A DNA stretch of 64,000 nt from Nannocystales bacterium (GTDB taxonomy: Bacteria > Myxococcota_A > Polyangia > Nannocystales > Nannocystaceae), in contig JBOEGF010000026.1 of NCBI GenBank assembly GCA_050633305.1, forward strand, positions 1 through 64,000, given 5' to 3'. The translations under genes were made by a program, and so were the position numbers. Of the stretch, positions 1 to 64,000 are shown one piece after another. The stretch's first letter is position 1. Each line of letters starts with the position of its first letter. The notes beneath the pieces were generated by a model. That model saw only the letters and a list, made by a program, of their open reading frames with translations, was not told where the DNA came from and made no database searches.

Positions 1-76
1 GGAAGAAGCGACGCTCACTGCAACGACGGGTACCCATGATGACCTCTCCGGCCTCGACGAAGCGGGGCCGGGTCAC
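1..76 (-). mobile_element. 5' end of a putative Y1 (HUH) tyrosine transposase, RAYT/IS200-like; runs off the window start
   Basis: Manual translation from GTG at 76-74 gives MTRPRFVEAGEVIMGTRRCSERRFF..., open to position 1. GGAGG Shine-Dalgarno lies about 8 nt upstream. The M-x-x-P-R...T-R-R-C-x-x-R-x-F-F pattern resembles N-termini of REP-associated tyrosine transposases. HUH and Tyr motifs lie outside the window. Confidence 0.7.
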
Positions 77-176
77 GAGGACAGCCTCCACGCCCGTCCT
101 ACCGAGAGCCCGCAGGAGGTGCTGCATTTGCGGTCAAGGCAAGAAGGGGTTGTGGCACGCACCAGCCATCAGAGAA

Positions 177-192
177 AGCAAGGAGTCAGCCA
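177..192 (-). promoter_or_regulatory. Candidate sigma54 (-24/-12) promoter of the transposase gene
   Basis: Minus strand reads TGGCTGACTCCTTGCT, i.e. TGGC-N7-TTGCT with exact GG-N10-GC spacing, about 100 bp upstream of the GTG and pointing toward it. Confidence 0.55.
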
Positions 193-292
193 TATTCACC
201 GGAGGAAGAATTCGCATGATTTCAGGCCTCCAGGAAGAGGCCAGAGCGGGGGTGGCCAGCCATTGGGCAATAGCGGTGGTCACTGGGCCACC

Positions 293-443
293 GGCGGTAG
301 ATCCGCAAAAAACGACCCAGGGTCTGGTGATATGACGCAAAAAACGACCCAGGGTCTGGTGATATGAGGTGCAAAAAACGACCCAGGGTCTGGTGATATA
401 GGCGGTAGATCCGCAAAAAACGACCCAGGGTCTGGTGATATGA
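293..443. repeat. Tandem array of four identical 29-bp repeats GCAAAAAACGACCCAGGGTCTGGTGATAT
   Basis: Copies at 305-333, 337-365, 371-399 and 413-441, separated by 3, 5 and 13 bp. Copies 1 and 4 share a longer 43-bp identity (293-335 = 401-443). Each unit contains the palindrome GACCC-A-GGGTC and an A6 tract. Confidence 0.97.
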
Positions 444-463
444 TTATGATCTCAGCGACGACT

Positions 464-1354
464 ATGGAGTTTACAATGACGGTCCGTAGACTCTGCGCGG
501 CTGCCTCCGCGATTTTGGCGCTCGGCGCTTGTCGGCCGACTCCGAGCGTGCCGACGCAGGGGGGAGGGACGGGTAGCGGCGGAGAAACTGGCGGCGAGAC
601 AACTTCGACTGGTCTCGCGACCGAAAGTGGACAAGAGTCGAGCAGCACCGACGTTGCGGAATGTTCGGAGGTCTTCGAAGGCGTGGCAGAAGTGAACGGG
701 GCGACCGACACCAGCGTGTTTGAGAACGTTCAGCGTATCGAGGGGTCGCTACGGATCCGCGGGTGGGGCGGCGACTCTTTGGAGGGCCTTTTCCCATGCC
801 TGGAGGAGATCTCGAGTGGGTCGCTGTTGGTCGCGGATACAAGCGCATTGGCGACCCTCCGCGGGCTTGAGGCTCTGCGCGTCGTCGAGGGCGGTGTGGC
901 GTTCTACCGAAACGCGAAGTTGACGTCGCTAGAGGGCCTAGAGGGACTGGAGGAAACGGCGTCGATGACAGCGGCGTCGAACCCCGTCCTAGTCGACATC
1001 GATCTTCCTGCTCTTCGGCAGCTGGCGAAACTTGACATTGGGTTGTGCGCGTTTGACAGCAATACTGCGCTCTCAGGGACCAATGGGCTGGTCAGTTTGG
1101 GTGGCTTCTTGTCGTTGGAGTCACTCGGAGGGGTGGGCGTTTCGGGACAAACAGAGCTCGTAGCGCTACCATTGCTCTACCGGTTGGTGGAGGATGGCGC
1201 TGTTCTGGGCACGCTGAATGTTCAGCACAACCCAGGTCTCCCCGTTGAAGAAGCTGAGGGGCTTCGTGAGTTCGTCGATGAGCAAGGCTTCCAATCGTGC
1301 GGCAATCTTGGAGAAAGCGAAGAGAACCAATGCTCGTGCAATCCGTCATCATAG
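464..1354 (+). CDS. Lipoprotein with receptor-L-domain/leucine-rich-like repeats
   Basis: Lipobox LALGAC, Gly/Ser/Thr linker, repeats such as LATLRGLEALRVVEGGV and LTSLEGLEGLEE, Cys-rich C-terminus. Start could be 440, 464 or 476. Confidence 0.75.
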   Translation: MEFTMTVRRLCAAASAILALGACRPTPSVPTQGGGTGSGGETGGETTSTGLATESGQESSSTDVAECSEVFEGVAEVNGATDTSVFENVQRIEGSLRIRGWGGDSLEGLFPCLEEISSGSLLVADTSALATLRGLEALRVVEGGVAFYRNAKLTSLEGLEGLEETASMTAASNPVLVDIDLPALRQLAKLDIGLCAFDSNTALSGTNGLVSLGGFLSLESLGGVGVSGQTELVALPLLYRLVEDGAVLGTLNVQHNPGLPVEEAEGLREFVDEQGFQSCGNLGESEENQCSCNPSS

Positions 1355-1945
1355 ATTCTCGGTCGGCTAGCTGCCTCGCTGTCACGATCTGCCTCGTGGC
1401 ACTCACGGCCTGTCGCGTAGATGCCGACGGCGACTACGACTCTCTGAGCGCTGGCGGGGTGACGGAGGGCGAGAGTGCCGGCGAAAGCTCCACCGGAGGA
1501 GCCTCGGCGTCCGCTTCCGGTTCCGGGGGGACCGGCGGTCTGAGTGACACAGACGTCTTTCCGCCGAGCGAGGACGCCTGTGAGTTCGAGTTCGGAGCGA
1601 ACCCGTCCGGCGGGGCTCCGGTGGCCCTGACCCCTGCGTAGTGGATGCAGACTGTTGCAGCGGTTTTAGTGCCAACGTCGACTACGCGTGTCCCAGTGAG
1701 GTGTACCCCAATAACTGGAAGTGCGAGAGCGGCGATTGTGTGCAACGGTCGTCGCCCTCTCAACGGGGATGCGGGAGCGACGACGACTGTGGCTTTCAGG
1801 GGTTCGACTGCGTCACAATATCCGGGTTGGGCACTGCGTCGGCCTTTGCGTGACAGATGTAGATTGCGCGGATAGCCATAATATGCCTCATTCGACTTGT
1901 GAAGCGGTCGGGGGCCATAGCTTCTGCATGCAAGTTGTCCCTTAG
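1330..1945 (+). pseudogene. Cys-rich lipoprotein split by two -1 frameshifts (pseudogene or sequencing error)
   Basis: Lipobox LTAC and Ser/Gly linker in one frame. Adding one G to the run at 1612-1615 continues into GSGGPDPCVVDADCC..., and adding one G at 1829-1831 continues into HCVGLCVTDVDC...MQVVP*. Repeated C-x-x-D-x-D-C motifs. Confidence 0.7.
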
Positions 1946-2000
1946 AGTAGCGCGTAGAGGCGAGGGGCGAAGCTCGAGGCCGATCTCTACGTCCAGGTAT

Positions 2001-3697
2001 ATGCGGGGTCGAGCGACAGCTTTGTCCTTCCTTCGTGCCCACGTGCTCTTTGCCGTCGTTCTCGAGTGGGCGCACCTCACGAGGGGGATTGCGTACCTCC
2101 AGACCGGCGACGCTCGGATGAGTTTCGCCCATCCGCCGCTTGCAAAGACCCTCTTCGCGGTCCCGGCCCTCCTGTCTGGTGATGTTGATGCGAGCCCGGT
2201 CTACGAGTTCGAGGCGTGGGAAACCTCGATGGATCCGGGGGCGGCGAGTCTTGAGCTGCTTCGGCGAGACTACGAGGGCGCACGGGCGGCACTGGGGAAG
2301 GCGCGTGTCGTGAGCGGCCTGCTGTTCCTTGCAGCGGTCGTCTACCTGTATCGCTTCGTCCGGCTCTGGGGCAGCGCGTGGCAGGCCCTCCTAGCGGCAA
2401 TCGTGCTCGGCTGGAACCCAAGCATCATCGGGCATGCACGGATTGCGACAACCGACCTTCCGGCGGCGATTTTCATTGCAGTTGCCGTCTGCGAGTCTCT
2501 GCGGGCGATTTCGCCGACGGCGCGCGGCATCGGCTGGGGTCGCGCGGGGCTCGCTGTAGGAGTCGCTCTTTCCGTGAAGTATAGCGCGATCTTTCTGATC
2601 TTGTTTGTGCCGCTGCTGTTGCTGGCGGCCGCTCTCACGCAGCCGAAGAGCCTCGGCGGAGGAACGGTGCGTAGTAGGCTCGTCGCGGGTGGACTTGCAC
2701 TCGTCAAGGTCGCCGTCGTGGCTCTCTTCGTTCTAAATCTGAGCTATTCGTTTCAGGGGACACTATGCACCGTGCGGGAACTACTCGCGGCACCAGAACC
2801 GCAGTACTGGATCTCCGCCGGGTACGGGGGAGAACTTCTCGAAACCAGGACGAGGTTGGGGGGCTTTCCGCAGTGGCTACGGCTGCCCGTTCCCCGAACG
2901 TACTTGTTCGGCTTCGTCTGTGTTCGAGAGCAGTTCCACGTCGGATATCCCGGTGGAGTCTTTCTGGAGTCGCCGAACCCCGATGGCGACCCTCGGTATT
3001 TTCCGGTTGTGATGCTGCTGGAGACCCCGGTCTGGGTACTCGGCCTGTGGTGCGGAGGCCTCGTCAGTTTGGCTCGGGCTTGGAGGGAGAGCACTTTCGA
3101 TGAGAAAGCCATGGCCGTTCTTGTCTGCGCACTCCTTGCGGTGCTCATCTTCTCGCGGCTAAACATGGGAATCCGCCACGCTCTGCCTCAGGTGTTCCTC
3201 ATGAGCGTTCTTTCCGTCCTGCTGACCCGTGGTCACTTTCCGAGAGGAGCGCGCACTGGACCGCACGTGGTACTGGCGTTCGCCGTGCTGTGTGGAGGGG
3301 CTTCCCTCGCATCAGCGACCGGAAACTACATCGGATGGTTCAACGCCTTCGTCTCGGACGAGAGGGGCCTGCAGTCTCTCCGGTTGGGAAAGATTGGGGG
3401 CAGGACCTGGTGGAACTCTCGGACGTGGTCAAGGAAAGGGGGCTGACGAACGTTTGGTACCTCGACCCCACCCGGACTAGGCGCTTCGAGCTCCGTCACC
3501 AAGGGGTGAGATTCCGTCTTGCGCACTGCGGGCTCGACTTCTCCGGACCTCCGGAGCAGCCTGGATTCCTTGCGGTTCACGAACACACGCGACAGTTGCT
3601 GGAGCGGGACTGCATCAACGGTCTTGTGGGGACTAGGCCGTCGTTCGAGCTGGCACATGGTCGAATCGGGATCTACGCAATACCATTTGAGATCTAG
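2001..3697 (+). pseudogene. ArnT/PMT-like GT-C (GT39/GT83) membrane glycosyltransferase, frameshifted near 3365-3372
   Basis: Motifs AH..RG..YL.TGD.R....HPPL, P.IIGH...ATTD, ALSVKYSA and NMGIRHALP. The typical DWGQDL motif lies in the -1 frame (ORF 3290-3697). Confidence 0.75.
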
Positions 3698-3792
3698 GCG
3701 GGTTTGCCCGAACGCCCGGGGGCGTGGAACCCGACGGCCGGGTCCGACGGCCCCAGCTCCAACCACCGATGCGGTCGTATGCTCTTGCGCTG

Positions 3793-3821
3793 AGTCGGAG
3801 TGCCGTCGCGGCGCTCCGACT
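3793..3821. terminator. 13-bp hairpin between convergent genes
   Basis: AGTCGGAGTGCCG-TCG-CGGCGCTCCGACT (one G-U pair). No clear U-tract. Confidence 0.5.
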
Positions 3822-3834
3822 GAGACGCTAGCGA

Positions 3835-4920
3835 TCACTGTGGAGCGGGCTCAGGCTCTACAGGCGATTCGTCCGGCTCAGCCTGCGTCGGCTTCGCTTC
3901 GGGCTTAGCGTCCGTCTCCTCCGGCGCCGCCTCGACGGGCGTGGGCTCAGGTTCCACCGCAGGCTTCACCGCCGCAGGTTTCTGAACCACCGCCGCTGGC
4001 ATGCCCTCTACCGGCTCGCCCGCGACGGGTTCGCTGGCCATCTTCATGTACCGCTCCTCCATCTCTCGGAGCAGCTCGCGGTCTGCAGTCGACAGCTCCC
4101 GCGTGACGCCAGCGGGGAGCACCTGTGGCAAGCCGGTGCCCTGGGACGTGTTTGGCAAGACCATGACGGTCTTGTTCGATGACGCGGCGAGCTGGCGGTA
4201 GGTTTGCACGGCCATGCGCTGGACGTAGATCGGGTCGAGCGTGGAGCTGATGATCTCCTGCTGCTTGGCGACCTTGAGCGCTTCGAGCACCTTGATGCCG
4301 GCCTCCTTGCGAGTCTTGGCGCGCAAGAACTCCTGGCGCTGCAGCTCCTGCTCGGTCGCGATCTTGCGCTCGATGGCCTCGGTGACCTCTTTGGGAAACT
4401 GGATGTTTCCGATGTCGACCGAGAGCAGCTCGATCGGCGTGTCCGCGTAGAGGTCGACCGAGGCGTCGAAGATCCGCGCGCGCACCTCGTCGGTCCGCAG
4501 CTGGATGTCCGTCGCGCTGACCTCGGTGATCTCCTGGCGGATGACCGTGCGCAGTGGTTCGCGAACGTTGCGCTCGTACCAGTCGGTGCCCCACTCCTCG
4601 ACGATCTCCTTGGAGCCGCCGGGGCGCACGCGCAAGCGGGTGTTGACCTCGAAGGCGACGTTGAGGTTGTCGGAGGTGAGCAGGTTGAATTGCTCGGATT
4701 GACTCTTGGCTCGCATGTCGACGTTCTCGACGTGCAGTCGCCACGAGAGGCCGGTGGAGGACGGGCCGACCATGGTGCTTCTGAACTCGGATTTCCCGAA
4801 GATCAGGGGCACGTGATAGACGTAGCCTTCGAAGCCGGCGGGTGTTTGCGGGTTCGTACAGGCGGATAGACCGAGGGTGGCCAACAGCAGCCAGCGTTTG
4901 GGATGTCGCATGACGGTCAC
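3835..4920 (-). CDS. SPFH (band 7/prohibitin) domain lipoprotein
   Basis: Lipobox LSAC, SPFH features (LTSDNLNV, IELLSVDIGNIQFP, AIERK..EQE coiled coil), Pro/Glu-rich tail. GTGA overlap with the upstream gene. Confidence 0.85.
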   Translation of the reverse strand: MTVMRHPKRWLLLATLGLSACTNPQTPAGFEGYVYHVPLIFGKSEFRSTMVGPSSTGLSWRLHVENVDMRAKSQSEQFNLLTSDNLNVAFEVNTRLRVRPGGSKEIVEEWGTDWYERNVREPLRTVIRQEITEVSATDIQLRTDEVRARIFDASVDLYADTPIELLSVDIGNIQFPKEVTEAIERKIATEQELQRQEFLRAKTRKEAGIKVLEALKVAKQQEIISSTLDPIYVQRMAVQTYRQLAASSNKTVMVLPNTSQGTGLPQVLPAGVTRELSTADRELLREMEERYMKMASEPVAGEPVEGMPAAVVQKPAAVKPAVEPEPTPVEAAPEETDAKPEAKPTQAEPDESPVEPEPAPQ

Positions 4921-5786
4921 TCCTTGAGGTCCAGGATGAGGGGCGCAGAGCTCTCGCCGGTGGGCATGATGACGAAGGTGGTGTTGGGCGACTCGGCGAG
5001 CTCTTCGACGGCCTTGAGGGCTTCGTACTGCAGGAACATTGGGTCGAGGCTGGTTCGAATGACGCGCTGGGCGTCGGCGACTCCTTGAGCCTCGGCGATG
5101 CCGATGTCGATCTGGCGCTGGGCGATCTCCAGCTCGATGTCCTTGCGTTCGTTGTCCTCGTTGGTGACGAATTTGCGCACAACCGACTGCACGACCACGG
5201 TGGGGTAGTCGATGTTGCCGATGTTGACGGACAAGAACTCGACTGGGGTGTCCTTGTAGCGCTCCTCCAGCTCGGCGAGGGCATCGTCGGCGATGGACCC
5301 CATCTTGCTCTTCACGTCGAAGGCTTCGAGGGACTGCACCTTGCTGCGAACGATGGAGCGGAACTGTTGCTGGACGTTGGCCTCGTACCAGTTCTCGCCG
5401 CCGTAGTCCTCGACGAGCGACTTGACCGAGTCTGCGCGCAGGCGAATGCGAGCGTGCGCGGTGAAGTGAAGCTCGAGCCGCTCGGCGGTCAGGATCTTCA
5501 TGTCCTCCGGGAAGGTGCGGGCGCGCATGTCGATGTTGACGACTTGCTGGCGCCAGACCATTCCTGTGGAGGTGGGGCCGGACTGCACGCCGACGAATTC
5601 AGCGGCGGTGACGAAGGGCTGGGTTCGCAGGTAGCCCTGGTGTCCCGCTGGGGTGTGGTGGTTGCCGTAGCCGACCGAGCCGACCGCGAGGCTGACCCCG
5701 GCGAGGCCGAGGAGCCCGACCGCGGCGAAGATCCACCGGGGCGCTTGCCGCGGCTGCGTTCCTTGAATGATGTCCATGGGGTCCAC
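4917..5786 (-). CDS. SPFH (band 7/prohibitin) domain protein
   Basis: N-terminal TM helix, VEFLSVNIGNIDYP, EAQGVADAQ, LQYEALKA. Paralogous to the downstream gene. Confidence 0.85.
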   Translation of the reverse strand: MDPMDIIQGTQPRQAPRWIFAAVGLLGLAGVSLAVGSVGYGNHHTPAGHQGYLRTQPFVTAAEFVGVQSGPTSTGMVWRQQVVNIDMRARTFPEDMKILTAERLELHFTAHARIRLRADSVKSLVEDYGGENWYEANVQQQFRSIVRSKVQSLEAFDVKSKMGSIADDALAELEERYKDTPVEFLSVNIGNIDYPTVVVQSVVRKFVTNEDNERKDIELEIAQRQIDIGIAEAQGVADAQRVIRTSLDPMFLQYEALKAVEELAESPNTTFVIMPTGESSAPLILDLKE

Positions 5787-5861
5787 GAGGAGCCTAGCAG
5801 CCCACAGCGGAGGCGGGGTCCCGTGCCTACCCCATGAGCCTGTCCGGCGGGGGTCGAAGCC

Positions 5862-6863
5862 TCACACCATGATGTTGGTGCCTTCGACGGCACCGATCGG
5901 GGGCGGCAGGTCGGTCTCGTCCAGCATCTGTCGGATGTCGATCTCGATGCCGCGGGCCATGCTGCGGATCGGAACGTCGTTGGCGAGGCCCTCGAACGGA
6001 TTCTCGCTGTACTCGCCGACCCGGTCCATCATCCAGAAGATCCAAAAGCAGACCACGGTGGCAGGGAGGGCGATGAAGACCGTCCACGGCTCGTCGGACT
6101 TCGAGAACACATCGATCATCCCGAGGGGCAACAGCGCCAAGAAAATCGCGATGCAGTAGGCATTGGCGCTGACCCATTGGCGAGGAAGGGGGAACTTCTT
6201 GATGCGCTCAGCCTTGCCTTGCAGCGTGTAGAACTCGGTAATGAGTTCCTGCATCGCAAGGTGACGGAAGTGGTCGAGGACGTCGGTCTCCCGTAGCTCC
6301 ATCAGGCGGCGCGACTGCACGCTCAAGAGGTGGGAGGATCGGTTGCCTTTCGCCAGCACATATTGCGCCTCCTCTTCGGACACGTACTCGCGCAAGACCG
6401 CGACCGCGTCTTCCTCGGTGACGGCGGTCCCGAAGCGCTCACGCGTCCGCGTGGACAGCTTCCCCTGGTGCTCCCAAGGGGTGATCTTGCGAAGCTCGAC
6501 GGTGAGCATGTGCAGCCACGCCACATGCCGATGCACGATTTCCTTGCGAAGTGTGTCGCTGTCGTCGCCGCCGTGCACAAAGTCGCGGGCCATCACGGCG
6601 AACGAGCGGGATGCGTTGACCATGCCGCCCCAGATCTTCCGCGCTTCCCACAACCGGTCGTAGGCGGAGTTGTTCTTGAAGCCGAGGTAGAACGCCAAGG
6701 CAACGCCGATGAGTCCGACCGGCTGCCAGGGGAGGGCAACCCATTCCCATCCTGTGAAGAACGCGAGGCTGCACAGGGCCCCTGAGTAGACAGTCGCGAC
6801 CGCGAGGGTGTGCCGCGTCCACCACAGGCTCTCGCGAAATGAAAAACGATACGCTCGATACAT
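5862..6863 (-). CDS. Bestrophin-family ion channel
   Basis: AFYLGFKNNSAYDRLWEARKIWG, ERIKKFPLP and ENPFEG..NDVP motifs. Confidence 0.9.
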   Translation of the reverse strand: MYRAYRFSFRESLWWTRHTLAVATVYSGALCSLAFFTGWEWVALPWQPVGLIGVALAFYLGFKNNSAYDRLWEARKIWGGMVNASRSFAVMARDFVHGGDDSDTLRKEIVHRHVAWLHMLTVELRKITPWEHQGKLSTRTRERFGTAVTEEDAVAVLREYVSEEEAQYVLAKGNRSSHLLSVQSRRLMELRETDVLDHFRHLAMQELITEFYTLQGKAERIKKFPLPRQWVSANAYCIAIFLALLPLGMIDVFSKSDEPWTVFIALPATVVCFWIFWMMDRVGEYSENPFEGLANDVPIRSMARGIEIDIRQMLDETDLPPPIGAVEGTNIMV

Positions 6864-6991
6864 GCTGCTTCCGTCGCACCGCAGAGGTGCTGGGGCGCAG
6901 TATGGCGCTCATCGGACTCCGCGGAAACACGCCGCGGAACAGGTTGCGCATGGTGGCGTTGCGGGGCGAATCGGGGCAGGCCCGACGAGGA

Positions 6992-9304
6992 CTATGGCCA
7001 CCGGCCAGTGTTCCTGGGGTCGATCCGCACGTAACCCCCCGCGGTCCCGGGCTCCGGCGCGACTCCTTTCGTCGAGAACGCGTACAGCTTCCCGTCTCCG
7101 GATGCCACCAAAACATCCGTCGACCCGTCAGCGTTGAGGTCCGCCGCCGTGGGCGTGCACTCGACCGAACCTCCGACGCCCTGCCGCAGGACCTCGCGGC
7201 CCTGGGTGTCGAGCGCGACGACAAAGCCGGACTCGGTTCCGAACAAGGCCTCGTTGCCTTTCTTCTTGGGGTCGACGTCCGCGGTGATCGTGCCGCTGGA
7301 GATGTTCTTGCGAGGCTCGAGGTGGCGCCAGCGTTTGCGGCCCGTCTTTTGGTCGAGGCAGTACACGCCTTCGTTCTCTCCCCACCACGCGGTGGCGATC
7401 AGCACGCAACGCGCGTCGGGGTAGTAGCCGACTGGGGCGAAGATTCCCTCGATGCCGCCCCCGGGGTGCTCGAGCTCGGTCGTCCACATGATGGCGCCGT
7501 TGGCTGGATCGGCTGCGTAGACCCGGGAGTAGGCTTCCGTGAAGACAAGCTCGGGTTCCGCGTCTGAGGGGTCCAAGTCGGCCAAGAGCGGGGCGCTGTG
7601 CATCCCGGACGTGCCGCGGTGGGTCCACAGTGTGTCTCCGGTCTTGCCGTCGATGGCCCGGAAGAGTTGGTCTCGGGCCGGGACGAGCACATCGAGCACG
7701 CCGTCGGCGTTGACATCGAACAGCGCGGGAGCGCCTGCGAATCCGGTCTGTCCGTACTCGCCCTCACCCGCCTTGACCTGGCCTCGGACGGAGCCGTCGT
7801 TGCCGTCGAGCAAGTAGAAGGTCCCTGCCTCGGAGCTCACGGCCACGTCGAGGACGCCGTCGCCGTCGAAGTCCGCAAGCGCAGGCGGAGCCTCGGCATC
7901 GCCGTCGAGCTGCTGCTGCCACACGAGCTGGCCCCCCCAGTCAAAGTGATACAGCACATCCTGGTCGGTGCCGAAGAACAGTCCCGCGTCGGCGATCGCA
8001 ACCCCGTTGCTGTCCGTCTCGCCATCCCCAGGCGGCTCGATGTGGAGTTGCGTCGTCCCGTCGAATCCCAGCACGTAGACGCCGTCGCGCATGTCGTCGA
8101 GGTCGGCTCGGGTGGCGCCGTTGGAGTTGACGACGATGCGGTCTTTCCACACGTGAATCGTGCTGCGGTAGGTCGTCAGCCCAATCTCGGTCGCCCACAG
8201 AAGGTCGAGAGGGCCGTCCAACGATGGGTGCGTGGGCTCGGGCCACCAGCGAGCCTCGTGGGTGGGTTCTGGCGTGGTCGGTTCGACCCGAGGGGGCAGG
8301 ACCGGCTGCGGAGGGACCGGAGTCTGAGCCGGCGTAGTCAGGGGCATCGGCGGCTCGGGCTTGGCTTCTGTTCCGAGCATCAAGAACGCCGCGCCCACGG
8401 CGACCAAGAGAAGCCCCGCTGCGCCAGCGACGACAAGCGGAGCGGCGTTGCGTTTCGGGACAACGGGGACGGCAGTGACCGGTGGCGCTTGCACGAGGGC
8501 GGTACGGCCCTGCAGTGCGTCCAGGGCGACCTGCGCGGATGCAAAACGATCCTCGGGCGCGGGCTGCAGCATCCGGTCGAGCCAAGCTGCGAACGGAGCG
8601 GAGACGTTGGCGTGGCCGCGGAACTCCACCTTGAGACGGTTCGTCGGCAGGTCGCTCGGACTGTGCCCAGTGATGAGGAACACCAGGGTCGCGGCGAGCC
8701 CGTACAGATCGGTTGTCGGCTCGGCTTGGCCGCGAAGTTGCTCGGGTGCCATGTAGCCGAACGTGCCCACCATCGTGGAGCCGCCGCCTACGGTCGTGTG
8801 GATGCGGTCCCGTACGGACCCGAAGTCCACGACGTTGAGGTTGCCCGCCGCATCCCGCAGAATGTTGAGCGGCTTGAGGTCGCGGTGAATCACTGGCGGC
8901 ATGCGCCCGTGTAGGTAGATGAGTACGCCCAGGAGGCGCTCTGCGAGGGCGCGGATGTCGGCCTCGGAGCCCCGCCACCCTTCATCGACCGACGCTTGCA
9001 GCGTCTTCCCCGGTGCGAGCTGTTGCACGATGCAGTACTGGGGCCCATCGGCGGTCTCCTCGGAGAAGTCGTCGATGTAGCGGGGGATCATCGGGTGGTC
9101 GAGGCTGCCGAGGACCCGGGCCTCGCGTTCGAACAGCTCGAACACCTTCCAGTCGGACAGCCCGCGCAACGAGAGCACTTTGATGGCGACCTGCGTCCCG
9201 TCTTCCATCGCGGCGGCGTAGGTGTGCCCACTGCCGCCACTGCCCAGCAGGCTGACGATCCGGTATTTGCCCGCCACCGTGTCTCCGATTGCGTAGTTCG
9301 CCAC
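6992..9304 (-). CDS. Membrane Ser/Thr protein kinase with C-terminal PQQ/FG-GAP-like beta-propeller
   Basis: LGSGGSG, VAIK, HRDLKPLN, DFG, GTFGYMAPE; TM helix; Pro-rich linker; repeats of ADFDGDG/DVNADG/ADLNADG. Confidence 0.92.
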   Translation of the reverse strand: MANYAIGDTVAGKYRIVSLLGSGGSGHTYAAAMEDGTQVAIKVLSLRGLSDWKVFELFEREARVLGSLDHPMIPRYIDDFSEETADGPQYCIVQQLAPGKTLQASVDEGWRGSEADIRALAERLLGVLIYLHGRMPPVIHRDLKPLNILRDAAGNLNVVDFGSVRDRIHTTVGGGSTMVGTFGYMAPEQLRGQAEPTTDLYGLAATLVFLITGHSPSDLPTNRLKVEFRGHANVSAPFAAWLDRMLQPAPEDRFASAQVALDALQGRTALVQAPPVTAVPVVPKRNAAPLVVAGAAGLLLVAVGAAFLMLGTEAKPEPPMPLTTPAQTPVPPQPVLPPRVEPTTPEPTHEARWWPEPTHPSLDGPLDLLWATEIGLTTYRSTIHVWKDRIVVNSNGATRADLDDMRDGVYVLGFDGTTQLHIEPPGDGETDSNGVAIADAGLFFGTDQDVLYHFDWGGQLVWQQQLDGDAEAPPALADFDGDGVLDVAVSSEAGTFYLLDGNDGSVRGQVKAGEGEYGQTGFAGAPALFDVNADGVLDVLVPARDQLFRAIDGKTGDTLWTHRGTSGMHSAPLLADLDPSDAEPELVFTEAYSRVYAADPANGAIMWTTELEHPGGGIEGIFAPVGYYPDARCVLIATAWWGENEGVYCLDQKTGRKRWRHLEPRKNISSGTITADVDPKKKGNEALFGTESGFVVALDTQGREVLRQGVGGSVECTPTAADLNADGSTDVLVASGDGKLYAFSTKGVAPEPGTAGGYVRIDPRNTGRWP

Positions 9305-9358
9305 GAAGCAGAGGCTACCGGATTCGGCCGGACTGCATTCCCGGCGTGACGATGGGGA

Positions 9359-10840
9359 TCAGTGGCAGACAGCAGCGACGGGGAACGCGGCCGCGGGCAA
9401 GTTGCCGCCGTCGGCCAACCACGGTGCGGTGGTTCCGTCGTTCTCATATTCGAAGAACACGACCTGCCCAGGGTCGCCCTCAGGCGTGGCGAGGCCGGTG
9501 GTGACCACGACTCCGTGGGTCCAGTCACGGCACGCGGCACCGTCGGTCTGCAGGAACGCAATCGGGGCTCCGCCGGTGTAGTCCTGAATGAAGCAGCCGA
9601 AGCCTTCGTGCTCTTCGCAGCCGGGCTCCAACGTCAGGGGACCCTCGCCGCCGCCATCGCTCATCGTGACCAGCGTGCCGGAGGGCAGGGTCCCGTTCCA
9701 CGCTCCTGCGGTGAGGAAGACCATGAAATCGGTGGGGCTCGGAAGGGGCGTGAAGGCATCGAGGATGCCGGGACGCTCCGAGATGTCCACCGAGAGGTCG
9801 AAGGGATCGGCGACCGCCTCGAGGGCGAACTCCGCGACGTCGCCGTAGCTTTCTCCGTCTGAGGGCAACGCGTCGGGGTAGGTCATGACGATGAGCTCGG
9901 AGAACGCGGACTGAGAACGCGCGGCGTAGAGGCGGGCGTGCCAGGGGTCGAGTGTGAGCGTGCGGGCGGAGAACGCGGTGCTGTTCTCTTCGGGGTAGGG
10001 CTCACGCAGGTCGATGGGCTCGCCGAGCTGGGCCGGCTCCTGCGCGCTGACGTCGTAGGTGAAGACCTCGTCGGTGATCCCGTGAAACAACACGAGGATG
10101 CGTCGAGGACCATCGACATCGAGCGAGGTCGTGGCGGGGATCGTCACGCTGGAGAGGACGGCAGGCTTGGCCGGGTCGGTGGTGTCGACCGTGTGGAGCA
10201 ACATCATCCCCGTGCCACCGGTCGTGTCGTCGGCGACGACGTACAAGCGCTCGTGGTACGGGTCGACACGCACGAACCGTGGGGCTGTCTCGAGCTGCAG
10301 CGCGCCGAGTTCTTGGGGATCCTCAACCGCATCGCCGGGGCCGTCGGGACGATCGAGCCCGTAGAGGACAACGCGTTGGGCGACATCTTGGGCCACGACG
10401 AGGCGGTCGTTGACGTCGTCGAGCGCGAGGTCATGGGTGATCGTGCCGAGGTCGAGCGAGCCACCCGCGGTCGGTACGTCCGCATCGGTGCGGTACCAAC
10501 GAAGCTCGCCCCCCAAGAAGTGGGCGACGTAGGCGACACCCGACCTTGGTACGGGCTCGGGGAGGACGCCCGACTGCGGTCCGGTGTCCTCGGTCGGATC
10601 GTCACCGCTCCCATCCGAGCCGCCCGGGAGCCCTCCAGTGCTCGCGTCGGTCACCCCCGTGGGAGGAGAGGTCGGGTCGCTGTCGCTCGCGGAGGCCCCA
10701 TTGCCATCGGTTCCGAGTCCGGAGGTGTTGGCGCCACTTTCGACGTCGGCGGTGACAACGCCGTCGTCGCTACATCCGGCGGCTGCGCAGATCACCAGGC
10801 CGCAGAGCTTCAATCCCAACCGCATGGCCTCCGATAGCAC
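9359..10840 (-). CDS. Lipoprotein, probable beta-propeller
   Basis: Strong RBS GAGAGGAG, lipobox AAGC, Ser/Thr/Gly linker, repeated VDPYHERLYV/LDPWHARLYA/LDDVNDRLVV blades. Confidence 0.7.
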   Translation of the reverse strand: MLSEAMRLGLKLCGLVICAAAGCSDDGVVTADVESGANTSGLGTDGNGASASDSDPTSPPTGVTDASTGGLPGGSDGSGDDPTEDTGPQSGVLPEPVPRSGVAYVAHFLGGELRWYRTDADVPTAGGSLDLGTITHDLALDDVNDRLVVAQDVAQRVVLYGLDRPDGPGDAVEDPQELGALQLETAPRFVRVDPYHERLYVVADDTTGGTGMMLLHTVDTTDPAKPAVLSSVTIPATTSLDVDGPRRILVLFHGITDEVFTYDVSAQEPAQLGEPIDLREPYPEENSTAFSARTLTLDPWHARLYAARSQSAFSELIVMTYPDALPSDGESYGDVAEFALEAVADPFDLSVDISERPGILDAFTPLPSPTDFMVFLTAGAWNGTLPSGTLVTMSDGGGEGPLTLEPGCEEHEGFGCFIQDYTGGAPIAFLQTDGAACRDWTHGVVVTTGLATPEGDPGQVVFFEYENDGTTAPWLADGGNLPAAAFPVAAVCH

Positions 10841-10904
10841 GGGTCTCCTCTCTGCGTGTAGGTAAGTGTAGTTCGGGAAACTTGTTTGCTAGCCTGCGCG
10901 TCCC

Positions 10905-12305
10905 ATGACCATGCCTCGCCTCCGATGGGGCGCGGTCGTGTTCTCGGTGCTCTTGGGATCGTTCATGACCAACCCCGGAACCGTCACCGCGTCCGCCCCC
11001 GCGTCCGAACCCTCTGTCGATGTTCCGTTTGAGCGTTACACGCTCGACAACGGACTCGAAGTCATCCTTCACAGCGACCGCTCCGTCCCTCTGGTGGCGG
11101 TCGACGTCTGGTACCACGTCGGCAGCGGCGACGAGGAGCCCGGCCTGTCCGGCTTTGCGCACCTGTTCGAGCACATGATGTTCCAGGGGGCGAAGCACAT
11201 CGGCTCCGATGTCCACTTCGACACGCTGCGCAAGATCGGCGGGACCGGAGTCAACGGCACCACGAACAAGGACCGCACCAACTACTACGAGGTGGTGCCC
11301 AGTCATCAGATCGAGACGGCGCTGTGGCTCGAGAGCGACCGGATGGGGTACCTGCTCGACCTGCTCAACCAAGAAGCGCTGGACAACCAGATCGACGTGG
11401 TTCGCAACGAACGACGCCAGCGCTACGACAACGTTCCATTCGGCTTGGAGCGTTTTGCGGTCGCGGCGGGTCTGTACCCCGAAGGCCACCCGTATCGCTA
11501 CCTCACGATCGGAAAGCACGAGGACCTCGAGACCGCCAAGCTCGGGGACGTTCGTGCGTTCTTCAAGCAGTGGTACGTCCCGAGCAACGCCACGCTCGTG
11601 CTCGCCGGCGACTTCGAGATGGAGGAAGGCAAGGCGTTGGTCGACAAGTGGTTCGCTACGTTCCCGAAGTTCGACAAGCCTGGCCATACCGCCCCCGAAC
11701 TCCCACCCCTCGCAAAGACCGAACGCACCGAGCTGGACGACACGTTCGCCAAGTTCACCCGGCTTCACTTCGCGTGGCAAAGCCCTGCGAAACTGGCCAA
11801 GGGCGACGCCGAGCTGACCGTGCTCAGTCGGGTGCTCGGCTCGTCGGGTTGGGGCCGGCTGTACAAGCGGCTCGTTCTGGGAAGCGAAGCGGCGCAGCGC
11901 GTGAGCGTGTATCAGAGCGGCAACGGCTTCTCCGGCGAGTTCCACGTCGTTGTGGACGTGAAACCTGGACGTGATCTGGCGGAGGTTGAAGCGGCGGTGG
12001 GCGAAGAGCTTCGCCGCGCTGCGCTGGAGCCGATCTCCGATGTGGAGCTGCGACGGGTCGTCAACGGGATCGAGAGCGGCTTGGTCTGGGGGCTGGAGGA
12101 GGTCCTTGGCCGGGCCGAGCGGTTGCAGTTCTTCAACCACTACTCCGGCAAGCCTGGCTACTACGAAGAGTACGTCCAGACGTTCCGCGACCTGACGCCT
12201 CAGGGCATTCAGACGCAAGCCAAGGCCACGCTCTCCGCCCATCGCGTCGAGGTGGTGAGCCGCCCGGCGAGCGCGGCGACGAAGCCGAACGCGGGTGGCG
12301 CGTGA
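10905..12305 (+). CDS. M16 (pitrilysin-like) zinc peptidase, catalytic subunit
   Basis: TLDNGL, WYHVGS.DE, inverted zinc motif HLFEH, NGTT..DRTNYY, LWLESDRM. Signal peptide. Confidence 0.93.
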   Translation: MTMPRLRWGAVVFSVLLGSFMTNPGTVTASAPASEPSVDVPFERYTLDNGLEVILHSDRSVPLVAVDVWYHVGSGDEEPGLSGFAHLFEHMMFQGAKHIGSDVHFDTLRKIGGTGVNGTTNKDRTNYYEVVPSHQIETALWLESDRMGYLLDLLNQEALDNQIDVVRNERRQRYDNVPFGLERFAVAAGLYPEGHPYRYLTIGKHEDLETAKLGDVRAFFKQWYVPSNATLVLAGDFEMEEGKALVDKWFATFPKFDKPGHTAPELPPLAKTERTELDDTFAKFTRLHFAWQSPAKLAKGDAELTVLSRVLGSSGWGRLYKRLVLGSEAAQRVSVYQSGNGFSGEFHVVVDVKPGRDLAEVEAAVGEELRRAALEPISDVELRRVVNGIESGLVWGLEEVLGRAERLQFFNHYSGKPGYYEEYVQTFRDLTPQGIQTQAKATLSAHRVEVVSRPASAATKPNAGGA

Positions 12306-13816
12306 AAAAGATCCTGCTCGCAGTGGGCCTTTTGCTGGCCTGTACACCGTCTTCAAACACTGCGCCCCCCGACGCCGGACAGGGATCCATCGCAATTACC
12401 GGCAACACGCCCTCAGGATCCGCCGTGGTCTGGCCCGACGAACAGTTTCGCTACCAACAGCCGCAGCCGCAGCAGCCGCGCGAGCTCAACGTCCCTCCTG
12501 CCCAACGGTTTGAGCTCGATTCGGGGCTCGACGTGGTGCTGGTCTCTCGCACTGACCTCCCCACGGTGTCGATGTGGATGTCCTTCCCAACTGGTTCGGT
12601 CTCGGACCCCAAGGGCAAGCGCGGCCGAACGAGTCTCTGCATGAGTCTGATGTCGCAAGGCACGGCCAAGCTGGACAAGATCGCGTTCGAGGAAAAACAG
12701 GCGGACCTGGCGGTGAGCGTCTGGGCCAACTCCGGTTCGGAGCGGGTGAGTACCGGCGTCTCCTCGCTGGCCCGCACGCTCGAGCCCGCACTCGACCTGT
12801 GGATCGAGATGCTTCGCGACCCCGGGATGCGCGAAGACGATCTCAAGCGGTTGGTGAGTGCCCGGAAGGCGTCGCTTGCCCAGAACCGAGCCGCGCCGAG
12901 AAACCTGGCCCGCCGGCTGTGGCCCTCGGTCGTGATGGGTCCCGAGCATCCCTATGGGCGCCTGACGACCGAGCGGGACTACACCTCGATCTCGCGCAAG
13001 GACTGTCAGAAGTTCGCGTCTGGGTTGGGCCTGGAGAACGCGACCTTGTTCGTCGCAGGGGCGATGACCAAGCAACAGGTGATCGACTCGGTGGGCTCGA
13101 GGCTCTCGGACTGGAAAGGGGCAACAACCGTCCCCGACACCCCGAGCGCACCTGCTCCCCGAAAGGCCGCGGTCTACTTCGCGGATGTCCCCGGCGCCAA
13201 GCAGTCGCAGTTGTACGTGGGGCACCCGGGGCCGATGCGGACCGCCGACGACTACGAAGCCAACCGCCTCAACGCCGCCATCTTGGGTGGGAGTTTCAGC
13301 GGCCGGGTCAACATGAACCTGCGCGAGGACAAGGGCTTCGCCTACGGGGCCCGAGCGCGGTTCTCCTACTACAAGCACGCTGGCGTGTTTGCGATGACGT
13401 CCTCCGTTCGCGGCGACGCAACCGCAGACGCGCTGGGCGAGCTGCTCTTCGAGCTTCGCCGCATGCGGACTGAACCGGTCTCGACCGAGGAACTCGCCCG
13501 CGAGCAGGACGCCGCGATCGCCAGCTTGCCGGCGTTGTTCGACACATCGCGGCAGCTCCTGTCGACCTACGCCAGCCTGAGCTTCTACGGGCTGCCGTTG
13601 GACTACTACGCGGGGTTCGTCGGTCGGATCTCGGACCAGGGCATCGCAGATCTGCGGACCGCGGCTCGGAACAACCTGAACGACTCTCAGCTCTCCATCT
13701 TGGTGGTCGGCGATGGGGAGGCGGTTCTGCCGAGCCTGCAAGCCTTGGCCGACAAGGAGTCTCTCGGACCCGTGGTGATGCTCGATCCCGACGGCCACGT
13801 CGTGAAGACGCCGTAG
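12302..13816 (+). CDS. M16 peptidase non-catalytic partner subunit (lipoprotein)
   Basis: Lipobox LLAC, no HxxEH, has HPYGR and ILGGSFSGR..NLREDKGFAYG. GTGA overlap with the upstream gene. Confidence 0.9.
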   Translation: MKKILLAVGLLLACTPSSNTAPPDAGQGSIAITGNTPSGSAVVWPDEQFRYQQPQPQQPRELNVPPAQRFELDSGLDVVLVSRTDLPTVSMWMSFPTGSVSDPKGKRGRTSLCMSLMSQGTAKLDKIAFEEKQADLAVSVWANSGSERVSTGVSSLARTLEPALDLWIEMLRDPGMREDDLKRLVSARKASLAQNRAAPRNLARRLWPSVVMGPEHPYGRLTTERDYTSISRKDCQKFASGLGLENATLFVAGAMTKQQVIDSVGSRLSDWKGATTVPDTPSAPAPRKAAVYFADVPGAKQSQLYVGHPGPMRTADDYEANRLNAAILGGSFSGRVNMNLREDKGFAYGARARFSYYKHAGVFAMTSSVRGDATADALGELLFELRRMRTEPVSTEELAREQDAAIASLPALFDTSRQLLSTYASLSFYGLPLDYYAGFVGRISDQGIADLRTAARNNLNDSQLSILVVGDGEAVLPSLQALADKESLGPVVMLDPDGHVVKTP

Positions 13817-13846
13817 CGGCTTGCTGTCGGCGGCCGTGCGCGAGGT

Positions 13847-14827
13847 TCAGGGCGCGGCCGCGGCGAGTTCGTGCCCGACAACGATCCGAAGCGCGGGCAC
13901 ACGTTGTGCGAGCTCGCTGAGCGCGAGTGCGGATGTGTGCGCGGCCACGGGGTCATGGACATGGGGGCTGGGTCGAATGTGGTGCTCAAACTGGGCGACA
14001 TACGCGACCGCGTCTCCCGTGAGTAGGACGGGCTCCGACCCGTTGACCAGGTACGAGACGTGATCTGGAGAGTGTCCGGGGGTCGACAGGGCCCATAGCG
14101 AACCATCTCCAAGCAGGTCGATGGCCCCGGAGAAGGGACGGCGGGCGGTCGACGAGGAGAAATCGAGTGTCTGCAAGGGCCGTCCGTCGAGATGGGCTCC
14201 CATGAGTGCCCGATTGGAGAAGGTGTCTTCTCCCCGCCCAAACACTGCGGTGACAGCGGGGGCGAGGTCCTCGAGGCCCGAGGTGTGGTCCGCATGCAAG
14301 TGGGTCAGGAAGACGGTCGTGGGCTCGGCTCCCCGTGCCTGGAGAAGCTCGCCTAGGCCGGTTCCCTGCGGCTGGTCGACCTCGGCCCCGATGAGCCAGA
14401 GCGCGGTGCGGAGCAGGGCGGTGTAGTTGCCCGCGCGGTTGAGGGTGAAGGACTGGCTGAGCCCTGCGTCCACCAGGAAGTCCCCGTACTGCTCGTGCCG
14501 GACCAGGTGCGCGAGGACGACGGACGGGGCGTCGCGCGGGCCAGCCTTGGAGATGTTGGGGTCGTCCGGGTCCAAGACGACGAACCGGTCACCGGTCACC
14601 GTGCCGGTTACCAGCGTTTCCACACGGATCGGGCGGGGTTGCGCCAGAATCTCCTCCCAGCTCGCTGTGTCAGCCTGCACGGCTACGTGGTTCAGCCTCG
14701 GCTGGCTGTCGAGCGAAGTCGCTCCATGGCGTAGAAGCAGCATCGCGAGCCCCACAAGCAGGCCCACGGCGGTCGCAGCGAGTCGCAGGACCGCCCGGAC
14801 CCGCCCTCTTCCGGTCGTTGGTTTCAT
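13847..14827 (-). CDS. Metallo-beta-lactamase-fold hydrolase (AHL-lactonase-like subfamily) with N-terminal TM/signal
   Basis: LVDAG, THLHADH, DLLGDGS, TPGHSPDH, LTGDA, VGHE. Start set at ATG 14827. Confidence 0.85.
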   Translation of the reverse strand: MKPTTGRGRVRAVLRLAATAVGLLVGLAMLLLRHGATSLDSQPRLNHVAVQADTASWEEILAQPRPIRVETLVTGTVTGDRFVVLDPDDPNISKAGPRDAPSVVLAHLVRHEQYGDFLVDAGLSQSFTLNRAGNYTALLRTALWLIGAEVDQPQGTGLGELLQARGAEPTTVFLTHLHADHTSGLEDLAPAVTAVFGRGEDTFSNRALMGAHLDGRPLQTLDFSSSTARRPFSGAIDLLGDGSLWALSTPGHSPDHVSYLVNGSEPVLLTGDAVAYVAQFEHHIRPSPHVHDPVAAHTSALALSELAQRVPALRIVVGHELAAAAP

Positions 14828-14855
14828 CGGTCCGCAGTGTGGAACGATGCGGAGC

Positions 14856-14902
14856 ATGATCCCACTGCATGAATGATATGCGGCAAGATGAGTTCTGCGC
14901 AT
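14856..14902. promoter_or_regulatory. Two LysR-type T-N11-A boxes (ATG-N9-CAT)
   Basis: ATGATCCCACTGCAT (14856-14870) and ATGAGTTCTGCGCAT (14888-14902) in the 73-bp divergent gap. Confidence 0.6.
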
Positions 14903-15809
14903 GGCGGAGACACGGCTCGAAGAACTCAACCTCAACCTTCTGCTGGCGCTTCACTGGATCCTTGTCGAGCAGGGGGTGACCCCGGCTTCGAATCGCATGG
15001 GGGTGACGCAGTCGGCGATGAGTCGCAGCCTTGCGCAGCTCCGGCTCGTGTTCGACGACCCATTGTTGGTCGGGCGAGGGACACGACTGCGCCTCTCCCC
15101 GCGGGCGGTGGCGTTGCGGGCTCCGCTGAGCCGCGCGATGGATGCGTTGCGCGTGGTCCTGCGGCCCCCCGAAGGTCCCGAGCAATTCGACCCGTCGTTT
15201 GCCCACGGTTCGTTGCGGGTTGCCGCCACCGAGCACGGGATGCGGGCGGTCGTGGAGCGCGCCCTTCCGCAGGCTGTGACGGCCGCACCGAACCTCGACA
15301 TCCAGATCGAGCCGGCGGGACGCGACGTGTTCGCGCGGGTTGAAGGCGGCCATCTGGACCTGCTTGTCGCCCCCAAGGTCGGCTCGTTGGCGCCCGTGTT
15401 TCGCTCGGCGTCGATCCTCGCGGAGCGGTTCGTCGTCGTGGTGCGGCGCAAACATCCTTTGGCCGGCGCCCGGTGGACGCTGCCGAGGTATCAACGCTAT
15501 CCCCACGTCTTGGTTTGCCCGGTTGGCGGCGAGGCCGAGGGGGTCGTCGACCGTGCGCTCCACCGCCTCGGTCGGGAACGAAGGGTCGCGCTGCGGGTGC
15601 CCTACTTCGAGAGCGCGCTGCGGATCGTCGCTGGCAGCGATCTGATCGCCACGGTCCCCGCATCCGTGGTCGAGGAGAGCGACCGACGCTTCCAGGTCTC
15701 GGCCCCTCCGCTGGAGGTCCCGGGTTTCCTGCTGGAGGCGGTTTGGCATGAGCGTGTCGACGACGATCCCCGCCACATGTGGCTTCGCGGGCAGATCGGC
15801 GTGGTCTGA
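14901..15809 (+). CDS. LysR-family transcriptional regulator
   Basis: LNLNLLLAL, VTQSAMSRSLAQLR..FDDPLL HTH, FDP...LRVA, substrate-binding domain ending in WH......P.H.WLR. Confidence 0.95.
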   Translation: MAETRLEELNLNLLLALHWILVEQGVTPASNRMGVTQSAMSRSLAQLRLVFDDPLLVGRGTRLRLSPRAVALRAPLSRAMDALRVVLRPPEGPEQFDPSFAHGSLRVAATEHGMRAVVERALPQAVTAAPNLDIQIEPAGRDVFARVEGGHLDLLVAPKVGSLAPVFRSASILAERFVVVVRRKHPLAGARWTLPRYQRYPHVLVCPVGGEAEGVVDRALHRLGRERRVALRVPYFESALRIVAGSDLIATVPASVVEESDRRFQVSAPPLEVPGFLLEAVWHERVDDDPRHMWLRGQIGVV

Positions 15810-15856
15810 GGGCGCCGCCTTCCCACGGTCACAAGCGCGTGCGATCGTTGTGGCGC

Positions 15857-18800
15857 GTGGCAATCGATGTCCATGCGCCCTCGGAGGCGTGTCCCGATGA
15901 AGGCCAGATCTCCGCCTATGTGAGCGGCGGACTCGAGCCCGAGCTGCACGCGGCGATCGAGGCTCATCTCGATGGTTGTGACGCGTGCTCCCAGCTCGTC
16001 GCGGAGCTCGTTCGGATCTTTGCGGATGCGCGGAGCAGTCGATCGGTGCTCTCGTCGGGGATGCTCTCGTCGGGCTCGCTCACCCGGACCGAGGGCGGCG
16101 CCCCGGAGCCGCACGATGGCCCCGAGCTCCTCGCACCCGGCTCCGCGATCGGCCGCTACCGAACCCTCGAGTGCGTCGGTATCGGGGGAATGGGCGTGGT
16201 GTATGCGGCCTACGATCCGCACCTGGACCGTCGCGTCGCGTTGAAACTGCTGCTCGACGTCGGGGGGGACAATGGCGCACGCAAGCGCGCCCGACTGCTG
16301 CGAGAGGCGCAGTCGATGGCGAAGCTCACCCACACCAACGTGATCACCGTGCACGACGTGGGGACCTGGCACGGTCAGGTGTTCGTGGCGATGGAGTTTG
16401 TCGAAGGCGGCACGCTCAAGTCGTGGATGCGGGAGAAACGGCGGTCGTGGAAGGAGATCCGCGTCACGATGCTGGCGGCCGGCCGTGGACTGGCGGCTGC
16501 TCATGCGGTGGGTCTCGTGCACCGGGACTTCAAGCCGGACAACGTTCTCCTCGGAGACGACGGGCGGGTTCGGGTCACCGACTTTGGTCTCGCGCGCTGG
16601 GAAGATGGTGCCGTGTCGACGGGGGAGCATTTGCTCTCTGGAAGCGCGGACGTCTCGGGCTCGTTGGACGAGCCCGGGGATGATGTGCTCAGCGCAGAGG
16701 TCTCATTGACCCGGACCGGGGCGCTTGTCGGCACGCCCGCGTACATGGCTCCCGAGCTGTACGCGCACGAGGTTGCCGACGCGGCCACCGACCAGTTCGC
16801 GTTTTGCGTTGCCTTGTACGAGGCGTTGTACGGCGAGAGACCGTTTCATGGGCAAACCCTCGCCGAGCTCGCGACCAACGTCGTGTCTGCCGATGGTGTT
16901 GAGTTCCCCGGCGCCGTGAGTGTGCCCAGGCACATTCGCAAGGCGCTTCGCCGAGGGTTGTCGAGGCGCAGGCATGACCGGTTCCCGTCGATGGATGCAT
17001 TGATGGCCGCGCTCGACCGCCGAGTCGTTCGTCGTTGGCGTCAGGCTGCGGTCATCGGTGTCCCGATGGCGACCCTCGCACTTGGGGCCTGGGGCACCTC
17101 CAACCGCGACACACAGGAAAACGGCTGCGGGGACGCGAGCGCTGTGTTCGGGGTCGTCTGGAGCGAGGAGCGTCGAGCGCGAATCTCCGAGGCGTTCTCA
17201 CGGGCGGATTCGGCTCTGGCTGGGCAAGCGTCGCGGGCCCTACTGGAGAGCGTGGATGCGTATGCAGAGTCTTGGGGCGCCGCGGCGCAGTCGACGTGCG
17301 AGGCTCGCTCCCGCGAAGGCGGTCGAACGTTCGTGGTGTTGGCGGAGCGGTGCCTCGCGCAGCGACGGATCGCCTTGGACATCGCCCTCGAGGACTTCGA
17401 GGAGGTCGACGACGGTGACATTGGGCGGGCGCGCGGGTTGGTCGCTTCGATCGCTCGAGACTGCACGGACGAAGGCGCGCTGCTCTCCGGGGCGCCACCG
17501 CCTGCACCGGAGGACCTCAGGGAGGAGGTGGAACGCGTTCGGTTGGAGCTCGCGAAGGTCGACGGGTATCTCGCCTCGGGGGAGTATCAGGCGGGCGTCG
17601 AGCTTGCTCGAAAGCTGGACACCGAAGCGGCCATCACCGGGCATGAGCCACTGCAGGCGGAGACGCGGCTCGAACTCGCAAGGATCCTCGATCTTGCGGG
17701 TGACGTGGAGGGGGCCGCGGCCGCCCTCGAAGAAGCCGAGTTGCTCGGGATGTCCAGCCGATTCCACCGCGTCACGGCGCAGGCGCTGACGTTGGCGGTG
17801 TACGTGCGCGGGGTCATCATGCAGCAGCACGACGTGGCCCGAGGGTTGGCACTGCGAGCCGCCGCGGCGACGAAGGCAGCTGGGGGGGACGACCAGTTTC
17901 GAGCCGCCTTGCTGATGAACCAAGCGTCCTTGGAGTACTCGGCCGGCGAGTATGCGACCGCCGAGTCGTTTGCCGCCCGTGCACTCAAACTCCGGGACCG
18001 CGAGGCCGACGCCATGCGGTGGGCTGACGCGGCCTACAACCTCGCAACGATTCGTATGTTTGCGGGGCGAAATGCCGAGGCTATCGACACGCTGCACGAG
18101 TACATCTCCACGTTCGAGGCTGAGGTGGGGCACTTCCACCCTGATGTTTCGGTCGGCTACCACACGCTCTCGATGGCTCTGTTGGCGACGGGCAAGACCG
18201 ACGAGGGCGAAGAGGCACTGCGTACCGCACTCGAGATCTTGGAGAAGACGGTGGGCGAGAGCCACCCGCTGTACGCAAACCCGCTTTCGGATCTGTCGGT
18301 GTTCGAGGCCGAGCGCGGCAACCTCGACGTGGCTATCTCGCTTGCCCGCAAAGCTCTTGCGATCCGGGAAGAGCAGGGGGCGCAGCCGTTGTCGGCGGCG
18401 GCGAACCGTCTGCATGTGGCGCAGTGGCTCGCCGAACTGCATCGGGTGGAGGAGGCTCGGACCGAACTTGATCGGGCCGAGAAGGACGCGCTTGCGGCCG
18501 TCGGACCCGGGCACCCGCGCATGGCCGAGTTCCACGTCGTTCGGGCCAGCCTCCATGCCAACGACGGCAACCGCGAGGCCACCAAGGAGGCGATGGACCG
18601 GGCCCAGGTGTTGATCGAGGCCGACCCCGAAGCGCTGTGGAACCACCGGCTGATCTGGGCCCGTCAACTCGGGATCCTCGGCGCCGACGATGAGGCGATG
18701 GCCGAGCTGCGTACGCTGCTCGCACAGGGGTCGCAAACCCAACCGCAGGATGACCTTGCCCAGGCGCGTTTCGTGTTGGCGGGGTTTGTCGAGGCAAAGA

Positions 18801-18913
18801 CCCCGGGGGCGGCGGAGGCCCGCGTGCTGGCGCAGACCGCCCTGCGGGGTTTTGAGAAGACGAGCAAGACCGCGGCGGCTGAAGAGGTTCGCGGTTGGCT
18901 GGCCGAGCATTGA
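15857..18913 (+). CDS. Ser/Thr kinase with N-terminal HxxxCxxC zinc finger, TM and TPR repeats
   Basis: HLDGCDAC; IGIGGMGVV, VALK, HRDFKPDN, DFGLA, GTPAYMAPE; TPR-like helices with HP motifs. Start uncertain (15779-15857). Confidence 0.92.
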   Translation: MAIDVHAPSEACPDEGQISAYVSGGLEPELHAAIEAHLDGCDACSQLVAELVRIFADARSSRSVLSSGMLSSGSLTRTEGGAPEPHDGPELLAPGSAIGRYRTLECVGIGGMGVVYAAYDPHLDRRVALKLLLDVGGDNGARKRARLLREAQSMAKLTHTNVITVHDVGTWHGQVFVAMEFVEGGTLKSWMREKRRSWKEIRVTMLAAGRGLAAAHAVGLVHRDFKPDNVLLGDDGRVRVTDFGLARWEDGAVSTGEHLLSGSADVSGSLDEPGDDVLSAEVSLTRTGALVGTPAYMAPELYAHEVADAATDQFAFCVALYEALYGERPFHGQTLAELATNVVSADGVEFPGAVSVPRHIRKALRRGLSRRRHDRFPSMDALMAALDRRVVRRWRQAAVIGVPMATLALGAWGTSNRDTQENGCGDASAVFGVVWSEERRARISEAFSRADSALAGQASRALLESVDAYAESWGAAAQSTCEARSREGGRTFVVLAERCLAQRRIALDIALEDFEEVDDGDIGRARGLVASIARDCTDEGALLSGAPPPAPEDLREEVERVRLELAKVDGYLASGEYQAGVELARKLDTEAAITGHEPLQAETRLELARILDLAGDVEGAAAALEEAELLGMSSRFHRVTAQALTLAVYVRGVIMQQHDVARGLALRAAAATKAAGGDDQFRAALLMNQASLEYSAGEYATAESFAARALKLRDREADAMRWADAAYNLATIRMFAGRNAEAIDTLHEYISTFEAEVGHFHPDVSVGYHTLSMALLATGKTDEGEEALRTALEILEKTVGESHPLYANPLSDLSVFEAERGNLDVAISLARKALAIREEQGAQPLSAAANRLHVAQWLAELHRVEEARTELDRAEKDALAAVGPGHPRMAEFHVVRASLHANDGNREATKEAMDRAQVLIEADPEALWNHRLIWARQLGILGADDEAMAELRTLLAQGSQTQPQDDLAQARFVLAGFVEAKTPGAAEARVLAQTALRGFEKTSKTAAAEEVRGWLAEH

Positions 18914-18979
18914 TGCTCTCCCCTGCGACCTCGGGGCCGATGTGCACACGGGTGTTCCCCGCTTGCTATCGTTCCGGTC

Positions 18980-19423
18980 ATGCGAGTGCTTTGTGCGTGG
19001 ATCACGGTCGGCCTGTTCGCTTTGGTGCCCAACGTTGCGATGGCGGACGTCATCTCGGACGAGGAGGCGCAGTGCCGCTCGCAGAAGGCCGGCGACGCAT
19101 GTTCCATCGGCGGAGAAGCGGGGACGTGTCAGCAGAGCACGTGCTCTCGCAACGACTACAGCGAGGGGGTGCCGCCCAAGACCAAGCAGGTCGACTGCAT
19201 GGTGTGCAAGGCCGGAGCTGCGCCGGAGCCTATCGGTGAGGAAGCGAAGGCCGAGGACGCGAAGGACGAGAAGCCAGCGGCCGAGGCGGGGAAGGATGCC
19301 AAGGCGGGGTCGGAGGACGCGGGCAAGTCGAAGTCGAGTGGATGCTCGGTGGGCGGCCCTGCGCCGCTTGGACTGGGCTTGCTCTTGGTCGGCGGCGTCA
19401 TGCTCGGGCGCCGTCGCGACTGA
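18980..19423 (+). CDS. Small secreted Cys-rich protein with MYXO-CTERM sorting signal
   Basis: Signal peptide, six Cys, C-terminal SSGCSVGG + hydrophobic stretch + RRRD. Confidence 0.8.
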   Translation: MRVLCAWITVGLFALVPNVAMADVISDEEAQCRSQKAGDACSIGGEAGTCQQSTCSRNDYSEGVPPKTKQVDCMVCKAGAAPEPIGEEAKAEDAKDEKPAAEAGKDAKAGSEDAGKSKSSGCSVGGPAPLGLGLLLVGGVMLGRRRD

Positions 19424-19428
19424 ATCCG

Positions 19429-19770
19429 CTACAGGAGCAGGCCGACGCCGAACGACACGGCGTTGGCGAGCAGTGCGAGCGCGAAGCCTCGCGAGGGCGG
19501 GAGCCGCAGGCCGACCGTATAGATGAGGCTTTCTGCGAGAACTACCGCCGCTTCGATCCGCAGCGCCTTGCCCTCAGGTGTTAGCCCCGGGGTGTGCGTG
19601 ATCGAGAAATCCCAGGCGAATGGGTGGGTGAGCAGAGTCGCAGCGACCGCGGCGATGGCCCAGGCGGGCGCATGCGACCTGGGCATCCAACGGCGTGCCA
19701 AGCCCAGCCCCAGTAGGCAGGGAACCTCGAGGCCCAGCGAGATCAGCATCGCCTGGGTCTGCGAGAGCAC
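19429..19770 (-). CDS. Small integral membrane protein
   Basis: About four hydrophobic segments; TLLTHP, E..V...E and ANAVSF motifs. Confidence 0.65.
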   Translation of the reverse strand: MLSQTQAMLISLGLEVPCLLGLGLARRWMPRSHAPAWAIAAVAATLLTHPFAWDFSITHTPGLTPEGKALRIEAAVVLAESLIYTVGLRLPPSRGFALALLANAVSFGVGLLL

Positions 19771-19806
19771 GGCCGACCGTAGCAGCTGCTACGCTTTCCC
19801 CAAGCC

Positions 19807-20025
19807 GTGGAATCGCTGCCTCTCACGCTGTTGGTCTTTCTGATCGTCGTCGCCGTCATTGCGGGCCTGTGGGTCGGCGGACGCGCCAACCGCGAAGTGG
19901 AGACGCGGCGCGAAGAGGGCAAGTCGGTGGTGACGCGGGCCCGTCAGGGCGCCCAGAAGGCAGTCGTTTCGCTCTTCTTGTGGAACCGCAAGCGCAAGCG
20001 CGAGCGAGACGACAAGAAGGATTAG
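19807..20025 (+). CDS. Small single-TM hypothetical protein
   Basis: N-terminal hydrophobic helix, basic tail, fills the gap between genes. Confidence 0.55.
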   Translation: MESLPLTLLVFLIVVAVIAGLWVGGRANREVETRREEGKSVVTRARQGAQKAVVSLFLWNRKRKRERDDKKD

Positions 20026-20217
20026 GGCACATCTTGTCGTCTTCGTCGGGGTGGCCCGCCGAATCGTGGCACGGGCTGTTCGTGTGTGCGTCACGCACGC
20101 AGACCGAGTCCTGGCACCCAGCTGGCGCGACGGGAGCACATACGCGGGGCGAGCGTCGCGGGGCGGGGACTTCAACGTCGCCGGAACTTCCACCCAAGGC
20201 TGGTGTCCGTCCCGACG

Positions 20218-22779
20218 ATGAAGGCTTACGCTCGCGTTGCGGGCGTGCTCAGCATGATCGCCGCGGGTGGGTTCGCGGGATGTGCTCAGCACGCGTCGCC
20301 GATGGATCTCGACGTCGAACCGGTGGATGAACAGCCCCAGTTCACGCGCCACGCACAAGCTGAGGAGTTGGGCCCGCACCGCCTCCCTCAGCGGTGCGCA
20401 CTGAATCACGCTCCAGCAGCCGCACCGATAGGCCCCGACGAGGGCTGGGACCGCAGCGCGATCCGAGTCCAGACGGCGGAGGGCCTTCGGGAGCTTCCGC
20501 TGCAAGAATCCTCGTTCGAGACGCTGGTCTTGGGAACCGTTGCCGAGACGACGGTGACGCAGGTGTTTGCGAACCCGTTCAGCGAGCCGATCGAGGCCGT
20601 CTACGCGTTTCCCCTTCACGAACGCGCCGCGGTCGACGACTACTGGATCCACATCGGGGACCGGAGCCTGCACGGGGAGATCCATCGGCGTGCTGATGCG
20701 AAGCAGATCTACGAAGAGGCGAAGGCCAACGGACAGCGGGCAGGGCTTCTCGAGCAAGAGCGCCCCAACGTCTTCACGCAGAGCCTCGCGAACATTCTGC
20801 CAGGGGAGTCGATCGAGGTGCAGATGCACGTCGTGCAGCCGGTGGCGCTGGAGGCCGGGCGCGGGACGTTGTCGTTGCCCACGGTGGTTGGCCCGCGCTT
20901 CATCCCGGGGACGCCGACGGGCCATTCTGGTGTGGGTACCCTCCCGGATACCGACGAGGTCCCGGATGCCTCGAAGATCACACCTCCGGTGTTGGACCCC
21001 AAGTCCCGCGGTTGCGCGCCTGTGGTGATCACGGTCGACATCGAGTCGACTCATTCCATCGGGGGCCTGTCCTCCGCCAACCATTCGATCTCGAGCAACA
21101 CGGGAAACGGTGTGACCACTGTGGAGCTGAGCGCGGGCGCGACCGTGGCGAACCGGGACTTCGAGCTCTCCTGGATGCTGGGCGGCGAGACAACCGAGGC
21201 GGGTTTGATGACCCAGCCCGAGGATGGCGGGGGTGGGGCGTTCACACTGACTCTCGTTCCTCCGACGTCCTTGGATGCCGACGAGGCCGTCCCGCGGGAC
21301 CTCATCTTCGTCGTCGACAACTCGGGTTCGATGGGCGGGAAGCCGATGGATACCGCCAAGGCGGTCATGCGAGAGGCGATTCGCTCGATGGGCCCGGACG
21401 ACCGGTTTTCCGTGCTGCGGTTCTCTGAGAGCGCCAGCAAGCTGAGCCCCGGGCTGTTGAACAACACCGCAGGGAACCGCCGCAAGGGTCTCGACTACGT
21501 CGACGGTATGCGGGGCATGGGCGGGACTCACATGCGGGCTGGGATCGAGGCCGCCCTCGCGCTGGCGCAGTCGAGCGATCGGGTCCCGATGGTGCTGCTC
21601 CTCACCGATGGCTACATCGGAAACGAGGCGGCCATCTTCGAACTGGCCGACGAACACCTCGGGCACGCACGGATCTTCGGGCTCGGTGTTGGACAGGCTC
21701 CGAATCGATTCCTTCTCGGAGGGCTCTCCACCGTGGGCCGTGGTGCGGTCAGCTACGTCGGGGCCTCGGAGAGTGTTGAGCAGGTTGTCGACCGCTTCTA
21801 TCGGCGTATCGCATCACCGGCGCTGCGCGACATCTCGATCGATTGGGGGACCCTGCCGGTCGAGGACGTGGCGCCGCAACGGATTCCAGACCTGTTCGTT
21901 GGACAACCGGTCGTGGTCTTCGGCCGATACGCAAGCGAGGGATCCGGCACGGTTGTCGTCGAGGGGTGGCAGGGCGGTCGCAAAGCTCGGTTCGAGGTCG
22001 AGGTCGATCTCGCGAAGGGCTCATCGGGCACAGGACTCCGCTCCATGTGGGCCCGGACGCGCATCGAAGAGTTGCTGCGTGACCCTGAGGTCTTCCGGCT
22101 CGACTCGGCCGCGCGGGACCGCCGGACCGAAGCCGCGACCGAGATAGCGCTGGCGTACCGTGTGTTGACCGAACACACAGCCTTCGTCGCGGTCGACAAA
22201 GATGTCGCGACCAAGGACCCGGCCAAGACTGTGGCGGTTCAGGTGGAGCCGGTCAGCGGAATGGCAGCTCGCCAAAGCGGTTCACTTGGGCTGGTGGGAG
22301 CAGGTCGCGGAGGCGGTGGCGTCGGGCAGGGCACCATCGGGTTGGGAAACACCGGCCTGGTCGGAAAAGGCGCTGGAGGCGGCTCGGGCTCAGGATACGG
22401 ACGTGGTACCGGCGCTGGGTTCGGGGGCCGCGGCAAGCGCGTACCTCGAGTGAGACATGCCAAGGCTCAGGTGACGGGCTCGTTGGACGGCAACGTGATT
22501 CGCCGGGTCGTCCGCGCGCACAACAACACGTTGCGCGCCTGCTACGAGCCGGTGCTGAAAGCCGATCCGAACGCTTCCTTCAAGGTCACGATCGGATTCA
22601 CGATCGACAGCGAAGGCCGTGTGAAGGCGTCGCTGACGTGGTCGACCGAGCCGGCCAGCGACGCCGAGAAGGCGTTCGGCGCTTGTCTCGAGACGGCACT
22701 TGAACGGATCCGTTTCCCGAAACCTGCGGGAGGAGGGACGGTGACGGTGCGCTACCCCTTGGTCTTCGCGCCGGGTTGA
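20218..22779 (+). CDS. VIT + von Willebrand A lipoprotein with AgmX/PglI-like (TonB-C-like) C-terminal domain
   Basis: Lipobox FAGC, VIT motifs (F.NP..EPIEAVY.FPL, AGLLEQERPNVF), MIDAS DNSGS...GGT...LTDG, Gly-rich linker GTIGLG...GYGRG, IRRVVR...LRACY...CL...FPKP.GG..V.YP..F. Confidence 0.88.
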   Translation: MKAYARVAGVLSMIAAGGFAGCAQHASPMDLDVEPVDEQPQFTRHAQAEELGPHRLPQRCALNHAPAAAPIGPDEGWDRSAIRVQTAEGLRELPLQESSFETLVLGTVAETTVTQVFANPFSEPIEAVYAFPLHERAAVDDYWIHIGDRSLHGEIHRRADAKQIYEEAKANGQRAGLLEQERPNVFTQSLANILPGESIEVQMHVVQPVALEAGRGTLSLPTVVGPRFIPGTPTGHSGVGTLPDTDEVPDASKITPPVLDPKSRGCAPVVITVDIESTHSIGGLSSANHSISSNTGNGVTTVELSAGATVANRDFELSWMLGGETTEAGLMTQPEDGGGGAFTLTLVPPTSLDADEAVPRDLIFVVDNSGSMGGKPMDTAKAVMREAIRSMGPDDRFSVLRFSESASKLSPGLLNNTAGNRRKGLDYVDGMRGMGGTHMRAGIEAALALAQSSDRVPMVLLLTDGYIGNEAAIFELADEHLGHARIFGLGVGQAPNRFLLGGLSTVGRGAVSYVGASESVEQVVDRFYRRIASPALRDISIDWGTLPVEDVAPQRIPDLFVGQPVVVFGRYASEGSGTVVVEGWQGGRKARFEVEVDLAKGSSGTGLRSMWARTRIEELLRDPEVFRLDSAARDRRTEAATEIALAYRVLTEHTAFVAVDKDVATKDPAKTVAVQVEPVSGMAARQSGSLGLVGAGRGGGGVGQGTIGLGNTGLVGKGAGGGSGSGYGRGTGAGFGGRGKRVPRVRHAKAQVTGSLDGNVIRRVVRAHNNTLRACYEPVLKADPNASFKVTIGFTIDSEGRVKASLTWSTEPASDAEKAFGACLETALERIRFPKPAGGGTVTVRYPLVFAPG

Positions 22780-22814
22780 TCCGCATGGGGTCGGAGTAGC
22801 AAGATGCCGCTCCG

Positions 22815-23555
22815 ATGGTCCGTACGCCAGCTTGGGTCACTGACCGCCCCGTTGCTCATCGTGGGTTGCACGATGAGCAGCGTCCGGAGAACTCGCTCGC
22901 AGCGTTCGAGGCGGCCGTTGATGCCGGTTTGCCGCTCGAGCTCGACGTTCATCCGAGTCTCGACGCCGAGGCCGTCGTGTTTCATGACGAGTCGCTCTTG
23001 CGGATGACCGCCACACAAGGGGATGTCCGGGAATGGCCGTGGCACCGACTTCGCGAGCTCCACCTCGGAGGGACGAGCGAACGGGTTCCGAGCTTGGCCC
23101 AGGTCCTGCGGATGGTGGATGGACGGGTTCCGGTCGTGGTGGAGGTGAAGAACAGCGGTGCGGTTGGAGTGATCGAACGGGCCACCGCGCGGGTCCTCGA
23201 CGTCTACACGGGCCCGGTGGCGGTTCAGTCGTTCAATCCGCTCTCCATGGCCTGGTTTCGGCGCGAGTGCCCCGAGATCCCGCGAGGGTTGCTGGCCGGA
23301 GACATGGCCGAAAGCGACTTCGGGCTGGCCAAGCGGGTGTTGCTGCAACGGATGCTCTTGGCGCCGCACGTGCGACCGGCCTACGTTGGCTACGACCTGC
23401 AGGCTCTTCCCGAACCTTCTGCCTCGTTGCTGCGCCGCTTGGGGGTTCCACTGCTGGCGTGGACGGTGCGCACCCGCGAGGAGCAAACTCGGGCCCTTCA
23501 GCTCGCCGACAACTACATCTTCGAGTTCGTCGAGCCGATCGCCGTTCGGCGTTGA
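22815..23555 (+). CDS. Glycerophosphodiester phosphodiesterase family protein
   Basis: AHRG, PENSLAAF, ELDV, VFHD..L.R, VEVK, QSFNP, AWTV. Confidence 0.92.
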   Translation: MVRTPAWVTDRPVAHRGLHDEQRPENSLAAFEAAVDAGLPLELDVHPSLDAEAVVFHDESLLRMTATQGDVREWPWHRLRELHLGGTSERVPSLAQVLRMVDGRVPVVVEVKNSGAVGVIERATARVLDVYTGPVAVQSFNPLSMAWFRRECPEIPRGLLAGDMAESDFGLAKRVLLQRMLLAPHVRPAYVGYDLQALPEPSASLLRRLGVPLLAWTVRTREEQTRALQLADNYIFEFVEPIAVRR

Positions 23556-23616
23556 ACATCAGGAGCGTGTTCAGCGAGGCGAAGTCGACGAACACGGCGC
23601 TGAGCAAACGCCTGCA

Positions 23617-24318
23617 CTACCGGCGGCTCGGACTTCCGCGGCCTTCGAGAAGCGCAAGAATGGTCGCAGCGACTCCCTTCGCGAGATTCTTGTAGCCGAC
23701 GGCAACGCCGGGGTCGGCGTATGGAAGGTGGAGGAAGTATGCCTCGGACAGCGTCTTGTTCGCGGCTCGGCTCCGGCGCACGGCTTGCAACGCGAGTGAG
23801 TTGGTCTCGTTGCAGATGTAGCTGTTTTCCCGGCGCGGCTTGGCCCGGAGGATCTTGAAGCCGGCGTAGGTTTTGTTCTCGATGCGCTTGATGTTGACCG
23901 AGATGGGGTCGACGAGGTCGAGTGCCGTGGCGCCCCCCGTCGTGGACGAGCTCGGCAGGGCTCCGCTCGCGTCAGTCCCCTGTCTGAGGTCGATTGCGCC
24001 GTGTTCGACCTTGATGACGTCGTAGACATTGCCGTACACACCGAGGCCCAAGTGGATTGCGACGTCGTAGGTGTCGTACTTCTTGATCGTCGTGAACGTT
24101 CGCCACGTCGTGGGGAGGGTGAGGAACGTCCAATCGAACTCCGTGCGAAGGCGAAGGACGGACGGGAGGAACCCTCCGAAGGAGGTCGGCCGCGCGGAAG
24201 ACTCCGCTCCGACCATGAGTCGGCAGCTTGGATTGGCGCTGCACTTCCACACGTTCGCAGGGGTACCCAGGTTCTCCCAATCGTTGAATCCAGTGACCAG
24301 AATCCGGGGCTTGACCAT
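23617..24318 (-). CDS. Pyroglutamyl-peptidase I (C15)-like protein
   Basis: ILVTGF...NPS, IHLG, putative triad Glu (KVEHGA), Cys (YICN), His (FLHLP). Start set at ATG 24318. Confidence 0.75.
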   Translation of the reverse strand: MVKPRILVTGFNDWENLGTPANVWKCSANPSCRLMVGAESSARPTSFGGFLPSVLRLRTEFDWTFLTLPTTWRTFTTIKKYDTYDVAIHLGLGVYGNVYDVIKVEHGAIDLRQGTDASGALPSSSTTGGATALDLVDPISVNIKRIENKTYAGFKILRAKPRRENSYICNETNSLALQAVRRSRAANKTLSEAYFLHLPYADPGVAVGYKNLAKGVAATILALLEGRGSPSRR

Positions 24319-24592
24319 GTCTGACTCTAACCGATGGGTCCACGGACGCGAATCAGATCGGTGTAGGAATCCATCACAGCAGAGCATGGGAACATCGGAA
24401 TGAATGGCGCGAGCCGCACCCGACTCGAAACCCTCTTGTTGCCCGAATTCACCATCTCTTGCGGGCCCATTCCCAGGTGGTTCTCCGGGGAGGAGGCCGA
24501 TACGCCGACAAAGAACAGGACGGTCGCTCGGGAGGAGGTCGGCCCGGGGGCCCAGCACTCGTCACGGTTCTTTTTCCTTTCTCTGTTGAACC

Positions 24593-24625
24593 AAAGGAAA
24601 ACGCCGGCCGCGAAGCGCCCGGCGT
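24593..24625 (-). terminator. Intrinsic terminator after the GH25 gene
   Basis: Minus strand ACGCCGG-G-CGC-TTC-GCG-G-CCGGCGT followed by TTTCCTTT, 20 nt after the stop codon. Confidence 0.7.
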
Positions 24626-24645
24626 CCGGAGATGACAACTCGCGA

Positions 24646-26088
24646 TCAGTGCCGCCGTCGCCGGCCCCACAAGCCGAAGAGCAGCATGCCTGCGAAGAAG
24701 ACCCCGCCGCTACGACGGCCGCCAACACTGCACCCTTCTTCGTAGTCTCGGTTGTTGGTGATGCGTGATTGGCCGCCGTGGACCGCTTCACCGCAGTCGT
24801 CTCCATCCACCTCGACGCCCTCGGGGACGAGACGAATCGCGTCGAACTGCAACTGCTGGCCGGAGCTGCTCTGCTTGTCAGAGAGACGGACGTGCTGGTC
24901 GCCGCCTTCGTCGAACTCGAAGGAGCCCAGCGAGATCCAGCCGCCGTCCTTCTGGTCGACCGAGGTGGTGTCGTTGCCATCGGCGGACCTGACCTCGTAC
25001 TCAGCCGAGCTGACCGATGTGTGGTCCGGGTCGATGTGGACTTGGATATTGTAGCTACCAGCTTCCGCGAAGTTGAGCGACCAAAGTCCGAAGTTGTATT
25101 CGGACCCGGTCGTTGTGCGGGTCCAGGAGAGGTCACCGCCATGTCCGGCGTTCTCGTCGCGCCAATACTGTGCCGGCCCGTGGAGTGCGAAGCAGTCTTC
25201 CCCGTTATCGATGATGGTCGCGTCGTCGGAAGCGATGCTGCCACACCCGACATCGTCATCATCGGGTTCGCCGACGGGCGCGCCGGCAGGGCGAAGCGCA
25301 AGCAGCATCTCCATCGTTCCGTTGAACTGGTTGGTATCGACGCCGCCGTTGACGCCTGCGGTGGTGCCACTGTCCGTGAACTGCCAGAAATCCCAATCTG
25401 CCCACTGACTGGGGATGTTGGGGCAGTTGTTTGTGTAGTGAGCGAGCCAGAACGGGTGGTCACTCCACTCCGAAGACCCCACGTAATCACGCCAGAAGTA
25501 CCGGCCCGAGTAGATGACTGGCTCGAGTCCGAAGTCCTCGACGCGGTCGATCCACGTGCGGATGGCCGTGGTCATCTGGGCCTGGCTCCACCCGGACGGA
25601 CGGTGCTCGACGTCGATGACCGGGGGCAGGTCCATCTCGGTGATCGGGCATGTGTGCGCGTCCATGTCGCAACCGATCTTCTCCAGGAGATAGTCGGCCT
25701 GGCCGAGGACGGACTGGTTGGGTCGGAAGAACTGGTAGGCACCTGTGTAGATGCCTTCGGCTCGGGACTCCTCCCAGTTGTCGTCGAAGTACTGGTCTTG
25801 CGTGTTGATGCCGTCCGACACCCGGACGAACGCGAACTTCACGTTGTCGGCCGCGACCTGGTTCCAGTCGACGTCGCCTTGCCACTTGGAGATGTCGATG
25901 CCCTTGAGCGTCGTGCCATCTGCGCAGACGACCTCTGGAGATGGGGGGGCGTCTGGGTCCTCCATCGGCTCGCTGAGGCGAAGTCCGTCGCCCATCTCGG
26001 CGTCTTGTGGAGGTTGCGGCGTGTTGTCAGAACCGAGACCGGCGGGTCCAACAATCAAGACGAGAGCTGCGAGCGTGGTCATCAACAT
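24646..26088 (-). CDS. GH25 muramidase with golvesin/Xly-like carbohydrate-binding domain and MYXO-CTERM
   Basis: GIDISKWQG, GAYQFF, PVIDVE (DxE), WQFTD.G...GV...VD.N; W.SLG.F.F...G...V.L...FDAIRL; tail GCSVGG...RRRR. Confidence 0.9.
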   Translation of the reverse strand: MLMTTLAALVLIVGPAGLGSDNTPQPPQDAEMGDGLRLSEPMEDPDAPPSPEVVCADGTTLKGIDISKWQGDVDWNQVAADNVKFAFVRVSDGINTQDQYFDDNWEESRAEGIYTGAYQFFRPNQSVLGQADYLLEKIGCDMDAHTCPITEMDLPPVIDVEHRPSGWSQAQMTTAIRTWIDRVEDFGLEPVIYSGRYFWRDYVGSSEWSDHPFWLAHYTNNCPNIPSQWADWDFWQFTDSGTTAGVNGGVDTNQFNGTMEMLLALRPAGAPVGEPDDDDVGCGSIASDDATIIDNGEDCFALHGPAQYWRDENAGHGGDLSWTRTTTGSEYNFGLWSLNFAEAGSYNIQVHIDPDHTSVSSAEYEVRSADGNDTTSVDQKDGGWISLGSFEFDEGGDQHVRLSDKQSSSGQQLQFDAIRLVPEGVEVDGDDCGEAVHGGQSRITNNRDYEEGCSVGGRRSGGVFFAGMLLFGLWGRRRRH

Positions 26089-26205
26089 GGGCGCTGCCTT
26101 GAATGTGGGCAGGCGCGGCTTGAAGGTTCCCGACCGTACAGAAATCGACCTTGAAGCGGCACAGCTGGTGGAATCCGGCGGTTCGCCTTTTGCATGTAGC
26201 AGGTG

Positions 26206-26221
26206 AGACTACATGTAGTCT
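26206..26221. promoter_or_regulatory. Perfect 16-bp palindrome, candidate operator
   Basis: AGACTACATGTAGTCT, AT-rich, about 120 bp upstream of the GH25 start. Confidence 0.55.
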
Positions 26222-26230
26222 TGCGGTGCC

Positions 26231-27391
26231 CTAGCCGTGCGGGGACGTGCCGAAGCTGCGCGTGTCGTGGGTCCGGCGTCGGGCGCTGATCTCAGAGGAC
26301 CCGAGATCACGCTCGCCTCGAACAAGCTGCGCATGTCGGTACAGATTCACCGTCGTGCAGATGTGCTCGGGGATGAGAGCCACCAGATCTCCGAGTGCGA
26401 GCGTATCCGGCTCGACCCGGCACGGGCGATGCTCTTCGCTCGCCATCTCGGCCGCCAGCGAAGGGCAACCAACGGCGACGCATGCCGGCGGTGAACAGTC
26501 GGGGTTGAGCCCCTTGCTGCCCGCGTCCAACGTGATGCGCCCGGGGCCGGGCGTGGCGATGACGCGACTGAGCACGAACGCAGCTTGCTGCAAGGACAGC
26601 AGTTCGGCCGCCGGGGCACTGCGAAGGTCGCTCAGCACCAGCGTCCCTGGGGAGACCTGGTGCTGCCACGGGCCTTCGCGAAGCGAGGCATGACCCAACG
26701 CGTGGTGGAAGGCGTGGGTTCCCGAGGTGACGACCCATTGCACGGCGAATGGGACGGAGGCGGCCAGTGCTACGAGCTGCTCATAACCCCGTGTCGCGTC
26801 CTCGAGTTGCGACCAAGCGATGTGACCCTCGTAGCCATGGAGCCCCACCAGGTCGACGTTGCTGGCGGATGGTGAGGCTTCGGCCCATCGGGAGGCATCG
26901 GTTCCCGTCCTTGCCATGCCGACGTCGACGTCGAGGAGCGCGGAGAGCCGGGTCGGCGCTGAGGTCAGCGCCGAATCGAGTTGACGCAGGTGCTCGGGGC
27001 TGTCGGCGAGCAGCCGAACGTGGCAGTGCACGAACTGCGCTGCGAGCCGAGCCGCGGATTGGACCGCCGCAGCATGGAGCGGATACGCGAGCAGCACGTC
27101 GATCGGGGTAGACCCCGCGGTCCGCAGCGTCATCTCGAGCTCATCCAAGGTTGCGCATTTGAACGAGGTGACCCCCTCGGCCAGCAGCGCCCGGACGATT
27201 TCCGGGTGCTTGTGCGTCTTGACGTGGGGCCGCCAGCGGGCCGCCCCTGCGAAGGAGACCATCGCCTGGATGTTGTGCGCGACAGCATCGAGTTCGAACA
27301 CGAGGGCAGGGGTGATCAGCGAGTCGAGCCGAGGGGCCAACGCGCGAAGAACGGCCTCAACCCGGGGGGAGGACTCGGAGGACGCGGACAT
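26231..27391 (-). CDS. PLP-dependent D-threonine aldolase / D-serine dehydratase-like enzyme (alanine racemase fold III)
   Basis: TPAL, RPHVKTHK (PLP Lys), DVDVGMARTG, HGYEGH, LDAGSK, SEEH, P.HICTTVNL. Confidence 0.9.
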   Translation of the reverse strand: MSASSESSPRVEAVLRALAPRLDSLITPALVFELDAVAHNIQAMVSFAGAARWRPHVKTHKHPEIVRALLAEGVTSFKCATLDELEMTLRTAGSTPIDVLLAYPLHAAAVQSAARLAAQFVHCHVRLLADSPEHLRQLDSALTSAPTRLSALLDVDVGMARTGTDASRWAEASPSASNVDLVGLHGYEGHIAWSQLEDATRGYEQLVALAASVPFAVQWVVTSGTHAFHHALGHASLREGPWQHQVSPGTLVLSDLRSAPAAELLSLQQAAFVLSRVIATPGPGRITLDAGSKGLNPDCSPPACVAVGCPSLAAEMASEEHRPCRVEPDTLALGDLVALIPEHICTTVNLYRHAQLVRGERDLGSSEISARRRTHDTRSFGTSPHG

Positions 27392-27442
27392 CGAGTCGAG
27401 TGTACGGCCGAACGCGCCTCGGGGCGCGGGACTGAGGGTCGT

Positions 27443-28564
27443 TCAGCTGTCCGTGCAGAAGTCTCGCTTCAGTGCCTGGCGCGCCCGGGAGACGCGGACT
27501 GAAGCGTTTTTCTCGCTGATCGCCAATCGCTCTCCGATCTCCCGATAGGACGACCCGGCGAGCCGCATCTCCAGTGCAAGTCGGAGTCTCACAGGCAGCT
27601 GCTCGATGGCATTGGCCAGCGCTCTGCGCCGGCGGGCCTGGTCGAGCAACTCGCCTGGCTCGGGTGCGTCGTCGATCCACACGCTCTCGGGCTCGAGAAC
27701 GACCTTCCGTTCTCGGAAGGTGATTGCGCGGTACCTCGCGATGCGAAGCACGTACGAGCGGACCGAGCAATCCCCGCGGTGAGCGGGAAGCGCTTTCCAC
27801 AACGCGAGCCGAATCTCTTGGGTGAGGTCGGCCTGCTCCGCCGGGGCCGCGAATCTCCGCACGATCGCGCGGATCGCCCGCTTGTTGTCCTCGAGGGCCT
27901 GTTCGTATTCGCGGAGGCGAGTTCGTTCTTCGGTGCTCTGGGGAGGTTCGGAGCGTCTGTCCGGCTTGGGGAGCGCGGGGACCGGGAGCTTGTCGCGGTA
28001 GGAGCCCGCGGCTTGCGTTCGGAGGCCCGCGTCGACACGGCCCACCAGAGCCACAAGCGCTTCGAATCGCTCGCTCCAAGGCCGAGTGTCGAAGAGCATC
28101 GCGCGCACGGCCGTTGTCGCCGGCTCCAACTCGGGGCCGGCCGGTTCGGACGGATCGTCGAGGAGCTCTTCTGCCTGCCGCAGCCAACGCCAAACCTCCC
28201 CGGCGATCCCGATGCTCGACACATAGACAGAGCCGGACTGCGAAGCGATGAGCTGCCTCCACCACCCTCCGCGAGGTGTGTCTGAGAAGCGATGCGCGTG
28301 GGCTTGGGCGTGTTCGAGCTCCGAGAGGAGCGCGCGCGTGTCCGAGGCGAACAGGCGTTGTGCGGCAGACAGATGGGGAGGCAGGTGCGCGCAACCCCGG
28401 TGTTGAGCAACGTCGCCGGCCGCCCGAGTCTGCGAGCGCAAAGCCGCGGCCGCGCGAACGAGGCGGAGCCCGTTCAACAGCGGCGCGACGAGTCCCAGTG
28501 GGAAGCACGCTGCGAGACCTGCCGCTGCAAGAGCGGTGAAGAACAAAGCCGCGCCCATGGACAT
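27443..28564 (-). CDS. ECF sigma-70 factor with about 200-aa N-terminal TM-containing extension
   Basis: Region 2 (DLTQEI...LW.AL...RG......Y..RIA) and region 4 (IEQLP...SYREIGE.L.IS......VSRAR..L) occupy the C-terminal half; hydrophobic helix at the N-terminus. Confidence 0.85.
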   Translation of the reverse strand: MSMGAALFFTALAAAGLAACFPLGLVAPLLNGLRLVRAAAALRSQTRAAGDVAQHRGCAHLPPHLSAAQRLFASDTRALLSELEHAQAHAHRFSDTPRGGWWRQLIASQSGSVYVSSIGIAGEVWRWLRQAEELLDDPSEPAGPELEPATTAVRAMLFDTRPWSERFEALVALVGRVDAGLRTQAAGSYRDKLPVPALPKPDRRSEPPQSTEERTRLREYEQALEDNKRAIRAIVRRFAAPAEQADLTQEIRLALWKALPAHRGDCSVRSYVLRIARYRAITFRERKVVLEPESVWIDDAPEPGELLDQARRRRALANAIEQLPVRLRLALEMRLAGSSYREIGERLAISEKNASVRVSRARQALKRDFCTDS

Positions 28565-28695
28565 ACCGTACCAAGCCGACCTGATTCCCTACACATCGAG
28601 CGGATCAAGTCGCGGACCTCAGTGTGCGCCTGGTCGTTGGCCACCCGATGTTGGGTTCTGCGGCGTGACGGGACCTCCCCACAGTGATCCCACGA

Positions 28696-29181
28696 ATGCG
28701 CTCGCGTACATCCGTGCTCGTCGCCGTGACCCTCGTCCTGATCGGAGTCGCCCGACTGACGACCGACACGTTGCACGAGTTCGACGCCGAATACTGGCGA
28801 GCGGTGCAGGGGTTGTGGGTTCGCTACCTGATCCGCGCGCCGTCGGATGGCTCGCTGGCGGGAAACCTGAACGCGCAGTGGTTCAAGGTCCTCTCGATTC
28901 CAGCCGGCATTTCTCTGATCTTCCTGCGCAACAAGTTCGGCGCGAGCAACCCCGCGGCCGCGCAGGAGGAGTTCCGCGACTGGGCCGTTCGCGGCGTTTG
29001 GATCGGAGTCTTCCTCGCCGGGTTCACGTTTCTCGAGCTGCAGAAGCAGTTCGGCGGACTCGTGCTCGTGGAGGGCGAGGACGCGGCGCGAAACCACTTC
29101 GCGCATGGGCTCAGTGCCGTGCTTGCGTGGGTCCTCAGTGGGGCGTTCACGTTTGAGTCGCGCGCTCTAGGGACCCCCTAG
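28696..29181 (+). CDS. Hypothetical membrane protein
   Basis: Three to four hydrophobic segments, GC3-biased codons. Confidence 0.65.
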   Translation: MRSRTSVLVAVTLVLIGVARLTTDTLHEFDAEYWRAVQGLWVRYLIRAPSDGSLAGNLNAQWFKVLSIPAGISLIFLRNKFGASNPAAAQEEFRDWAVRGVWIGVFLAGFTFLELQKQFGGLVLVEGEDAARNHFAHGLSAVLAWVLSGAFTFESRALGTP

Positions 29182-29828
29182 GCCGCTCTCGCGCTCTGAG
29201 TACCGGCGGGCTCGTTGCCGCGGAACTCGGTCATTGTGGCCTGCCCTTCCTGCGTAATGCCGTCGCGACGCAGCGTGACGACGACCGTCTCCAGCAGGAT
29301 CTGCAGGTCGAGCAGCGCGCCGACGCTTTGCGCGTAGACCACGTCCAGCTCGAGCCGTTCGCTCCAGCCCAGGGCATTTCGACCTCGGACTTGAGCGAGC
29401 CCGGTGATGCCGGGGCGCACGTCGTGGCGTCGTGCTTGTCGGTGGTTGTACCGAGGGACGTACCGAAGGTGGAGCGGCCGGGGACCGATCAGACTCATCT
29501 CTCCCCGCAAGACGTTCAGTAGCTCGGGAAGCTCGTCGAGGCTCGTGCTGCGAAGCCACCGGCCAAAGTCGGTCATCCGCTGCGCGTCGGGCAGAAGCTC
29601 ACCGTCGGCGCCGCGTCCATCCGTCATCGTCCGAAACTTCAGGATCGAGAACGGCTCGCCATTTCGCCCCGCACGTCGCTGGCGGAACAGCACGGGGCGG
29701 CCAAGCTTGACCGCGACTGCCGCGGCGACGGCACCCAGAACGGGAGCGGCGATGGCAAGCCCTGCTGAGGCCAGCGCAACGTCGGCACTGCGTTTGAGCC
29801 ATCGTGCGTAGACACCCATCGCATCCAC
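29178..29828 (-). CDS. Small monotopic phosphoglycosyl transferase (bacterial sugar transferase, PglC-like)
   Basis: KR..D, F.Q.R.G, KFRTM, LRSTSLDELP, GEMSLIGPRP, RPGITGLAQV.GRN. Confidence 0.93.
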   Translation of the reverse strand: MDAMGVYARWLKRSADVALASAGLAIAAPVLGAVAAAVAVKLGRPVLFRQRRAGRNGEPFSILKFRTMTDGRGADGELLPDAQRMTDFGRWLRSTSLDELPELLNVLRGEMSLIGPRPLHLRYVPRYNHRQARRHDVRPGITGLAQVRGRNALGWSERLELDVVYAQSVGALLDLQILLETVVVTLRRDGITQEGQATMTEFRGNEPAGTQSARAA

Positions 29829-29889
29829 TCATGCGGCGTGCGGTCGAGGTCCGCCAGCGCCGAAGCGGCCCACGTTGGACCCCCTGGGT

Positions 29890-30492
29890 CTAGTCGGAGG
29901 AGGTGCGACGCCCAAATCGCCCGAGCCACTCCTTGCCCTCGCGGCCCGGGTTGCTCGTCTGCACCGGGACGATGGAGATGGGCTCGAGGAACGGCTCGAC
30001 CAGGTTGGTGACGAGCTCGGGCGTCATCGGATAGGGCGGTCCGTCTTCCGGATCAGCATCGGGGACCACGGGGAAGATGAGCGCGGCGAGCTGGCCCTGG
30101 GTTGGGTGCAGCAGCCGGTCGATCATCTTCGCCCACGAAGGCCGAAGCTCCGGAGGGAGGGCACACAGGAAGGTGTAGTCCCACACGAGCTCAAAGGGGG
30201 CTTCGGGGGTGTACGCAAACGCGTCTGCGACGACGAACTCGACCTGCTCGCGGTGCGGGTGGGTTTCGGCGAGCGTGTCGAAGCGCGTCTTGGCGACCGG
30301 CGCCAGGTCGAGCCCGACGACCGACCGGGTTGGGCCGGCCAGGGTCAACACGTCGTACCCACTGCCGGCGCCTGGCACGACTGCGCGACCCTGCGGAAGA
30401 CCCCCCGCTTCGACCAGCGACCGCAGAACTGGGGCCGAGGTTCCGAGGTCCCAGGGTGTTCGTCCCTCTTCCCATGCTGATTGCCAGGTCAC
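29890..30492 (-). CDS. TPMT/thiol-halide-type SAM-dependent methyltransferase
   Basis: W...W..G.TPWD.G, VPGAGSGYD, GLDLAP, DYTFLCALPP..R..W, GPPY. GTG at 30492 overlaps the upstream TGA. Confidence 0.88.
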   Translation of the reverse strand: MTWQSAWEEGRTPWDLGTSAPVLRSLVEAGGLPQGRAVVPGAGSGYDVLTLAGPTRSVVGLDLAPVAKTRFDTLAETHPHREQVEFVVADAFAYTPEAPFELVWDYTFLCALPPELRPSWAKMIDRLLHPTQGQLAALIFPVVPDADPEDGPPYPMTPELVTNLVEPFLEPISIVPVQTSNPGREGKEWLGRFGRRTSSD

Positions 30493-33131
30493 TTCTTCTT
30501 GGCGCCCTTTTTGTCGTCCTTCTTCGTGTCCTTCTTGTCGTCGGACTTGCCGTTCTTCTTCTTCTCTTCCGCCTTCTTGGCCTCGTTCTTGAGGAAGCGT
30601 TCCCATGCGGCTTCGCGGCCCCGCAACGCACTCCATCGGCGGATCTCGATCTCGGCGGGCTCGATGCCGTGCCGAGCGCGGAGCTCATTGACCAGCTGTG
30701 CGCCGACTTCGGTGCGACACCGGGCGGTGTAGATCAGCTTTTCCTTGCCGGTCTTCTCCAGACGTTCCCAGGGGTCGTAGGGGCCGTTCTTGAACACGTA
30801 CTCCGGCGTGGGGATCGTGTACGTGATGTTGATCAGCTCAACCTTCCGTGGGACCTCGCCGTCGTGCAGCTTCTGCCACTCGCGGCAGTGGTAGCGGCCG
30901 TGCCACTTCTGGTACCAGCTGCCATGGCCGCCCTCGCTGCCGCCGATGCGGCGGTTGATCTTGCGCTGCCGCGTGTACCAGATCCATGGGAGCGGCCGGC
31001 TTTCCTCCGCGTAGATGTCGTTGCGCATGTCCCAGACCTCGCCATCTTGATCGGTGACCAGCACCTTGAGGAATCGGTTCGCGCGCGGCGGGTTGGGAGC
31101 AAACATTTTCCACCCCTGGGTGGTTTGCGTGCGCTGCAGCCACCACTTGAAGGGTTCATGGGTGTGGGTACGCCACTTGAAGCTGTCCTTATCGGGCAGC
31201 AGCCAGCATGCGACGCCAACCACTTGGTAGAGCACCAGGCAAGCTGCCAGCAAGCGCCCGCGTGGACCGTAGGCCCAGGGTTCGCTGATCGTCCCCTGGG
31301 GAACACGCTCGGGCGCGCCTTCGTAGGGATCCGACAAAACCTTGCAGGGCCTGGGCCTCGAGTTCGTCTCTCGCCACATGGACCCCGCGAGGAACGCGAA
31401 CAGACCGACGAGCGTCCAGCCGTAGGCGAGGATGTCCTTGTACTGCAGCAGCACGCCAGAGGCGGCGATGGCCAATCCGATGACCATCGTGGACATGGGG
31501 AGGCGAACACCGTCGTGGTGCAGGTGTGGGAGCGTGGGATCCTCGGCGGGCGTGGGGCCTTTGCCCTCTTGAACCCACTTGGGGATCACCGAGCCCAGGC
31601 CCGGCAGGCGAGAGAACGCCTTGCCGAACACGACGCCGAGCAGCGCCATCTCGGTGCCGCTGATGAACGCGATGAACCCGGAGCTGGTCCCAGGCTGAAA
31701 CCATCCGATGTTCATCAGAACGAACGCGTGAAGCTGGAAGACCAGACCGACGAACACCCAGATGCGGCGTCCCAGGAACCACTTGAGGAACCAGTCGAGG
31801 TCGATGGTGAACTCGCGGCCCCGTAAGGTGAGATGGAACGGACGGTTACGAAGCCGGCGCCACCCGAAGGCGATGATGATCATTCCCAAGATCCAGCCGA
31901 CGCCGAAGACCCATTGGGCTTTTTGAAGCGTCCACCAGCCAGCTTTCCAGGGAGCGAAGTTGGTGACTGGCTTCCCGCTGCGGGCGAAGTGGACAGGCCA
32001 CAGTACTTCGCACAACACGAGGCATCCCAGTCCAAACGCGACCCAGGCCGCGGAGTGCACACGATGGGTGGTCTTGGACCACTTGGGCAGGCGCTCTCGG
32101 ATGCCGAACCGGACGAACATGCCGAGCACCACGACCGGGAACAAAGCCTCCCACGCGTGGGTGATCCACGTGTTGAGCTTGAACATCGTCGTGCCCAGAA
32201 CCGCCGAGAGTTGCTGCGGGGGCAGGCGGTAGAAGTGGTCGAGGTTGAGCGCGTAGTACATCGCGTCGCCTCGCCACCAGACCGAACCGTTCTTGACGAC
32301 GCCCGTGTAGCAGTAGATCGCAGCAACCTGGAGGATGATCAGGATCCGCGGCCACGACGGGATACGGCGGTAGATCGCCTCGAGCCCTTTGGGGTGCTCC
32401 TCAGATGGCGCCACGCCAGCGCCGTCGCCCGGCCCGCCTCGGACCGAGAGCAGGCCCTGTTTTCGAAGCTTACGACAGCGCCACCAGTTGTCGACGCTGT
32501 ACGCACGCCCGCACCGCGAGAGGCACAGGTAGAAGAAGAAGCACCGATAGACGTTCTCCGTGCCCTCCCAGAAGATGTTGTTGCGCAGGATGATGCTGTG
32601 GAACAGGAAGGCTGCGATCCACTTGGTGTAGCGCGTCCACACCCCCAGCATCAGCATCGTCACCGCCAGTTGGAACGCGGCCCAATGGATCCACCACGCT
32701 CGGGGCGAGTCCCAGAAGAACAGCAGGGAGTACTTCGGCCCCTTGAGGAACTGCCACACTCCGGCCCACCCAAAGAAGCCGTACTCATCCCCGGCGAGGC
32801 CGTTGCCAAAGCCGCGGAACTGCTCTCGCGCGAAAACCTGACGGGCAACGTCGCTGATGAAGATGCCCTCGTCGGTGAACAGGTACTCGAAGAGCTCCCA
32901 TAGACCGTTGATGTTGCACATCGCGCAGAACGCAAACACGATGCGAAAGATCCCCATGGTCCGAGGGTCTTCGGCGCGGAGGAAGGCGCGGCGCCATCCT
33001 TCACGGTTGATGATCAGGATCAGCCCAGCCATCACCGCGAGGAACAACATGATCCATCCGGCGGTGGGGGCGAGCTCGAGCGCTTCCTCGTTGGGGATGC
33101 GCTTGAAAAAGGCGAGGAGTGAACCGGTCAC
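30489..33131 (-). CDS. HTTM-domain (vitamin-K carboxylase/SdpB-like) membrane protein fused to an SdpA/DUF5819-like C-terminal domain, paralogue 2
   Basis: LFTDEG, RN.....G.E, YSVDNW, IP.WPR.L..LQ...IY...G..K...W..G.A.YY, MNIGWF; C-terminal QGWKMFAPNPP. Confidence 0.8.
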   Translation of the reverse strand: MTGSLLAFFKRIPNEEALELAPTAGWIMLFLAVMAGLILIINREGWRRAFLRAEDPRTMGIFRIVFAFCAMCNINGLWELFEYLFTDEGIFISDVARQVFAREQFRGFGNGLAGDEYGFFGWAGVWQFLKGPKYSLLFFWDSPRAWWIHWAAFQLAVTMLMLGVWTRYTKWIAAFLFHSIILRNNIFWEGTENVYRCFFFYLCLSRCGRAYSVDNWWRCRKLRKQGLLSVRGGPGDGAGVAPSEEHPKGLEAIYRRIPSWPRILIILQVAAIYCYTGVVKNGSVWWRGDAMYYALNLDHFYRLPPQQLSAVLGTTMFKLNTWITHAWEALFPVVVLGMFVRFGIRERLPKWSKTTHRVHSAAWVAFGLGCLVLCEVLWPVHFARSGKPVTNFAPWKAGWWTLQKAQWVFGVGWILGMIIIAFGWRRLRNRPFHLTLRGREFTIDLDWFLKWFLGRRIWVFVGLVFQLHAFVLMNIGWFQPGTSSGFIAFISGTEMALLGVVFGKAFSRLPGLGSVIPKWVQEGKGPTPAEDPTLPHLHHDGVRLPMSTMVIGLAIAASGVLLQYKDILAYGWTLVGLFAFLAGSMWRETNSRPRPCKVLSDPYEGAPERVPQGTISEPWAYGPRGRLLAACLVLYQVVGVACWLLPDKDSFKWRTHTHEPFKWWLQRTQTTQGWKMFAPNPPRANRFLKVLVTDQDGEVWDMRNDIYAEESRPLPWIWYTRQRKINRRIGGSEGGHGSWYQKWHGRYHCREWQKLHDGEVPRKVELINITYTIPTPEYVFKNGPYDPWERLEKTGKEKLIYTARCRTEVGAQLVNELRARHGIEPAEIEIRRWSALRGREAAWERFLKNEAKKAEEKKKNGKSDDKKDTKKDDKKGAKKK

Positions 33132-33134
33132 GCG

Positions 33135-36119
33135 TTAGTCCTCTTTGCGGTTGGCGGCGGGGCGCTTGACGTCGGCTTTCGCCGTGGTCTTGCTGGGTTT
33201 CTTGGCACGAGCCGTCGCGGAGTCCTTTTTTGGCTTCTTCTTGGCGTTCGGCTTGGCTTTTGGGGACTTCTTGTCGCTCTTGTAGACGGGCTCGCGGCCC
33301 TCCGCCTCGGCGGCTTCTTTTTCGAGCTTGCGTTCCCACTTGCGCTTCTTGTGCTTGAGCCACGGCTTGTACTTCCAGCCCGCCTCTTCATCGAGCGGGG
33401 GCAGCCCGTGACGCTCACGGATGAAGTTGGGCAGCTGCCCCATGACGGTCCGCTTGCAGTCTTCGGTGTGCTCCAGCTTCTCGGCACCGTCGCGTTTGAG
33501 CCGTGCCTCTGCGTCGTACCAACCGTGTCGCCACGTGTCTTCGGGCGACGGCATCCGGTACCACATCTTCACCAGCTCGACCTTCTTGGGGGCGATGCCC
33601 TCGTGCTCGAGTGCCCACTGGCGGCAGATGTAGCGGCCGTACCACTTGCGGTACCACTGCGTGTTACCGGACTCGCCCCCGATGATGCGCCGGTTCATCT
33701 TGCGCATCCGGTCGTTCCAGATCCAGGGGATGGGCTTTCGCTCGGGCGCGTAGACGTCGGTCTTGAGGTCGTAGACTTCGCCGTCCGCATCGGTCACGAG
33801 CACCTTGAGGAAGACGTTGGTCCGCGGTGGGTTGGGCGCAAACATGCCCCAGCCCTGGTCGGTCTGGGTCACAGTGAGCCATTTGGTGAAGACGCGTCTG
33901 GAGTCGTTCCGCCACGTCTTGAGGCTGTCCTTGTCCGGAGTCAGCCAGACGGTCACTGCCGAGATTTGCCAGACCATCAGCGCGCTGATGATGAACCGTC
34001 CCAAGGGACCGTAGGCCCAGGGCATCTTGGGTGCGTCTCCTTCGGTGCGCAGCGCGTTGCTGCCGGGCGCGGGGAAGCGTCCTGGGATGATCTCCGGGGT
34101 CTCGAGGCGTTTGCCCTTGTTGGCGCGCGCGGTCACAAATGCGACGCCGCCCAGGAACGCGACGCCACCGACCCAGATCCATCGCCACTCCCACTCGGGC
34201 TGGACTTCAACCCGGACCACGATGCCGACGAGGATCGTGACGAGTCCGAAGTACAGGGCCCACTCGGGCAACTTCGCGGCGTCGCGACGGTGGTGCGGGA
34301 GGGTGGGGTCCTCGGCGGGGAGGGGCTTGTCGTGTTCGCTGAGCTTCAGCTTGAACAGCAGCCAGGTCACGATCCAAGCCGCCTCGGCGCCGTAGAGGTA
34401 GACGAACGTCTGCGACAGCATCCCGGTTTGGAACTGGCCGATGTTCATCAAGGTGAAGATCCCGCCCATGAGCGCGACGTGCCACGTCAACCAGACTCGT
34501 CGTCCGAGGACCCACGTGGCCACCCAGCGCTGTCCAACGTCGTGCTTTTTCTCGAAGAACTCATCCGCCGCGGCACCATCGATGCGCAGGAGCTTGCGAG
34601 CCTTCGCGACGAGGCCTGGCATGAACTTCATGGTCAGCCAGGGGACGAGGATCGCGATCGCCGTCCAGGCCGCGAGGATGCCGATCTTCCGCCAGATCCA
34701 CTCGGGCATGAGCTTCTGCTTTGCGTTGAGCAGCGGGAAGGTCATCAGCCACAGCATCAGGTCGACGAAGGCGACAAAGCCGACCCACACCATCCACATG
34801 CCCACGCGGCCTCGAATGCGGAAGGGCTTGCGGCCCATCTTCCACCACAGCGCCCACATCGCCAGGAAGCCCCCGACCCACAGAGACAGGAACAGCGTCC
34901 GGTGGATCGCAGGAACGAAGTGGACTTTCCAGGCGATCGCGATGATCGCCGTTGAGGTGCCGATCAGCGAGGCCCAGCACAACCGGACGACCCATGCGCG
35001 CCATCCTCGGGCTGGTGGGAGTTTCTCGCCCATCGCCCACTTCACCAAGACGCCGATGGCGGCGAGGAAGAAGAACACCTCGCCCCAGTGGGCGAACCAG
35101 GAGGAGAACCGCAGCAGGTTGGTCCCTGTGAGCGCAGCGATGCGCTGCGGATGGAACCGGTAGAAGTGGTCCATGTTCCACGCGTAGTAGACCGCGTCTC
35201 CCTTGGCCCAGACGCTTCCGTCCTTGAGAATGCCGGTCGTGGTGTACGTGGCGGCGAGTTGTAGAATCGCCAGCCGCCGCGGCCAGGCCGGAATGAGGCG
35301 GTAGATCGCGGCGAGACCCTTGGGATGCTCGTCGCTGGGCGCAACCCCGGCACCTCCGCCGGGGCCGTCGCGCTCGGACAGCAGGCCTTGCTTGCGGAGC
35401 TTCCGGCAACGCAGCCAGTTGTCGACGCTGTAGGCATGACCGCTCCGTCCGCAGATCAGGTACGCGAGGTACACCCGATAGACGAGCTCCGTGCCCTCCC
35501 AGAACAGGTGGTTCCGGAAAAAGATCGAGTTCATCAAGAAGAAGGTCAGGACCCCCATCAGCCGAGTACGGAATCCGATCACGAACATGAGGGCGCACAA
35601 CTGAAACGCCACCATGTGGATCCAAAAGGCCGTCGGGCTGTCCCAGAAGTACAGGAGCGAGTACTTCGGCCCCTTGAGGAACTCCCAGATCGCCCGGTTG
35701 TCGAAGAACCCCAGCGGTGAGTCTTCAGACAGGCCGTCCCCATAGCCCGCAAACTGACCCGACGCGTGCACCTGCCGCGCGACGTCGGCCGGAAAAATGC
35801 CCTCGTCGGTGAAGAGCATCGTCCAGTACTCGTAGAAGTCGTTCATGTTCGCGATCACGAAGATCCCGAACACGATCCGGTAGATCCCCATGGCGCGTGG
35901 GTCCTCCATGGTCAGCCACCACCGGCGCCAGTACTCGTTGCGCACGATGAGCATGACCACGAGCGAGACGGCGGCGGCGAGCATCAACCACCCGACGGTG
36001 GGAGCGATGGCCACGGCCGCCTCGTTGGGGACCTTGTCATCCTTGAACAGGAAGAACGCGTTGAGAGCGTTGCTCGCGCCCACCAACGCGGGCGCGGAAA
36101 AACCAAGCAAGTTAGACAT
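33135..36119 (-). CDS. HTTM-domain membrane protein fused to an SdpA/DUF5819-like domain, paralogue 1
   Basis: Same motifs as 30489-33131 (LFTDEGIF, FLKGPKYSLL, YSVDNW, QGWGMFAPNPP). Start set at ATG 36119. Confidence 0.8.
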   Translation of the reverse strand: MSNLLGFSAPALVGASNALNAFFLFKDDKVPNEAAVAIAPTVGWLMLAAAVSLVVMLIVRNEYWRRWWLTMEDPRAMGIYRIVFGIFVIANMNDFYEYWTMLFTDEGIFPADVARQVHASGQFAGYGDGLSEDSPLGFFDNRAIWEFLKGPKYSLLYFWDSPTAFWIHMVAFQLCALMFVIGFRTRLMGVLTFFLMNSIFFRNHLFWEGTELVYRVYLAYLICGRSGHAYSVDNWLRCRKLRKQGLLSERDGPGGGAGVAPSDEHPKGLAAIYRLIPAWPRRLAILQLAATYTTTGILKDGSVWAKGDAVYYAWNMDHFYRFHPQRIAALTGTNLLRFSSWFAHWGEVFFFLAAIGVLVKWAMGEKLPPARGWRAWVVRLCWASLIGTSTAIIAIAWKVHFVPAIHRTLFLSLWVGGFLAMWALWWKMGRKPFRIRGRVGMWMVWVGFVAFVDLMLWLMTFPLLNAKQKLMPEWIWRKIGILAAWTAIAILVPWLTMKFMPGLVAKARKLLRIDGAAADEFFEKKHDVGQRWVATWVLGRRVWLTWHVALMGGIFTLMNIGQFQTGMLSQTFVYLYGAEAAWIVTWLLFKLKLSEHDKPLPAEDPTLPHHRRDAAKLPEWALYFGLVTILVGIVVRVEVQPEWEWRWIWVGGVAFLGGVAFVTARANKGKRLETPEIIPGRFPAPGSNALRTEGDAPKMPWAYGPLGRFIISALMVWQISAVTVWLTPDKDSLKTWRNDSRRVFTKWLTVTQTDQGWGMFAPNPPRTNVFLKVLVTDADGEVYDLKTDVYAPERKPIPWIWNDRMRKMNRRIIGGESGNTQWYRKWYGRYICRQWALEHEGIAPKKVELVKMWYRMPSPEDTWRHGWYDAEARLKRDGAEKLEHTEDCKRTVMGQLPNFIRERHGLPPLDEEAGWKYKPWLKHKKRKWERKLEKEAAEAEGREPVYKSDKKSPKAKPNAKKKPKKDSATARAKKPSKTTAKADVKRPAANRKED

Positions 36120-36268
36120 GGGGGGGGTCGGAGTCTCCGTGTAGACGGCGCGCTGGCGCAAGCGCGCCGCGCCGGTTCCTTTAGACCCGCGAACCCACTC
36201 TTCCGGCAAATATCGACACTCTGTGAGCTGACGGGGCGCACAGCGCGCAGGCGAAGCCCCGAGAAGCG

Positions 36269-37630
36269 TCAGTCTGGACAGCTTGCGGGCTCTAGCAGCC
36301 CGAATTCGGCGACTTGCAGCGCGCCGGCTTGAGAGCGGTAGTCCGCACGAACACGCTGCGGCGAGTGCACGGCCTCGCTCACGCGAACCTCGTCCATGAG
36401 CCCGGTCAGCGTTCCCCATTCGCCGTGGCCAAGCTCGAACGGAAGGGGAGGCTCGTCGCTATCCAAGGTGCCGCCTGCCAGCGATGTCATCGTGCCGCGG
36501 GCGTCACCGTTGAAGTACACGGTCGTCTCCGCGGCCTCGGGGTCACGAACGAGCGAGAGGTAGAAGAACTCGCCGATCGGGAGCGCCTTGCCACTGCTCG
36601 CGCCGGAGGTTTCTCCGTCGACCGCTTCCTGGCAGAAGAGCGTTTCACCGCTGTCCGAGTTGTGCCAACACCGCGGGTAGTAGAAGTCTCCATTGAGACG
36701 CTGGAAGAAGCTACCGCGGCTGGCGGGATCGTCCGAATCGACACGAGCCCAGGCCGAGAAGGAGTAGGCGGAGAGCTGGCCTTGAAAGCTCGCAGCGATC
36801 TCGATGATGTCGTCGTCGCCGTCGAACGCGGTCGCCGAGCCGAGCTGGCCCTGGACGTGTTGCTCGGGGGTCATCGTCCCCAGCAGGACGCCAGGCTCTT
36901 CGGGGGTCGCGGCGTTGCTCGTGATGTCGCCCTCCAAGCCCATCGGTGCGTCGTCGAGATGCCAAACTCCGAGATAGTTGGGCGACCACACCGCGGTCGG
37001 GTCTGGGTCTTCGAGGTCCGGGACGAAGGTGAACGTCAGCGTCAGCGTGTCGCTCGCGGCGAACGTCGGTAGCTTCAACCACAGCGCTGGTGTGTCGTCG
37101 AACTGGTCGGCGCGCTCGAAGGAGAGGACGGCTCCGGAGGTGTCCGTGATACGCAGGCCGACCCCGCCCGAAGCCAGCCGTTCGCGACCCTCGGGCCACG
37201 CGTCCAGGGGCAGCCACAGCACGTAGTCGCTCAGGCCTGCGGCGGGAGAAAACGTCCCGGTGTCGATCACCACCTCGGCGGAGTCGCAAGGGTTGGTCCC
37301 GCCCGAGCCCGACTCCGAGCCCATCGGAGAGCTCGAGGCCGAGTCCGACGTTGTTGAGCTGGTCCCCGTGGGCGTCGCGCTCGTCGTCCCCGTGGTCGCG
37401 GGCGGCTCGGCGTCGATGCAAGCGCCGGGGGATTCGGCAGCGTTGGGCGAGCGTGCCCAGCCGCTTTCGCAGCGCCCAGCGTTTTCGGGGTAGGCACATG
37501 CGGCGTCGTCTAGACAACGGCCGGCCAAACCTTCGCGGTTGCAGTCGCCGTCGCGCTCGCATTGGTACGCGCCGAGGGAGGGGCAACCGGCGAGCGCGAG
37601 TCCCCCCAAGATCAGGCCTGCGCGCCGCAT
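36269..37630 (-). CDS. Lipoprotein with Cys-rich N-terminus, DUF2341-like and LamG/concanavalin-like domains
   Basis: Lipobox LAGC, C..DGDC...C, LRITDTSG..LSFE, LWLKLP, VWS..YLGVWHL, FDG.DD, SAW, G.MDEVRVS. Confidence 0.8.
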   Translation of the reverse strand: MRRAGLILGGLALAGCPSLGAYQCERDGDCNREGLAGRCLDDAACAYPENAGRCESGWARSPNAAESPGACIDAEPPATTGTTSATPTGTSSTTSDSASSSPMGSESGSGGTNPCDSAEVVIDTGTFSPAAGLSDYVLWLPLDAWPEGRERLASGGVGLRITDTSGAVLSFERADQFDDTPALWLKLPTFAASDTLTLTFTFVPDLEDPDPTAVWSPNYLGVWHLDDAPMGLEGDITSNAATPEEPGVLLGTMTPEQHVQGQLGSATAFDGDDDIIEIAASFQGQLSAYSFSAWARVDSDDPASRGSFFQRLNGDFYYPRCWHNSDSGETLFCQEAVDGETSGASSGKALPIGEFFYLSLVRDPEAAETTVYFNGDARGTMTSLAGGTLDSDEPPLPFELGHGEWGTLTGLMDEVRVSEAVHSPQRVRADYRSQAGALQVAEFGLLEPASCPD

Positions 37631-37700
37631 CGCAGGGACGAGCATAACATCCGCCAACGCCGTGAGGGACCCGCCGACCTCTCGTGCCGGCTTGGTCGAG

Positions 37701-39173
37701 CTATGCGAACAGCTCGTCGATCGTGCCGGAGACTTCGCCCATCTCGTGATCGATGCCGACGGCTCGCAAGGCGGAGTTCACGACCTGCGCGGGGTGTCCT
37801 CCGGGCCGGGAGATGTGTTGGCCGCCCATCGCGTTGAGGCCACCTGCACGGCCGGCGATCAGCACCGCCATGTTCTCGCTGGAGTGGACGCTGAGAGCAT
37901 CGCCGGACTCGGGGTCAAAGCCCCAGCCTCCTTCGAACAGCAGCACCATCGCGGTGTGGTCCAGGAGGGAAGACCCGTCGAGTTCTTGGGTATCCCGAAG
38001 CTTTTCGACGAGTCGACCCCAGTGTTTGACGTGCCAGGCGACGCCGTCGCTCACCGCGTTGAGACCGACTTCGCCCCCGCCCACGCCGTAGTGTCCAAGC
38101 TCGTGGATGTCGCTCGCGGCCCCGAACAGCGGGTTCGCGTTCAGGAAGCACTGGGCCATCGTGTACATCATGCTCCCCGAACGGCTCAGGTCGCACGTGA
38201 AGGCCATCGCCATCAGGTCTGTGAGGACCGTGGCGCGTGCTTCTTCGTCCGAGTAGGCGCCGCCCGACTCGTAGCCGCCGGTGTCTCCGTTCTCGACGGT
38301 ACCGCCGATTGGAGGGTCTTCACCGGGGTCGGGCAGGAGTTCGCAGGCGCCTTCGGTTGGGGTGGAAACCTCGTCGAGCCGCCGTTCGAGATCGCGGAGC
38401 TCGTCGAGGTGTCGTTCCATCCGTTGCTGATCTGCGCTCCCCAACCGGGCCATCAGAGACTGCGCGTCTTCGAGGACCAAGTCGACGGCCGAACGTCGAC
38501 GGCGCAGGGCGGCGAGCGCGTCGGCAGCTTGTGCCGGGTCGGGCGGAACGAAGCCGGTAAAGAGCGATTCGTAGGCCAATCGGGGGCTTTGAATCGGATC
38601 GACCGGGATGATGCTCCCACCCTCGTCACGGTATGTGATCCGGCCGCGGTCTCCACCGTCACCGTTGCTGCCACGGTAGTACGCGGCTTGGACGCGGTAG
38701 TTGAGGAAGGGGTGGAGGGTGTCCCCACCGAGTCGCTCGGCCGCGATCACTTCGGATGTGGCTCCGTTGGCGGACTCGTTGCTGCCGCTGATCGAGCGGA
38801 CACCGCTGATGAGCGGTGCGGTGGAGTGGGCGTGCCAGCCGATGTGACGGCCCCCTGCTGGGATGCTCCCCTCTTCACCCCACGGGATCTCGAGGTCGGT
38901 GACCACGGAGACCTCGTCGCGGATACCGAGGTCGGTCAGGGGCTGGAGTGCCCGTTTCACGTCGTAGTCGAGGCCGAGGGCGTCGGGCTTGAGGAGGTCG
39001 TAGTCGAAGGTTGGGAAGCTGGTGGAGGTACCAGCGAAGCCCACGAAGTAGCGCCTGGGGATGTCGGCGCCCGCGCGAGCGGTGCCGGTCATCGCCTCGA
39101 GCGCGGGCAAGGCCATGGCGAAGCCCGCGGTACCGCGGAGCAAGGATCGTCGAGACAGTCGGAAGCGAGGCAT
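37701..39173 (-). CDS. DUF1552 family protein (Tat-like leader)
   Basis: SRRSLLRG....ALPALEAM, D...ME.HL..LR.LERR, AFTCDLSR, HELGH, DG.SLLDHT, LIAG.AGG. Confidence 0.88.
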   Translation of the reverse strand: MPRFRLSRRSLLRGTAGFAMALPALEAMTGTARAGADIPRRYFVGFAGTSTSFPTFDYDLLKPDALGLDYDVKRALQPLTDLGIRDEVSVVTDLEIPWGEEGSIPAGGRHIGWHAHSTAPLISGVRSISGSNESANGATSEVIAAERLGGDTLHPFLNYRVQAAYYRGSNGDGGDRGRITYRDEGGSIIPVDPIQSPRLAYESLFTGFVPPDPAQAADALAALRRRRSAVDLVLEDAQSLMARLGSADQQRMERHLDELRDLERRLDEVSTPTEGACELLPDPGEDPPIGGTVENGDTGGYESGGAYSDEEARATVLTDLMAMAFTCDLSRSGSMMYTMAQCFLNANPLFGAASDIHELGHYGVGGGEVGLNAVSDGVAWHVKHWGRLVEKLRDTQELDGSSLLDHTAMVLLFEGGWGFDPESGDALSVHSSENMAVLIAGRAGGLNAMGGQHISRPGGHPAQVVNSALRAVGIDHEMGEVSGTIDELFA

Positions 39174-39189
39174 GTTCGTCAGCTCCTAG

Positions 39190-40875
39190 TTATTCGGCCG
39201 TCTCGTTGCGGCGGTATCGGAAGGCTTCTTCGGAAGCGAAGGACAGCATGAGCGCGGAGAAGTCGAAGTCCCCCTGCGCGCCGTTTTGTTCGACCACAAA
39301 GTCGATGAAGGAATCGTCGACGGTCGCCAGCTCGGAGCGGCCCATCGCGAAACGGTAGAGCTGTTCGGCCACGCAGCGGTTGAGCGTGCCCGAATCGATG
39401 AGGAGCTCGGAGAGCTCGGATGGCCCGGAGAATGGGCTGCCGTCCAGCTCACCCTCTCCGGAGATGACACAGCTTTCGTCATCGTTCTCGACCTCGCGGA
39501 ATGCTCCGGTGTGGTCGTAGTTCTCGAGCCCGAACCCGATCGGGTCCATCAGGGCGTGACACGAGACGCAGCCCGGAGCGCTGAGGTGCTGCTCCTTGTA
39601 GAAGTCTTCTTTGCACGTGCCTTCCTCGGGCTCGGTCATGTCGACGTCGACCGTGGGAGGGGGCGGCGGGATAACCTGGCACATCATCCGTGTGCGAACG
39701 AGGATTCCGCGCTTGGTCGGGCTGGAGTCGTCGATCTTGGACATCGAGGACAAGAACGACCCGTGCGACAGCAATCCGCGGCGCCCGGTGTCGCCGTAGT
39801 CGACCCAACCGGGCTCGGTGGGAGCGGGCAGGCCGTAGTGCTCGGCCAGGGTTGCGTCGACATAGGTGGTGTCGGAACGGAGCAAGTCCTGCCAGGGGAG
39901 TGCGTCGTCGAAGATGACTCGATCGATGAGCGCCTGCGTTTCGGCCTGCATGGCCGAGGACAGGTCCGGCGCATGCGGGAGTGACTCGTAGCCGAGCCAC
40001 AGCGAGTGAAATCGTCCGATGCGGGTTCGAGCCCGCTCGTCGAGCAGCATGTCCTCGGCGGCTTCGCGAATGCCCTCGGGGTTGGAGAGGCCGCCGGCTT
40101 CGGCGCGGTCGAGCAGTCCGTCGCTCGGTGTGCTGCCCCAAATGAGGTACGACAGGCGCGTGGCGACCTCGTAGTCGTTCAGCGCGAACACATCGGGAAT
40201 CCCGTCGACCGGAGTCCCGACCTCGACTCGGTAGAGAAACTCCGGATGTTGGAGCAGCGCGCGGATGGCAACGTTGACCGCGTCGTAGAAGTCGCCCGTC
40301 TCCTCTGCCTCGGAGAGGAGTGCTCCGTAGCGAGAGAGGTCGTCATCGCTCATCGGCCGTCGAAGAGCGCGGCGGCCGAACTGGGTGAGGAAGTCCTGAA
40401 AACACGCTGCGTCGGTTGGACCCGCCGGTGTGCATCCCACGGTGGCGTCGCGGAGCGCCGGCTCGAGCGCGAGCTCTGCCACGTCCGACGCGAGCAGCTC
40501 GGCGCCGTCGATCAGCGCTCCACTGGCGTTCTGAGTGGTGTAGTCGTTGTCGAAGGGCTGGCGCCAGTCCTCGGGAAGGAGGAGCGCAGCATCCACGTCG
40601 ACACCGAGCAAGTCGCGCACCGTGGCGGAGTACTCGACCGCGGTCAGGCGGCGCAGCCCAGCGTCTCCGATGCGTTCTAGGACCTCCGCTGGCGGGGGCT
40701 CGGACGGTTCGCCGGAATCGGAGTCGGTACCGCCGGAGCTGTCGGGTCCGTCGGAGTCCTGCCCCGAACCGTCGGAGTCGACTCCCGTCATTGATGAGTC
40801 GGCGTCGGCGCCGACATAGCAGCCGGAACTCCCCCCGATCGTTACCAAACTCAGCGATAGCAGAGCCCGGCGCAC
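39190..40875 (-). CDS. DUF1592/DUF1588/DUF1595 family lipoprotein with CxxCH motif
   Basis: LRRLT..EY..TVRDL, FGRRALRRP, P.FLYRVE, ATRLSY..W...P, R.GLL....FL, SPT.RG, CVSCH..MDPIGFGLENYD. Start 40875 or 40899. Confidence 0.9.
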   Translation of the reverse strand: MRRALLSLSLVTIGGSSGCYVGADADSSMTGVDSDGSGQDSDGPDSSGGTDSDSGEPSEPPPAEVLERIGDAGLRRLTAVEYSATVRDLLGVDVDAALLLPEDWRQPFDNDYTTQNASGALIDGAELLASDVAELALEPALRDATVGCTPAGPTDAACFQDFLTQFGRRALRRPMSDDDLSRYGALLSEAEETGDFYDAVNVAIRALLQHPEFLYRVEVGTPVDGIPDVFALNDYEVATRLSYLIWGSTPSDGLLDRAEAGGLSNPEGIREAAEDMLLDERARTRIGRFHSLWLGYESLPHAPDLSSAMQAETQALIDRVIFDDALPWQDLLRSDTTYVDATLAEHYGLPAPTEPGWVDYGDTGRRGLLSHGSFLSSMSKIDDSSPTKRGILVRTRMMCQVIPPPPPTVDVDMTEPEEGTCKEDFYKEQHLSAPGCVSCHALMDPIGFGLENYDHTGAFREVENDDESCVISGEGELDGSPFSGPSELSELLIDSGTLNRCVAEQLYRFAMGRSELATVDDSFIDFVVEQNGAQGDFDFSALMLSFASEEAFRYRRNETAE

Positions 40876-41047
40876 CCTCGTCGTTCGTGCCACGTACACA
40901 AGTTGTCCGAGCGGCCAAAACGTCCCGATGTTTTCTGCTGTTTAATTCGTGGTGTCGGCTACATACGCCGCGAGCTCGCAGCGGGGCCGCATCGCCCCAT
41001 GTACGGAACAGTAGGAGGCCCGCGTGGTATGGTCCTCGACTCTGACG

Positions 41048-41692
41048 ATGGGGGAAGCGACGGACGCCGAGCTGCTGGAGCGGTGGCGAAACGGCGATAG
41101 GAGGGCGTCTGAGGCTCTTACGCGCCGGCACTACGGATCTGTCCTCCGCTACTTCGAGCTCAACGCGAGCTGGGCTGCGGACGATTTGGCTCAGAAGACC
41201 TTCATGGCGGCGGTGGAGCGGGCCGAGCAAGTCCGGGACGGGGCGGCGTTTCGCGCCTACCTCATGGGGATCGCGCGGCGGCAGCTCGCAATGCATCTAC
41301 GAGAACTGTCGCGCCAAGCTCCCGTCGATGCGTACGACGCCTGCGACAACGGACCCCCGCGGACCAAGCTGAGCACGATCGTCGCGCGCAGCCACGAACA
41401 ACTCCTCGCCTTGCGCGCCCTCGCGAGTCTGCCGCGGCAGCCCCAGCTCCTACTCATCCTCCACTATTGGGAGGCCGTGCGAACCCCTCAGCTCGCCGGG
41501 CACTACGGCGTTCCGGCGAGCACGATCCGGACTCGGCTGGCGCGGGCTCGCGACAAGATGCGTGAACGGATGAAGGTCATGGCCGGTCGGGCACCTCAGC
41601 TTCCCTCCAGCGATGCGGAGCTCGGGGCGCTGTTCTCCGCGCTGACCGTCGACGACATCGCTACGGCCGTCGCGCAGAGAGATGCTCCATGA
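41048..41692 (+). CDS. ECF sigma-70 factor
   Basis: DAELL.RW..GD..A, DDLAQKTF, FRAYL.GIAR, L..LP......L.L.YW, TIRTRL.RAR. Confidence 0.88.
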   Translation: MGEATDAELLERWRNGDRRASEALTRRHYGSVLRYFELNASWAADDLAQKTFMAAVERAEQVRDGAAFRAYLMGIARRQLAMHLRELSRQAPVDAYDACDNGPPRTKLSTIVARSHEQLLALRALASLPRQPQLLLILHYWEAVRTPQLAGHYGVPASTIRTRLARARDKMRERMKVMAGRAPQLPSSDAELGALFSALTVDDIATAVAQRDAP

Positions 41693-43101
41693 CTGCCGAA
41701 GCGCCGGGCATGCTGCCGGTCGGTAGCCATGTCGGCCGCTACCAGATCATTCGTCGCCTCGCGCTGGGGGGGATGGCTGAGCTGTACCTGGCGCGACAGC
41801 TGGGTGACGCTGGATATGAAAAGGTCGTCGCACTCAAGCGAGTGCTGCCCCACCTCGCCGAGGACCCTGCATTCGTCACGATGTTCCTCAACGAGGCTCG
41901 TCTGGCATCGGGGTTGAACCACTCGGGCATCGCACAGGTGATCGACTTCGGGACCGAAGCCGGGGAGCACTTCATGACGCTCGAGTATGTGCATGGGCGT
42001 AGCGTGCTGCAGCTCCTGCGCGAGGCCGGGCGTTCGCTTCCTCGGGCCGTGGCGCTGACGATCATTCATGAGGTCGCCGGAGCGCTTCACTACGCTCACG
42101 AACGCAACGGACCCGACGGTCAGCGGCTGGGGCTGGTCCACCGGGATGTTTCTCCCTCCAACGTGCTGGTCAGCTACGACGGCGACGTGAAGCTCGTCGA
42201 CTTCGGCATCGCCAAGGCCACCGCGCATAGCCAAGCGACGCAGACCGCAGCGATCAAGGGCAAGATCGCCTACATGGCTCCCGAGCAGCTGCGTGGGGAC
42301 ACACTGGATCGCCGATCCGACGTGTTCGCGCTGTGCGTGGTGTTGTACGAGTTGGTGCTCGGCAAGCGCTGTTTCTCGGCCCCCGGCGAGTTTGCGCTGA
42401 TCAACCGCGTGGCTGAGGCCCGGTTCACGAAGCCCTCCAAGGTCGATCCCGACATCGAGCCCGAACTCGAGGCGCTGATCTCCGATGGGCTGTCCGCCGA
42501 CCCCGACGGACGGCCAAAGTCCGCTCGAGAGCTGCAGCTGCGGATCGAAGACTTGGCGTCGACGCATGAGCTTCGCTTGTCCAAGGTGGCGCTCGCGGAG
42601 TTCATGGAAAAGACGTTCGGTATCGTGGACTTCCCACGCACCGATGCCCTGCCGCTCCCTGCGGTCTGGCCCGCAGAGCCGGCCCCCGCCGTCGTCGAAG
42701 CGACGCCGATCCGCCGAAGTCGAACCTCGTGGCCCTGGCTCGTCGTGGCCCTGGCCGTGGGCGTGACCGGTGGCATTGCCGCGGTCACGATGACGGGCGA
42801 GCGGCCATCGGAAGCCCCCGCCACAGCCGTAGAAAGCGCGCCTCCACCCTCGCCGGTGCCCTCCGAGCCTCAGCCTGCCCCGGCCGTCGTCGCGCCCCAA
42901 ACCACGGAAAACGTGGCGGAAGAGAACACGGCCGAGCCCGAGAAGGACAACGTCATCGTCGAACTCGAGCCCGAGCCTCCAGCCCGTCCGCGCCCGAGCC
43001 GGAAGAAGAAGCGGCGACGTCGAGCTGCGACGAAGGGCAAGCCGGCGGACAAGCCCAGCCTCGACGCCGACTACCTTCCGCCCTCGCGACGTTCGGGCTG
43101 A
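41689..43101 (+). CDS. Membrane Ser/Thr protein kinase
   Basis: LALGGMAE, VALK, HRDVSPSN, DFGIAK, KGK.AYMAPE; TM helix; Pro-rich tail. ATGA overlap with the ECF gene. Confidence 0.93.
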   Translation: MTAEAPGMLPVGSHVGRYQIIRRLALGGMAELYLARQLGDAGYEKVVALKRVLPHLAEDPAFVTMFLNEARLASGLNHSGIAQVIDFGTEAGEHFMTLEYVHGRSVLQLLREAGRSLPRAVALTIIHEVAGALHYAHERNGPDGQRLGLVHRDVSPSNVLVSYDGDVKLVDFGIAKATAHSQATQTAAIKGKIAYMAPEQLRGDTLDRRSDVFALCVVLYELVLGKRCFSAPGEFALINRVAEARFTKPSKVDPDIEPELEALISDGLSADPDGRPKSARELQLRIEDLASTHELRLSKVALAEFMEKTFGIVDFPRTDALPLPAVWPAEPAPAVVEATPIRRSRTSWPWLVVALAVGVTGGIAAVTMTGERPSEAPATAVESAPPPSPVPSEPQPAPAVVAPQTTENVAEENTAEPEKDNVIVELEPEPPARPRPSRKKKRRRRAATKGKPADKPSLDADYLPPSRRSG

Positions 43102-43102
43102 G

Positions 43103-43849
43103 GTGCTGTACGGTGCGGGGGCCGTGCTTCGCACTCGGTCCAAGCCTCGGGCTCTCGTGGCCCTCGCGCTCGTCGGCACGCTCGTCCGCGCGTCCACGGT
43201 CACGGCAGCGCCCGCCGTCAGCGAAGACCCCATCGAGCTGATCCGTCAGGGCCGTCATCTCGATGCTGCCGCAGCGTTTGAGCGACAGTACGAGCGCACC
43301 GGAGACGGCGCGCTGTTGTTCGCGAAGGCGACCGCGCTGCGACGAGGGGGAGATTGCCGTGGCGCGATCGAGACGTTGGAGCGTTTTGTCGAGACCCAAC
43401 CTCCTCAGCCCGATATCGAGGCGGCGCGCGAGGTCATCGACGTCTGCACCGAGATCCTATCGAACGGAGAGCCCGAACCCCTCCCTCCGCCTCCGCCGGT
43501 TCTCGTCGTAGCTCCCGAGTCCGCGGACGCGCCCCCGCCCCGAGAGCGCGCATGGACCCGGGATGTCCCAGGCGGTGTTTTGCTGGGCAGTGGCGTGGCC
43601 GTGACGGTTGGAGGTGTGGTGTTGCTGGGGCTTGCCGCGACACGCAGCCAACCTCGGGAGGAGAGCGAGGCTGGGTTTGAGCGTCGGGACCAGGCGGTCC
43701 GAACCCTCTCTGCGGTTGGTGGGTCCATGGCCGCGGCCGGAGCCGCGCTCTTGATCGGCAGCATCGTCCGCTACACGGTCGTGGCGCGGCGCAGGGAGTC
43801 TCAGCCGACCGCGCGCCTCCGGCTACGCGGAATCCACGCCGTCCGCTGA
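43103..43849 (+). CDS. Secreted/membrane TPR-like protein of an ECF-kinase module
   Basis: Signal peptide, TPR-like helices (AAAAFERQYE...LLFAKA.ALR..GDC..AI), two C-terminal Gly-rich hydrophobic helices. Confidence 0.7.
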   Translation: MLYGAGAVLRTRSKPRALVALALVGTLVRASTVTAAPAVSEDPIELIRQGRHLDAAAAFERQYERTGDGALLFAKATALRRGGDCRGAIETLERFVETQPPQPDIEAAREVIDVCTEILSNGEPEPLPPPPPVLVVAPESADAPPPRERAWTRDVPGGVLLGSGVAVTVGGVVLLGLAATRSQPREESEAGFERRDQAVRTLSAVGGSMAAAGAALLIGSIVRYTVVARRRESQPTARLRLRGIHAVR

Positions 43850-43879
43850 ATCGCGCTTTCGCGGAGACGTCTACTCGCC

Positions 43880-44377
43880 GTGCGGACCTTTCAGCGACGC
43901 TCTCGAGCCATCTGCTTTGTGCTGGACACGGTTGCGTTCTGTGCGGTGTGGGCGCTGGCAGGGAGCTTGATCTTGGAGGTGTTGGCGGTTGTCTCCCCCG
44001 ACAACCCGTGGGGCTCGCTGGCGTTCGCGATCGCCTTCGGGTTTGTAGGAGCGGCGGTGGGACTCGCGCTGGTGGAGGCGAAATGCGGGCACACCCTCGG
44101 TCGGCAGTTCACCGGCCTCGTCGTGGTCGGGGCCGACGCAAACCCGCTCTCGGGCCGTCGGGTGGTCCTGCGTGCGCTCATCAAGTTGGGCGTGCTGGGC
44201 CTGGTGGCTCACGTCGCCGCAGATCTCGATGGTGCCGGCGCCCTGTTCGTGTTGTTCGGCTACGCGCTCGTCAACGCGGCGGTCTGCGCACTTCGCAGTG
44301 ACGGGCGGGGACTCATCGACCTCTTGGCTGGGACCCAGTCGACGGTGCCGCAGGCGGTGGGCGGGGCTCCGCTCTAA
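43880..44377 (+). CDS. RDD family membrane protein
   Basis: RR..A...D, G.TLG....GL.VV, R.L.K, L.DLLAGT. Confidence 0.75.
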   Translation: MRTFQRRSRAICFVLDTVAFCAVWALAGSLILEVLAVVSPDNPWGSLAFAIAFGFVGAAVGLALVEAKCGHTLGRQFTGLVVVGADANPLSGRRVVLRALIKLGVLGLVAHVAADLDGAGALFVLFGYALVNAAVCALRSDGRGLIDLLAGTQSTVPQAVGGAPL

Positions 44378-45297
44378 CCCGCGACGCCCTCGCCAAGCAC
44401 CTCGAGGAACTCGGCGATCGACATCTCTCCGGGTTCCCGGAGTGCGTTGCGGACGGGCTCGTCCAGTTTCTCCCACGCTGACTTGCGCGAGCTCTCTGAG
44501 CTCGTCTCCGTTCGCCAGATCTTCTGGTTTTGGGAGTGCGGCGCAGCCATGGATACGAGCAGCTTGCTGTCCGGGGCGCCGGGGATGACCAAGACGCGTT
44601 GCGACGCGACGTCCCAGAATGCGGACACGGGTCCTTGGCTCTTGGGCAGCCGGGCCTCGACCGCCGCGGTCCAGAACGAGAGCTCCACGTCACTGGTCAC
44701 CGTCGCATCGATCGCCGTGGGGCGTCCGGGTCCGTCTCGCCGGGATTGCTCGCAGGCCCGCTGAAGCACGTTGATCCCGTACGCGCGCTCGGCCGGGTCG
44801 ACGAAGATGCGGGAGAGCACCTGCTCGACACCGACGGTCCGTAGGGCCTCGGCACTGGTGGCCCGTCCTTCCTTGATCGTGCTCCCGCCGGGCTTTTGGA
44901 CTCTGGCGACCGCCGACTTCAGAGAGTCTCGCGAGGTCTCGAGCGCTGTCATCGCCAGCATGGAGAGCTGGGTGAGGGCAGGGCGAAACGCCTCGGCGAG
45001 CAGCGACACCGCGGTCGTTTCGACGACTCCGTACTCGCAGTACACGGCGAGCGGGAAGTTGCGGCCGACTTTGTCGCGGCTGCCGACGATGACGCCGATC
45101 AGCAGGGAGTGCGCGTCTTCGTCTCGGTAGCAGAAACCCAACGGTGTGGAGGAGAGCTTGACCGCGGCGCGGGCGAGCTGATCGTTGGCCATCTGCAGCC
45201 ACCGCTCAAACGAGCGATCGGTCGCGCCGCTCGAACCGATTCGGATGAACTCGGGGTAGGACGGGATCTTGCCAAAAACGCCGATACCGATCGTCAT
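44374..45297 (-). CDS. tagF: Type VI secretion-associated regulator TagF
   Basis: GVFGKIPS..EFI and SRDKVGRNFPL motifs; follows tssK. Confidence 0.88.
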   Translation of the reverse strand: MTIGIGVFGKIPSYPEFIRIGSSGATDRSFERWLQMANDQLARAAVKLSSTPLGFCYRDEDAHSLLIGVIVGSRDKVGRNFPLAVYCEYGVVETTAVSLLAEAFRPALTQLSMLAMTALETSRDSLKSAVARVQKPGGSTIKEGRATSAEALRTVGVEQVLSRIFVDPAERAYGINVLQRACEQSRRDGPGRPTAIDATVTSDVELSFWTAAVEARLPKSQGPVSAFWDVASQRVLVIPGAPDSKLLVSMAAPHSQNQKIWRTETSSESSRKSAWEKLDEPVRNALREPGEMSIAEFLEVLGEGVAG

Positions 45298-45348
45298 GGG
45301 TCACCCCCGAGTTGCACGCGACTGCTGCTCCACTGTTTCATCGGCTTC

Positions 45349-46725
45349 TCATTTCCGGGACACCGTGGGAATGGCAAACAGGCGGGCTTTCGCGCGGCTG
45401 GAGTCGAACGGTGGGGGGAGGAAGATGGCGATCGTCTTCTCGCGGAGAATCTGCTCCCAGTATTCGTGCGAGGTATCGATGACGAAGTAGACCTCGTGCG
45501 GCCGGATCGGGACTTCGGGGGGCGGACGGTGGGACGCCTTGATCGGTGCCCCGGGGATCGCGGAGCGGACGATCTTGGGAATCTGCTTCCACGACGCGAC
45601 CTTGGACAGGTGCGGGACTCGGTTGGCGACCTCCTGCTGGGGCGCGTTGGCATCGAGCGCGAGCACGAACACCGGGCAGTCCAGCAGCCGCTGGTCCTTG
45701 AGCATCGCGATCCACATGCCGTCGCGTCGCGCTTCGAGCGTGACCTCGAGGAAGTTCTCGGCCATCGCAAGCTCGAGCAGGGAGCGAAGCTTGCTGAACA
45801 GCTCGGAGAAGGTCTCGCGGAGGTCGCCGTGGCTGTAGGTCGGAAGCTCCTCGGGGGCGATGTCCGCCGAGAACGTGGTGAGGTGCCCCGCGAGCTGGCT
45901 GAGGGTCTTGTACAGCTCGAAGGGGGTGGACTCGGGAGATTCGGAGAAGTGGCGGACGACAGGGATCTGCGCCGCGATGGCGGCGAGCTGCAGCGAACGG
46001 GTCACGTCCTGTGCGGTGTACTCCACGCGGGACGAGTCGACCTGCCGCAGTGCGCCCGAGATGGCGCGACGCTTGGCGACCATCAGCTTGAGCAGATCCG
46101 AGGTCCATGTCCGAAGCGCCTTCGCGCCCGAGAGCCGCTGGCAAGTCGGAACGAAGTCGGTGGTGAGCTCGAACCCGCCGGAGTCATCGCGCCGAAGCTC
46201 GGCGATCTTGATGACGTGAAAGTGGTCTCGGTTCTCGCTCCCGAACAGGATGACGAGCTTGGGCCGGGCGAACGAGACGCTCACTTCCGTCGCGGCGTCG
46301 ACGAGGTCGAGGACATCCCGGGACCACATCTCAAAACTTCGCGGGGTGGATCCGGCGTCGGCGGGGCCGTAGTTCTCCGAGCCCTCCTGTGCGTGCGGAA
46401 CCCCGGCGAAGACTTCGAGTACGGCGGCGGTTGATTCGAACGCGGAGCCGACCGGTCGAGTGCCGGGCAGTCCCGGATCGCCCTCGTCCAGGTCGACGGC
46501 GATGCCTCCGGGGAGCACCGCTTGGATCGACTTGATGCCGAACTCTCCGGTCTTGAGCGCCACCGGGTCCAGCTCCAGCTTGGTCAGCCCCCACGCGTAC
46601 GCGTTCGGCCACGTCGACCGCGCTTCGACAAGCTCGTGGAAGTAGAGCTCTTGTTGCTGAAAGTGCTGCGGGCAGACGAGAAGCCCCTCGCCCCACACGA
46701 CTCTATGTGCACGCCGTTTGGCCAT
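45349..46725 (-). CDS. tssK: Type VI secretion baseplate connector TssK
   Basis: VVWGEGL...PQHFQQQ, WG...L..D, P.G, F.P, P.Y.H.DL...F, PPPEVP......YF. Confidence 0.93.
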   Translation of the reverse strand: MAKRRAHRVVWGEGLLVCPQHFQQQELYFHELVEARSTWPNAYAWGLTKLELDPVALKTGEFGIKSIQAVLPGGIAVDLDEGDPGLPGTRPVGSAFESTAAVLEVFAGVPHAQEGSENYGPADAGSTPRSFEMWSRDVLDLVDAATEVSVSFARPKLVILFGSENRDHFHVIKIAELRRDDSGGFELTTDFVPTCQRLSGAKALRTWTSDLLKLMVAKRRAISGALRQVDSSRVEYTAQDVTRSLQLAAIAAQIPVVRHFSESPESTPFELYKTLSQLAGHLTTFSADIAPEELPTYSHGDLRETFSELFSKLRSLLELAMAENFLEVTLEARRDGMWIAMLKDQRLLDCPVFVLALDANAPQQEVANRVPHLSKVASWKQIPKIVRSAIPGAPIKASHRPPPEVPIRPHEVYFVIDTSHEYWEQILREKTIAIFLPPPFDSSRAKARLFAIPTVSRK

Positions 46726-46863
46726 CAGTTCTGCTTCTTCTGGGAACGAGCGGCGCGTCTACGCAACGGACTTCCCAGACCCGCCCATCATAGACATCCC
46801 CGGCGCACGGAGAGAAGGTGAAATGACGCCTCCGCGGTCGTTTCGAGTCGCCGCCCCGCTCGG

Positions 46864-49800
46864 CTAGCGCCTGCAGGGGGTGCCGCGGGCGATGATTGAG
46901 CGGGGAGGCCGGACAGCTCCGGTCCTGAAGATCGACATGAACTTGCTGCTGCCCCCAAGCCCGAAGAAGGGCGTGTGCACGCTGCGGGCCTCGAAAATGA
47001 TCTCCAGCGTGCCCAGCTTGGCCCCAGAGAAGTCCCAGACCGCCTTGAACTTGCGGGTGCCGGGCTTTCCGCGGACGACTTTGCCCTGCTCGAGCAGTTG
47101 CATCAGCCCCCACTCGCCCCGGAACTCCAGGCTGTCTTTCGTGCTGAAGCCGAAGACCTCGAGCGTGGCGCCCGGGGACTTCTCTCCGGGCCACTGCATC
47201 TCATGGGGCGTGAGCGGGCCCGTGCGATAGGTGACGGTCTCGCCGTCGATCGTGAAGTTTGCCTTCGTGATCGCGGGTGAGCCCTTGATGGTCACCTCGA
47301 ACTCGACGAGCGGCTCGTCGGACCCCCGCGGGAACATCGACTTGGAGATTTGCTCGCTGGCGTTGAGGAAGTCGACGGTCGTGCCGTGGAAGGTGCTGCT
47401 GGATGTTCCCCGGGGAGCGAGGACGAACTTCTTGCCCCGACGTGGGATCGCAGGCTCGAGAACCTTCTCGTAGAAGTCCCAGAGCGAGCCGGTCTTGGGG
47501 TGGTAGAAATCCGTCAGGTCGTCGAGCGCGACCGGCTCTCCCTTGGGGTTGAACGGGTAGCCTTGGGCGAGCGTGTCGCCGAAGTCGGCGTGGACCTCGC
47601 TGCACCACTTGCCCATGACTCCGGCGGCGACCTTCGTCTTCGCCGTCGAGCCGGAAAGGTCGATCGGTGGCAACAGCAGCCGTTCGAGGGTCGGCGCCCA
47701 GATGTTGCTCGTCTCCGCCGAGAGCAGAGACTTCGTCTTGGACCGCGCCTTCTTGATCTTCTCGGTGGTGTTGTCCTTGGCGTCCGGATCAGCGAGCTCG
47801 GCCTCCATCGCATCCCGAACGTAGCGGAGCTGCTCTTGGTACTCGTCCAGCGGCTTCACGGTTGGGGGAGGGGGCGGCGCGCCATCGACGGCTGGCGGTG
47901 CCGGCTCGGCCACCGCAAAGTCCGTGAGCGGCTTGAAGTACTGGTAGACGGTGTACTCCGAGGCGACCGCGACATCGTTCGGGTCGGCCACGGCTTGTCG
48001 CTTCATGGCGTTGTCCGCAGCGATGTCGATCAGCTGGGTGCTGAGTCCCAGCTTCCCCGCGCCTGAGCTCGTGACGAGCTTCTGGCCCTTCTGCGTGGCG
48101 ACGCGTTTTCCGGCGCTCTGAAGTGCGGTCTTGAGAGGATCGTTTCCCTCTCCCGGGGCACCGCCTGCGGCAAGCTCGGCAGGGTCGAACAAGGTCGTGT
48201 GGTGGGCGACGTACTGGAAGAGCCGGGGGTAGGGGTCTTTGCGGGTGAGATCCCGCAGCAGCTCGAGCGTGTCGGTGTAGCCCTTGCCTCCGGGTGTTTG
48301 CACATTGACGGCCTCGATGAAGGTTCGCCACTCGTGCATGTACAGCCGGTAGTACTCCGACTGGATCGCGATGACCTCCTGCTCCTCGAGCTCTTCGGCG
48401 AGTCCGACGCCCTGTGCCAGGACCCACGTGGGGTCCAAGAACGCTTCGATGCCCGTCTTGAACAGGGGCTGCACCTGGTTCTTGAACCCCTTTCTGGTGA
48501 AGGCCGGGCGAATCTTCTTGCCGTCGTTGGTGACCGCAGGGACCTGAAACATGCTGGTCAGCGTCAGGGCAGGTCCGGTCACGGAGTCGACGATGTGGTT
48601 GGTGATCGCCTCGGTCCGATCGACGCGCGAAAGGACATCTCGTGCGAGCTGAACGACATCCTCATCGCGAGGGAAGGCAAGGTCGGGTCGCGAAGCGAGC
48701 AAGCGCAGGTAGGTCGAAGCGACCTTGTCGATGCTTTCCCGACTGGTGGGCTCGCCCGAGAGCAGGATGGGCGCCTCCCAAAGGTTGCCCAGGTGGTCTG
48801 TCAGCCACGCGGCTTCCTCTTCGTCGAGTCCCGGTTCGGAGGCCTCTGGAGGGCCCGAGGTGAGCAGGTACATCCGCAGCCGCGCAAAGTTGTCCTCGTA
48901 CTCCTCGAGCGAGGGGGTCTTGTCGTTCATCTTGTAGCGTTGGACGAACCGATCCAACGCCTCGAGTTCGCGTCCCGCGACGGGGATGTGGAGTTCCCGT
49001 CGGACGGTGTCGATGAAGACGTCCCGGAGGCGGGGATACATTCGTCCGCCCTGGTACATGCCCATCCGCATCGACCACGGCGGACCATCCTCGTCGTAGG
49101 TCTGGAGCATGTCGACCATCCGCCGGAGCGGCTCGATGCGCTCCATGGGGATGACGTCGCCTGAATCCTCTGCGAGGTGTTGCTCGACGTACGCGAGGGA
49201 AGTTCCGCCCTGCCCGAGGACGTCCCGGTTGTGGCGGTAGGACATCAGCGGCAGGACGACCGTGGCGATCGCGGCCACGAGGGCGACGGCTCCGGCAATG
49301 GTTCCGCCGATGCGGAGCTTGCGGGTGCGGCGTCGGTTATGCCGAACCAGGGCGTAGTCGGGGAAGATGACGCGCCGGAAGATCTCGCCGAGGAAGTAGC
49401 TCTTCGCATCGACGGGCGCCACGGTTGCACCGCCGATGGTGGGGCGCAGACCGAACGCTTCGGAGATGGCGCTCATGATGCGCCCCAGCGGTCGACCCTC
49501 TTGGGTACCACTGGTCATGTAGACGCCGCGGAGGATCGGGGTCTCGTGATAGATGTTCGGCTCGGTCATCTCGTGCATGAACCGAGCGATCGGCTCACGC
49601 AGCGAGGCGAAGTATTGAGGAAGCTCGTGCAGCCGCTCGCGACGGGCCATGCTTCGCTCCTCGGCCAGACGACGGAGCGTGCGCTTTTCGAGCAACGAGC
49701 TGAGCTCGTCGAGATGCTCGCTGCACTGATCCGCGATCGAGAGCTGGTCGGACACCTTGAGGGTGAAGCCCCACATCTGGTGCCGCTCCACCTCACTCAG

Positions 49801-50583
49801 GTCGGAGAACATCTCCACGAAGCCCGGCAAGAGGTCGCATTTGGTGAACATCATGTAGACCGGGACGACAACGCCCAGCCGGTCTTGAAGCTCATCGATG
49901 CGGGCCCGAATCTCGCGCGCCAAGGTGGCGATCTCTTCGGGGTGCGCTTCGGCGATGTCGGCCACGCTGACCGCCGCGATCACGCCGTTGATCGGACGCC
50001 GCGTCCGGTACTTTCGAAGCAGATCCAAGAACGCGAACCACTCGTCGCGGTCGGTGTTCTCGGTCGTGTAACGCCCTGCGGTGTCCAGGATGACGGCTTC
50101 GGACGTCATCCACCACTCGCAGTTCCGGGTACCGCCCACGCCTTGAACGCTCACCCCGCCCCGGTTGCTGGAGAAGGGGAACTTCAGGCCCGAGTTGCGC
50201 AGCGCGGTGCTCTTGCCGACGCCGGGTGGCCCAACGATGACGTACCAGGGCAGGGAGTACAGCGCGCTGGAGGCTCCGCGAGCGCCCAAGCGAGACGACT
50301 TCAGCGCACCGATCGCCCGCGCGAACTCTTCTTGCATCGAGCGGATGTCGGCCTCGAGGTCGGGGCGGGCCGAGCGTGCCTGGTCTTCGGCCTGGGCTCG
50401 CAGTGCGCGCTCGATCTCCTTGCTGGCTTTTCGACTTCGCGCAAAACGAATGCCCAGCACCGTCGCGATGACCAGCGTGGTGATCGCCGTGACGATGCCC
50501 GCGTAGTAGTAGGGCAGCTCGAAGTACGCGACACCGGCCCAGGTCGCCGCGAGGAAGAGCGTGATGAAGACGCCTTTGAGCAT
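46864..50583 (-). CDS. tssM: Type VI secretion membrane subunit TssM (IcmF)
   Basis: LY.LPWY..VGPPGVGKST (Walker A), GTRNCEWW, DTAGRY, PINGV, TKCDLL.GF, RGVY.TSGTQEG, MG.YQG, YPF, G.WGL..L. Confidence 0.95.
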   Translation of the reverse strand: MLKGVFITLFLAATWAGVAYFELPYYYAGIVTAITTLVIATVLGIRFARSRKASKEIERALRAQAEDQARSARPDLEADIRSMQEEFARAIGALKSSRLGARGASSALYSLPWYVIVGPPGVGKSTALRNSGLKFPFSSNRGGVSVQGVGGTRNCEWWMTSEAVILDTAGRYTTENTDRDEWFAFLDLLRKYRTRRPINGVIAAVSVADIAEAHPEEIATLAREIRARIDELQDRLGVVVPVYMMFTKCDLLPGFVEMFSDLSEVERHQMWGFTLKVSDQLSIADQCSEHLDELSSLLEKRTLRRLAEERSMARRERLHELPQYFASLREPIARFMHEMTEPNIYHETPILRGVYMTSGTQEGRPLGRIMSAISEAFGLRPTIGGATVAPVDAKSYFLGEIFRRVIFPDYALVRHNRRRTRKLRIGGTIAGAVALVAAIATVVLPLMSYRHNRDVLGQGGTSLAYVEQHLAEDSGDVIPMERIEPLRRMVDMLQTYDEDGPPWSMRMGMYQGGRMYPRLRDVFIDTVRRELHIPVAGRELEALDRFVQRYKMNDKTPSLEEYEDNFARLRMYLLTSGPPEASEPGLDEEEAAWLTDHLGNLWEAPILLSGEPTSRESIDKVASTYLRLLASRPDLAFPRDEDVVQLARDVLSRVDRTEAITNHIVDSVTGPALTLTSMFQVPAVTNDGKKIRPAFTRKGFKNQVQPLFKTGIEAFLDPTWVLAQGVGLAEELEEQEVIAIQSEYYRLYMHEWRTFIEAVNVQTPGGKGYTDTLELLRDLTRKDPYPRLFQYVAHHTTLFDPAELAAGGAPGEGNDPLKTALQSAGKRVATQKGQKLVTSSGAGKLGLSTQLIDIAADNAMKRQAVADPNDVAVASEYTVYQYFKPLTDFAVAEPAPPAVDGAPPPPPTVKPLDEYQEQLRYVRDAMEAELADPDAKDNTTEKIKKARSKTKSLLSAETSNIWAPTLERLLLPPIDLSGSTAKTKVAAGVMGKWCSEVHADFGDTLAQGYPFNPKGEPVALDDLTDFYHPKTGSLWDFYEKVLEPAIPRRGKKFVLAPRGTSSSTFHGTTVDFLNASEQISKSMFPRGSDEPLVEFEVTIKGSPAITKANFTIDGETVTYRTGPLTPHEMQWPGEKSPGATLEVFGFSTKDSLEFRGEWGLMQLLEQGKVVRGKPGTRKFKAVWDFSGAKLGTLEIIFEARSVHTPFFGLGGSSKFMSIFRTGAVRPPRSIIARGTPCRR

Positions 50584-51308
50584 TAGGGGCTGCCTTCCTT
50601 GCCGTTTTTCGAAGCGGTGGCCGCGGCCGGGTCACCGGCGGAGCGATCCAAGATGCCGCGTCCGCGAGCATCGATGTCGTCGGTCATCCCGTTGAGGGAG
50701 ATCCGCAGTGCGATGATGAAACAAACGGAGAACAGCAGCGCGAACAGCCCGATCCACAGGACGAGAAAGTCCATGCTTCTGGACTGCATGCTCTCCCGGC
50801 GTGGCAGGTGGCTGCGCGAGACCGGCTCGGCGTTGAGGAGCCGACCCAGCGCATCTCGGACCCGACGCCGGATCAGGTCGAGCTCGAGCTCGCCGCCTCG
50901 AACCGCGTATCGGCCTTCGAATCCGAAGCTCAGCACCATGTGGTAGACCGACAGGACTTCGACGCGGCTTGGGTCGTGCAGGATCCGGTTGAGCCGCTCG
51001 AAGAAGCCGTCTCCAGCCACGTTCTCCCCGAAGTAGCGCAGCTGCAGTGGGCGTTGGGCCCAGTGGTCTCGCAGGGGGCCCGGCTTCATCTGCGCGAGCT
51101 CGTCGGCGTGGGCGACGATGGCGTACATGATGTCGGCCAAGTCGCTCTCGGCCATCCGGGTGCTCTTGCCGCGCTCGATCGCCTCGTCGACGTAGGCTTG
51201 GAGCCGCTGATAGACGTGTTCGGGTCGTGCACCCGCACCTTGACCGACGCTCCTCAATTGAATGAGGGCGTTGAAACAGTCCTTGGTGACCTCATTGATA
51301 CGGTTCAC
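50583..51308 (-). CDS. tssL: Type VI secretion membrane subunit TssL (DotU), no OmpA domain
   Basis: YA..A.ADE, W...PLQL.YFGEN.AGDGFF..L, Y...L..GFEGRY, C-terminal TM. Stop overlaps the tssM start (TAATG). Start set at GTG 51308. Confidence 0.93.
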   Translation of the reverse strand: MNRINEVTKDCFNALIQLRSVGQGAGARPEHVYQRLQAYVDEAIERGKSTRMAESDLADIMYAIVAHADELAQMKPGPLRDHWAQRPLQLRYFGENVAGDGFFERLNRILHDPSRVEVLSVYHMVLSFGFEGRYAVRGGELELDLIRRRVRDALGRLLNAEPVSRSHLPRRESMQSRSMDFLVLWIGLFALLFSVCFIIALRISLNGMTDDIDARGRGILDRSAGDPAAATASKNGKEGSP

Positions 51309-51501
51309 TGCCGGTTCCCGAGTGTCCCACACCCATCCTCGCCCCGAAACCCGGCGCATTGCGCGGGTTGGGCCCGAGACCCCTGTACAGCGGTGCACGC
51401 ACGCGCTCGTTGCGGGGTTTCCCTCCGCTGAAACGAGCTGGGTTGGGGTTCCACGACACGAGCACGACGTGCCCGTTTAGGGCACTCTTCTGGTCGATCT
51501 G

Positions 51502-53292
51502 ATGCGGGTTCACGTGTTCATCGACAGCGCCGGCGAATCGACGCGTTCGCCGGAGTTCGCGAAGCCCGAGGTCACGCTGGGGCGTCGGCCATCGAACGAC
51601 GTCGTACTGGCCGACGCAGCGGCATCCGGGGGACATGCTCGGGTGTTCGTGACCGGCAGCGCCTTGACGATTCTCGACCTCGACTCGACGAACGGGACCT
51701 TCGTCAATCAGCGACGGCTTCGCGGCCCGCACGTGCTTCAGCCCGACGACGTGGTCGAGATCGGGGACACGAAACTTCGTTTCTCTTTGTCGGGTGTCGA
51801 GTCGACCTCGATCGAGGCGGTCCCCCAAGCCCCCGGGGCCCCAGCCGCTCCGCCGGCTCCGCCGGGCCCCAACGCGGAAGGGGATTGGCCCGCGCCGCCT
51901 CCGATGATGGACGACCTCGCGCCCGGTGGCGCGCGCCCCGAGCCGGTCGCCGTGACCGCGGCCAAGTCTGAGACTCGCGCGGCGGTGTTTCCCCGCCTGG
52001 CCCAGGCGCCCATGCCCAGTCGGCCCCAGCCCGCGGGCCCCCCACCGCAACCTCCGTCGCGACCGCCGAGCGCCCCCATGCCTGCGGCGGTTGCATCGTC
52101 GGCTGGGGGGTTCGAGTTTCAAGACGCCGAGCCGGACGTGTTGATCAGCCGGGTGTTCGAAGCGGTGTGGCGCCGCGTGTCCTCGGCCGTGCTCGCGGGG
52201 GAATCCGGGGTTCGGGCCAAGGTGAGCGGGCTGCTCTCCGCCGCCCTCAAAGCTGCGTCTTCGGTGCGGAGTCTGGGCGACGTTCAGGGGCTCCACGGCC
52301 GTATGTTGGCCGAGATGGTCGGGGATGGACCGATCTCCGGCCTGCTCGAGGGGCAGCCCGAGGAAGTTGTGTTCATCGCTTCAACGCGCGCCCGCGTCAA
52401 TCGCGGTGGGCACGTCTCTGAAGGTCAGAGCCCCTTCTCGTGCGCTCAAGGTCTCAATGCCTGGGTGCGTCGGGCGACGGGCGTCACGCTGTCCTCGTCC
52501 ACGGTCGCTGCGCGCGGCGTGTTCGGCCAATACTCGGTGCACGCGGCGTACGAGCCCAGCGGAAGCATCGTTTCGTTGCGCAAGCGGGTGCCCGCCGGCT
52601 CCGCAACCACCGAAGCCCTGGCTCGGGTTGGTGTGGCCTCGCCGGGGATGCTGGGGCTGCTTTCGGCCAGTGTTGCTTCTCGGATGAGCGTGCTCATCTG
52701 CGCGGGTCCGGGTGCACGCTCAACGTGGCTGATGGCGTCGCTCCTCGGTGGGGGTGCTCCGCACGAACTTCAGGTCGCGTTGCTCAGCCCTGGCTCGGAC
52801 GTGACTCCCTTCCCCGCGACCTCTGTGGTCATGACACGGGTGGGACGCCCCGGGCACTCCCTGGAGGCTGCGCTCAGCCTCGGCCCCGATCGTCTCGCCG
52901 TCGAGGATGTCGAGTCCGGTGAAGCGGGCGCGGTCATGAGCATGGTGTCTCGCTCTTGCAGCCAGCTCATCGGGGTTCGAGCTTCCAACAGCGGTGCCGG
53001 GCTGCATCAGCTCCGCGGGATGCTGGCCGAGACCGCCGACCCCGCCAACGTCGCGAGCCTGACGATGCGCTCGGTGTCCCTTGTGGTCACCCTTCAGCAC
53101 TTCTCCGACAGCGTCGACCGCATCACCCAGATCTCCGAGCCGACGCTCGACGACTCAGGACGCCTCGGCGTCCAGGATGTGTTCACGTTGGTGCCCGGCA
53201 GCCGCACCTGGCAGTTCACTGGAGCTCGGCCCCGGTGTTACGAAGACATCGTCCAGCGCGGCTTTCCCCTCGACCCCTCCATCTTCGCCTAA
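51502..53292 (+). CDS. FHA domain fused to a degenerate TadA/CpaF (VirB11-like) ATPase
   Basis: FHA motifs GR, S..HA, DL.STNGT.VN; Pro-rich linker; CpaF-like EMVGDGPI..LL, SLRK, VLIC.G.G, AL.L.PDRL.V, RI.QISE, QDVF, FTG.RP. Walker A Lys is absent. Confidence 0.8.
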   Translation: MRVHVFIDSAGESTRSPEFAKPEVTLGRRPSNDVVLADAAASGGHARVFVTGSALTILDLDSTNGTFVNQRRLRGPHVLQPDDVVEIGDTKLRFSLSGVESTSIEAVPQAPGAPAAPPAPPGPNAEGDWPAPPPMMDDLAPGGARPEPVAVTAAKSETRAAVFPRLAQAPMPSRPQPAGPPPQPPSRPPSAPMPAAVASSAGGFEFQDAEPDVLISRVFEAVWRRVSSAVLAGESGVRAKVSGLLSAALKAASSVRSLGDVQGLHGRMLAEMVGDGPISGLLEGQPEEVVFIASTRARVNRGGHVSEGQSPFSCAQGLNAWVRRATGVTLSSSTVAARGVFGQYSVHAAYEPSGSIVSLRKRVPAGSATTEALARVGVASPGMLGLLSASVASRMSVLICAGPGARSTWLMASLLGGGAPHELQVALLSPGSDVTPFPATSVVMTRVGRPGHSLEAALSLGPDRLAVEDVESGEAGAVMSMVSRSCSQLIGVRASNSGAGLHQLRGMLAETADPANVASLTMRSVSLVVTLQHFSDSVDRITQISEPTLDDSGRLGVQDVFTLVPGSRTWQFTGARPRCYEDIVQRGFPLDPSIFA

Positions 53293-53309
53293 CCCCCGCT
53301 TGAACCCTC

Positions 53310-54107
53310 ATGGGCGCACGCTCTCATCACCTCGTTAGCCTCGTCTCCTTGGGATTGCTCGTCGCCACGAGCAGCGGATGCAAGGAGGAGGAACCAACCT
53401 GCAAGCCCGACAGCGTCGAGTGGGGGATCTCGCTCGTCATCGGGGCCAGTGACCGCGTCAACCCCAACGACGAAGGCGAGTCGCTGCCGACGATGGTCCG
53501 CGTCTATCAGCTTCGAGGGGAACTCGCGGCGGAAGACGTGGACTCGTCTCAGCTTTGGGCCTCGGAGAAGGCCGAAGAACTCGGAGAAGACTTCCTCTCC
53601 GTCGACGAGCTGATCCTCGCTCCGGAGGCCGACGACAACCGGACCATCGCGCTCAAGGAAGACGCGACCCACTTGATGGCAGCGGGCTTGTTTCGAGAGA
53701 GTGTCGGCACCAGCTGGTACACGCTCTACGAAATCCCGCGGCGACACCCGGAGAACGTCTGCGCTCGGGATCCGGTGGGCAAGAACATCCCCGACCCGTG
53801 TTTTTTTGTGTTCCTCGATCGCAGCGAGGTGAGCGGCGGGGAGATGCCTCCGTCAGGATTCCGGGCGGATGGCGCCTCTTGTGCTCCGCTGGGTCCGCCC
53901 CCGAAGCCCGAGCCCAAGCGGCGCAAGCTCCGGGATCGGAAGAAGCTCGAGGAGGACCTCGAAGATCCGTTGCGGACCAAGGAGATCGACGAGAAGACCC
54001 CGAAGAAGCCGGGGGTCCCCAGTGGCCCACAGACGCCATCGCGTCCCAGTACACCGTCCAAGGGCGACCTCCCCAGCGCCCCGAGCCGTCCAGGCATGAA
54101 TCCGTGA
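53310..54107 (+). CDS. tssJ: Type VI secretion lipoprotein TssJ
   Basis: Lipobox SSGC, VNPNDEGESLPTMVRVYQL, E..L.P, AGLFRE....W; Cys-containing and Pro/Lys-rich tail. Confidence 0.88.
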   Translation: MGARSHHLVSLVSLGLLVATSSGCKEEEPTCKPDSVEWGISLVIGASDRVNPNDEGESLPTMVRVYQLRGELAAEDVDSSQLWASEKAEELGEDFLSVDELILAPEADDNRTIALKEDATHLMAAGLFRESVGTSWYTLYEIPRRHPENVCARDPVGKNIPDPCFFVFLDRSEVSGGEMPPSGFRADGASCAPLGPPPKPEPKRRKLRDRKKLEEDLEDPLRTKEIDEKTPKKPGVPSGPQTPSRPSTPSKGDLPSAPSRPGMNP

Positions 54108-54120
54108 ACCGGAGGCGAGT

Positions 54121-55446
54121 GTGAGGCACGTTCGCATCACGGTCCGGTCAACCTCCACCGGCGACACCACCGACTACCAGTTCTCGAACTCCCCGGTCCG
54201 GATCGGTCGGAACCGACTCAACGACTTGGCGCTGCCGTACCCGTTCGTTTCGGGCTGGCACGCGGTCATCAGGTTTGACGACGCCAAGGCGCGTTTCTTC
54301 GACTTGGGGTCGACCAACGGCTCTCTGTACGGGGGGCAACGGGTGGAGGTGGGGCAGTCGGTTCCCATCGAGCCTCAGGCCACGGTGGTCCTCGGCGACC
54401 TCGAGTTGCTGATGTCGCACGGCGCGACCACGGTCATCCCAACGCACGCACCCTCGGGCGGGACGCAGCCCAGTGGTGTCCCTGTGCAAGCGCCGGGCAC
54501 TTGGATGCAGGCTCCGGACACCTCCGAGTCGGCGGCCGCGGGCGAGATCGATCCCAACGCGACGGCCGAGCCGCAGGACAGGCCCGCGCTCAACGCCCAT
54601 CAGACCGCACACGTTCCGATGCGGCAGATCCATGGCGCCCTGGCGGCCCTGCGTCCGCACCATGAATCTGTTCGAAACGCGCGGGTGCTGTTTGAGCAAG
54701 AGCTCCGCAGTCAACTTGCTGCGCTGCCCAACTATGCACGGGAGCAAGCGGAGGAGTTCATCCGACGCGAGTTCGCTCGCTCCTCGCCATCCGATGGGTT
54801 CGAGTCCGCGTCCTCGCCGTTTCGGGGCGGCTACGGGTCGGTGACCGAGTTCGCCGAGGAGATTCTCCCCGAGGTTCCGCCCCCCACCACCGAGCGGGAG
54901 ATGCAGCAGTTCCTGCATCGGGTACGAGACGTCCTCGAAACCTGCGCAAAGGGCTTGGTCGAGCTCCAACGCGGGCAGGAACAGTTCGGTCGCGAGATGG
55001 GGGTCAAGGCGATCAAGGAGTTCACGCCGCTGCATGTCGCCCAGACTTCAGCCGAGATGCTCGGGCACCTGCTCGACTTCCGGCACTCCGGACCGGAGCG
55101 CGTCGCTCAGCTCTCGGGACTCTTCGCTGACACCATGATCCACCAAGTTGCCCTGCTCAACGGGGTTGCCGAGGGGGGACGCGCGCTGCTGGCCCGCCTC
55201 GACCCCGATGAGATCGAACGGACGGTTCGAGGGTGGGGCAACCAGACGTCGAAGAAGTGGGAGCAGTTTGTGACCCTGTATCGAAGCGTGATGGCCGACG
55301 ACCGAGTGATGACCGAGATGCTCTTCGGTCCCGAGTTTGCCAAGGCCTATGCCGAGGTCGGGGGCGAGCAGTCCGCACCCGCTCAGTCCGCCTCCGAGCC
55401 CCACGCTCCCCAGCCCAATGACCCACCACAAGAACCCCATGCCTGA
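54121..55446 (+). CDS. tagH: Type VI secretion-associated FHA protein TagH/Fha
   Basis: FHA (IGR..., VSGWHA, DLGSTNG); C-terminal D...HQVALL.G...G.RALL.RLDP..IE...W..F...Y...FG.EF..AY. Confidence 0.88.
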   Translation: MRHVRITVRSTSTGDTTDYQFSNSPVRIGRNRLNDLALPYPFVSGWHAVIRFDDAKARFFDLGSTNGSLYGGQRVEVGQSVPIEPQATVVLGDLELLMSHGATTVIPTHAPSGGTQPSGVPVQAPGTWMQAPDTSESAAAGEIDPNATAEPQDRPALNAHQTAHVPMRQIHGALAALRPHHESVRNARVLFEQELRSQLAALPNYAREQAEEFIRREFARSSPSDGFESASSPFRGGYGSVTEFAEEILPEVPPPTTEREMQQFLHRVRDVLETCAKGLVELQRGQEQFGREMGVKAIKEFTPLHVAQTSAEMLGHLLDFRHSGPERVAQLSGLFADTMIHQVALLNGVAEGGRALLARLDPDEIERTVRGWGNQTSKKWEQFVTLYRSVMADDRVMTEMLFGPEFAKAYAEVGGEQSAPAQSASEPHAPQPNDPPQEPHA

Positions 55447-56410
55447 GTCGGCTTCCTTCGTTCGTCGTGTCTCGTTGGTGTTGACCGCAGCGCTGTTGAT
55501 CGGCGCGGCGGCGTCGGCTGGCTGCAAGCCCAAGCGGACGCGGGTGCCAGCGCTATGCTCCTTTGACGGCCTCAGCGAAGAAGAACGCGAGGGACAAGCG
55601 CTCTCCCCGATCACGTGGCTGACCCTCACTTCGCCCTCCGTCGATCGGCAAGCGATGCGTCGAGCAGGCCCGATGATGAACGCGTGCGGCCAAGTCATCC
55701 CACCTGCGTTCTCCGAGAGTTTCGAGTGCCCGGGCTTCGAGCCCACCGGGGAGCTTGTCTCCACCGACGTCGTCGAGGAGACCGACCTCATCATGGACTC
55801 CGCTGGGGAGGACCGTACGGTCCTGTGGGCGGCGACCGATGAGCTGACCTCGGGGGAGGTCGAAGGGGCGGCCGCCCTCGCGCTTTGGACGGACGAAGCC
55901 GTCGAGGTCCACGCCGTGGGCATGTTGCGTGGCTATCGGCATGGTGCCCGAGTTCGTCTTCACTCGATCGGGGCGACTCCGGTGCTGGTATTGCAGAGTG
56001 ACCGCTGCGATGCCGACGGAGCGTGTGTCGGCGTCTCGCAAGTGGTCCCGATCATCAACAAGCGCCTCGCCGAACTCCCGGTGTGGGAGTCTGAGCGCGG
56101 ATGCATCGGGAGAGCCCAGTTCATCCTCGAGAAGCGTGAGACTCGGGACCTCGCGGACGGGACGACGCGGAAGTTTGTGCTCACGCGCAGCCTCGAGTTG
56201 GACGAAGAGGGGGTCTTCGTGACCGACCTCGTTCGCATGGACGACTTCCCCACGGGTGAGCCTGATGCCGAGCCCACGCCCTACCGCAAGGTGTCCGCAC
56301 GCCGTCCGCTGCTGCTCGACGGCGATCGCTTCCTTCTCGAGGATGAAGACCTGTGGGAGCGAGTGCTCGTCGACCACGGACAAGTCGTCGGGACGTCGAA
56401 TCCCGGCTGA
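55439..56410 (+). CDS. Hypothetical lipoprotein, last gene of the tssJ-tagH run
   Basis: ATG overlaps the tagH end; lipobox SAGC; several Cys; beta-rich appearance. Confidence 0.75.
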   Translation: MPESASFVRRVSLVLTAALLIGAAASAGCKPKRTRVPALCSFDGLSEEEREGQALSPITWLTLTSPSVDRQAMRRAGPMMNACGQVIPPAFSESFECPGFEPTGELVSTDVVEETDLIMDSAGEDRTVLWAATDELTSGEVEGAAALALWTDEAVEVHAVGMLRGYRHGARVRLHSIGATPVLVLQSDRCDADGACVGVSQVVPIINKRLAELPVWESERGCIGRAQFILEKRETRDLADGTTRKFVLTRSLELDEEGVFVTDLVRMDDFPTGEPDAEPTPYRKVSARRPLLLDGDRFLLEDEDLWERVLVDHGQVVGTSNPG

Positions 56411-56457
56411 CGGGCGTCCTTCCTCTTCCGCTCTCTTCCGCCGGGGGCGGCGCGCGG

Positions 56458-58668
<2,211 letters not shown>

Positions 58669-58938
58669 CAGGTTGTGGCCCCCCGAAGGTATGGGGAACG
58701 CTTGCGCGTGATGCGCGATGCTGCGATTGCCGCAGAAGCTCCCCAGCTCCCTCCCCCATCTGTGTAGAAGGATGTGGGACAAGCCCGAGGGTTGCAAACT
58801 CGCTGCAAGGATCGAGTCGACACGTGGGCTTGGGTACGGTTCAAGGAGCCAATTCGATCGCCCCGCGCGGTTCCAGCGCCCACTGCGCGAACTCGTAGGG
58901 CCACGCGGGGGGCTGCGGACACTGTTCCTATGCCCCGG

Positions 58939-59550
58939 TCAGTTGCCGGTCGGCCGTTCGACTTTTTCGTTGGTCCGACGCTTGTTGGTCCGCTTCACTT
59001 CCAGGAAGACGGTCTTGGGTCGCTTCTTCTTTTTGCGCTCGAGACGGTAGACCGCGTTCGCATCCGAGAGGGCCTGCAGCTTGCCCGGCTTGAGCTCATG
59101 TCGCTTGATCACACATGAGCGGTACACGCTCGACTTCTCGTAGTCGTCGCGTACGGGCAGGTCGACCAGGCGATAGCGGCCGTCCTCCGTCTGCACAAAG
59201 CCGAAGGCGCACTCGGCATCCCGGCATGAGCGGTCGAAGGCCACCCAAAGCCGACGTGCGCCATTGCGTAGGTCTTCTGCGACGATCAGCCCCACGAGGT
59301 TTCGACCGAGAAGAACCCGCAATCGGCCCTTTCGAGAGTTGTCCTCGATGGTTCGGTCGACGCGCGTCTGGCTGAACTCGTCGCGCTCGTAGACCGGGAT
59401 CGTTCGATTGCTGACGTAGACGCCGAGGTCTTGGAACTTGTCCCGTGCTTTGGCGTCGCGAAGTGCGGCGTCGCCCAGGACGTAGCGAGCGGTGCAGCCC
59501 GGTAGAAGGCTGCACACCGAAACGAACAGGACCGCGACGAGGGCTCTCAC
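58939..59550 (-). CDS. Hypothetical lipoprotein
   Basis: GTG 59550, lipobox LPGC, basic C-terminus. Confidence 0.7.
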   Translation of the reverse strand: MRALVAVLFVSVCSLLPGCTARYVLGDAALRDAKARDKFQDLGVYVSNRTIPVYERDEFSQTRVDRTIEDNSRKGRLRVLLGRNLVGLIVAEDLRNGARRLWVAFDRSCRDAECAFGFVQTEDGRYRLVDLPVRDDYEKSSVYRSCVIKRHELKPGKLQALSDANAVYRLERKKKKRPKTVFLEVKRTNKRRTNEKVERPTGN

Positions 59551-59666
59551 CGAAGAGCGAGGGTTGCGGAAAACCCCGTGCCGGTCAACTCCCCGCAACG
59601 AGGGCTGCCACAGGCCTGCTAAGATTCCGCCGCCGCCGTGCCCGCTCGCACCGCCCCCCAACGCCC

Positions 59667-62600
59667 ATGATCTGCGTCGTGATCGCATCGCTCGAGAACG
59701 GCCGTGGCCGGGTCGAACGAGCCGAAGGCGTCATCGTGGTCGGACGCGATGCCCGCTCCACCGTCGTCCTCGACGAGCGGGGCGTTTCGGGATCCCACTG
59801 CCGCTTCAGCCCAATGCCGGAGTTGCCCGGCGCCTACCTGCTCGAGGACCTCGCGAGCACCTACGGCACGTTCGTCAACAGCGCGCGCGTGGGTCGGCCC
59901 GTGGTGGTCTCGGGGCGTGATGTCGTCTCGGTTGGGGGCAGCATGTTGATGCTGGCGCCCCCGGGCCAAGAGCAAGCCGCGATCGCCAGGCTCTCTGCGA
60001 TGGCATCTCCCGCGCCGGAGCCGGCGGCGCCAACTCCCATGGCGCCTCCGGCCGCCGCAGGACTCGGTGCGTTCGACCCCGCGGCACCGTGGATGCAGCA
60101 GTTCGAGCACTTCGACGGGTTGGCGCGCAGCTGGCAAGACTCCGGGCGTCCCAAGGGGAAGCTCCTGCGCGGACCGATCGTTCGCATCGCCGAGCAGTGG
60201 TTGGCGGCCGGCATCAATCAGAGCCCCACCCCTGGCGCATTGCACCGAGACTTCGTCGAGCAGAGCCGCAACGGCCGGCTATTTCGGCTGCAGATGCTGG
60301 TGCTGCTCGTGGTGCTGGGTGTGATCGTGGTGGGAGGCGGAACTGCGGCGTTCATCTTCCGAGCCGACCTCCTGCAGCTGTGGAATGGGAGCACGGTCGC
60401 CACCGACGTGGAACCGCCGCCGGAGTTTGCGGAACGCTCGGAGGCGAAGCCGGTCGAGTTGGCCGCACTCGTGCGCGCGGTGCAAGCCGAACCCAAGTCG
60501 ACCCGTCGGCTTCTGCTCGAGAGTGCGGTGGCCGAGGTCGCTCGGAGCCAGGGCCGTCCGCTGTTGTCGGACGTCGTCTGGGACCTTCAACGGTCTGCCC
60601 ACGACACGCTCGCCCAGGAGCGGGCTACGGTCTTGCGCGGACACGTTGCCCCGATCACGGACGTGGAGTTTTCTGTGGACGGGGTCCGGGTCGCCAGCGC
60701 AAGTGAAGACGGCAGCGCCCGGCTCTGGGATTTTTCGGCACCCTCGCCCGGCCGAGTCTCCACGCTGCGTGGGCACATCGGCGCGGTGAACATGTTGGCG
60801 TTTTCTCCCGATGGCACGCGTCTGGTCACCGGAGGGGACGGGGGAAAGGTCTGGCTGTGGGACGTGGGCGCCGATGAGCCGGCGGCATCGGGCGTGTTGT
60901 TGCGACACCACAAGGCCCGTGTCCTCTCGCTCGCGTGGCACTCAGACGGAAAACGCTTGGCCACCGCAGATGAGACCGGTGTGCTGGCGCTGTGGGACGT
61001 GGACGAGCCGCGAGGTCCCGAGTCGACACGGACGGCCCACGAGGGCGCAATCACCAACCTGGTGTTTGACACGTCTGACCCTCCGGCGCTCTGGTCCGCC
61101 GGCGAGGACCGGGTCGCACGTCAGTGGGCCCTTCGGGAGGACGGCTCCCTCGCCCGGGTACGTACCCTGGACGACCATCTGGGCGGCGTCACCTCTCTCG
61201 CGGTCTCGGACGACGGCCGCTGGGCTGCGACCGCGACCTCGGCGGGAGAGGTCTTCCTGTGGCCGCGCGGGACCCGTCGCAAGCGAGGCCGAGGCAAGAA
61301 GAAAGCCGGTCCCCTCCCGGCGCTGCCCTTGGTGGGGCACAAGGGGCTGGTTGCCTCGGTCGCCTTCACTCCGGATGGGCACTGGTTGATCACCGCGGGC
61401 AAGGCCGGACTGCGGATGTGGGATCTGCGGGCCAAGGATCCTGGCATCGCGAGCGTCGTGCTCTCCGGCCACTCCGGAGACGTCACCCAGATGGTGCTCG
61501 CGGCGGGAAACCGGGCGGTGACCGGGGCCACCGACAACACACTGAGAGTCTGGGACCTGGAGAAGTCTCAGACCGTGATCTCATCCGCAGTGCTCGACGG
61601 CCATGTCGCCAGCGTTCAAGCGGTGGCCGTCTCCAAGGATGGACTTCGAGTCGCCTCCGGCGGTGAGGACAACACGGTGAGGGTTTGGGACGCGTTCGGG
61701 GCCTCGGCGGGTCGCGGTGGCGCCATCTTGCGGGTCGGCCCGACCGCGGTGCAGGACTTCGGGGTCTCCAATTCGGACACCGTGCTCGGGCTCTCAACCG
61801 CCGAGGTCAAAGTCTGGACGCTTGCCGATCGCAGTCGGTGGCGGATGCCTACGATCCTCGAGGGGGCATCGGGTCTGCTCAAGGCCGGCGCGATCGATCG
61901 GGACGGGAAGTTCGCGGCGGCCGGATCGGAGACGGGCCCGATCTACGTGTGGTCGCTGGCCAACACAGCGCGCGCGCCGACGGTTCTCGAGGGACACACC
62001 GGGCCGGTCAACGCGCTGTCCTATCTTCCGGACGGTCGCCTCGTTTCGATCAGCAGCGATCGCACCGTTCGGGTGTGGGACGCGCGCGCCCCCGAGGCCG
62101 CGACCCCGTGGACCGGTCATTCCGATGAGGTCGTTGCGCTCGCCGTGTCTCCGGCTGGTGATGTTGTGTTTACCGGTGGCCTCGACGGCATGCTGCTTCG
62201 GTGGAACGTCGCGGATGGCACGTCCACGCCCATGCCAGGTCACGAAGGCGAGGTCCTGCAGATTCGGGTCTCGCCCGATGGCAGCCGCGTCGCCTCCGGC
62301 AGTGCGGACTTCAAGGCTCATGTCTGGGACGCCAGCACGGGGAAGCTCCTGCACGAGATGCGCGGGCACAAGGAGAAGGTCTTCTCGGTCGCGTTCGGTC
62401 GCAGCAAGAAGCTCGCGACCGGGGGGGCCGACGGCAGAGTCCTGCTGTGGGACCTCACCTCAGAGCAGCCCCACGAGTCGCCGCGACCCCTCGTTGGCCA
62501 CGAGCAGTCCGTCACGGCGCTCGTCTTCAGTCGTGACCTCGAGGTCTTGGCCAGCGGAAGCAACGACAAAACCGTGCGGCTGTGGCGTTTGGACACCGGG

Positions 62601-62822
62601 CGTGAGCTTGTCCTTCCGGGGCACGACCGCATCGTCGCCGGGTTGAAGATCACCCAAGACGGCGCGCACCTGATCTCAGGCGGGTTCGACGGCACTCTGA
62701 GGGTTTGGCCGCTCGCCCATACCAGTTTCATCCGGACCCTTTGCGACGTTGTTGGCCAGTCGCTGCCCGAAGGTGAGGCCGCCGCCGCGTTGGGCGTCCC
62801 AGTCCAAGACCCCTGCTTGTAG
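59667..62822 (+). CDS. FHA-TM-WD40 repeat protein
   Basis: FHA (VGR, VSGSHC, DLASTYGTFVN); TM helix; about 14 GH...WD repeats. Start set at ATG 59667. Confidence 0.9.
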   Translation: MICVVIASLENGRGRVERAEGVIVVGRDARSTVVLDERGVSGSHCRFSPMPELPGAYLLEDLASTYGTFVNSARVGRPVVVSGRDVVSVGGSMLMLAPPGQEQAAIARLSAMASPAPEPAAPTPMAPPAAAGLGAFDPAAPWMQQFEHFDGLARSWQDSGRPKGKLLRGPIVRIAEQWLAAGINQSPTPGALHRDFVEQSRNGRLFRLQMLVLLVVLGVIVVGGGTAAFIFRADLLQLWNGSTVATDVEPPPEFAERSEAKPVELAALVRAVQAEPKSTRRLLLESAVAEVARSQGRPLLSDVVWDLQRSAHDTLAQERATVLRGHVAPITDVEFSVDGVRVASASEDGSARLWDFSAPSPGRVSTLRGHIGAVNMLAFSPDGTRLVTGGDGGKVWLWDVGADEPAASGVLLRHHKARVLSLAWHSDGKRLATADETGVLALWDVDEPRGPESTRTAHEGAITNLVFDTSDPPALWSAGEDRVARQWALREDGSLARVRTLDDHLGGVTSLAVSDDGRWAATATSAGEVFLWPRGTRRKRGRGKKKAGPLPALPLVGHKGLVASVAFTPDGHWLITAGKAGLRMWDLRAKDPGIASVVLSGHSGDVTQMVLAAGNRAVTGATDNTLRVWDLEKSQTVISSAVLDGHVASVQAVAVSKDGLRVASGGEDNTVRVWDAFGASAGRGGAILRVGPTAVQDFGVSNSDTVLGLSTAEVKVWTLADRSRWRMPTILEGASGLLKAGAIDRDGKFAAAGSETGPIYVWSLANTARAPTVLEGHTGPVNALSYLPDGRLVSISSDRTVRVWDARAPEAATPWTGHSDEVVALAVSPAGDVVFTGGLDGMLLRWNVADGTSTPMPGHEGEVLQIRVSPDGSRVASGSADFKAHVWDASTGKLLHEMRGHKEKVFSVAFGRSKKLATGGADGRVLLWDLTSEQPHESPRPLVGHEQSVTALVFSRDLEVLASGSNDKTVRLWRLDTGRELVLPGHDRIVAGLKITQDGAHLISGGFDGTLRVWPLAHTSFIRTLCDVVGQSLPEGEAAAALGVPVQDPCL

Positions 62823-62843
62823 CCCGGCCCGTCGGAGCCGTGC

Positions 62844-64000
62844 CTACTCGTCGTCGCCCAGACCGCGGATGCTGTTGTTGCGGCAATCTTGGTCCGTTCG
62901 AGCGCACTTGAAGCGAACATGGATGTGCCCAACGTGTCCGGTGGAGTGCGAGACGATCGCGCCTCCGGCTCCGCGGCCCCGCGGCCACTGAATCTTCGCG
63001 AGTTCTTCCTCCGTCGCGCCCATCTCGACAGCCGCGCGATAGAGCTTCTCGTGCAGCGGGTAGTCGAGGAAGATCTTGATCACCTCGCCGGTCTCCATCA
63101 GTGCGCGTACCAGCCCCCACGTCGCGTACCAGTCGACCTCGCTCGACAAGGGCTTGCGCTCCCGCTCTTTCCCGGTGCCGAGGTACTTGTGCTTGTAGAC
63201 GCCCTTGAGCGTCGGCATCCAGATGTCGATGTCGCGGCCTGCTTGGTGAGACTTGTGCGGCGGAAACTTGCCGCCATTGCGCCGGGACATGTCCGCGAGC
63301 ACGAGTTCGTGGTCGAATGTGAGGTCTTGGCGGAACCGGGCAATGGCCTTGAGCAGCGTCTCGATCGTGTGGCTCGAGCCCCACATGATGTTTTTGTACC
63401 GCCGGATGTACAGCGGGCTCTCGGGGATCTGGACGCCATTCTTGAGCTTGCCCTGGTTGGGCGCGCCCACCGAGATGGCGCCCGCTCGAATCTCGAACTC
63501 GGGCAGCTCCAGCGTCTCCGAGCGCCGGGTGTATGGCTTGGGGTTGATCCACACCGCGATGCGCTGGCCCTCCCGAAGCTCCTCGACGCCCGGGTTGTAC
63601 GAACGCAGCTTCGACGGGTCGACGTCGAAGCGCTCGCTCAGTGACTTCCAGTCGTAGTCTCGGTCGAGTTCGAAGTCGATGAGCTGCTGCGGCAGCGGGA
63701 CCTTGGCCGCGTGGATCCTCAGCTTGAGTCCGGTCTCGATCTCAGGTGCGTCGGGGTTGAGTTCGTTCCAGCGCGCCACGTTCGAGACCGTCGCCCCGTA
63801 GCGGCGGGCGATGTCGTCGATCGACTCCGCGGGGATGACCTTGTGCTCGACCCACGTCAGCTCGACTGCGGGTTCGGCCGCCCGCTTGGTCTGGAGCGGA
63901 AGCGGTTCGAGTTTGGGCTCGTCGTCGTCGGCGGTGGCCACCGGAGTCTCGTCGCCGCTCTCCCAGGGCTTCGTGAACCACAGACCGCCCGCCACGATCG
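62844..64000 (-). CDS. LysM-containing penicillin-insensitive murein endopeptidase (MepA/M74-like); 5' end beyond window
   Basis: Two LysM-like repeats (HKV..AESIDDIARRYG.....VARWN), G.P..GKL.NG, WG, D.S...GG...PH.SHQ.GRD.D, H..HIHVR. Frame stays open to the window end. Confidence 0.88.
   Translation of the reverse strand, partial: IVAGGLWFTKPWESGDETPVATADDDEPKLEPLPLQTKRAAEPAVELTWVEHKVIPAESIDDIARRYGATVSNVARWNELNPDAPEIETGLKLRIHAAKVPLPQQLIDFELDRDYDWKSLSERFDVDPSKLRSYNPGVEELREGQRIAVWINPKPYTRRSETLELPEFEIRAGAISVGAPNQGKLKNGVQIPESPLYIRRYKNIMWGSSHTIETLLKAIARFRQDLTFDHELVLADMSRRNGGKFPPHKSHQAGRDIDIWMPTLKGVYKHKYLGTGKERERKPLSSEVDWYATWGLVRALMETGEVIKIFLDYPLHEKLYRAAVEMGATEEELAKIQWPRGRGAGGAIVSHSTGHVGHIHVRFKCARTDQDCRNNSIRGLGDDE

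Follow-up and report, generated by a model that had tools for sequence, protein, structure and literature searches.

Organization of the locus

The window, a stretch of 64,000 bases corresponding to positions 1-64000 of a contig of 84,599 bases, carries eight genes of a type VI secretion system (T6SS) in two divergent runs, tssL-tssM-tssK-tagF on one strand and, on the other, a gene for an FHA-CpaF-like protein followed by tssJ, tagH and a lipoprotein gene (Table 1), and NCBIfam and Pfam profiles bear out this arrangement as it had been initially annotated. TagF, TssK, TssM, TssL and TssJ all score above the NCBIfam cut-offs, the membrane complex of TssJ, TssL and TssM being complete by this measure, and TagH reaches 112.8 against TIGR03354, slightly below the cut-off of 120.25. 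The start of tssL was placed within the longest open reading frame, which opens at 51398, as the alignment with the paralogue starts only at residue 31. The lipoprotein encoded at the end of the rightward run found no Pfam match and no PDB sequence match in profile searches; its Cys29 is invariant in 12 of 12 homologues, and in relatives the gene adjoins T6SS genes.

Table 1. Genes and motifs of the T6SS cluster, numbered on the contig, on which the window occupies the first 64,000 bases
Feature	Position	Strand	Evidence or remark
tagF, T6SS post-translational regulator	44374..45297	-	TIGR03373 above cut-off; PF09867
tssK, baseplate-membrane connector	45349..46725	-	TIGR03353, E 7.5e-97
tssM	46864..50583	-	TIGR03348, E 2.9e-205
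tssL	50583..about 51308	-	TIGR03349 above cut-off; start inferred as GTG at 51308
FHA-CpaF-like pseudo-ATPase, 596 aa	51502..53292	+	FHA, PF00498; predicted CpaF/TadA fold
Motif remnants in the pseudo-ATPase	Walker A 52702, Asp-box 52783, Walker B 52885, His-box 52972
tssJ, lipoprotein	53310..54107	+	TIGR03352 above cut-off; 17 bases past the pseudo-ATPase stop
tagH/fha	54121..55446	+	Pfam FHA PF00498 and T6SS_FHA_C PF20232
T6SS-associated predicted lipoprotein, no known family	about 55439..56410	+	8-base overlap of its start with the stop of tagH
Membrane Ser/Thr kinase, likely the cluster's PpkA-like kinase	56458..58797	-	Pkinase
Predicted lipoprotein Y, conserved, no known family	58939..59688	-
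FHA-like N-terminus, membrane segment, WD40 repeats	59445..62822	+
FHA-LysM-peptidase M74, candidate cell-wall-opening enzyme	62844..64000, continues to contig 64682	-
Rhs	contig 69732-72851	+
Protein X, predicted Hcp fold	contig 74445-75077	+	directly before tssE
tssE	contig 75088-75522	+
tssF	contig 75580-77370	+
tssG	contig 77334-78419	+
tssB	contig 78498-79064	+
tssC	contig 79071-80561	+
tssA	contig 80564-81967	+
vgrG	contig 82048-84387	+	Phage_GPD, Phage_base_V, Gp5_trimer_C; TIGR03361 E 2e-36, below its cut-off

The locus had been described as bounded on both sides by convergent genes; the RDD gene on the left and the kinase gene on the right are indeed convergent, but the locus does not end at the kinase, as tail genes follow on the contig. 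The kinase, lipoprotein Y, the FHA-WD40 protein and the FHA-LysM-M74 peptidase have counterparts of the same domain layout in a second T6SS region of the genome, so that these genes are likely part of the T6SS cluster rather than its boundaries. A kinase is also found near the type-1 clusters (defined below) of other genera, and the WD40 protein occupies the corresponding place in the second region. The profile of lipoprotein Y retrieved no Pfam or PDB family; paralogues of this protein are encoded in the second region as well as further along the contig, at 68018-68875. For the peptidase, a precedent is offered by TagX of Acinetobacter, a cluster-encoded cell-wall endopeptidase (PMC13584744), which is VanY-type, in contrast to the FHA-LysM-M74 layout found here.

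Tail genes and extent of the cluster

No tail gene had been recognized in the 64 kb, and genome-wide searches likewise place none within the window. The genes tssE, tssF, tssG, tssB, tssC, tssA and vgrG stand on the same contig at 75088-84387, that is, 11-20 kb beyond the end of the window, with about 19 kb separating them from the lipoprotein gene that ends the rightward run; the baseplate proteins TssE, TssF, TssG and TssK and the assembly factor TssA are all above the Pfam cut-offs on this one contig, and both proteins of the contractile sheath, TssB and TssC, are encoded in the cluster. PAAR (PF05488) has four matches in the genome, all outside the cluster. The membrane-complex-only character attributed to the locus is thus an artefact of the window edge, which cut one cluster in two, and it was the alternative offered at the same time, a tail half encoded elsewhere, that proved correct, with the tail farther along this contig, within one 40-kb cluster. 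These genes come close to the separate tail module without tssJKLM that the initial annotation had named as the mark of an ordinary split T6SS, but they lie in the same cluster, and they count against the novel reading.

The same conclusion is reached from relatives, in which the cluster is compact: seven genomes from two further genera (G015, G070, G073, G074, G075, G077; G059) have their membrane and tail genes side by side or almost so, and the pseudo-ATPase gene is divergent from X′-tssE-F-G, where X′ denotes the gene of these genera in the position of X. The geometry of the canonical cluster, pseudo-ATPase/hcp-tssE-F-G, matches this arrangement. The count of membrane complexes against tail modules gave two sets of each: the genome holds two each of TssJ, TssK, TssM, TssE, TssF, TssG, TssB and TssC, two TssA genes and two full-length TssL, consistent with two T6SS clusters. 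The locus is almost certainly the membrane-complex half of a single 40-kb T6SS cluster with its own tail.

ClpV and the second T6SS

In Myxococcus xanthus a single cluster contains the 13 core genes of the canonical T6SS (PMC5801462). The cluster described here shares with it TssA, TssB, TssC, TssE, TssF, TssG, TssJ, TssK, TssL, TssM, VgrG and TagF in one cluster, and differs in having neither Hcp nor ClpV by Pfam or NCBIfam, in the presence of X in the tube slot, and in carrying, in addition, the FHA-CpaF pseudo-ATPase as well as two lipoproteins that belong to no known family. ClpV/TssH is absent from the cluster, which is for this reason classified as a variant of the canonical 13-core-gene T6SS, and the single ClpV of the genome belongs to the other cluster. 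In G002 and G004, where the contig runs on beyond vgrG, no ClpV follows it. This type-1 subtype, without Pfam-detectable Hcp and without ClpV, was found in 12 of 58 genomes, and all 12 also carry a canonical cluster, with a single Pfam Hcp and a single ClpV, a co-occurrence that does not amount to 12 independent events since the genomes are kin. The type-1 carriers whose record titles are shown are metagenome-assembled. A T6SS without ClpV in its cluster can function, as reported for Campylobacter jejuni (PMC3667781), and serves as a precedent, with the difference that here a ClpV exists in the second cluster of the genome.

The protein in the hcp position

X has 210 residues and gave no sequence match in Pfam (PF05638), NCBIfam (TIGR03344) or PHROGs; profile-profile comparison of X and X′ with the family's own Hcp was also negative, and the X′ profile met only chance matches among PDB sequences. 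The structural model of X, compared with 48,161 representative chains, gave a different picture: all eight chains with Z of at least 8 are Hcp, the best at Z 10.4 (rmsd 2.6 Å over 122 residues), and the Hcp chains 4hkh, 7fcf, 6a2v and M. xanthus 5urw align at Z 8.8-10.4 over about 122 residues with 5-14% identity. Pyocin and eCIS tubes come next, at Z about 6, and no chain titled VgrG is among the best 50 matches listed. Foldseek TM-scores are just 0.3-0.4 by query length, the last 45 residues of the model are of low confidence and mostly unmatched, Atlas matches score only 0.84-0.85, and the viral fold library returned nothing at E<=0.001. By its modelled structure X is a predicted Hcp-fold protein outside the Pfam Hcp family, this assignment to a fold rather than to the family following from the missing profile match. 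X resembles Hcp/TssD in predicted fold and in its position ahead of tssE, and differs from it in length (210 versus about 160 residues), in the lack of a profile match and in a sequence that changes much faster than those of its neighbours. Between close relatives X is 35% identical where the pseudo-ATPase is 92%, and its alleles appear to have been swapped. The alignment between X and X′ is weak (E 0.003 and 0.017, with a probability below 10%), and the Atlas look-alikes of X′ are phage proteins, of which a minority bear the labels tail-tip L or Gp84_N. The predicted fold and the position of the gene make X a candidate Hcp-fold tube protein of the cluster, and probably the main tube subunit.

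An alternative, considered rather unlikely, is a dependent T6SS, in which X would be a specialized Hcp-fold ring, either a cargo carrier or the first ring on VgrG, and both the Hcp tube and ClpV would be borrowed from the canonical cluster. The constant company of that cluster in type-1 genomes would agree with such a dependence, as would the hypervariability and apparent allele swapping of X, the tail-tip or hub labels among the look-alikes of X′, and the PDB entries 9vnd and 9qpe, whose titles, the only part considered, announce Hcp complexes with partner or effector proteins. Against it, X or an X′-like gene occupies exactly the hcp slot, ahead of tssE, in 16 of 16 type-1 loci examined, the nearest structures to X are full T6SS Hcp chains, and the kinship of the 12 genomes weakens the co-occurrence. 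Stand-alone extra copies of X′ in three genomes also speak for a main tube subunit, as hcp genes often have such copies; an orphan X′ would be expected beside vgrG, and none was seen at six orphan loci. No description of a divergent myxobacterial Hcp was found in the open literature, subscription papers lying outside the scope of the search.

The FHA-CpaF pseudo-ATPase

The gene that heads the tssJ run encodes an FHA domain, a proline-rich linker and a domain of CpaF/TadA fold. Its model (pLDDT 94.4), built from an alignment that contained intact CpaF-like rows, matches CpaF in Foldseek at E 7e-25 and TM 0.64-0.73, with the CpaF/TadA structures 8rjf, 9e24 and 8rkd as the closest, and a two-domain CpaF fold is predicted on this basis. 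The Walker A lysine, the Asp-box glutamate and the His-box histidine are missing in all 28 T6SS-linked copies, and the Walker B glutamate, present in four of the 28, is lost in the protein of the window; the FHA motif is kept in 26, and of the two exceptions one is truncated at a contig end and the other is a split gene. From these motifs, the protein is predicted to be a catalytically inactive CpaF homologue. Its dN/dS of 0.05-0.14 against the four closest relatives, similar to that of tssK and tssF, indicates purifying selection (distant relatives were dropped because of dS saturation).

A Tad ATPase homologue leading a tssJ operon had been noted as an unfamiliar arrangement, and comparison of gene neighbourhoods supports this within the family: the pseudo-ATPase gene lies directly upstream of 52 of the 70 tssJ genes, a conservation that does not extend to any of the 11 T6SS loci outside the family, which were inspected directly since a phylum-wide profile search could not separate dead from intact copies. 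A clear copy is absent at the other 18 tssJ genes, and an eroded one was found at only two of 12 re-examined; some lineages of the family thus do without the pseudo-ATPase. No CpaF-like T6SS accessory was found described in the open literature (again excluding subscription papers), and the terms CpaF, TadA and Myxo do not occur in a 2026 review of T6SS accessory factors.

The protein is very probably a non-catalytic T6SS accessory. It could also be a mere passenger that adjoined tssJ ancestrally and was retained for unrelated FHA signalling, with no part in T6SS assembly, as might be suggested by its loss or erosion at several T6SS loci of the family and by a CpaF-like gene unlinked to tssJ in 55 of 58 genomes, eight of them without tssJ, which points to T6SS-independent roles of such proteins. 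This is improbable, given that the pseudo-ATPase occurs in both T6SS types, stays upstream of tssJ despite rearrangements that displaced its other neighbours, overlaps with its stop the longest-ORF start of tssJ in G006, G059 and G060, and yields, by a quick search, a tree with long branches in which a branch of SH-aLRT 96 separates its 28 T6SS-linked copies from the unlinked ones. Still less probable is a non-canonical nucleotide cycle that would perform mechanical work for the T6SS, for example in place of ClpV: the entire CpaF fold is predicted to be retained, a glycine-containing loop persists at the Walker A site, often with an arginine, and acidic residues persist at Walker B in type-1 copies, but the catalytic residues are lost as described and the protein is equally present in clusters that bear ClpV. 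The other option of the initial annotation, a TssJLM channel that has no tube and is coupled to contact machinery of the Tad/Kil type, is scarcely credible and finds no support, since the homologue, while resembling KilF of Myxococcus, an FHA-fused Tad ATPase (PMC8460266), and sharing the FHA plus predicted CpaF-fold architecture of CpaF/TadA and KilF, differs from them in its lost catalytic motifs and its linkage to tssJ rather than to tad genes, the cluster itself contains genes for baseplate, sheath and spike, and intact CpaF, a TadB/TadC-type platform, RcpC/CpaB and TadE-type pilins were not found in the 92%-complete genome. Three secretins were found in the genome.

Proposed mechanism and implications

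The explanation as a whole, regarded as reasonably probable, is that of one T6SS cluster with a divergent Hcp-fold tube, a borrowed ClpV and a pseudo-ATPase that acts as a phosphothreonine-reading scaffold. The tube would likely be assembled from the highly divergent X, and the sheath would likely be recycled by the ClpV of the second T6SS. The kinase of the cluster may phosphorylate TagH or a component of the machine. The pseudo-ATPase would bind that phosphothreonine through its FHA domain, and its CpaF body, probably still a ring, would cluster or position TssL/TssM, at their cytoplasmic face, with TagH and TagF. A threonine-phosphorylation pathway of PpkA/TagE, Fha/TagH and TagF has been described (PMC3953482, PMC13584744), and in Agrobacterium the binding of phosphorylated TssL by Fha is established (PMC3953482). 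The cluster shares with this pathway the kinase, TagH and TagF, together with the FHA motif kept in the pseudo-ATPase, and departs from it in three further FHA-type proteins, one of them fused to a dead CpaF. Since TagH is already an FHA reader in the cluster, a second one is not obviously needed, which counts against the scaffold; the pseudo-ATPase is nevertheless likely a phosphothreonine-reading accessory scaffold that helps to control assembly, its action through FHA-phosphothreonine recruitment in particular being slightly favoured.

In summary, the T6SS-linked FHA-CpaF pseudo-ATPase and a T6SS subtype without Pfam-detectable Hcp and without ClpV are new here. A wider reading, tentative and rather doubtful, is that the Nannocystaceae possess a second, ClpV-less T6SS subtype with an exchangeable Hcp-fold tube invisible to annotation, and that most T6SSs there have taken over the dead motor from a Tad/Kil killing pilus, itself lost, and made it into an FHA-ring hub. 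Such a hub would nucleate T6SS assembly in response to a phosphorylation signal at the site of contact, and would be a functional descendant of the contact-triggered Kil assembly module. A tube candidate missed by all the sequence libraries tried implies that profile surveys would score such systems as incomplete or as lacking a tube. A tube that changes fast and can be swapped would constitute a natural test of specificity matching between tube, sheath and cargo, and the same system would probe the sharing of ClpV between two T6SSs of one cell. The dead FHA-fused secretion ATPase ahead of tssJ across the family may be a new T6SS accessory factor, and may illustrate how the motor of one nanomachine is recycled as the regulator of another.

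Organization of the type-1 cluster

The eight T6SS genes of the initial annotation prove real in NCBIfam and Pfam searches: TagF, TssK, TssM, TssL and TssJ pass the NCBIfam cut-offs, TagH carries FHA and T6SS_FHA_C domains, and the 596-aa protein encoded directly upstream of tssJ (the pseudo-ATPase) combines an FHA domain with weak TadA/TrbB matches. The contig, C26, comprises 84,599 bases, of which the window is bases 1-64000, in an 11.0-Mb, 92%-complete genome (G000), and a sheath-protein search located TssC 15 kb beyond the window edge. In the genome-wide count of TssJLM against tail modules, the tail is indeed encoded outside the window, one of the two alternatives that had been proposed; the locus is not membrane-only, since the tail lies on the same contig. 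Local searches find Hcp and ClpV once each, but TssB, C, E, F, G, J, K and M twice; there are also two TssA genes, and TssL occurs as two full-length copies and one fragment.

The two halves are separated by a kinase, the lipoprotein Y, an FHA-WD40 protein and an FHA-LysM-M74 peptidase; because their counterparts occur in the second (type-2) T6SS region on contig C18, these genes are, judged by gene content, not foreign filler. The window layout recurs in G002, G004 and G006, three genomes of the same genus in which it is traceable, and the type-1 system is compact in G005 and in other genera (pseudo-ATPase, divergent gene, tssE-F-G-K-L-M-tagF-B-C-A-vgrG in G015, G070, G074 and G077), so the separation is likely a genus-level rearrangement within one cluster.

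Several further features were noted. A segment of ~2.7 kb, specific to this genome relative to G002, G004 and G006, encodes a cysteine-rich ORF and a 401-aa ORF without Pfam match, which we take to be transposase-like. The lipoprotein downstream of tagH and protein Y, neither with a match in Pfam or PDB, adjoin tagH/tssJ in several family T6SS loci, even those lacking the pseudo-ATPase, and are candidate new T6SS accessory lipoproteins; the FHA-membrane-LysM-M74 peptidase, present in both T6SS regions, is possibly a phosphorylation-recruited cell-wall opener. The isolated tssL fragment shares 72% identity with type-2 TssL over that protein's first 79 residues. No vgrG lies in the type-2 core span, and eight more VgrG-like matches lie outside both clusters, on C65, C18, C46, C4, C60, C48 and C17, four of these contigs also carrying PAAR matches. 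At the edge of the second region lies a 533-aa protein, parts of which weakly resemble TssB and TssC, and in some relatives TssC-like ORFs come after tssM.

Coordinates of the features discussed
Feature	Location	Remark
Pseudo-ATPase gene	window 51502-53292(+)	directly upstream of tssJ
Lipoprotein gene	window 55439-56410
Protein Y gene	window 58939-59688
FHA-membrane-LysM-M74 peptidase	window 62844-64000	ends at contig 64682
Genome-specific segment	C26:65287-68018	L005:3288-6019
Rhs protein	C26:69732	before the tssE-vgrG stretch
X	C26:74445-75077	gene before tssE
TssE, F, G, B, C, A, VgrG	C26:75088-84387	profile matches; TssC at C26:79275
Type-2 cluster	C18:768412-790018	has Hcp and ClpV
Second FHA-membrane-LysM-M74 peptidase	G000:C18:805457-807307
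533-aa protein	C18:809501-811102	L010:5502-7103
Isolated tssL fragment	G000:C63:45931-46320
Third dead FHA-CpaF	G000:C4:485397-487172	L095:7398-9173
Pseudo-ATPase gene in pieces	L112:3079-4754	G055:C10
Pseudo-ATPase gene in pieces	L065:9280-11768	G004:C12
Stand-alone X' copy after a thiol-activated-cytolysin-family gene	L087:4665-6608	G074:C231

A candidate tube protein

No Pfam Hcp occurs in the type-1 clusters, and in 12/12 type-1 genomes among 58 family genomes two tssJ genes are accompanied by a single Pfam Hcp and a single ClpV above cut-off, each located in the type-2 cluster. The slot before tssE, held by hcp in type 2, holds in all 16 type-1 loci examined the gene for either X (210 aa; the window's genus, six genomes) or X'/X'-like proteins (~196 aa; ten genomes elsewhere). 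X has no family match in Pfam, NCBIfam or PHROG, and does not match an Hcp profile of the family's own sequences. The top Foldseek matches of its model, predicted from 15 sequences (pLDDT 77.8, pTM 0.80), are Hcp structures (best E 8e-4, TM 0.3-0.4 by query); in a comparison with 48,161 representative chains, Hcp or Hcp-fusion chains fill the first 11 rows and make up all eight with Z of at least 8 (5-14% identity; the best has Z 10.4 and rmsd 2.6 Å over 122 residues), pyocin and eCIS tubes rank next at Z ~6, and a further structure search agrees. The alignment between X and X' is weak (E 0.003 and 0.017) but spans most of either protein, and X' has phage proteins as its Atlas neighbours, of which a minority carry the label tail-tip L or Gp84_N. 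In the main rival explanation, the tube is borrowed and X forms a specialised ring; the constant company of type 2 with type 1 in the 12 better-assembled genomes favours this.

In a pattern scan, the genome collection yielded 13 loci, every one titled as a Nannocystaceae, Myxococcota or Deltaproteobacteria bin. Stand-alone extra X' copies occur in three genomes, none adjoining vgrG; one directly follows, in the same orientation, a gene of the thiol-activated-cytolysin family. X is unusually variable. At locus L044 (G001:C392), X, tssE and tssF have diverged from the window's genome far more than the pseudo-ATPase operon has, and identities of 92% for the pseudo-ATPase domain against 35% for X and 57% for TssE suggest that the tube-baseplate segment was exchanged between close relatives.

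The pseudo-ATPase and its linkage to tssJ

The C-terminal 376 residues of the pseudo-ATPase are predicted with pLDDT 94.4, and the best structure-search matches of the model, whose alignment included intact CpaF-like rows, are CpaF/TadA (E 7e-25). The window protein has a serine at the Walker A lysine position, an Asp box without glutamate, an aspartate ending Walker B and an arginine in the His box. The Walker A lysine, Asp-box glutamate and His-box histidine are missing in 28/28 T6SS-linked copies and the Walker B glutamate is retained in four; the FHA motif persists in 26, the two exceptions being a copy truncated at a contig end and a gene that is split. In comparisons with the four closest relatives the dead domain has a dN/dS of 0.05-0.14, similar to that of tssK and tssF, which indicates that the domain is not decaying. 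The linked gene lies in pieces in G055 and G004, through either true decay or assembly error.

The pairing with tssJ noted in the initial annotation is conserved among relatives: in the 58 family genomes, each at least 80% complete, 52/70 tssJ genes have a CpaF-like gene at most 1 kb upstream on the same strand, and among 12 of the other 18 that were re-examined an eroded or fragmented copy was found in two. Outside the family, 0/11 T6SS loci have a linked copy within the 11-20 kb examined per locus; in five cases this stretch extended to a contig edge. As kin are not independent, the linkage and motif counts show conservation, not repeated origin. In a quick tree with long branches, built without 15 representative rows that resemble the linked copies closely and without most of the weaker degenerate matches, one branch (SH-aLRT 96) separates the 28 linked copies from 19 rows chosen for intact motifs and six unlinked dead copies. 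Unlinked CpaF-like copies occur in 55/58 family genomes, including eight without tssJ, and the window's genome has a third dead FHA-CpaF unlinked to T6SS; six examined copies are well conserved, motif-dead, on their own branch and near a CcmH-like gene.

The tube-less, Tad-coupled machine envisaged earlier is not supported, as the tail genes are on the same contig and no Tad machine was found in the 92%-complete genome. PF00437 is found in seven genes, three high-scoring and full-length and four lower-scoring, of which two were read and have intact motifs; these are presumably PilB/GspE and PilT. The best ATPase-region matches of an intact CpaF-like query are the three degenerate copies, T2SSF domains occur in the genome in two genes only, beside the PilB/GspE- and PilT-labelled ATPases, and searches for RcpC and TadE, for which Caulobacter served as positive control, found neither; three secretins of unassigned type are present. 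Myxococcus KilF is itself described as an FHA-fused Tad ATPase (PMC8460266), which explains the resemblance of the window protein, but not a coupling.

Proposed mechanism

In T6SSs, TssJLM crosses the envelope, TssK serves as the docking protein for TssEFG-VgrG, TssA directs how tube and sheath grow, and contraction expels the tube (PMC5801462, PMC13584744). In type 1, X would build the tube, the FHA-LysM-M74 protein would open the cell wall as TagX does, and type-2 ClpV would recycle both sheaths, or type-1 sheaths would go unrecycled; clusters without ClpV can work (PMC3667781). In some T6SSs secretion is activated when Fha binds a phosphothreonine that a kinase has placed on TssL (PMC3953482), and the dead CpaF may be a ring scaffold presenting several FHA domains to phosphorylated machine parts. 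Its gene is likely co-transcribed with tssJ and tagH; since TssJ is periplasmic, the link to tssJ would be through expression rather than through direct contact.

Neither a CpaF-like T6SS pseudo-ATPase nor a candidate hidden tube was found described in a literature search covering few subscription papers and part of the PMC8460266 supplements, and term counts gave no occurrence of CpaF, TadA or Myxo in a 2026 review of T6SS accessory factors. Taken as a whole, the analysis supports a family-specific T6SS variant with a tube candidate invisible to annotation and a conserved pseudo-ATPase accessory.
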